Assembly: GCA_965250005.1 (NCBI GenBank)
Contig: OZ252279.1
Coordinates: 270,001-302,000, forward strand
Length of the DNA stretch: 32,000 nucleotides
Direction of reading: 5' to 3'
Source of the DNA: Demequinaceae bacterium
Lineage (GTDB): Bacteria > Actinomycetota > Actinomycetes > Actinomycetales > Demequinaceae
Below the pieces are notes generated by a model. It ran no database searches. It was not told the origin of the DNA and worked only from the letters and a program-made list of their open reading frames with translations. A program made the translations under genes and the position numbers. This document shows, in pieces, positions 1 to 32,000 of the stretch (position 1 is the stretch's first letter; each line of letters starts with the position of its first letter).

Positions 1-417
1 AGATTCGAGGTCTTCGTGAACGAGCAGGGCGTATCGGTTGAGGGCGAGCGCGATGCACTTGACGACGACCCGGGCACCTTGCACTGCATCGTCTACGACG
101 GCGACGGGTGCATCGGGGCTGGTCGCCTGCTGGCTCCCGTCGCGGGTGAGAACGGTGACGATGGCAACCCGCACATCGGCCGCGTGGCAGTGTCCAAGAA
201 TGTGCGCGTGGGCGGTGTGGGCAGGATGATCATGGATTTTCTTGAGGCGGCGGCTCTCGACATGTTCGGGCACAACGGCGAAGTGCGCATCGAGTTGAGC
301 GCTCAGGATCAGGCGATCGGCTTTTACAAGAAGATCGGTTACACGGTTGTGGGCGATCCGTACCTGGACGAGGGAATCGCGCATCATGACGCCCATAAAG
401 ATTTGCGCGTCCGCTAA
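1..417 (+). CDS. GNAT family N-acetyltransferase (5' end outside window)
   Basis: The frame is open from base 1 (RFEVFVNEQGV...) to stop TAA at 415-417. It has a motif-A-like RVGGVGRMIM and a C-terminal FYKKIGY typical of the GNAT fold. Confidence 0.7.
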   Translation, partial: RFEVFVNEQGVSVEGERDALDDDPGTLHCIVYDGDGCIGAGRLLAPVAGENGDDGNPHIGRVAVSKNVRVGGVGRMIMDFLEAAALDMFGHNGEVRIELSAQDQAIGFYKKIGYTVVGDPYLDEGIAHHDAHKDLRVR

Positions 418-464
418 CTCGTGACACAGCCGGGCCAGGCGCGAACGGCGTCGGCTGGCGCACC

Positions 465-470
465 TAGAAT
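465..470 (+). promoter_or_regulatory. -10-like TAGAAT 7 nt before dnaE ATG (leaderless candidate)
   Basis: cacCTAGAATcgagtccATG, with no SD-like purine run in between. Confidence 0.4.
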
Positions 471-477
471 CGAGTCC

Positions 478-3400
478 ATGCCTGGCAAGGACTTCGTCCA
501 TCTACACGTTCACACGGAATACTCCATGCTGGACGGCGCTGCCCGCCTGGACGACCTCTTCGAGGAAGCGAAATCGCTGGGCCAGAGCGCGATGGCGACC
601 ACGGACCATGGGTTCGTCTTTGGGGCCTACGATTTCTGGTCGAAGGCCAGGCGCGCCGGTATCAAGCCGGTCATCGGAGTCGAGGCCTACCTGACACCTG
701 GAACGGCCCGCGCCGACCGGACCCGCGTGAAGTGGGGGAACCAGACGCAGGCGTCGGACGATGTCTCCGCGGGCGGGGCCTACACGCACATGACGATGTG
801 GGCCAAAAACACAGCCGGCATGCACAACCTGTTCCGGATGGCGAGCCACGCGTCGCTCGAAGGCCAGTTCTACAAGCCGCGCATGGACCGCGAGTTGCTC
901 AACAACTATGGCGATGGCCTGATCGCCACCACTGGATGCCCGTCAGGAGAAGTCCAAACTCGCATGCGGCTGGGACAGTACGACGAGGCAGTGAAGGCCG
1001 CGGGCGAGTTCCAGGATGTGTTCGGGCGGGAGAGTTTCTACGTCGAACTCATGGACCACGGCATCGACATCGAGAAGCGCGTCATCGAGGACCTGTTGCA
1101 ACTCTCGAAGGACATTGGCGCTCCGCTGCTGGCAACAAATGACCTGCACTACGCGCGCAAGGGTGACGCGCACGCGCACGAAGCACTGCTGTGCGTGCAA
1201 TCCGGCAAGACCCTCGCGGACCCGGACCGCTTCAGATTTGACGGCAACGACTACTTCCTCAAGAGCGCCGAGGCAATGCGGGCCATGTGGGCCGATCACC
1301 CCGACGCGTGCGACAACACCCTGGTGGTGGCAGAGCAGTGCGACGTCGAGTTCAACACTGCCGCAGATTACATGCCTCGCTTCGAGTGCCCGGCCGGAGA
1401 AGACGAACACTCATGGTTCGTCAAGGAAGTCCAGCGCGGGCTCGCGGAGCGCTACCGTGGAGCCGTCCCGGCTCATGTGCAGGAGCGCGCAGATTTCGAG
1501 ATCGGCGTCATTTCAGACAAGGGATACCCCGGGTACTTCCTCGTAGTCGCTGACTTTGTTCGCTGGGCCAAGGACAACGGCATCCGGGTAGGGCCGGGTC
1601 GCGGCTCCGGAGCGGGCTCGATGGCCGCCTACTCCATGGGGATCACCGACCTCGACCCCATCGTCCACGGTCTGTACTTTGAGCGCTTCCTCAACCCGGA
1701 GAGGCTCTCCAAGCCCGACTTCGATATTGACTTTGACGAGCGTAGGCGCGGCGAGGTGATCCGCTACGTGAGCGACAAGTACGGCGAGGACAAAGTCGCC
1801 CAGATCGTCACGTACGGCACCATTAAAGCCAAGCAGGCGCTCAAGGACGCCGCACGTGTGCTCGGCAAGCCCTACTCGCTTGGCGAGCAGCTGACCAAGG
1901 CGTACCCGGAGCCGGTTCAGGGCCGGGACCTCGCGCTCGGCAAGGTCTACGACAAGACGGACGACCGCTACTCCGAGGGCGGCGACTTCCGCACCCTTGT
2001 GGACGCGGACCCTGACGCAAAAGAGACCGTCAAACTGGCGCGGGGACTCGAGGGCCTCAAGCGCCAGTGGGGCGTTCACGCGGCCGGCGTCATCATGTCG
2101 GACACGCCGCTCATCGACATCATTCCGATCATGCGGCGCGAGCAGGACGGCGCGGTGATCACGCAATTCGACTACCCGACGTGCGAGGCGCTTGGTCTTA
2201 TCAAGATGGACTTCCTCGGGCTACGAACGCTAACGCTTTTGGACGACGCGCTCGAAAACATCGTGAGCAACGGCAAAGAACCGATCGTGCTTGAGGACCT
2301 CGAACTCGAGGACCAGGCGACGTTCGACATGCTCGCTCGCGGCGACACGCTGGGCGTGTTCCAGCTCGATGGCGTCGCGATGCGCTCGTTGCTACGGCAG
2401 CTGAAGCCCGACTCCTTTGAGGATATTTCTGCTGTGCTCGCGCTCTACCGCCCGGGTCCGATGGGCGTGAACTCGCACATCAACTACGCGGAGCGCAAGA
2501 ACGGCCGCCAGCGGGTTGACTACATCCACCCCGAGCTCGAGGCTCCCCTCAAGGAGGTTCTCGAGGTCACTTACGGGCTGATCGTCTATCAAGAGCAAGT
2601 TCAGCGCGTCGCGCAGATTGTTGCCGGATACAGCCTGGGCGCGGCAGACAACCTGCGCCGCGCCATGGGAAAAAAGAAGAAGGAGGTCCTCGACAAAGAG
2701 TTCGAGCCCTTCAGCGCGGGAATGCGCGAACGCGGCTACTCGGACGCAGCGATCGACGACCTCTGGAAGACCCTTGTTCCTTTCGCTGATTACGCCTTCA
2801 ACAAGGCGCACACTGCCTCGTATGGAGTCCTGAGTTTCTGGACCGGGTACCTCAAGGCCCACTATCCCACGGAATTCATGGCGGCGCTGCTGACGTCCGT
2901 GGGGGCGGACAAGGACAAGTCCGCCATCTATCTTGCGGAATGCCGCCGCATGGGCACAACGGTGCTCCCGCCGGACGTGAATTCGTCGGGCGCGCACTTC
3001 GGGGCCGTGGGCGACGACATCCGGTTCGGGCTCACGGCTGTCCGCAACGTGGGTTCCAACGTTGTTGCGGAGATCGTCAAGGCGCGCGAAGCCAAGGGCG
3101 CGTTCACGTCTTTCTCGGACTTCCTCGACAAGGTTTCCGCAAGCGTGTGCAACAAGCGCACAGTGGATTCCCTGGTGAAGGCGGGCGCTTTTGACTCGCT
3201 CGGCCACGCACGGCGCGCTCTGAACGCGGTCCACGAGCGTGCCGTCGACTCCGTGGTTGGTGTCAAGCGCCAGGAGGCCACCGGACAGTTCGATCTCTTT
3301 GGAGGCGACGTGGACCTAGGGGCGGGTGTCAAGGTTGAGGTCCCTGACCTCGAGGAGTGGGACAAGAATACGCTGTTGACATTCGAGCGGGACATGCTGG

Positions 3401-3999
3401 GGTTGTACGTCTCGGACCACCCGCTGAGCGGGATCGAGGTGGCACTGCGCTCACAGGCCACCCACCAGGTGTTGTCTGCGACTCCGACGAACGGGATTGG
3501 CGAGGGCGACATGATCACGTTCGCGGGCCTCGTGACGCGTGTCGACCGACGGGTGGCTAAGTCCGGCAATGCCTACGGCATCGTCACGCTCGAGGACATG
3601 ACGGGCGAGATCGAGATCTCGTTCTTTGGCAAGACGTTCGTCAAGCACGACCGTGATCTGGCCGACGACGCCGTGCTCGCGATCAAAGTTCGGGTCCGTG
3701 AGCGTGGCGAGGGCGCGCTTCAGTTCTCCGCTGTCGATGTCAACGTGCCCAACTTGAATGTCGAGGACACATCGCCGCTCGCGATCACCTTGCCTGCGAG
3801 CCGGGTCACGCCGCCGCTTGTGGAGCAGGTTAAGGAGATTCTGGGCGCGCACCCTGGAACCATCGAGGTCCGGATGGTGCTGACCGGCCAGGAGAAGCCA
3901 CTCACGATGCGCTTGGGTGACGAGTTTCGGGTGTCGCGGTCAAGTGCGCTGTACGGCGACCTGAAGGCCGCGTTCGGCCCGGCGTGCCTCGCTAACTAG
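478..3999 (+). CDS. dnaE: DNA polymerase III alpha subunit (DnaE1 type)
   Basis: The product is about 1170 aa. It has the N-terminal PHP motif FVHLHVHTEYSMLDGA, GVHAAGV, and OB-fold and C-terminal regions characteristic of DnaE. ATG 478 is preferred over GTG 421 because TAGAAT (465-470) lies 7 nt upstream. Confidence 0.95.
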   Translation: MPGKDFVHLHVHTEYSMLDGAARLDDLFEEAKSLGQSAMATTDHGFVFGAYDFWSKARRAGIKPVIGVEAYLTPGTARADRTRVKWGNQTQASDDVSAGGAYTHMTMWAKNTAGMHNLFRMASHASLEGQFYKPRMDRELLNNYGDGLIATTGCPSGEVQTRMRLGQYDEAVKAAGEFQDVFGRESFYVELMDHGIDIEKRVIEDLLQLSKDIGAPLLATNDLHYARKGDAHAHEALLCVQSGKTLADPDRFRFDGNDYFLKSAEAMRAMWADHPDACDNTLVVAEQCDVEFNTAADYMPRFECPAGEDEHSWFVKEVQRGLAERYRGAVPAHVQERADFEIGVISDKGYPGYFLVVADFVRWAKDNGIRVGPGRGSGAGSMAAYSMGITDLDPIVHGLYFERFLNPERLSKPDFDIDFDERRRGEVIRYVSDKYGEDKVAQIVTYGTIKAKQALKDAARVLGKPYSLGEQLTKAYPEPVQGRDLALGKVYDKTDDRYSEGGDFRTLVDADPDAKETVKLARGLEGLKRQWGVHAAGVIMSDTPLIDIIPIMRREQDGAVITQFDYPTCEALGLIKMDFLGLRTLTLLDDALENIVSNGKEPIVLEDLELEDQATFDMLARGDTLGVFQLDGVAMRSLLRQLKPDSFEDISAVLALYRPGPMGVNSHINYAERKNGRQRVDYIHPELEAPLKEVLEVTYGLIVYQEQVQRVAQIVAGYSLGAADNLRRAMGKKKKEVLDKEFEPFSAGMRERGYSDAAIDDLWKTLVPFADYAFNKAHTASYGVLSFWTGYLKAHYPTEFMAALLTSVGADKDKSAIYLAECRRMGTTVLPPDVNSSGAHFGAVGDDIRFGLTAVRNVGSNVVAEIVKAREAKGAFTSFSDFLDKVSASVCNKRTVDSLVKAGAFDSLGHARRALNAVHERAVDSVVGVKRQEATGQFDLFGGDVDLGAGVKVEVPDLEEWDKNTLLTFERDMLGLYVSDHPLSGIEVALRSQATHQVLSATPTNGIGEGDMITFAGLVTRVDRRVAKSGNAYGIVTLEDMTGEIEISFFGKTFVKHDRDLADDAVLAIKVRVRERGEGALQFSAVDVNVPNLNVEDTSPLAITLPASRVTPPLVEQVKEILGAHPGTIEVRMVLTGQEKPLTMRLGDEFRVSRSSALYGDLKAAFGPACLAN

Positions 4000-4060
4000 C
4001 GCGAGCGTTGTTGTGGCTGTCCGATGAATGGTGTCGGCGCGGGGACCACAGCGGCGCCGA

Positions 4061-4066
4061 TAGACT
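4061..4066 (+). promoter_or_regulatory. -10-like TAGACT 6 nt before hisD GTG (leaderless candidate)
   Basis: ccgaTAGACTcgtcgcGTG, with no SD. Confidence 0.4.
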
Positions 4067-4072
4067 CGTCGC

Positions 4073-5395
4073 GTGCTCAATCGTCACGACCTCAGAGGCC
4101 GAAAGCTGACCGCCCGCGAACTGCGCGACGCGGTCCCGCGTGCCCAGGAAGACATCAACACCGCAATGGACGTCGTCCAGCCAATCATCGCCGACGTGCG
4201 GCTTCGCGGCGGCGAGGCTCTGCGAGAGTTGGCGCTGCGCTTCGACGGTGTGGTGCCGATGTCGCTGCGTGTGCCAGCGGAGGCCATCACCGCCGCCCTT
4301 GAGACGCTCGATCCAGCGGTTCGCGCCGCGCTCGAAGAGGCGATTGTGCGAGTCAAGGCCTTCCACGAAGCCACTGTCCCGCCGCCGGTGACGGTCGAAC
4401 TCGCGCCGGGCGCCAGCGTGTCCCAGCGGTGGATTCCCGTGCGCCGGGTGGGCCTCTACGTGCCGGGTGGACTCGCCGTTTACCCCAGCTCCGTCGTCAT
4501 GAACGTGGTGGCCGCTCAGGCCGCAGGCGTCGCATCGATCGCCGTGTCAACACCGCCTCAGTCCGATAATGACGGCCTTCCCAATCCAACGATTCTCGCG
4601 GCGTGCGCACTGCTGGGCGTGGACGAGGTCTACGCGGTGGGCGGGGCGCAGGCCATCGGCATGCTAGCGTTCGGCGCTGATGACGGGGGAGCGCCACTGT
4701 GCGAGCCCGTTGACGTGATTACGGGCCCCGGCAATCGGTTTGTTGCGGCCGCCAAGCGCGCAGTTCAGGGAATCGTTGGGATCGACGCCGAAGCCGGGCC
4801 GACGGAGATAGCGGTGGTCGCCGACGCATCGGCTGACGCGGACTACATCGCCGCTGATTTGGTCTCTCAGGCGGAGCACGACCCGCTCGCGGGTTCGGTG
4901 CTCATCACCGACTCCGAGGAGCTCGCGGACGCTGTCGAGGCCGCGGTCGACGCGCGCGTTGGCGCGACCAGGCACGCCGTGCGCGTGAAGGAAGCGCTCA
5001 GCGGCAACCAGAGCGCAATTGTCCTCACGGGCGGGATTGATCAGTCGCTTGAAGTTGCGAACGCCTATGGCGCCGAGCACCTAGAGATCCACACTGCGAA
5101 CGCTGGCGACGACGCAACCCGCGTAACAAGCGCGGGCGCGATCTTTGTGGGGCCGCACTCGCCGGTGTCGCTTGGTGACTATATTGCTGGCTCCAACCAC
5201 GTCCTTCCAACGGGGGGAAGCGCGCGCTTCGCTTCGGGATTAAACACCACATCGTTCCTCAAAGCCGTCTCGGTGGTCGAGTACGGCGCGGAGGCGCTCG
5301 ACGCCGTCGCGGACAAAATCAGTGCCCTGGCCGACGCTGAAAACCTGCCCGCCCACGGCGAGGCGGTGCGGGCACGGCGAGGCGAGCGCCCGTAG
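4073..5395 (+). CDS. hisD: Histidinol dehydrogenase
   Basis: 440 aa with typical HisD sequence (SQAEHD, GDYIAGSNHVLPT). It is the first gene of a hisD-hisC-hisB order. Confidence 0.95.
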   Translation: MLNRHDLRGRKLTARELRDAVPRAQEDINTAMDVVQPIIADVRLRGGEALRELALRFDGVVPMSLRVPAEAITAALETLDPAVRAALEEAIVRVKAFHEATVPPPVTVELAPGASVSQRWIPVRRVGLYVPGGLAVYPSSVVMNVVAAQAAGVASIAVSTPPQSDNDGLPNPTILAACALLGVDEVYAVGGAQAIGMLAFGADDGGAPLCEPVDVITGPGNRFVAAAKRAVQGIVGIDAEAGPTEIAVVADASADADYIAADLVSQAEHDPLAGSVLITDSEELADAVEAAVDARVGATRHAVRVKEALSGNQSAIVLTGGIDQSLEVANAYGAEHLEIHTANAGDDATRVTSAGAIFVGPHSPVSLGDYIAGSNHVLPTGGSARFASGLNTTSFLKAVSVVEYGAEALDAVADKISALADAENLPAHGEAVRARRGERP

Positions 5396-5421
5396 CTCTG
5401 CGCTCTCAATAGGATGAGCGT

Positions 5422-6516
5422 ATGGACCTGCCGCTGCGCCCCGAGTTCCAGGGCGTGCACCCGTATGGTGCACCCCAGCTCGACGTTGCCGCGCGGCTGA
5501 ACGTCAACGAGAATCCGTACGCGCCGCCCCCGTCCGTAGTGGACGCAATTGCCAAGGCAGTTCACAATGCAGCGGAGGGCCTCAACCGGTACCCCGACCG
5601 TGACGCGGTCCAACTCAGAACCGATTTGGCGGAGTACCTTGAGCACGAGTCGCACGCGAGCGAACTCTCATTCGAGAACATCTGGCCAGCCAACGGGTCC
5701 AATGAGGTAATGCTGCACCTGCACCAGGCCTTTGGCGGTCCGGGCCGCAAAGTGCTGACGTTCACGCCCACCTACTCGATGTACCCCGAGTACGCGCGCG
5801 ACACTTTCACCGAGTTCGAGACCCTGCCGCGCCGCGAGGACTTCACCGTTGACGTGGGCGAAGCGATCGCGTATATCAACACGATCCGCCCCACACTGGT
5901 GCTCCTTGCGAGCCCAAACAACCCCACCGGTACCGCGCTGCCGCTTGACGACGCGCGCGCCCTGTGCGCCGCGGCCGCAGAGGTGCCCGGCGGCTGCGTC
6001 GTGGTGGTCGACGAGGCCTACGCGGAGTTTCGTCGCCAAGGGGTGCCCAGCGCGGTCACACTCCTCGAAGAATTCCCCAACCTTGCGGTGTGCCGCACTA
6101 TGTCCAAGGCCTTCGCGCTTGCTGGCGGGAGGCTTGGGTACCTCGCCGCGAGCACTGAAGTTGTTGACGCTTTGCGCGTCGTCCGCCTTCCGTATCACTT
6201 GAGTGGGGTTACGCAGGCCGTAGCGCGAGCGGCGCTCGGCCACGCGCGAGACCTGCAGGCGCAGGTGGATGAGGTTCGCGCCGAGCGTGATGAGACGGTC
6301 GCATGGCTACGCGCGCGCGGCCACACGGTCGCGGACACGGACGCCAACTTCGCGTTGTTTGGCCCGTTCGAGGATCGTGAGAAGGCGTTTTCAGAGTTGC
6401 TTGACCGTGGCGTGCTGATCCGCGTTGTCGGTCCTGACGGATGGTTGCGCGTGTCGATCGGCACGCCGCAGGAAATGGCGCAGTTCCGCGCCGCCCTAGA
6501 AGAGGTGACCGCATGA
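5422..6516 (+). CDS. hisC: Histidinol-phosphate aminotransferase
   Basis: 364 aa class-II aminotransferase with the PLP-lysine context [15 protein letters not shown] and NPNNPTG. It sits between hisD and hisB. Confidence 0.93.
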
Positions 6517-7112
6517 CCCGCACGGGCCGCATCGAGCGCAAAACGTCCGAGTCCGAGGTGCTGGTCGAGCTCGACCTCGACGGCTCCGGCAAGACCACCA
6601 TCGACACCGGCGTGCCGTTCTACGACCACATGCTCACCGCACTCGGCAAGCACTCCCTCATGGATCTCACCGTTAAGGCGAAGGGCGATGTCGAGATCGA
6701 CTCGCACCACACCGTAGAGGACGTCGCGATATGCATCGGCGACGCTCTCAAGGAGGCGCTCGGGGACAAGGTTGGCATCTCCCGCTTTGGCGACGCGCTG
6801 GTGCCGTTGGACGAGTCGCTCGCCCAGTGCGTCGTGGACGTATCCGGTCGCCCGTACTTTGTTCACATGGGCGAGCCCGTCGGCCAAGCCACACACCTCA
6901 TCGGCGGAAACTTCGCCGGGTCGCTCACGGGCCACGTGCTCGAGTCGATCGCGCATCACGCCGGGATTTGCGTGCACATGCGTGTGATTGCGGGCCGCGA
7001 CCCGCACCACATTGTCGAAGCCCAGTTCAAGGCGCTCGCTCGCGCCCTCCGGGCCGCCGTCGCGCCAGACGAGCGCGTCACGGGCATCCCGAGCACCAAG
7101 GGTGCGCTGTGA
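6513..7112 (+). CDS. hisB: Imidazoleglycerol-phosphate dehydratase
   Basis: The [16 protein letters not shown] start and HH(I/T)VE motifs match HisB. ATG 6513 overlaps the hisC stop (ATGA). The longer track ORF from 6441 was rejected. Confidence 0.93.
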
Positions 7113-7594
7113 GCGACCAGGCGCCCTCCGAGCCGCACCTCGAGCGCGACACGGTCGCAATGCTCACCCCGATCCCCAACGGCAAGGTCCTCGCCGCCAT
7201 CTGCGGAATCAACAAGATTTACGCCAAGGTGATTGAGACGCCTGCCGGCGCGTTCGCGGTGCTCGACGACTCGTCCGAGAGCGCTTGCGATGACGCGGCA
7301 GCGGCTATCTCGATGTTCGTCAAGGACCGGCCGATGCTCGCGATGGAGCGGCGCGACGGGCAGATTTCGATTCGTCAGTGGCTTGGGGGCGCCAAGGGGT
7401 CGCCGGTGTCACCTGGATTGGCGCTCGACAAGGCGCCCAACTCCATCACGAGGCTGATGACAGGTACACGGACCATCGAGCAGCTCGCCGCCGATCACCC
7501 AGAGATGGTCCACGCGGGCCACACGACGCGCTGGGGCGCGTTCTGGGCGCTCCGCAGGCTCTCGGCGCAAGCCAAGCGCGAGCAGCGAGACTAA
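7109..7594 (+). CDS. Hypothetical protein coupled to hisB
   Basis: GTG 7109 overlaps the hisB stop (GTGA). The product is about 161 aa with no family I recognise. ATG 7160 (MLTPIPNGK) is an alternative start. The upstream part of track ORF 6731-7594 overlaps hisB out of frame and was rejected. Confidence 0.55.
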
Positions 7595-7595
7595 G

Positions 7596-7620
7596 CCCGC
7601 ATGGCGGATCAGCCAGCGGG
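7596..7620. terminator. Hairpin between convergent genes (possible bidirectional terminator)
   Basis: cccgcAtggc-ggatca-gccagcggg forms a 9-bp stem with one bulge and a 6-nt loop. It lies in the 55-nt gap between the 7594 stop (+) and the 7650 stop (-). Only TT follows it, so there is no real U-tract. Confidence 0.35.
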
Positions 7621-7649
7621 TTCGATCCGCCCGCCCGCCCGCCGCCTGC

Positions 7650-9098
7650 CTAGGCCGAATGCTCGGCCAGGCAAGCGTCCAAGTTCTTCTTTGCCGCAGC
7701 CTCGGTAGCCTTCGCTTCCTTGAGGTTTTCCTGACGCTCCGCGAGGCGCGCCTTGACGTCGGGGAGTTTGGCAGTCTCATCCTTGATCCGCTTGTCGACG
7801 CTCGCGGCGATGTCCTTGAGGTCCGCGACCTTGATGAGCTCGCCGTCGAGTTTTGCGAACTGCACGCCGCCCGAGGTCCCGACAGACGGGCCCTTCCGTG
7901 CATCGGCGAGGTCCTTCTTGCGTGCCTTGAGGTCCGCGATGCGGCCCTCTTGAGCGGCCACGTTCGCCTTGGCCGTCGCCACTAGGTCTGCGCGGCCCTT
8001 TGCGATCTTCTTGGCGGACGCCCACGCTTTGCGCTTGGGCTCGCATTCTCTCGGGGTTGAGGCACCGCCACTGCCGCGCTTCTTCCAAACAAACCACACG
8101 ATCGCCACGATGATGGCGAGCAGGAGTAGCCAACCGAATATCGAACTGCCACTGCCGTCCGACGAGGCGCCGCCTTCGGACTTGCCGCCGTTCGACGCGT
8201 TGTCGTCCGCATCCGTGTCATCGTCCGAGGATTCGGTTCCGGATATCTCAAGAGTGATGGTGTCGCCCATGTGATAAAGATCCGTGGCCGTGCGCGGCAC
8301 GCTCGGATAGGCCGTGACGATGGACTCGCAGGTGTTGCAGTCTCCGTACTCACCGGCGTGCGTGTGCGAAGCGAATCCGTAGGTCCAGTCGGTGCCGCCG
8401 TACGACGCGAGGGCCTTGGTGTCGACCGCAGCTACCACCCAGTCGTCCGCAACGTAGACGGCGCCGTCGAACGCGAGCTCATCAACGCTGCTTTCCGTTT
8501 TCACAAGCGCAAAATCGAGCGGCAAGCCTCCTGCCTCGATCGTGCTCGCGACGAGTGATCCGCCCTGCCAGGTGTCCCCGGGGAACGCCGCGTCCGCGAT
8601 CCACCCGGTCATGCCGGGAAACCCGATGACAAAGTCAATCTGCGACGTCAGCGAGGGAACAGAGGCGCCGCGCGATGTTGGCATTGCGCGCGACGCGATG
8701 AAGAAGGCATATTCGTTCGTGTCGACCACGCCGTGGCCGGCGATGGTGGTGAGAGTCGCCTCGTTCTCGAGCGCGTTGACGAGCGACGCGTATCCTGCGG
8801 CTCCGGGCCGGATGACCGCGGCTCCGATGTAGTCGGGCGTCGCACCAGGGTTCGTGTCGCGGGGGAGAGTCGCCACTCCTCTGGGGTTGTCGCCGTAGCG
8901 GAACGACTGCACGTCCGGCACCGTCTGCAGGAGATCGGTGATGTCCTGTACTACGCCGTCGCTGATATCCGCTCGGGAGATCACCTGGATCGCCACGGGA
9001 AGGTCCTGGACCGAGGCGGTCGCGGCGGTTGTCACCGCAGCGGATGCGACCAGCGTCCCGGCCAGCGATGCGGCGATTACAAGTGCGAGCTTCTTCAT
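7650..9098 (-). CDS. Secreted/membrane-anchored protein of unknown function with cytoplasmic coiled-coil tail
   Basis: ATG 9098 is preceded by GGGGAGGG. The protein has a Sec-type signal peptide (MKKLALVIAASLAGTLVASAAVTTAATA) and an ectodomain of about 290 aa containing HTHAGEYGDCNTCE. A D/S/G-rich linker, a TM helix (IFGWLLLLAIIVAIVWFVW, followed by KKRG) and a K/A/E-rich tail of about 140 aa follow. The upstream 174 codons of track ORF 7650-9620 were rejected. Confidence 0.75.
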   Translation of the reverse strand: MKKLALVIAASLAGTLVASAAVTTAATASVQDLPVAIQVISRADISDGVVQDITDLLQTVPDVQSFRYGDNPRGVATLPRDTNPGATPDYIGAAVIRPGAAGYASLVNALENEATLTTIAGHGVVDTNEYAFFIASRAMPTSRGASVPSLTSQIDFVIGFPGMTGWIADAAFPGDTWQGGSLVASTIEAGGLPLDFALVKTESSVDELAFDGAVYVADDWVVAAVDTKALASYGGTDWTYGFASHTHAGEYGDCNTCESIVTAYPSVPRTATDLYHMGDTITLEISGTESSDDDTDADDNASNGGKSEGGASSDGSGSSIFGWLLLLAIIVAIVWFVWKKRGSGGASTPRECEPKRKAWASAKKIAKGRADLVATAKANVAAQEGRIADLKARKKDLADARKGPSVGTSGGVQFAKLDGELIKVADLKDIAASVDKRIKDETAKLPDVKARLAERQENLKEAKATEAAAKKNLDACLAEHSA

Positions 9099-9167
9099 CG
9101 GCCCTCCCCAGCGTGAGTTTCTGCGAACGTACCAGCTACTACGGCGGGACGCCAATGCGCGCGCCCC

Positions 9168-9173
9168 TAGAAT
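9168..9173 (+). promoter_or_regulatory. -10-like TAGAAT 6 nt before hisH GTG (leaderless candidate)
   Basis: cccCTAGAATtgacccGTG. This would give hisH-hisA-sseB their own promoter downstream of the antisense gene. Confidence 0.45.
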
Positions 9174-9179
9174 TGACCC

Positions 9180-9836
9180 GTGGCTTCCCCCCTTGTATGC
9201 GTGCTTGACTATGGCTTTGGCAATGTCCGGAGCGCTGTCCGTGCGCTCGAGGAGGTAGAGGCGAAGGTGGTGTTGACCGCCGACCGCGACACCGCCCAGA
9301 ACTCGGACGGCCTGGTGGTTCCCGGCGTAGGCGCCTTCGCGGCCGTGATGGAGGGCCTCAAGAACGTTCGCGGAGATCAAATCGTGGAGCGCAGGCTTTC
9401 GGGGGGCCGGCCGGTCCTTGGGATCTGCGTTGGCCTCCAGGTGATGTTTACCGAGGGCGTAGAGCACGGCAAGGTGACCGCTGGGCTCAACCAGTGGCCC
9501 GGCGTCGTTGACCGGCTGGAGGCGCCGGTGGTGCCCAACATGGGCTGGGCCACGGTCGCCCCGCCCGAGGGTTCGCGGATCTTTGCGGGCGTCGAGGCGG
9601 AGCGCTTCTACTTTGTTCACTCGTACGCGGCGCAGACCTTCGCGCTTGGCACGACTGAAGACACAGGGCGCTTGACGCCGCCGCTCGTCACGTGGTCGGA
9701 CGCAGGCACGTTGGACTCGCCTGAGCGCTTCGTGGCTGCAGTCGAGAACGGCCCGCTATCGGCCACACAATTTCACCCTGAGAAGTCCGGGGAAGCAGGC
9801 CTGCGGCTACTTCGCAATTGGGTCGGTACCCTATAG
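9180..9836 (+). CDS. hisH: Imidazole glycerol phosphate synthase, glutamine amidotransferase subunit
   Basis: N-terminal [13 protein letters not shown], the catalytic Cys context GICVGLQV, and C-terminal QFHPEKS all match HisH. The GTG start is preceded by TAGAAT 6 nt upstream. Confidence 0.92.
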
Positions 9837-10616
9837 GTGGCCGCCTGGCGCCCCACCAAGGAGATTGAGTTGATCGACACCCCCCGCCTGGAACTGCTGC
9901 CCGCTGTTGATGTCGCCGATGGCCAAGCCGTCCGGCTTGTTCAGGGCGAACTCGGTTCGGAGACGTCCTACGGTGACCCGCTCGCTGCTGCCCTCGATTG
10001 GCAGAACGGCGGTGCCGAATGGATCCACCTGGTGGATCTGGACGCCGCGTTCGGCAAGGGCTCCAACGCGGAGCTTCTCGCCTCGGTGGTGGCGACGCTC
10101 GACACCCAGGTGGAGTTGTCCGGCGGTATCCGAGACGACGCCTCGCTCGAGAGCGCCATGGCGACCGGCTGCCGGCGCGTGAACCTCGGCACAGCGGCCC
10201 TCGAAAACCCGGGGTGGACCGGATCGGCCATTGATCGCTATGGCGACCGCGTGGCCGTGGGGCTGGATGTGCGCGGAACAACGCTAGCGGCGCGCGGTTG
10301 GACCAAAGACGGCGGCGACCTGTGGGAGGTGCTTGCGCGCCTCGACGCCGCAGGGTGCTCGCGTTACGTGGTGACCGATGTCAAGAAAGACGGCATGCTC
10401 ACCGGACCCAACCTCGAGCTCCTCACGCAGGTGTGCGCTGCGACGGACGCGCCTGTGATCGCATCGGGCGGTGTCAGCTCGCTTGACGACATTGCCGCAC
10501 TGCGCGCCCTCACCGGGATCGGAGTCGAGGGCGCAATCGTGGGCAAGGCGCTGTACAACGGAAACTTCACGCTGCCCGAGGCGCTCGACATCGCGGGCCG
10601 GCCGGAACAGGCGTAG
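9837..10616 (+). CDS. hisA: ProFAR isomerase HisA (actinobacterial PriA-type)
   Basis: [21 protein letters not shown] and GGVSSLDDI are typical of HisA/PriA. The start is uncertain (GTG 9837 or TTG 9870). Confidence 0.9.
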
Positions 10617-10618
10617 CG

Positions 10619-11344
10619 GTGGCTGACGGCGGCAAGAAAATCCCGGAGTCTATCTTCGCTGACGACAACGGCGAGGCCGATGCTCGCCTGGCCCAAGCGC
10701 TCATTCGGCACGGGGCAGGCAAAGGCAGCTTCGCAGAGGTGGTGGACGCACTCGCGTATGCGCGCGTTCTGGTGCCTATCCTCGCTGACGGCGAGGAGCG
10801 CCACATCGGCAAGCACGGGATCGAACAGGACCACATTGCCACCACCGGCGTCGTCGCCGTGGAGATGCCCGACGGTCGCGCAGCGCTCCCCATCTTCACC
10901 GATGTGGCGGCCATGGCGGCGTGGAACCCGGACGCGCGCCCCATTCCCGCCGAGGGCCCGCGCGCCGCGCTCGCAGCGATCAGCGAGGACTGGTCCGTGC
11001 TGATCCTCAACCCAGGCAAGGAGACACTACCGATTCCGCGCCCGGCGGTGTGGGCACTTGCGCAGGGCAACCCTTGGCAGCCCGCAGTTCTTGACGGCGA
11101 TGTGGCAGCCGACGTGCGCGCCGGAATCGTTGCCGCCATCGAGACGGACGACGCCCTGATTGCCGTCGACGCTGTTGCCGGCGGGGGAGCAGAAATCACG
11201 GTAGTCGCGCAGATCGTGCCGGGGCTGTCCGCCCCTGAACTCTCGGCGCTTGTTGAGCGCATCCAGGAGCAGATCGCGAGTGCAACCGTGGTGGCAGAGC
11301 GCGTGGACAGTATCCAACTCAAGCTCGCGCAGGCGGACGCCTAG
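10619..11344 (+). CDS. SseB family protein
   Basis: 241 aa. The pattern ARVLVP...G...A(L)PIFTD..A...W matches my recollection of SseB-like proteins found next to actinobacterial his genes. Confidence 0.6.
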   Translation: MADGGKKIPESIFADDNGEADARLAQALIRHGAGKGSFAEVVDALAYARVLVPILADGEERHIGKHGIEQDHIATTGVVAVEMPDGRAALPIFTDVAAMAAWNPDARPIPAEGPRAALAAISEDWSVLILNPGKETLPIPRPAVWALAQGNPWQPAVLDGDVAADVRAGIVAAIETDDALIAVDAVAGGGAEITVVAQIVPGLSAPELSALVERIQEQIASATVVAERVDSIQLKLAQADA

Positions 11345-12090
11345 CACTGGGCGAGGTCGACGACCCCCAGCTTGTCCTGCTCGAGGAAGTCGTGCAGCAG
11401 GCTCACCGGAACAATGAAGCTGCGGTCCACGAACACCTCTGTCCCGCCCTCGTCGATCGTTCCCGCGTAGACCACGCCAACAACTTCCCAGTCCACGTTG
11501 TACACCGCGGAGCCGGACGATCCGGGCTTGGTTGCGGCGGAGGACTCGAATACGAACGCGGTGTCGCCCAGGGTGTCGTCCTGTTGCGCGACAATGCGCC
11601 CCACCGTAGTAGTGAGACTGCCGCCGCCGGGGAAACCGACCACGTAAACCGTGTCGCCAATCTCTGGGTCTGTATCCGCGAGCGTGGCGTAGTACGTGAA
11701 GGGTTCCGGCGACGTGATCAGCGACAAGTCGGCATTAGTGGCAATTCGGGTGCCCTCGGTTATCACGTGCGAGTAGCCGTCATCGATGGCCCTCAGGGTA
11801 AGGAAGTCATGGTTCTCGACGACGTGCCAGTTGGAAATGACCGTGAACTCGTCGATTGCGAACGCGCTTCCGTCGAAGTCGCCCTCGCATCCGAAGTTCT
11901 CCACCTTCACGGCCGCCAGTTCTCCGGGGTTGTAGCCGAGCGAACTCGAGCGCTGGAACGTGGGAATTTCCGCCGGGTCAACTTTCGTGACCCAGTCAGT
12001 CTCGAGCGGCGCTGGAGCGGTGGGCACTTGTGCGCACGCGGCGAGCGCGAAGACGCCAGCAAGCGCCGCTGTGGCGCGCGCGCGAGTCAC
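11341..12090 (-). CDS. Trypsin-fold (S1, Trypsin_2-like) serine protease lipoprotein, paralog P3
   Basis: GTG 12090 overlaps the A3 stop (GTGA). The lipobox is FALAAC. The triad contexts are SNWHVV, NADLSLI and KPGSSGSAV. Conserved Cys residues lie at NFGCEG and as the very last residue (LAQC-stop). Confidence 0.85.
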   Translation of the reverse strand: MTRARATAALAGVFALAACAQVPTAPAPLETDWVTKVDPAEIPTFQRSSSLGYNPGELAAVKVENFGCEGDFDGSAFAIDEFTVISNWHVVENHDFLTLRAIDDGYSHVITEGTRIATNADLSLITSPEPFTYYATLADTDPEIGDTVYVVGFPGGGSLTTTVGRIVAQQDDTLGDTAFVFESSAATKPGSSGSAVYNVDWEVVGVVYAGTIDEGGTEVFVDRSFIVPVSLLHDFLEQDKLGVVDLAQC

Positions 12091-12674
12091 GGTGCGTCCT
12101 TCAGCGCGGCCAACTCGGCGAGCTCGGCCGCTTCCGTTGCGATGTACCCGTCGAAGTCTGCGTCGATGTCCCGGCAGTACGCGTTCACCGTGTTGCCCAC
12201 GGAGCGCACGCTCGAGTACGTGTAGTAGCCGATTTGCAGCACAAAGTCGATGTGCTCGTTCTGGGCGTGGGCGCACTCGATGAGATATGGCGCCTGGAAG
12301 TCGTAGTTCTCCGCAAACTCCTCGGCCAATTCGACCTCGTATCGTCTTAGAAGCTCTGCTTCGAGTGCTGCGAGCAGGTCGATCTCGGACTGTTCCCGCG
12401 CTTCCTCCGCGTCCCTCGCCTGCGTGTTCGATTCGTCGCGCTGAACCTCAAGATCAGCGACGACGCCCTCGAGTTCTAACGTTCGCGTGTTCCATGCTTG
12501 CAGTGTGACCGCGAGGTATCCGACGGCAGCAACGAGTGTCAGACCCAGAAGGCTGGCGATTACCACAACGTTGATTCGGAACGCGCGTCGGTCAATGAAC
12601 TTCACGCGCGCCGGGACGAGCGCGGGCAGCGGGCGGGCGGGCTGCTTTTCGGGAATGCCCGTCACGTTGGTCAC
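12087..12674 (-). CDS. Bitopic membrane coiled-coil protein, family A (C-x32-C), paralog A3
   Basis: GTG 12674 overlaps the B2 stop (GTGA). A basic cluster (KFIDRRAFR) precedes the TM helix INVVVIASLLGLTLVAAVGYLAV. An E/A/L-rich region and a C-terminal CAHAQNEH...VNAYC module follow. Confidence 0.75.
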   Translation of the reverse strand: MTNVTGIPEKQPARPLPALVPARVKFIDRRAFRINVVVIASLLGLTLVAAVGYLAVTLQAWNTRTLELEGVVADLEVQRDESNTQARDAEEAREQSEIDLLAALEAELLRRYEVELAEEFAENYDFQAPYLIECAHAQNEHIDFVLQIGYYTYSSVRSVGNTVNAYCRDIDADFDGYIATEAAELAELAALKDAP

Positions 12675-13186
12675 CCTGCCGTGGCTGCTGTCGAGTCGGC
12701 GATCGCCGCAGCGCACGCCTTGTCGAGGGAGGCTCGTTGAGAGTTCTTCGAACTGGACACGCCCGAGTAGTAGCGCTCGGCGAGGTCAAGCCGGCCCATC
12801 CCGCACGCGTTGAGCCGGCTGGCGATGTCGCGAAGAATCGAGGTCCGCTCGTTTGCCGCATCGATGTCATCCTGCAGGCCGCGAGCTTTGCGGTCCGTGT
12901 TGATTCGTTGCTCGTCGAAGGTATTGAACGCGGACGATTGATAGGCGACGGTCGCCTGCGCAACGCCAATCTCCACGCCAACGGTGACCGCTCTCGCTTC
13001 GAGGGAGGCGACTGACGCTTCGGCATTTCGTATTTCGCTCCACAGCCACCACCCGGTGGCGAGCAGCGCGACGGACGCGAAGCCCACGACCAGGAGCACC
13101 GTGCGGAGCGTCAATCGTTTGCGTGGGTGCGGTCGGGCCCCGGGCTCGACGTCCGGGCTCGCTGGTGCAATCGGCGGTGTTGTCAT
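12671..13186 (-). CDS. Bitopic membrane coiled-coil protein, family B (C-x29-C), paralog B2
   Basis: ATG 13186. The N-terminus is Pro-rich, HPRKRLTLR precedes the TM helix TVLLVVGFASVALLATGWWLW, and the C-terminal module is LNACGMGRL...LDKAC. Confidence 0.75.
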   Translation of the reverse strand: MTTPPIAPASPDVEPGARPHPRKRLTLRTVLLVVGFASVALLATGWWLWSEIRNAEASVASLEARAVTVGVEIGVAQATVAYQSSAFNTFDEQRINTDRKARGLQDDIDAANERTSILRDIASRLNACGMGRLDLAERYYSGVSSSKNSQRASLDKACAAAIADSTAATAG

Positions 13187-13211
13187 TTCAGTTTTTCACC
13201 GGGCGCACGGA

Positions 13212-13952
13212 CTAGCAGGCAGCGGCATTGTTCCTCAACAGGGAGTCGTCCGCCAGAATGTTAATAAGGATTGAAACGGGCACCATGTACGAGCTCGCGG
13301 CGACTGCCTCGTCGTCGTCGCTCGCGTAAATGACGCCGACGACGTGGCCGTCTTTGCCGTATACAGCGGATCCTGATGATCCCGGCTCGATCTGTGCGGT
13401 TGTTTGGAACACGAATTCCGATTTCTCGATAACGTCGTCGGTCTTGCCGACCACAACGCCCGTGTCCACGCGAAGCTCGTCGCCGCGCGGATAGCCTGCG
13501 GTAACGATCTCGTCGCCCCGCCCCGGGTCCGTGCTCGCGAGACTCACCCACAGGTCAAGGGGCTCTTCGGTAATGATGACGCCGATATCCGCAATATCGG
13601 AGACGGTGGAGCTTACAACCGTGATGTTGCGTCCGTCGTAGCCAGTGACTTCGAGCGCGAAGCGGCCGTCAATGACGTGCCTGTTGGTGATGATGGTGTG
13701 GTCGTCGATTGCGAATCCCGAACCTGTACCGATTCCCTCGCACCCGTCGTTGCGTACGCGGTAGGCAGCGCGCTCAGGGATCGAGAAACCGAATGGCGCA
13801 TCGAGCGCGTCCTGCGCTAGGGGGGAGGGAGATACTTCTGGGATCCAGTCTTCCCGAAGCGCAACGGGGGCCTGGGGGACTACAGAGCACGCCGCGAGTG
13901 CCACCAGGCTGCCAGCGCTGGCGAAGGCGAATGCCCATTTTCGAGCGCTCAT
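13212..13952 (-). CDS. Trypsin-fold serine protease lipoprotein, paralog P2
   Basis: ATG 13952 overlaps the A2 stop (ATGA). The lipobox is VALAAC. The triad contexts are TNRHVI, IADIGVI and EPGSSGSAV. Cys residues lie at NDGCEG and as the last residue (NAAAC-stop). Confidence 0.88.
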   Translation of the reverse strand: MSARKWAFAFASAGSLVALAACSVVPQAPVALREDWIPEVSPSPLAQDALDAPFGFSIPERAAYRVRNDGCEGIGTGSGFAIDDHTIITNRHVIDGRFALEVTGYDGRNITVVSSTVSDIADIGVIITEEPLDLWVSLASTDPGRGDEIVTAGYPRGDELRVDTGVVVGKTDDVIEKSEFVFQTTAQIEPGSSGSAVYGKDGHVVGVIYASDDDEAVAASSYMVPVSILINILADDSLLRNNAAAC

Positions 13953-14509
13953 TCGAGTTCCTCCGCTTCTTCAGCGATCAATTCTGAGGCCTGGGCCCGC
14001 GCGGACTCGCAGTAGTCGTTCACGCTGTCGCGGTACCGGTAGTACACGTAGAGGGGGTACACCTGGCGGCGCTTGACGTACGCGACGTGTTCGCCCTGCT
14101 CGGTTGCACAATCAGCCAGCGCGAACGAAACATTCGAGTACATGTCTTGATAGTCCTGGGCGGCCGCCTTGTCGTTGGCGAGGGCAACAAGATCCCGCTT
14201 GGCAAAGCGGAGAAGTTCTGAGAACTGGTAGTGGTCACCCACGAGGCCGGTGAGAGTGGCTCGCTCCTGCTTGAGCTGGTCCTCGATGGCCGCGCGAGCC
14301 TCCTTTGCTTCGCTCACGTGCTGACCCCACAGGAACGTCACCACTCCCAGATAGATTGTGACCAGGGCGAGCAGACCGAGTAGCGACATCAGGACAATCT
14401 TGAGTGCGCGCCCTTTGCCATTGCGGCCCGTGGTGGCGACGGTGCCTGATCCTTCTGGCGACTCGACCGGGGTGAGCGGTGGAGGTGGTTGCGGGGGAGT
14501 AATCGTCAT
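13949..14509 (-). CDS. Bitopic membrane coiled-coil protein, family A (C-x32-C), paralog A2
   Basis: ATG 14509 lies 4 nt after the B1 stop. The N-terminus is Pro-rich (PPQPPPPLTP), the TM helix is IVLMSLLGLLALVTIYLGVVTFLW, and the C-terminal module is ADCATEQGEH...VNDYC. Confidence 0.78.
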   Translation of the reverse strand: MTITPPQPPPPLTPVESPEGSGTVATTGRNGKGRALKIVLMSLLGLLALVTIYLGVVTFLWGQHVSEAKEARAAIEDQLKQERATLTGLVGDHYQFSELLRFAKRDLVALANDKAAAQDYQDMYSNVSFALADCATEQGEHVAYVKRRQVYPLYVYYRYRDSVNDYCESARAQASELIAEEAEELE

Positions 14510-14513
14510 GGCT

Positions 14514-15065
14514 TCAGCCGTTCAGAGAATTGTACTGGCTAAGCGCGGACGTGCACTGACTGTTGATGGAGTTTTCCGTGCTCCGGAGCGACGATGCGCT
14601 TTGCTTCCACATTTTCGCGGCTAGAGCCTGACGGCTCGCGGCGCACTCGCTTAGCGCGGCGGCGGTCCCCCGCCAGGCTGTCGTGATGTCTTGTTCGGCG
14701 GTGGTGTCCTCGGCGAGCGTCGCAGCTTTCTCAATAGCGGACTCACGCTGGCTCTCGAAGAGCGTGCTCTCGGCCTCCAACTCGGCGATGTCGGCCAAGA
14801 CTACCGAGAGGGAGATGCCGTCCGCCTCTGCTTGGCCCTCGATGAGGGCGCTCTCAGCTTTCCAGTAGTCGATGCCGAAGTACATGGCGACGCTGCCTGC
14901 GATCAGAATCACTGCCAGGGAAATCAGCCCAACTCTTGCGTGTGTTGCGCGCTTCCAGCGCCACGGCCACGGGAACGCGCGTTTGGGGCTTCCTTGGTCC
15001 ACGACCGCGACAGCGACCGTAGGCTCGCGGTCCGAGGGTAACGAGGGGGCCCCTGGCGACGTCAT
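14514..15065 (-). CDS. Bitopic membrane coiled-coil protein, family B (C-x29-C), paralog B1
   Basis: ATG 15065 is preceded by GAAGGGA. RWKRATHAR precedes the TM helix VGLISLAVILIAGSVAMYFGI, and the C-terminal module is LSECAASRQ...INSQC. Confidence 0.75.
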   Translation of the reverse strand: MTSPGAPSLPSDREPTVAVAVVDQGSPKRAFPWPWRWKRATHARVGLISLAVILIAGSVAMYFGIDYWKAESALIEGQAEADGISLSVVLADIAELEAESTLFESQRESAIEKAATLAEDTTAEQDITTAWRGTAAALSECAASRQALAAKMWKQSASSLRSTENSINSQCTSALSQYNSLNG

Positions 15066-15151
15066 TGTGTTCCCTTCACGGGTACGCGCATTTGCGGCGA
15101 TCCGAGTACAACCTAGCGGCTGTCTGGTTTAGCCGCATCCGCTGGCGGCGA

Positions 15152-15871
15152 TTAGGCGCAATCGGCGGGAATTGGGATGAGGAGTCGCTCTTGCGCCAGC
15201 AGGTCCTGAAGCACCGAGACCGGAATCATGAAGCTTTGGTTTGCGTCTGTCATGGCGTACATGACGCCCACAACTTGGCCAGCTTGGTTCAGAACAGGGG
15301 AGCCTGAGGACCCCTGTTCGACAATCGCGGATGTGCCCAGAACGGTTCCCACCGCTGCGCCGAGGGGGTCGGGCGTCTCGCCCAGGACCACGCCGGGGAT
15401 GGTCGTCAGGCGCCCTCCGCCGGGGTAGCCCACAACCGTGATCGCGTCGCCGGTGGCGGGATCGCTGGCGGCAAGCACCGAAAACGCATCGAGACTCTCT
15501 TCGATACGGAGAACGGCAAGATCTGCAACTGTCGTGCTCTCGCTTGCCGTCGCGCGGAAAATCCTGCCGTCGTAGGTTGAGAGTTCGAGTTCGGTCGAAT
15601 CTGCGATGAGGTGCGCGCTCGTGACGAGCGTGTGTTCATCCACCGCGAACCCCGTGCCTCGCTTGAGGAACCCGCATCCAACGTTGCGGATGCGCACGGT
15701 CATTCGTTGGGCGGCACCAAAGCCATCAGGCGACAGTATCTCCGGCAGGCCTCCCGGGGAGATGGTCGGCTCGGGCACGAAGTCCGAAGGCAACGGTTCA
15801 GGCAACGCCGGAACCACACCGCAGGCAGCGGCTGTCAATGCTGCTACCGCGAGCAGCGTGAACCGGCGCAC
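15152..15871 (-). CDS. Trypsin-fold serine protease lipoprotein, paralog P1
   Basis: GTG 15871 lies 2 nt after the A1 stop. The signal peptide RRFTLLAVAALTAAAC has a less canonical lipobox. The triad contexts are TSAHLI, VADLAVL and EQGSSGSPV. Cys residues lie at NVGCGF and as the second-to-last residue (PADCA-stop). The upstream 19 codons of the track ORF were rejected. Confidence 0.82.
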   Translation of the reverse strand: MRRFTLLAVAALTAAACGVVPALPEPLPSDFVPEPTISPGGLPEILSPDGFGAAQRMTVRIRNVGCGFLKRGTGFAVDEHTLVTSAHLIADSTELELSTYDGRIFRATASESTTVADLAVLRIEESLDAFSVLAASDPATGDAITVVGYPGGGRLTTIPGVVLGETPDPLGAAVGTVLGTSAIVEQGSSGSPVLNQAGQVVGVMYAMTDANQSFMIPVSVLQDLLAQERLLIPIPADCA

Positions 15872-15873
15872 GG

Positions 15874-16572
15874 CTATCCCGTCAACTGCTCTTGGTAGAC
15901 GGTCGCTGCATTGATCGCGGCGGTGCAAATCTGATTCACCGCGGCCTCGAAATCAGCGACCTCTTGGGCGCCGTATAACTCAATGTTCTTGAGGTAGCCC
16001 ACGAGCGTCTTGTGATCCTCAACGCAGCGTGTGAGTGTGAGCGCGACCGCGCCCCCAATGCTCGCGAGTTCACGCAAGTAGTCGATCTCTTGCTGCGCGT
16101 CCAGCGCGCTGTCACGTTCCTGCGCCTTCTCGTCGGCGAGCGCGAGTAGGCGGGCTTGCGCGGTATCGAGCTGCTGAGTGAGCAGGTCGAGTTGCTGTTG
16201 TTGGGCCAGGACCTGCTCTTCTTCGGTCGCGAGTCGCTCGCCGATGTCGTATGCGGCGACAGTGAGTTCGTCCGCGCGCTGCTGCCATGAATTAGACGAA
16301 ATCCACAAGTAGACGGTGAGGGCGAGGAGCAGAGCGGCAATACCGCCAAGGGAACCCAACGCGACCTGCCAGCGCCGACGCTGGGTCAGCGGGATGCGGT
16401 CGAGCGCGTGGGTGTGGTCCGTGACGGGAGTGAGGAGCGCAGTTTCGTCATTCGCGGGATCGCGCGTAAACGCGTTCGAGGACTCGACATGGCCGGGCCG
16501 GTAGATCGCGTTCGTATCCGCATCCTGGCGCGCCCGCCGGTTGTCCTCAGGTGGTGTGGTTCCCAGATTCAC
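15874..16572 (-). CDS. Bitopic membrane coiled-coil protein, family A (C-x32-C), paralog A1
   Basis: GTG 16572 overlaps the DUF1844 stop (GTGA). The cytoplasmic N-terminus is about 65 aa, and QRRRW precedes the TM helix QVALGSLGGIAALLLALTVYLWI. A Q/L/E-rich heptad-like stretch (EEEQVLAQQQQLDLLTQQLDTAQARLLALADEKAQ) and the module TRCVEDH...VNQIC follow. Confidence 0.78.
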   Translation of the reverse strand: MNLGTTPPEDNRRARQDADTNAIYRPGHVESSNAFTRDPANDETALLTPVTDHTHALDRIPLTQRRRWQVALGSLGGIAALLLALTVYLWISSNSWQQRADELTVAAYDIGERLATEEEQVLAQQQQLDLLTQQLDTAQARLLALADEKAQERDSALDAQQEIDYLRELASIGGAVALTLTRCVEDHKTLVGYLKNIELYGAQEVADFEAAVNQICTAAINAATVYQEQLTG

Positions 16573-16931
16573 GACACTGCTCCCGTGTATTTTTCTCCGG
16601 GACCCTCGCCCGGTGCATCGGGAAAAGCCGAAACTTCCCGGAACGCCAACTGTACGCTCCTGAGCCCGTCACGCAACGCTCGGGCATGGGTATCGCCCAG
16701 GTCGGGGGCGCCAGCCGTCACGAGGCCTGCGAGGGCGGTGATGATTCGCCGGGCCTCGTCCAAGTCCTTGTGCTGCTCGCCGTCCTCCGCGAGGCCGCAG
16801 CGTAGGGCGGCGGCGCTGAGCAGGTGGACACCTACAGTGGTCACCAGTTCAACGGCCGATACGTCCGCGAGGTCGCGTGCGGACTGTGCGTCGGTGTTGC
16901 TGGCCGTGGGCAACCCAGGAATGTCGTTCAT
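16569..16931 (-). CDS. DUF1844-like protein
   Basis: 120 aa. LLSAAALRCGL...KDLDEARRIITALAGL...LRDGLRSVQLAFRE...PGEGPGEKYTG matches my recollection of the DUF1844 family, which sits divergent from infC in actinobacteria. Confidence 0.65.
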   Translation of the reverse strand: MNDIPGLPTASNTDAQSARDLADVSAVELVTTVGVHLLSAAALRCGLAEDGEQHKDLDEARRIITALAGLVTAGAPDLGDTHARALRDGLRSVQLAFREVSAFPDAPGEGPGEKYTGAVS

Positions 16932-17032
16932 GGTGCTATTCTTGCGTACTGACCGGTGATGGGATTGTCCGTCGCGTGCAAGTGGAGTTCACCTCCCACC
17001 CTCGGGCCACTAGATGGGCCAGGGTTCGGTTC

Positions 17033-17052
17033 GGCTGGCGCATGCGCCAGCC
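17033..17052. promoter_or_regulatory. Perfect 20-bp palindrome in the DUF1844/infC divergent intergenic region
   Basis: ggctggcgcatgcgccagcc is identical to its reverse complement. It lies about 80 nt upstream of the infC start region, with no T-tract on either side. Confidence 0.4.
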
Positions 17053-17133
17053 GCGACCTGGTGGCCTCTGCTCGCACTCGAGTAGGGGCCCTTTCCGTGC
17101 CCGGCGGCCATGAAGATCGATAGAGGAGCTGTC

Positions 17134-17973
17134 ATCGAAGAAGCGCGTATTAACGAGCGGATCCGCGTCCTGGAAGTCCGCCTGGTTGGCCCGCAGGGTG
17201 AGCAGGTGGGAATCGTCCGTGCCGAGGATGCGCTTCGTCTTGCGCAGGAGGCAGACCTCGACCTAGTCGAGGTTGCGCCCAACGAGCGTCCACCTGTTGC
17301 CAAAATCATGGACTACGGCAAGTTCAAGTACGAAGCCGCAGTCAAGGCCAGGGAAGCACGCCGCAACCAAGCGAATACGGTCGTCAAAGAGATTCGCTTT
17401 CGCCTCAAGATCGACAAGCACGATTACGAAACCAAAAAGGGCCATGTCATCCGCTTCCTCAAGGCCGGCGACAAGGTCAAGGTGACCATCATGTTCCGCG
17501 GCCGCGAGCAGTCGCGCCCGGAGATGGGCCGCAAGCTGCTCCAGCGCCTCGCCGAGGACGTCGCAGAGCTGTCAATCATTGAGAATGCGCCCACGCAAGA
17601 AGGACGCAACATGTCGCTGGTTCTGGGACCGCTGAAGAAGAAGGCCGAGGCGCAGGCAGCGCTGCGCAAGGAGCGGGAGGCCAAGGCCAGGCAGGATGCA
17701 GCCGACGCCGCTGCGGCCAGCGAGGCTGACGCACCCAAGATTGCGGACAAGAAGGCTGCGAAAGCTGCGAAGGTTGCAGAGAACGCCGCTGGACCCACTG
17801 CCGACGCGAAGCCTGCTGCCAAGGAGCCTGCTGAGAAGAAGCCTGCGGCAGCACCCAAGACAGCGGCAAAGAAGCCGGCGGCAAAGGCTGCCGGAACTAC
17901 GGCATCGGTCGCCAAGAAGCCAGCGGCTAAGAAGCAGGCGGCAAAAAAGAACACCAAGACTTCGGGCGCGTAG
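17134..17973 (+). CDS. infC: Translation initiation factor IF-3 with long Ala/Lys/Pro-rich C-terminal extension
   Basis: [34 protein letters not shown] and TIMFRGRE are canonical IF3 sequence. The in-frame ATC at 17134 lies 5 nt after GAGGAG (17122-17127), consistent with the non-canonical AUU/AUC/AUA start known for infC. The track's ATG 17110 has no SD and is the alternative start. Confidence 0.9.
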
Positions 17974-18032
17974 TCCGAACCCAATGTGCGCCGCCGAACC
18001 TGGTGGCGCCTGATACGAGGAGAGACGGCGCT

Positions 18033-18227
18033 ATGCCGAAGAACAAGACCCACTCGGGAGCCAAGAAGCGTTTCAAGCTGACTGGTACCGGCAAGGTGAC
18101 GCACGATCACGCGATGAACGTGCACAAGTTCCAGGAGAAGAGCGGTTCGCGTAAGCGCCGCGTGGCTCAGGACGCAATTCTGTCTAAGCCCGACTCCAAG
18201 AAGATCAAGAAACTGTTGGGCAAGTAA
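18033..18227 (+). CDS. rpmI: 50S ribosomal protein L35
   Basis: [22 protein letters not shown] is canonical L35. ATG 18033 is preceded by GAGGAGAG. The track ORF starts 30 nt earlier. Confidence 0.93.
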
Positions 18228-18255
18228 CCGCCCTCTACACGTAAGGAGCAGAACA

Positions 18256-18636
18256 GTGGCACGCGTCAAGCGGGCGGTCAACGCCCAGAAGAAACGCAGG
18301 ACAACCCTTGAGAGGGCCAGCGGCTACCGCGGACAGCGTTCGCGCCTGTACCGCAAGGCCAAAGAGCAGGTCACGCATTCGATGGTTTACGCATACCGTG
18401 ACCGTCGCGCCCGCAAGGGTGAGTTCCGCAAGCTGTGGATCCAGCGGATCAACGCTGCGGCACGACTCAACGGCATCACCTACAACCGCTTTATGCAGGG
18501 CCTGAAGCTCGCGGAGGTTGCGGTTGACCGCCGCATGCTCGCCGACCTTGCGGTAAGCGACCCGAAGGCGTTCGCCACACTCGTGGAGACTGCCAAGAAG
18601 TCACTGCCGAAGGACGTCAACGCTCCCGCGGCGTAG
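18256..18636 (+). CDS. rplT: 50S ribosomal protein L20
   Basis: [15 protein letters not shown]...[24 protein letters not shown] is canonical L20. An AAGGAG SD lies upstream of GTG 18256. Confidence 0.95.
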
Positions 18637-19530
18637 GTGCCTCACAACATGACGGAACGCCCCGACAGGGCAGCGCCGCTCGCGGTCACGCTATCCAACG
18701 TGAAGGCTGATCGGGTTAAGCAAGTGCGCGCACTGTTGGGGCGTTCTGCGCGTTCCAGGGCCGGACAGTTCGTGGTCGAGGGACCCCAGGGCGTGCGTGA
18801 ACTGGTGGCGCACGCCCCTCAACGTGTCCGCGATGTCTACCTTTCCGAGTCCGCACACGCACGCGAGCCCGGAATTGGCGCATCCGCGCTTGCCGCAGGC
18901 CTTTTTGTCCACCTAGGCACGGATGAGGTGCTTGCCGCTATGAGCCCCGACAGTCAGGGGACGCTTGCCGCGGCGAGCATGTGGCGCGCCACGCTCGAAG
19001 AGGACCTTCCGCCAAAGCCGCAGCTCGTGGCCGTACTGAACGAGGTGCGCGACCCAGGCAACGTCGGCACAATAATTCGGGTGGCTGACTCTGCGGGCGC
19101 CGACGCGCTGATCCTCGCGGGGGAGACGGTGGACGTATTCAATCCCAAGGTGGTGCGCGCCACCGCAGGCAGCCTGTTCCACCTGCCAGTGATTCAGGAC
19201 GTGACCTTGGCGGCTGCTGCCGCGGCACTGCGGGACCGCGGGGTGCAGATTCTGGCGACCGCGGTCTCCAGCGACGACCAACTAGGAAGCGCCGAGGGCG
19301 CTGGGTCCGCGGAATCGCTTGCGCAGCCCACTGCGTGGCTACTCGGAAATGAATCGCGGGGGCTGTCCGAAGAACACCTAGCGCTTGTCGACCACGCGGT
19401 CCGTATCCCAATTTTCGGGTATGCGGAGTCTATGAATGTTGCCACCGCGGCGGCGGTTGTGTTCTACCAGTCGAGGTTGACAAATCTCACTCCCCACGAC
19501 GCCAAGAAAGCGCCTAGGCTCTCTCCATGA
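18637..19530 (+). CDS. TrmH/SpoU family RNA 2'-O-methyltransferase
   Basis: The SpoU motifs are present: NEVRDPGNVGTIIRVADSAGA, LLGNESRGLS and IPIFGYAESMNVATAAAVVFY. The start is GTG 18637 or ATG 18649. The position after rplT matches tsnR-like genes in other actinobacteria. Confidence 0.85.
   Translation: MPHNMTERPDRAAPLAVTLSNVKADRVKQVRALLGRSARSRAGQFVVEGPQGVRELVAHAPQRVRDVYLSESAHAREPGIGASALAAGLFVHLGTDEVLAAMSPDSQGTLAAASMWRATLEEDLPPKPQLVAVLNEVRDPGNVGTIIRVADSAGADALILAGETVDVFNPKVVRATAGSLFHLPVIQDVTLAAAAAALRDRGVQILATAVSSDDQLGSAEGAGSAESLAQPTAWLLGNESRGLSEEHLALVDHAVRIPIFGYAESMNVATAAAVVFYQSRLTNLTPHDAKKAPRLSP
19515..19520 (+). promoter_or_regulatory. -10-like TAGGCT 6 nt before DGC1 ATG, inside the 3' end of the TrmH-family gene
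   Basis: cgccTAGGCTctctccATG. Confidence 0.35.
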
Positions 19531-21173
19531 CCGTAGTCGCCGATGATGGCCGCGACCCGGGAGGTCGCCTTCCGCGCTTCTCTTTTGTGGTGGGCGTGGT
19601 GTCCGCGATTCTGGTCCTGCAGTTGCTCGCAGTCGCACTCGTGGGCTTCTTAGTTGAGCGCGACGCTGAGAGCGCGACGGAAGATGCTTTCAACTACATC
19701 GGCGATGCGACAACAGTGCGTGTGGTCCACTTTCTCGAACCCGCCCAGCGCTTGGTGTTTCAGACGGCCTACTCGCTCGAGAATGGCTTCGGAAGCGAAG
19801 ATCCCGACGAGCTCGCCGAGCACCTCTTTGAGGAAATCCACTTCTATCCGCAACTTGCAGGAATATTCGTGGGCTACCCGAATGGCGACTTCGTCTTTGT
19901 ACGTCAACTCGTCACTGGCTTCGAGGTCAAAATCATCAGCGCGGAACCCGAGCGCCGCGTGACCGTCTACCTGTACGATGACCGGTACACGCTGCGATCG
20001 TTTTGGGTGCTCACTGACGACATGTACGATCCGCGCGCGCGCGTTTGGTACGAGGACGCGTCCCGGGACCCCCACGCGATTTGGACGGATCCGTACGTTT
20101 TCCACTCCTCGGGAGCTCCCGGCGTCACCATGGCACAGGCCGTATACGGCGAGGACGGAGAGATCAAAGCGGTGGTGGGCGCGGACATCGAATTATCGGA
20201 AATATCCACGTTCCTAGACGGGCTACCGGTCGGTTCGGACGGCGAAGCCTTTGTGCTCACTGGCGAGCGTGAGGTTATCGCCGCGCCTAGTCGCTACGAC
20301 GAGTTGGTGGTTGCCGCACGCGGAGAAGCGGGGCTCACCGTTTCTGCGGAGGCCCTGGGGCTTGAGCTTCCGGCGCTGCCCGAAGAGTTCAACCGAGAAA
20401 TCGGCGTGTTTGGTCGCAACGGCGATTACGTGACGCTCGAGCGGGGCTTCCCGCGGGAATCCTTGATCGGCTGGACGATTCACCTGCGGGCAACTGAAGC
20501 GGGGCTCTCCCCAGGCATCGGCTCGTTCCAGCGGACCAGCCTGTGGTACTCGGGCGCGATAGCGCTGCTGGTATTGGCGGCGTCCTTTTTGGTCTATCAA
20601 CTCCGCCATCCGCTTGTTGAACTCCAGGCGCGCGCCTCCACGGATGACCTCACGAGGCTCGCCAACCGCTACGAGTTCCGCAGGCGCGGACAGGTCATGG
20701 TGGACGCGGCGTACGAGCGCGCAGAACCAATCTGCGTCGCCATGTTCGACTTGGACGATTTCAAGCGCATCAACGACACTGACGGGCACTCCGCTGGCGA
20801 TCGTGCTCTCCGTACGGCGGCTGATTCGCTGCGCGACGGCACCGGGCCGGATGACTTGGTCGCACGGTTCGGCGGAGACGAGTTTGTTGTTGTCAGGCTG
20901 GTGGGAGATGTGGCCGTGCCCTATCAGGCAGTCGAGCGCATACGCGACCATATGGAGCGCGGCATCAACAAGCGTCGCCGCCCCGGGGAGATGATTGGGG
21001 TTACCGCGGGCTTCGCGCTGAGCGGTCCGGACTATCGCGACCTGAAGGCTCTCGCTCAGGCAGCCGACGCTGCGTTGGTCGCGGGCAAGCGCGCGGGCAA
21101 GGGACAGACGCACGGAGCGGACGATGCTAGCGAGGGCACCGAACGGCGCAGATCTCGCTCCAAAATCCTCTAG
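19527..21173 (+). CDS. Membrane diguanylate cyclase, Cache-like ectodomain + GGDEF (DGC1)
   Basis: ATG overlaps the TrmH-family stop (ATGA). The N-terminal TM helix is followed by an ectodomain of about 300 aa with YDPRARVWY...WTDPYVF, as in dCache_1 sensors. After a second TM helix comes DDLTRLANRYEF ... FDLDDFKRINDTDGH ... RFGGDEF. Confidence 0.85.
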   Translation: MTVVADDGRDPGGRLPRFSFVVGVVSAILVLQLLAVALVGFLVERDAESATEDAFNYIGDATTVRVVHFLEPAQRLVFQTAYSLENGFGSEDPDELAEHLFEEIHFYPQLAGIFVGYPNGDFVFVRQLVTGFEVKIISAEPERRVTVYLYDDRYTLRSFWVLTDDMYDPRARVWYEDASRDPHAIWTDPYVFHSSGAPGVTMAQAVYGEDGEIKAVVGADIELSEISTFLDGLPVGSDGEAFVLTGEREVIAAPSRYDELVVAARGEAGLTVSAEALGLELPALPEEFNREIGVFGRNGDYVTLERGFPRESLIGWTIHLRATEAGLSPGIGSFQRTSLWYSGAIALLVLAASFLVYQLRHPLVELQARASTDDLTRLANRYEFRRRGQVMVDAAYERAEPICVAMFDLDDFKRINDTDGHSAGDRALRTAADSLRDGTGPDDLVARFGGDEFVVVRLVGDVAVPYQAVERIRDHMERGINKRRRPGEMIGVTAGFALSGPDYRDLKALAQAADAALVAGKRAGKGQTHGADDASEGTERRRSRSKIL

Positions 21174-21221
21174 GTGCGCCGGGTGTGGTGATTCTCTCGT
21201 CAGGATGGGCGCGCGGGAACC

Positions 21222-21227
21222 TACACT
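21222..21227 (+). promoter_or_regulatory. -10-like TACACT 6 nt before DGC2 ATG (leaderless candidate)
   Basis: aaccTACACTgaagaaATG. Confidence 0.4.
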
Positions 21228-21233
21228 GAAGAA

Positions 21234-22841
21234 ATGACGCGAGCGAAGACGTCTGTCGCTGAGCGGCTCGGATCGCGCCGCCTCATGCGCGCTGTTGCGG
21301 GCGTTGCCGCCTCGGTTCTTCTCCTCCAACTGGTGATCACGGTGGTCGCGCTCGTCCAAATTGACAAGAGAAACAACGCTGCGGCCGAGGAGGCATTCAA
21401 CTTTGTTGGCTCCGCGACTGTCGAGAGCGTCGGGCGGTACCTCGACGACGCCAGCCAGGCCGTCGAGTCATTGGCGGTCGACGTAGCCGGCAGCGACCTG
21501 GACATATATGACGGCTCGTTGCAGTTCGCGTTGTACCAACACCTCCGTAGCCAGGACTACCTGAGCGCGCTCTACGTTGGCTTTGATAACGGCGACTTCG
21601 CGATTCTGCGCCGCGACCCGGATAGCCGCGGCTACAAATTGCGCCAGATCGTATCTGAGCCGATACGAGTGGTATCGGACGAGTACTACGACATCTCGTT
21701 TGTGTACTTGTCGAACGAGATCTTGGTCGACGGCTATGACCCTCGCGCGCGTCCGTGGTACGCGCTGGCGACGGGCAGTGTTGGCGCGGCGTGGACAGAT
21801 CCGTACGTCTTTCACGAATCCCAGCGGCCCGGCGTGACGGTCACGATCGCCAGCCGTACTTTTTTTGGCGCGCCAGCCGTTGCCGGTGCGGACTTGCAGC
21901 TCGATGAACTTGGCGAAATCTTGGACGACCTGCCCTTGGGTGAAGACGGGGAGGCATTCTTGCTGTCCTCGGACAGGACGGTGGTCGCTGCGCCCAGCAG
22001 GTACGCGAATCGGATCGTCAACTATGCGAAGGACGTGGGTTCCACCATCCCCGCAGAGAAGTTGGGCATCCTCACCTCCGCTCCATTGACGGGAAGCAGC
22101 GAACTGCGCGCGTTCGGCACGGATGGGGATCACGTCACGCTCGAGACTCGAATTCCCAACGACAATGGCGCGGACTGGATACTGCACATTAGGGCCACCG
22201 CGTCCGGGATAGCGCCCGAACTTGAAGCCGCTCAAAGCACCATTCTGTGGCTGACGGTGCCGAACGTGGTGCTGCTGTTCATTGCGGCAGGGCTGTTCGC
22301 GATCATGTTGCGCCCCATCAGAGACATGCGCACGCGCGCTGAAACGGATTCGCTCACAGGGTTGTCGAATCGCCACGAGTTCTTCACAGAGGGCCAGCGG
22401 ACGGTGGCGTCCGCTCAGGCGGACGGCCGCGCGCTTGCCGTTGTCACGCTCGATCTTGACAATTTCAAGGCGGTCAACGACAGATTCGGTCACGGCGTGG
22501 GGGATGAGGCACTGCGTACGGTGGGGCGCGCGATCGCTGAAGTGGTGCGTACCAGAGACGTCGCGGGGCGACTGGGAGGCGACGAGTTTGCGATCGTTCT
22601 CAATCTCGACAAGGGCTCCAACGTCCGGAAAATCGTAGACGGTATTCGCACTCGCGTGTCGACCCGCATCACGAGCGTGTTCCCCGCTGCGATCCGCCCG
22701 GGCGTAACCGCAGGGTTCGCGGTGCTGAACAAGGAGCAGGCGTCGCTTGAGCGCGTGCTGCGCGCGGCCGACGAGGCGATGATTGAGGGCAAGCGGGTGA
22801 GCAAGGGCGCGACATACCCTGCCAGGCGCAAGACCACGTAG
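21234..22841 (+). CDS. Membrane diguanylate cyclase, Cache-like ectodomain + GGDEF (DGC2, with RxxD I-site)
   Basis: Paralog of DGC1 (YDPRARPWY...WTDPYVF; DSLTGLSNRHEF; LDLDNFKAVNDRFGH). RTRD lies exactly 5 residues before GGDEF (RTRDVAGRLGGDEF). Confidence 0.87.
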   Translation: MTRAKTSVAERLGSRRLMRAVAGVAASVLLLQLVITVVALVQIDKRNNAAAEEAFNFVGSATVESVGRYLDDASQAVESLAVDVAGSDLDIYDGSLQFALYQHLRSQDYLSALYVGFDNGDFAILRRDPDSRGYKLRQIVSEPIRVVSDEYYDISFVYLSNEILVDGYDPRARPWYALATGSVGAAWTDPYVFHESQRPGVTVTIASRTFFGAPAVAGADLQLDELGEILDDLPLGEDGEAFLLSSDRTVVAAPSRYANRIVNYAKDVGSTIPAEKLGILTSAPLTGSSELRAFGTDGDHVTLETRIPNDNGADWILHIRATASGIAPELEAAQSTILWLTVPNVVLLFIAAGLFAIMLRPIRDMRTRAETDSLTGLSNRHEFFTEGQRTVASAQADGRALAVVTLDLDNFKAVNDRFGHGVGDEALRTVGRAIAEVVRTRDVAGRLGGDEFAIVLNLDKGSNVRKIVDGIRTRVSTRITSVFPAAIRPGVTAGFAVLNKEQASLERVLRAADEAMIEGKRVSKGATYPARRKTT

Positions 22842-22890
22842 CTGACGGCCCGGACGGAGCGGCGTTCCCCCACCATCGGACGTGTCTGCG

Positions 22891-22896
22891 TACAAT
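22891..22896 (+). promoter_or_regulatory. -10-like TACAAT 6 nt before DGC3 ATG (leaderless candidate)
   Basis: ctgcgTACAATccccacATG. Confidence 0.45.
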
Positions 22897-22902
22897 CCCC
22901 AC

Positions 22903-24678
22903 ATGGCACGAACCCCTAGGAGGGCGCCCGCCGGCGGGCGCAGAGGTCTAGAGTTTTCTGCTGTGGTGGCGGTTGTGGGCGCCGTCCTGCTGCTGCAAGT
23001 CGCGGCGTCTAGCTTCGCCGGGGCGGCCGCGCTCCGCGACGCGGACACTGCTACGGGAGATATCTTCGTGTTTACGGCAGATGTGACCGCTGAACGCATC
23101 CTCGACTTCCTCGACCCGGCCATCGAGGCCTCGTGGAGTGCGGAATCGGCGATTCTCAATGCCGGCCCCCTGGACTTCTTCGGGGCGGACCCCTTCGCTG
23201 ACCTAGAGGACCCGCTCGCAGCGTTAGAGGATCCGATCTTTGATGAGGACGGCTTCCTGTTTGGAGACGTGGACCCGCTGGTCGCGACGGTTGACACTTT
23301 GGCCATAGAAGACTTCAGGGCGGCGATGGCTAACGACGTGCAACTTTCGGGGATTCTCGTGGCGTTCGCTGACGGGACCGTCTATGGCGTGTCGCGAGGA
23401 CCCACCGGCTGGACCGAGGTCACGGGTAGGCCCGGCACCGCCGAGCCGTATCTGAGCGTGTTCCACGGAGTGGCGGGAGCGCCCGCCGAGCCCGAGGTGT
23501 GGGAGCGAGGTCACCCCTACATCAAGACGTCCTGGTTTGCGGCCGGAGCGGCGGCGGTGGAGCCGACCTGGTTTGGCCTCACACCTTCCGAAATCGGCGT
23601 GCAGCCTGTTCTCTCCGTTGTTACAGGTGTGCGCGGCTGGGATGGGGAACTGATTGCAGTCGTGCGGGTCGAACTCGAGAACCTCATTCTTTCGGAATTC
23701 TTGACGGCCCTGCCTATCGGTGAGGATGGCGAGGCGTTCCTGCTCTCTGAGGAGCGAGGAGTGATCGCTGCGCCAGAGCAGTACAACGCCGACCTTGCGG
23801 CGCTGCGAATTGACGCCGCGGGCCCGGAGCTTCAAGGTGACGGACCGGGCGTGGATACTGAGGGCGGCCAGCCGAGCGGCCCCCCTGACGGCCCCGTTAA
23901 CAGCGGTCACGACGCTACCGAGCTGGGCATTGAGGTCCCCGATGCAGACTCGATTGATCGGGTCCACGAGCAGGGCGACTATCTGGTGTTCGAGACGCCA
24001 TTGTCGGAGGACGGAAACCCGAACTGGTCGGTGCACTTGCGCGCCTCCGCCGGCGGCATCGCCCCGGGCATCGCCTCGTTCGAGCGGACCATGCTGACCT
24101 ACTCGATCGTGATCGGTGCGGTTGTTGTTCTGGGAGCCCTGCTGGTGATGTTGCTCCGCGGGCCGCTGCAGCGCCTTCGCGAGCGCGCGGCGCACGATAC
24201 CCTCACGGGCCTGGTCAACCGCGGCGAGTTCATGGCACGCGGCTCAGAAATGCTTGAGGCGGCGGAGAGGCGCGGCGGAACCGTCGCGGTCGCGATGTTC
24301 GACCTTGACAACTTCAAGCGGGTTAACGACACCCTTGGCCACGACGCGGGAGATGACGCACTGGTCGTGACGGCGCGCGCTCTCGAGCGCGGCTCTGGAC
24401 CGCGAGACGTGGTGGGCCGCTTCGGTGGTGACGAGTTTGTGATTGCGCACTGGATTGCCGACGGTGAAAACGCGGTCGGTGCGATCGAACGGATCCGTGC
24501 GCACGTGATGACGGAGCTTCGCAGCGGGCGGCTGCATGACTCGGACGTAGGCGTTTCAGCGGGCTTCTCTAGCTCTGGCGCAGGCGTGAATGATCTGGGC
24601 GCGCTCATCAGCGCCGCGGACGAGGCACTCGTGGCAGGCAAGGCCGAAGCGAAGGGCACCACGTACGCCGCGCGCTAG
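22903..24678 (+). CDS. Membrane diguanylate cyclase, divergent Cache-like ectodomain + GGDEF (DGC3)
   Basis: DTLTGLVNRGEF, FDLDNFKRVNDTLGH and RFGGDEF are present. The ectodomain is alignable to DGC1/2 (LPIGEDGEAFLLSEERGVIAAP) but carries two inserts. ATG 22903 was chosen because TACAAT lies 6 nt upstream. The track's GTG 22882 is the alternative start. Confidence 0.82.
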   Translation: MARTPRRAPAGGRRGLEFSAVVAVVGAVLLLQVAASSFAGAAALRDADTATGDIFVFTADVTAERILDFLDPAIEASWSAESAILNAGPLDFFGADPFADLEDPLAALEDPIFDEDGFLFGDVDPLVATVDTLAIEDFRAAMANDVQLSGILVAFADGTVYGVSRGPTGWTEVTGRPGTAEPYLSVFHGVAGAPAEPEVWERGHPYIKTSWFAAGAAAVEPTWFGLTPSEIGVQPVLSVVTGVRGWDGELIAVVRVELENLILSEFLTALPIGEDGEAFLLSEERGVIAAPEQYNADLAALRIDAAGPELQGDGPGVDTEGGQPSGPPDGPVNSGHDATELGIEVPDADSIDRVHEQGDYLVFETPLSEDGNPNWSVHLRASAGGIAPGIASFERTMLTYSIVIGAVVVLGALLVMLLRGPLQRLRERAAHDTLTGLVNRGEFMARGSEMLEAAERRGGTVAVAMFDLDNFKRVNDTLGHDAGDDALVVTARALERGSGPRDVVGRFGGDEFVIAHWIADGENAVGAIERIRAHVMTELRSGRLHDSDVGVSAGFSSSGAGVNDLGALISAADEALVAGKAEAKGTTYAAR

Positions 24679-24728
24679 TGCGGCGCGTTCGCTAGGGTGA
24701 CGACACACCACGAATCGAAAGGCCTCCC

Positions 24729-25223
24729 ATGGCGTCCGAGTACGACAAGACTCTGCCCAACATTCCCCTCGACGTGCCCGGCGCTGCAGGCGTGGTCACC
24801 ATCGGAAACTGGAAGACCAGCAAGCCGTTCATCGCGGTTAATGCGGTGCGTATAGTCTCCGGGCTTGGCTCTACATTTAAGATCCCGATGGCTGATGGAA
24901 CCGAGAAGAAGGCCAAGATCAAGATGAGCATGCTCGGGTACTTCTTGGTCCAAATCGATGGAAAACGAGTCTTCGAATCGGAGAAGCTCGAAACCGGGCT
25001 CGTCGTCGTGTCGCTGACTCCGTTGCTCAACCTCATCCTGCTGGGTGGACTGTTTGGCTTCGCGCTCGCATTCGGTCTGGTGACCGCCAACTACGCGATC
25101 ATTCGGAACGAGAATCTGTCGAGGACCGCAAGGTACCTGCTTCCGCTTGCGCTAGCAGCCGTGGGCGCTGTGGTCGCGGTGATGATCGGGATCGCGGTTC
25201 TCGCTTCCCGGGGCGAACTGTAG
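24729..25223 (+). CDS. Small membrane protein of unknown function (soluble N-domain + 2 TM)
   Basis: 164 aa. A GAAAGG SD lies 6 nt upstream. The N-terminal region is about 95 aa, followed by the hydrophobic helices LVVVSLTPLLNLILLGGLFGFALAFGLV and YLLPLALAAVGAVVAVMIGIAVLA. Confidence 0.6.
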   Translation: MASEYDKTLPNIPLDVPGAAGVVTIGNWKTSKPFIAVNAVRIVSGLGSTFKIPMADGTEKKAKIKMSMLGYFLVQIDGKRVFESEKLETGLVVVSLTPLLNLILLGGLFGFALAFGLVTANYAIIRNENLSRTARYLLPLALAAVGAVVAVMIGIAVLASRGEL

Positions 25224-25240
25224 CGCGCGCTCCTCGCGCG
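25224..25240 (+). terminator. GC hairpin directly after the 24729-25223 stop
   Basis: cgcgcg-ctcct-cgcgcg forms a 6-bp stem with a 5-nt loop, followed by AATTC. The U-tract is weak. Confidence 0.3.
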
Positions 25241-25283
25241 AATTCGACCGCAGGGCATGCGTTCGCCGGGTGCGCCGCGACGG

Positions 25284-26449
<1,166 letters not shown>

Positions 26450-26450
<1 letters not shown>

Positions 26451-29146
26451 TGCCCTACGTACCCCTGGAGTGGCTGAGCGACTACGTGGACGTGCCCCCG
26501 GGCGCGACCCCGGAGTCCATTGCCGCCGCGCTGGTCAAGGTGGGCCTCGAGGAGGAGGGCGTTGTTTCCTCCGGCCTGGCCGGGCCGCTGGTGGTGGGAC
26601 GCGTGTTGTCCGCGGTCAAGGAGACCGCCTCGAACGGCAAGTCCATCAACTATTGCCGCGTGGACGTGGGCGCCGAGCACAATGACCCGACAGGACCCGG
26701 TAAGGGTCCAGACGCGGCCACCGAGTATCCGCCCAGCCGCGGCATCGTCTGCGGTGCGCACAACTTTGCCGAGGGCGACCTGGTCACCGTCGTGCTTCCT
26801 GGCGCCACTCTGCCCTCGACAACGGAGCCCGGCGGGTTCAAGATCTCCGCGCGCAAGACGTACGGCCACATCTCCGACGGTATGATCTGCTCCCGCAGTG
26901 AATTGAACATCGCGGAGCTAGGCATTGGCGACGACCACGACGGCATCCTCGTGCTCGCGAGCGCGAGCGGCGGGGAGGACGGCGGCTTCGACGGCGCGGC
27001 GATCAAGCCAGGAGACGACGCGATCGCCCTGCTCGGCCTGGACGCCGTGACGCTCGAGATCAACATCACTCCCGACCGCGGCTACTGCTTCTCCATGCGG
27101 GGCGTCGCCCGCGAGTACTCGCACTCCACGGGCGGAAAGTTCACCGACCCGGGGCTGCTCCCGCTCACCGGCACGCCCAAGGGCGGCGCGGCGTCGTCCA
27201 ACTTCGCAGTCGAGCTGGACGACAAGGCTCCCATCCGCGGCAACGACGGCTGCGACCGATTCGCCGCCCGCGTGCTGCGCGGCTTTGACCCGACGGCCGC
27301 GAGCCCGCAGTGGATGCAACAGCGCCTCACGCAGTCCGGCATGCGCCCCATCTCCCTGGTGGTGGACGTCACCAACTACGTGATGCTTGAGCTGGGCGTC
27401 CCGCTCCACGCGTACGACCTGGGCACGCTGACCGCGCCCATCGTGGTGCGCCGGGCCGCCGTCGATCCCAAAACCGGCGAGGGCGAGAAGCTGGTCACGC
27501 TCGAGGGCACGGAGCGCACGCTCCATCCCGAGGACATGGTGGTCGCTGATTCTCAGGGCGGGCACGGCAAGCGCGCCGTGGGCCTCGGCGGGGTCATGGG
27601 TGGGCTGGAGACGGAGATCACGGACGCCACCACGGACGTGCTGCTCGAGGGCGCGCACTGGGACCCGGTGACCATCGCCCGCACGTCCCGCCGCCACAAG
27701 ATGGGCAGCGAGGCCTCCAAGCGCGGGGAGCGCGGCGTGGACACAGCGCTCGCGCCGGTCGCGATTGAACGCGCACTGACGTTGATGCAGGAGTTCGGCG
27801 GCGGCGAGGTCGAAGACGTCTACACGGACATCAACACCGTGGCCAAGCTCGAGCCCATCGAGATGGCCGCGGACTTCCCGGACACCATCGTGGGCTTCGA
27901 GTACGGCCCGGTGACGGTGCGCGAATCGCTCGAGAAGATCGGCTGCGTCGTGGCCGCCAAGGCCGTGTCCAAGCAGGGCGGGGCGGGCGCCAACCTGTCC
28001 GTGCTGCCGCCCACGTGGCGCCCGGACCTCCGCGCCCCCATCGACCTGGTCGAGGAGGTCGCGCGCCTGCACGGCTACGACGACCTACCCTCGGCGCTGC
28101 CCACGGCCCCCGCGGGCCGCGGCTACACCCACGGTCAGCAGGTCCGCCGCAACGTGGCCCGCTCGCTCGCGGAGCACGGCCTGACCGAGGTGCAGACGTA
28201 CCCGTTCATCTCCGAGGAGCGGCTCGATGATCTGCGCACCCCGGCAGACGACCGCCGCCGCAACCTGGTCAAGCTCGCGAACCCCCTCAACGAGCAGCTG
28301 CCCTACCTGCGCCCGTTCCTGTTCTCCACGCTCGTGGACGCAGCCAAGGTGAACCTGGGCCGCGGCGCCGTGGATGTGGCGATCTTCGAGGTGGGCAAGA
28401 TCAACCGAGCCGAGGGCACGGGCAAGGCGGGGCGCCCCGGCGTGGACGCGCGCCCGTCCGCCAAGGAACTCGCGGCGATCGACGCGGCGCTGCCGCACGA
28501 GGACCTGCGCATCGGCGGAATCCTTGCGGGCAACCGCGTGGCCGCCGGCTGGAACGACGCCGCTCAGCCCGTGGACTGGTCCGACGCCCTGGCCGCCGCG
28601 ATGTCCGTTGTGGCCGCCGCGGGCGTCGAGGTCGAGGTGACCGCCGACGCGCACGATCCCTTCCACCCGGGCCGTTGCGCTGCGTTGTATCTAAAAGACG
28701 GCACGTCGGGGGACAAGCGCACGCTCGTGGGCCACGCGGGGGAGATCCACCCCAAAGTGCTCGAGAACCTCGGCCTGCCGGCGCGCTCGGTGTGCTTCGA
28801 GATCTCGCTCGACACGTTGATTGCCGCCTCCGAGGGTCAGTCCGTGCGGGCCGTGCCCGTGCTGACGCAGCCGCTCGCCAAGGAAGACTTCGCGTTCGTG
28901 GTGGACGCTGGCCTGGTGGCGGAGTCGCTGGTCGCGACCGTCCGTGTTGCCGCTGGCGACCTCCTGGAGGACGCGCACGTGTTCGACGTCTACATGGGCG
29001 AGCAGGTGGGCGAGGGCAAGAAGTCGCTCGCCGTGAACGTGAAGTTGCGTGCCGCCGACAGGACGCTCGATGCCGAGGAGATCCTCGGTGTGCGCAAGGC
29101 GATCATCACCGGCGCCGAGAAGGCGCACGGCGCGGTGCTGCGGTAG
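26450..29146 (+). CDS. pheT: Phenylalanine--tRNA ligase beta subunit
   Basis: 898 aa. ATG overlaps the pheS TAA (TAATG). It has the N-terminal tRNA-binding domain, B3/4 and B5 domains and the FDVY...GKKSLA C-terminal anticodon-binding region. Confidence 0.95.
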
Positions 29147-29251
29147 AGCCCACCTGGAAAATACGACGGTGCGCCCCGCGACAGTCGCGCATTGTGTTCA
29201 TCGACAACAGGCGGCTGCGGCGCGGGAACCCGTGAAGTCATACCCTTTGGA

Positions 29252-29257
29252 TACTGT
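29252..29257 (+). promoter_or_regulatory. -10-like TACTGT 6 nt before M1 ATG (leaderless candidate)
   Basis: ggaTACTGTtgctgcATG. Confidence 0.35.
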
Positions 29258-29263
29258 TGCTGC

Positions 29264-30532
29264 ATGGTGACCTCGACAGGACGTTTGCGACGGCAGCAGG
29301 AGGTAGTCGCCAACAGCGAATCCGAATACTCTCGTGTGGTCGAAGCATCTCTCCTCTCGCTAGAACAAGAGCCGCTAGTTCGCGCCGAGGCGCCAGAAAA
29401 CTCGAGCTATCAAGTCATCGACCTGTTCTGCGGCGCTGGAGGAATGTCGGCGGGCTTTGCAGCCGTTGGTGCGGTAACCGGGAAATTTCGAGTGGTCGTC
29501 GGTGTCGATGTCGACCCTCACTCAGCTGCTTCGTACAGAGAGAATATCGGAGCACCTGCCCTGGTCGCGGACTTGCGCGAGTGGGCGTCTGATCCCTCGT
29601 CGATGGCCGAAGCCCTTGCAGGTGTCGAGGGCTACACACGCGGGGCTCCAACCGTGCTAATCGGATGCGCGCCCTGTCAGGGCTACTCTGCGCATCGAAA
29701 GAAGGACCGTGGTCCCGAAGATGGCAGGAACAGTTTGGTTGCGGACTTCGCCGATATTGCCGCCACTCTTCGACCGGACGTCGTTGTTATGGAGAATGTG
29801 CCCGAATTGCTGGCGAGCCGCTACCGTTCGAATTTCGAGTACTTCGTCGAAGTGCTTGAAGGGGTAGGCTACAGAATCGATGCTGCGATCGAGAACGCGG
29901 CTGGCTACGGCGTTCCGCAGGCGCGCAAACGTGCACTGGTCGTCGCATCGCTCTCTTCACACGAGTTGACGCCGCCACCGTGGCTTTCCAAGAAGGAGTT
30001 TCGGACCGTGCGCAACGCGATTTCGGGCCTTGCCCCTGTTGCGGCGGGTGTTGCTTCTGAGGGTGACTCAATGCACAGAAGCGCGGCGCACCGTGACTCG
30101 ACCCTTGATGTAATCCGGCAGGTGCCGCCGGACGGCGGGAGTCGACCGCACGGAGTAGGTCCCGAGTGCCTCGACAGGGTCGCAGGGTTCTATGACGTAT
30201 ACGGGCGGTTGGCATGGGATCGGCCAGCGATCACGATTACGCACTACGCCCGGAATCCTGCGAGCGGGAGGTATGTACACCCCGAGCAAGACCGAGGATT
30301 AACTGCGCGCGAAGCCGCACGTTTGCAGGGATTCCCCGATTGGTATGTGTTTCGCGGAGGCTTCGACGATGTGTTTCGCCAGATCGGCGAGGCTGTTCCT
30401 CCCGCGGTAGGGATCGCGGTCGGCGCAAGCATATTGGCGCGATTCTCCTGGGATTTCGATGCCGAGATTGATGAGCTTGATGTGCAACGGCGCGGGCCGA
30501 GTTGCACGGTGACGAAGCGCGCGCCGCTGTGA
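29264..30532 (+). CDS. DNA (cytosine-5)-methyltransferase M1
   Basis: Motif I is DLFCGAGGMSAGF, motif IV is GCAPCQGYS (catalytic Cys), and motif VI is ENVPEL. Motif VIII is QARKR, motif IX is TAREAARLQGFPDWYVF, and motif X is GEAVPP. ATG 29264 was chosen over the track start 29192 because TACTGT lies 6 nt upstream. Confidence 0.88.
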   Translation: MVTSTGRLRRQQEVVANSESEYSRVVEASLLSLEQEPLVRAEAPENSSYQVIDLFCGAGGMSAGFAAVGAVTGKFRVVVGVDVDPHSAASYRENIGAPALVADLREWASDPSSMAEALAGVEGYTRGAPTVLIGCAPCQGYSAHRKKDRGPEDGRNSLVADFADIAATLRPDVVVMENVPELLASRYRSNFEYFVEVLEGVGYRIDAAIENAAGYGVPQARKRALVVASLSSHELTPPPWLSKKEFRTVRNAISGLAPVAAGVASEGDSMHRSAAHRDSTLDVIRQVPPDGGSRPHGVGPECLDRVAGFYDVYGRLAWDRPAITITHYARNPASGRYVHPEQDRGLTAREAARLQGFPDWYVFRGGFDDVFRQIGEAVPPAVGIAVGASILARFSWDFDAEIDELDVQRRGPSCTVTKRAPL

Positions 30533-31602
30533 CCTGGAGTTGTGTTGACGCGTTCTCGGGAGCGGGGGGCCTTGCGCTCGGCCTCGAAGGAGTCGGGTTC
30601 AGAATCCTGTATTCATTCGACAAGGATGAAACGTGCATCGAGACGATCCGCGCGAATATAGAACTGAATGAGCGCTCGGCCGCGGCCGTAGGAATCGAAG
30701 ACTTGCTCGGTGGCGAATTGCTGCGACGCCTCGGATTGGAACCGGGTGAGCTTGATTTGCTCGCTGGCGGCCCGCCATGCCAAGGCTTCAGCACGCAACG
30801 TGGCGGCGAAGATGAGGATCTCCGGAATGCGCTAGTGACGGACTATGGCCAGCTTGTTGTCGAGGTGCGGCCGAGAGTCGTGCTGATGGAGAATGTGCCC
30901 GGGCTCGGAGGCCGCAGAGGGAGCGCAATCCTTGCAGCGTTGCGAGCGACCCTGGAGGACGCGGGTTACAGACTTCAAGAGACCGTACTCGATGCTCAAG
31001 ATTTCGGAGTGCCGCAACGTCGGCGCCGGATCTTCCTCGTGGGGTTTCGCGAGGACCTTGACGTCGCACTCGGTTTCAAGTGGCCCGTGCCGCTCCGCGA
31101 GCGCAAGACTGTCCGCGAGGCGATTGGCCACCTTCCACCTCCCCCTGACGGCGGCCGGCCGCACCCGTCGATTCCGAATCACCGGGCGGACAATCTTTCT
31201 GACCTGAACAAAGCTCGGCTAAGGGCACTTGGAGAGGGCCAGTCGCGAGTTGATCTACCCGAACACTTGCTCGCGGCATGTCACCTCAGATCCGCAGATC
31301 TGATTGGGCACAGAAACGTCTACGGCAGGATGGAATGGGACTCCGTTAGCCCCACGATCACCGCCAGGTTCGATTCGTTCACTCGCGGGAAATTCGGGCA
31401 CCCTGACCAGCTCAGAACGGTGTCTCTTAGGGAAGGCGCGCTCCTCCAGGGATTTCCGGAGGATTTTGTATTCGTCGGTACCAAAGTAGAAGTCGCGCGG
31501 CAGATCGGAAATGCGGTTCCTCCACCCCTCGCACGCGCAGTGGGATCGTCAATTGCCGCGAGTCTCGCTTCCATTCGCCAGCCAGCGACGTCGGGTTCTT
31601 GA
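30529..31602 (+). CDS. DNA (cytosine-5)-methyltransferase M2
   Basis: Motif I is VDAFSGAGGLALG, motif IV is GGPPCQGFS, and motif VI is ENVPGL. Motif VIII is QRRRRIFLVG, motif IX is SLREGALLQGFPEDFVF, and motif X is GNAVPPPLA. GTG 30529 overlaps the M1 stop (GTGA). The track start TTG 30502 is the alternative. Confidence 0.88.
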   Translation: MTWSCVDAFSGAGGLALGLEGVGFRILYSFDKDETCIETIRANIELNERSAAAVGIEDLLGGELLRRLGLEPGELDLLAGGPPCQGFSTQRGGEDEDLRNALVTDYGQLVVEVRPRVVLMENVPGLGGRRGSAILAALRATLEDAGYRLQETVLDAQDFGVPQRRRRIFLVGFREDLDVALGFKWPVPLRERKTVREAIGHLPPPPDGGRPHPSIPNHRADNLSDLNKARLRALGEGQSRVDLPEHLLAACHLRSADLIGHRNVYGRMEWDSVSPTITARFDSFTRGKFGHPDQLRTVSLREGALLQGFPEDFVFVGTKVEVARQIGNAVPPPLARAVGSSIAASLASIRQPATSGS

Positions 31603-32000
31603 TGCGGGACCTGTCGCTGAGAGACGATGTGGGAGAGTATTTCGCCGGGTTCTCAAAAATTCTTGCGGGACTCAACGGCGGCGCAGCTACCGAAATGGCG
31701 TCGCGTCCCATTGCGCACAAACTGGTCGAGAGCCTCATTAACTCTTCAAACGCGCGCGCAACTGCAAGGCACGAGACTGCTGGAGCAGCGGGCCGCCCAG
31801 ATTGGACCGTTGAGGACGTGGACGACTTTGGCGTCTACACACTAATTGATCACAAGTCACTGAACCCCAATGGCCGGTATGCGCTAAAGGCAAGAGAGCA
31901 CGAGCAAATCTCGGGCTACCTTGAACTGGGCGTGCCGGTGGTCGTATTTGACGGAGTTTCCTTCGACGTCTACGGGACTGACGCGGGACGGCTGGTGGTG
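31602..32000 (+). CDS. Putative restriction endonuclease (PD-(D/E)xK-like), 3' end outside window
   Basis: This ORF is not in the supplied track because it has no stop in the window. I translated it by hand from ATG 31602, which overlaps the M2 TGA by 1 nt (TGATG): MRDLSLRDDVGEYFAGFSKILAGLNGG...GRPDWTVEDVDDFGVYTLIDHKSLNPNGRYALKAREHEQISGYLELGVPVVVFDG... It is open to base 32000 and contains PD-x15-DHK. Confidence 0.45.
   Translation, partial: MRDLSLRDDVGEYFAGFSKILAGLNGGAATEMASRPIAHKLVESLINSSNARATARHETAGAAGRPDWTVEDVDDFGVYTLIDHKSLNPNGRYALKAREHEQISGYLELGVPVVVFDGVSFDVYGTDAGRLVV

Follow-up and report, generated by a model that had tools for sequence, protein, structure and literature searches.

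A lipoprotein serine protease and its bitopic membrane partner as a probable cell-envelope proteolysis module of one actinobacterial group

The pairing of a gene for a bitopic membrane protein (A) with a downstream gene for a lipoprotein serine protease (P), which recurs in an array of nine genes in the window (the whole 32,000-nucleotide stretch of DNA analysed here), probably represents a module for cell-envelope proteolysis that has so far gone undescribed, conserved in one actinobacterial group. In the reading that we prefer, to which a probability of about 0.55 is assigned, the two proteins would form a cognate complex on the outer face of the membrane, in which A docks and regulates P and is possibly also its substrate. 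The array itself consists of an ancestral A1-P1 pair and two diverged accessory cassettes of the order B-A-P, in which B is a short paralogue of A.

The nine genes are co-directional and lie on the minus strand between positions 16931 and 11341. The DUF1844 gene (16569-16931, 120 residues; Pfam PF08899, E 7.2e-15) is followed by A1 (15874-16572, 232 residues), the ancestral-type bitopic partner, and P1 (15152-15871, 239 residues), the ancestral-type lipoprotein protease of the S1 family. The first accessory cassette comprises B1 (14514-15065, 183 residues), A2 (13949-14509, 186 residues) and P2 (13212-13952, 246 residues), and the second comprises B2 (12671-13186, 171 residues), A3 (12087-12674, 195 residues) and P3 (11341-12090, 249 residues). 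From DUF1844 to P3 the junctions measure -4, +2, +86, +4, -4, +25, -4 and -4 nt, the overlaps being those of DUF1844 with A1, of the A2 stop with the P2 start, of B2 with A3 and of A3 with P3; the convergent sseB gene overlaps the 3' end of P3, also by 4 nt. The sequence-only reading of this DNA had described the same nine reading frames, with these boundaries and junctions, and its choice of start codons is backed by the homologue alignments and the signal peptides, longer 5' starts being possible for P1, A3 and P3. The third-position GC content of the chosen frames (0.71-0.80) is equal to that of hisA, infC and rplT, and therefore the nine frames are native coding genes. Judged from the gene spacing, the array may be expressed as a single transcript; promoter and terminator scans of the array gave results at chance level.

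The three proteases, of about 240 residues each, all score above the Pfam Trypsin_2 threshold (E 2e-23, 1.4e-18 and 7.9e-18 for P1, P2 and P3, respectively), and each begins with a basic N-terminus, followed by a hydrophobic stretch and the cysteine of a lipobox. In P1 the key residues are the lipobox Cys17, Cys66, the triad residues His87, Asp117 and Ser189 (in GSSGS) and Cys238; the corresponding cysteines are Cys22, Cys71 and the C-terminal Cys246 in P2, and Cys19, Cys68 and the C-terminal Cys249 in P3, with the triad intact in both. All these positions (lipobox cysteine, Cys66, His87, Asp117, Ser189 and C-terminal cysteine in P1 numbering) are invariant columns of the alignment, in agreement with the earlier description of three trypsin-fold proteases with lipoprotein-type signal peptides and intact triads. 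Of 111 P proteins from related loci, 110 have an intact triad, 109 the lipobox cysteine and at least 102 a C-terminal cysteine; one cassette of locus L016 has a dead protease. The pairwise identities of P1-P3 are 41, 35 and 38 %, in line with the one third that had been estimated by eye for P2 and P3. The Pfam search finds no PDZ domain in these short proteins, and in the alignment only about 50 residues of the mature protein precede the catalytic domain, such that there is no large pro-region.

The five A and B proteins have one hydrophobic segment each, with four to five lysines and arginines on its N-terminal side and one on its C-terminal side. By the positive-inside rule, the orientation with the N-terminus in the cytoplasm is favoured for 130 of 140 family members, and the reverse for none. 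Two cysteines are invariant across the family, with the spacing C-x32-C in the A proteins and C-x29-C in the B proteins. A1 has a disordered cytoplasmic tail (residues 1-59) with the clade-specific motif NDETALLTPV..ALDRIPL, a transmembrane segment at about 70-88, a helical stalk, an LADEKAQ..D motif and the pair Cys183 and Cys216. The transmembrane segments and cysteines of the other members are at about 47-65 with Cys141 and Cys171 in B1, about 38-56 with Cys134 and Cys167 in A2, about 25-43 with Cys128 and Cys158 in B2, and about 36-54 with Cys134 and Cys167 in A3. The AlphaFold2 models of A1 and B1 (pLDDT 73 and 72) are alike, with a disordered N-terminal tail, one long helix that includes the transmembrane segment and the stalk, and two more helices. 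These features bear out the picture of five bitopic, helical two-cysteine partners. The A and B proteins had been treated as sharing an architecture; they are in fact one homologous family, as shown when the A1-type and B-type profiles are compared (98.9 % probability and E 1.5e-17 in hhalign, both cysteines being aligned) and as also seen for A2 and B1 in blastp (E 7e-6). As anticipated, neither the copy of Pfam searched nor NCBIfam yields a family above noise for any of the five. The family is small, since a set of 1.84 billion proteins contains about 316 representatives of it, and a word-based search with A2 returned A2 itself alone.

The case for a functional pair comes from the comparison of genomes. 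An A gene lies directly upstream of P in all of the approximately 90 related loci (mostly Micrococcales) for which upstream sequence is available, and 87 of the 109 A-to-P junctions have a start codon in frame at -4 that overlaps the stop codon of A. This co-occurrence gives strong comparative backing to the earlier proposal of cognate protease/partner pairs on the outer membrane face, and the topology signals of the partner and the lipobox of the protease agree in placing both in the same compartment. In several families the core pair has the same housekeeping site, flanked by infC and by sseB-hisA; in one Jiangellales MAG and one other assembly the pair, with its -4 overlap, is found in unrelated surroundings. 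Where duplications have occurred, A has been taken along with P. The mirror-tree partial correlation of A with P is 0.61, a value that is not discriminating because the unrelated neighbours SseB and DUF1844 reach 0.63. The rate of evolution is much higher in A than in P (mean p-distance 0.64 versus 0.42), which fits a scaffold or substrate equally well as a specific regulator.

In 63 of the 86 loci annotated with the family HMMs, A1-P1 is the sole pair. The first A gene of each related locus matches A1 best, and P1 shares 54-74 % identity with the first P of other loci. Between P2 and the second protease of L001, the nearest relative, the identity is 55 %, and P3 has no close orthologue among the related loci compared. 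The two B-A-P cassettes are lineage-specific additions that diverge faster, and the copy number among close relatives ranges from one to four. The sequence-only reading had counted the B-A-P unit two and a half times: such cassettes do exist, but this layout masks the ancestral pair. Its view of the amplification as old, with strongly diverged paralogs, holds, since the only DNA-level trace of duplication is a stretch of 47 nt at the catalytic-histidine motif of P3 (11816-11862), with copies in P2 (13669-13715, 79 %) and P1 (15603-15649, 62 %), spaced 1853 and 1934 nt apart. DUF1844 is a more loosely attached member. Most Micrococcales loci have it ahead of A, and in roughly half of the loci it touches or overlaps the start of A, as it does here, but it is more than 1.2 kb away in 12 of 53 measured junctions and absent from the Jiangellales-type loci L087 and L089. 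It is best regarded as a gene of the infC neighbourhood and a frequent syntenic neighbour, not as an obligate part of the module.

In the proposed mechanism, A and then P would be translated from one message in a fixed order, usually across the 4-nt stop/start overlap, and both products would end on the outer face of the cytoplasmic membrane. P, an S1 serine protease with a MarP/HtrA-type catalytic domain, would be lipid-anchored and contain a disulfide, and A would be a single-pass protein with its N-terminus inside, whose long helical stalk ectodomain may fold back on itself as a bundle of three helices held by the invariant cysteine pair. A would dock, position and gate P, and P may in turn clip A. 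P could then process envelope targets, for example proteins of cell-wall remodelling, in the way that MarP processes RipA, and the B-A-P cassettes would probably provide three-component variants with altered specificity or regulation.

A rather doubtful alternative is that A is chiefly a dedicated substrate: a site-1-like cut by P in the ectodomain would lead to degradation of A and to release or exposure of its tail, giving a DegS-RseA-like transmembrane signal whose output would be DUF1844 or some other cytoplasmic factor. The bitopic topology of A with its basic juxtamembrane cluster, the conservation of the tail motif NPANEETTVLTPV..ALDRIPL in A1-type proteins of the Demequina-like clade, the frequent contact of DUF1844 with the A start and a weak NCBIfam anti-sigma match of B2 (E 0.009, far below the cut-off) are in agreement with this, and the known MarP substrate is cut beside a helical hairpin (PMC6628586). 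However, the tails of A1 and B1 are predicted to be disordered (pLDDT < 50), the Pro/Ala-rich tails are not conserved in the family and differ in length between about 10 and over 250 residues, the motif is limited to one clade, and the conservation of A is concentrated in the ectodomain. DUF1844 is missing from two loci, as described above, and genes for a sigma factor, an anti-sigma domain or a site-2 protease are absent from the surroundings of the cassette within the window. The absence of a sigma factor had been noted before; the likeness to site-1-protease/anti-sigma pairs suggested at the same time is weak.

It is unlikely that A is instead a membrane-tethered inhibitor of an immunity-like kind and that the cassettes form a diversifying, toxin/immunity-style array for competition. 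The upstream, translationally coupled partner gene, the rapid divergence of A and of the accessory cassettes, the variable copy number and the dead protease of L016 would fit such a system. Against it, the lipobox ties P to the membrane of its own producer, Pfam and NCBIfam searches reveal no secretion-system, LXG/WXG or toxin-delivery domain, PADLOC is negative for A and B, the core pair keeps its housekeeping site in several families, and the composition of the array is native. Distinctly improbable is a role of A restricted to export and lipidation, as a folding or maturation factor of P, either a membrane-bound pro-region acting in trans or a scaffold for disulfide assembly. Secreted S1 proteases of bacteria, alpha-lytic protease for example, depend on pro-regions for folding, the mature P has no large one, A always comes first with coupled translation, and both proteins have invariant cysteine pairs; but A does not resemble any known pro-region or chaperone, and HtrA/MarP-type domains fold without pro-regions, as crystal structures of the MarP domain in isolation show. 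That A/B and P are chance neighbours without a functional link is very unlikely, considering the invariable gene order, the overlapping start codons, the survival of the pair on relocation and the joint duplications.

The preferred reading, a cognate A-P complex, can be compared with several known systems. The nearest characterised relatives of P, judged by profile and structure-database matches, are MarP and HtrA. MarP (Rv3671c) of Mycobacterium tuberculosis is a periplasmic S1 protease that activates RipA. Its family is the best NCBIfam match of P1, P2 and P3, for the protease part only and with scores of 50-81 bits, far under the family cut-off of 250, and the MarP protease domain is the best PDB match of P1 (E 1.7e-16). 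MarP has a disulfide bridge between Cys214 and Cys395, the former position fitting the residue count on the 3K6Y chain; P1 Cys66 aligns with this first cysteine, the alignment extending upstream to its strand, and in both proteins the second cysteine is at the extreme C-terminus. Both are extracytoplasmic and membrane-tethered, and we know of no A-like partner gene next to marP. The anchor of MarP consists of four N-terminal transmembrane helices (PMC6628586, PMC12183614), whereas P1-P3 lack these and have a lipoprotein signal peptide. MarP cuts RipA where the helical-hairpin coiled-coil domain of that protein ends (PMC6628586) and, in a stress pathway, acts jointly with Erp, an envelope protein (PMC12324328).

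With the P family profile, HtrA2 scores slightly above MarP in the PDB, and hence the MarP likeness is one of two near-equal affinities. P shares its protease fold and the motifs GSSGS and T-N-x-H-V with HtrA, DegP and DegS (profile matches to the family in the PDB, E 1e-23 to 1e-17), and DegS likewise acts from the outer membrane face on a bitopic partner with its N-terminus inside, RseA. Unlike P, these proteases have PDZ domains, and DegS is anchored by a transmembrane segment and not by a lipid. Furthermore, A has no anti-sigma domain, there is no sigma factor or RseP-like gene nearby, and rseA and degS are neither adjacent nor translationally coupled as A and P are.

In the NfeD/STOPP-stomatin and FtsH-HflK/C systems the gene for a membrane-bound protease accompanies that for a single-pass regulator or scaffold rich in coiled coil, and the stomatin partner is also cleaved by its protease. 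The A-P pair follows the same logic, but these proteases are of other classes (ClpP-like S49 and AAA+ metalloprotease), the SPFH domains of the stomatin and HflK/C partners are not found in A, and no sequence or fold relationship of A-P to either system is detected. The spl operon of Staphylococcus aureus is likewise an operon of tandem, diverged S1 protease paralogues, and SplD is among the PDB matches for P1. The Spl proteases, however, are secreted, soluble and without interleaved partner genes, whereas in the window each protease has its own upstream membrane-protein gene.

The array consists of nine consecutive ORFs on the minus strand, the DUF1844 gene (16931-16569), A1 (16572-15874), P1 (15871-15152), B1 (15065-14514), A2 (14509-13949), P2 (13952-13212), B2 (13186-12671), A3 (12674-12087) and P3 (12090-11341), where P1-P3 are diverged S1 proteases of about 240 residues with a lipobox, and A1-A3 and B1-B2 are single-pass helical membrane proteins with two cysteines, B being the shorter paralogue. 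All nine are present where the sequence-only reading had placed them, and the junctions, which from DUF1844 to P3 measure -4, +2, +86, +4, -4, +25, -4 and -4 nucleotides, match it. The third-position GC of the array genes in the chosen frames (0.71-0.80) is the same as that of hisA, infC and rplT, and the regional GC at the array (0.62-0.64) is the same as that of the flanks, so these are native coding genes. The surroundings are chromosomal housekeeping genes, with dnaE, hisD, hisC, hisH, hisA and sseB on one side and infC, rpmI, rplT, a SpoU-type methyltransferase gene, three dCache-GGDEF genes, pheS and pheT on the other. P3 (minus strand) and sseB (plus strand) converge, their 3' ends overlapping by 4 nucleotides (11341-11344), so that no terminator would fit between the two genes, and the promoter and terminator scan of the array gave counts at the level of shuffled sequence. 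The gene at 16569-16931 is a member of PF08899 (55.3 bits, E = 7.2e-15, gathering threshold 27 bits).

Several further genes were seen in the same region. The dCache-GGDEF genes are tandem paralogous diguanylate cyclase genes (19527-24678, plus strand; 548, 535 and 598 residues) that follow immediately after the SpoU-type methyltransferase gene, and at least two copies are found at the same place in the nearest relative among the loci compared, a MAG (MFD; locus L001) with a HisA that is 87.5 % identical, followed in closeness by Demequina species. The source organism belongs, as an uncultured and Demequinaceae-like bacterium, to the Micrococcales. Amid the his genes, a gene at 7650-9101 (minus strand) encodes a 483-residue protein that combines a signal peptide and a Ser/Asp-rich region with a C-terminal TM helix and a coiled-coil cytoplasmic tail rich in Lys and Ala; its sole Pfam match, to Plug (25.3 bits, E = 2.3e-5, cut-off 23.9), covers a 42-residue N-terminal stretch and gives no convincing family, and the equivalent position of the L001 MAG holds a 473-residue gene without Pfam matches. 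At 29192-31602 (plus strand), a gene for a C-5 cytosine DNA methylase (446 residues) is followed by an overlapping ORF of 366 residues, and the drop in GC (about 0.60, compared with 0.67-0.72 just upstream) suggests a restriction-modification island.

The three proteases score 84.1 (P1), 68.4 (P2) and 66.0 bits (P3) against the gathering threshold of 27.6 of Trypsin_2 (PF13365) and are, as judged from these profile matches, members of the S1/Trypsin_2 class. Each starts with a lipoprotein signal made up of a basic N-region, a hydrophobic core and a lipobox resembling [LVI][ASTVI][GAS]C (MRRF..LTAAAC in P1, MSARKW..LAAC in P2 and MTRAR..LAAC in P3), and this single hydrophobic stretch, ending in the lipobox Cys, is all that precedes the protease domain. 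When P1-P3 are aligned with 14 homologues, the invariant columns are the lipobox Cys, Cys66, His87, Asp117, Ser189 in the GSSGS motif and the extreme C-terminal Cys (P1 numbering). The His/Asp/Ser triad is intact, in canonical order, in 110 of 111 P proteins; of these 111, 109 have the lipobox Cys and 104 match a lipobox-like pattern. This is in agreement with the earlier description of P1-P3 as lipoprotein-type trypsin-fold proteases with an intact triad, and all P copies in the window are predicted to be catalytically competent. The one P protein without an intact triad is an accessory protease at locus L016 (from the MAG MFD05684.bin.2.93, ~8013-8765): its catalytic residues are all substituted (His by Asp, Asp by Asn and Ser by Asn) and its Cys pair is kept, which makes it a pseudo-protease.

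The top NCBIfam model for P1-P3 is that of the MarP family (NF033740), with 80.6, 63.4 and 50.1 bits against a curated cut-off of 250, and the match covers the protease part only (profile positions ~160-205 to 358 of 390). The top solved structure for P1 is the protease domain of Rv3671c/MarP (3K6Y, 3K6Z and 3LT3; E ~2e-16), and the alignment with 3K6Y extends to the N-terminal strand, with P1 Cys66 paired with a MarP Cys. The invariant C-terminal Cys of P is at a distance from the end equivalent to that in MarP, but beyond the aligned stretch; in MarP, these two cysteines form a disulfide bridge. When the family profile is used to search the PDB, the HtrA2 protease domain (8.6e-24) ranks slightly above that of MarP (1.4e-18), and the safe label is therefore "MarP/HtrA-type S1 domain". 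The HtrA/Deg models of NCBIfam give 20-59 bits with the P proteins against cut-offs of 400-800, and no PDZ domain was found in P1-P3 with Pfam, the proteins stopping 10-30 residues past the protease domain, so that P is not an HtrA/Deg protein. The N-terminal domain that defines MarP has four TM helices (PMC6628586, PMC12183614), whereas P1-P3 have none and carry a lipoprotein signal peptide instead; since this domain is absent and the scores are below the cut-off, P is also outside the curated MarP family.

For the partner proteins, nothing above noise was found with A1-A3 and B1-B2 in the copies of Pfam, NCBIfam and PADLOC searched, and the Foldseek comparison with the PDB, as well as the search of PDB sequences with the A-family profile, returned generic helical bundles and coiled coils only. 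PF28533 (DUF8429), a model absent from the Pfam copy searched, has a weak precomputed match to two A homologues. The earlier statement that neither A nor B falls into a characterised family is thus upheld for these databases. All five proteins have one hydrophobic segment with four to five Lys/Arg residues before it and one after it, from which a single TM helix with the N terminus inside is predicted. The two cysteines are spaced as C-x32-C in A and C-x29-C in B. A2 and B1 are matched by blastp (E = 7e-6), and the alignment of the A1-type and B-type profiles with hhalign (probability 98.9 %, E = 1.5e-17) extends from the TM helix to the C terminus with both cysteines in register. Judged by this profile match, A and B are homologous and form one family, which goes further than the shared architecture described previously. 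The AlphaFold2 models have the same predicted layout of one long and two shorter helices, being 62-151, 156-195 and 202-231 in A1 (after a disordered tail, 1-59; pLDDT 73) and 35-119, 125-154 and 157-182 in B1 (pLDDT 72).

The word-based search with A2 found A2 itself as the sole match; the family surfaced with the exhaustive profile search of 1.84 billion representatives, which gave 316 members at E <= 1e-3, of which 160 reach E <= 1e-10, and A1-A3, B1 and B2 all match its profile. The Cys pair is invariant in 128 A/B sequences; the spacing is 32 in 101 of the 149 members listed, and for most of the family it lies within C-x25-36-C, insertions extending it to as much as x58. Conservation is concentrated at a juxtamembrane YL...W, at the end of the long helix (Q-L-x-x-A-x-x-R-I-x-x-L-A-x-E-x-A-Q-x-x-D) and around both cysteines, and the A-family alignments have no conserved stretch of 7-10 columns. 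The signature is LA-[DN]-E-x-A-Q-x-x-D, the full motif being missing in the B-type proteins. A/B is a new protein family of ~316 representatives that has a clear signature and is without a curated model. Its cytoplasmic tails vary across the family, and those of A1 and B1 are predicted with pLDDT < 50. Before the basic cluster, the A1-type tail has a conserved motif, NPANEETTVLTPV..ALDRIPL (window 16395-16470, A1 residues ~35-59), which is found in the Demequina-like clade only and may bind a clade-specific cytoplasmic partner; the A tails of the Cellulomonas type are long, Pro/Ala-rich and unconserved. One representative from the A/B search (P0134, 464 residues) resembles A fused to a frameshifted P; rather than a natural fusion, it is most probably an artefact of assembly or gene calling at the 4-nucleotide overlap.

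Homologues of P2 occur in Demequina, Georgenia, Cellulomonas, Promicromonospora, Xylanimonas, Actinotalea and Myceligenerans. The locus scan, with the protease alignment as query and one genome per species, gave 80 loci, and all of those assigned to a named genus or order belong to the Micrococcales; together with earlier loci and the window, 86 loci were annotated with the A and P family HMMs and the window's flanking proteins. At every locus of the 86 whose sequence reaches upstream, an A gene lies directly upstream of each P gene, and the co-occurrence of A-like genes with these proteases in other genomes, as anticipated in the sequence-only reading, is thereby established. The A-P block is located between infC-(DUF1844) and sseB-hisA-hisH in nearly all of the 86 loci. 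An in-frame start overlapping the A stop by 4 nucleotides is found at 87 of 109 A-to-P junctions; the start picker favours the start nearest the upstream stop, and, despite this preference, an exact -4 start in 80 % of the junctions is far beyond chance. Among distant family members, the pair with its -4 overlap is also found in a Jiangellales MAG (L087, L088) and in a second assembly (L089), where it is flanked by ABC transporter, CsbD, DUF72 and lactamase-B genes, without his, infC, DUF1844 or sseB, and three metagenomic contigs (L086, L090, L091) have A-P upstream of sseB. The literature search returned nothing on the A-P pair and one incidental mention of DUF1844.

A single pair is present at 63 of the 86 loci, and that pair is always closest to A1 and P1. 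Many Demequina have a second A-P pair, a few MAGs near the window have A-P followed by B-A-P, and in L016 three B-A-P cassettes come after DUF1844-A-P. Compared with the window proteins, the first P is 54-74 % identical and the accessory ones are 30-55 % identical. Because the single pairs are A1/P1-like and the accessory identities are lower, the window is best described as an ancestral A1-P1 pair with two old accessory cassettes, B1-A2-P2 and B2-A3-P3. The proposed old amplification of a B-A-P unit, present 2.5 times, is therefore retained as regards its age, P1-P3 being 41, 35 and 38 % identical in pairs, and replaced as regards its unit. At the DNA level, the only trace of duplication is a 47-nucleotide stretch at the catalytic His. 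The DUF1844 gene, which had been counted with the other eight, does adjoin A1 in the window and A in about half of the loci, but it is more than 1.2 kb away at 12 of 53 DUF1844-to-A junctions and is absent at the relocated A-P pairs, so it is not part of the unit. The mirror-tree partial correlation is 0.61 for A-P and 0.63 for the control pair SseB-DUF1844, and it is consequently not counted as evidence. Loci of the Cellulomonas type have an extra Gly-rich gene (186-191 residues) after P, for example at 8914-9474 of L004 and 1777-2352 of L091, which is absent from the window; its product has a faint Spore_YtfJ match and a C-terminal hydrophobic segment, and these two copies are 39 % identical.

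The lipobox of P, the N-in signals of A and the invariant Cys pairs in both ectodomains all point to the outer face of the membrane, as had been proposed. Cys pairs of this kind are characteristic of exported proteins of actinobacteria in which disulfides have a structural role. The strict conservation of the coupled gene pair, these outer-face signals and the intact protease suggest that A and P would form a stable cognate complex at the outer face, and that within this complex A would dock onto P and gate it; this is the best overall explanation, to which we assign a probability of roughly 0.55. That A-P is a functionally coupled extracytoplasmic module is very probable, and the specific docking or regulatory role of A is put forward tentatively. 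It is possible to imagine a hitherto unrecognised actinobacterial envelope device in which a lipid-anchored protease of the MarP/HtrA type is latched, or supplied with a sensor, by the disulfide-locked helical A, converting envelope redox or stress signals into controlled proteolysis of wall-remodelling or surface proteins, with some lineages having arrays of orthogonal two- or three-component (B-A-P) modules of separate specificities, one of them with a dead protease, but this extended picture is less likely than not to be correct as a whole.

Less probably, the partner A may instead be a maturation factor for P. The resemblance to site-1-protease/anti-sigma pairs, by which A or B would signal across the membrane as in the RseA-DegS system, had been drawn from the gene layout and is weakened: A and B have no ASD or ZAS match, the lone anti-sigma signal is that of B2 with NF052375 (16 bits against a cut-off of 100), and the tails that should hold a conserved cytoplasmic domain are unconserved and, in the A1 and B1 models, predicted to be disordered (pLDDT < 50). 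The genes nearby in the window (the his genes, sseB, infC-rpmI-rplT, trmH and the GGDEF genes) include no ECF sigma factor or site-2 protease gene, and the sigma-70 gene seen ~4 kb away at one Cellulomonas locus is not conserved. Similarly weakened is the idea of a polymorphic toxin/immunity array, which the repeated protease-partner cassettes might bring to mind, in view of the predicted lipid anchor on P, the lack of any delivery or secretion domain found with Pfam, NCBIfam or PADLOC, the housekeeping syntenic position fixed in about 85 loci and the native GC and GC3, which equal those of the flanks. A defence-system assignment was dropped, as PADLOC gave nothing for A/B and generic protease-domain matches only for P. 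Coincidental adjacency of A and P is effectively ruled out. The docking and gating of P by A in a cognate complex thus keeps from the sequence-only reading the cognate protease/partner pairs, with their conserved coupling and outer-face signals, and makes the anti-sigma-like and immunity-like roles less probable; overall, what that reading observed is confirmed and its interpretation is partly supported.

In actinobacteria, cell-wall hydrolases and stress resistance are under the control of MarP/HtrA-type proteases, and it is not yet clear, not even for M. tuberculosis MarP, what regulates these proteases and how they reach their substrates. With a MarP-related catalytic domain that has a dedicated, translationally coupled membrane partner, the protease-partner relation becomes directly testable in simple systems. 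The pair is kept across cultivable genera (Cellulomonas, Demequina, Georgenia, Isoptericola and Cellulosimicrobium), and the copy number of 1 to 4 and the one dead-protease paralogue are natural material for tests of cognate specificity. The clade that carries the A-P pair is a modest one, and there is as yet no sign of a mechanism without precedent; what the pair offers is a cleanly defined and conserved module, uncharacterised but open to testing, whose copy-number variants occur naturally.

Comparison with MarP, the only relative that has been studied by experiment, also bears on what may happen to A. MarP cuts RipA after Val235, where a coiled-coil stalk of two helices ends (PMC6628586), and cooperates genetically with the envelope protein Erp (PMC12324328). 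By analogy with RipA, it is a possibility that A itself could be cut. There is no detectable homology between A and the RipA stalk, and as the RipA helical domain (6EWY) is absent at E <= 1 from the matches of the A-family profile to PDB sequences, the resemblance is architectural only. The arrangement in which a membrane protease and a single-pass helical partner are encoded together is a known one, as in DegS-RseA, NfeD-stomatin and FtsH-HflKC; what is new here is the partner family A/B and the predicted mode of anchoring of a MarP/HtrA-type domain.
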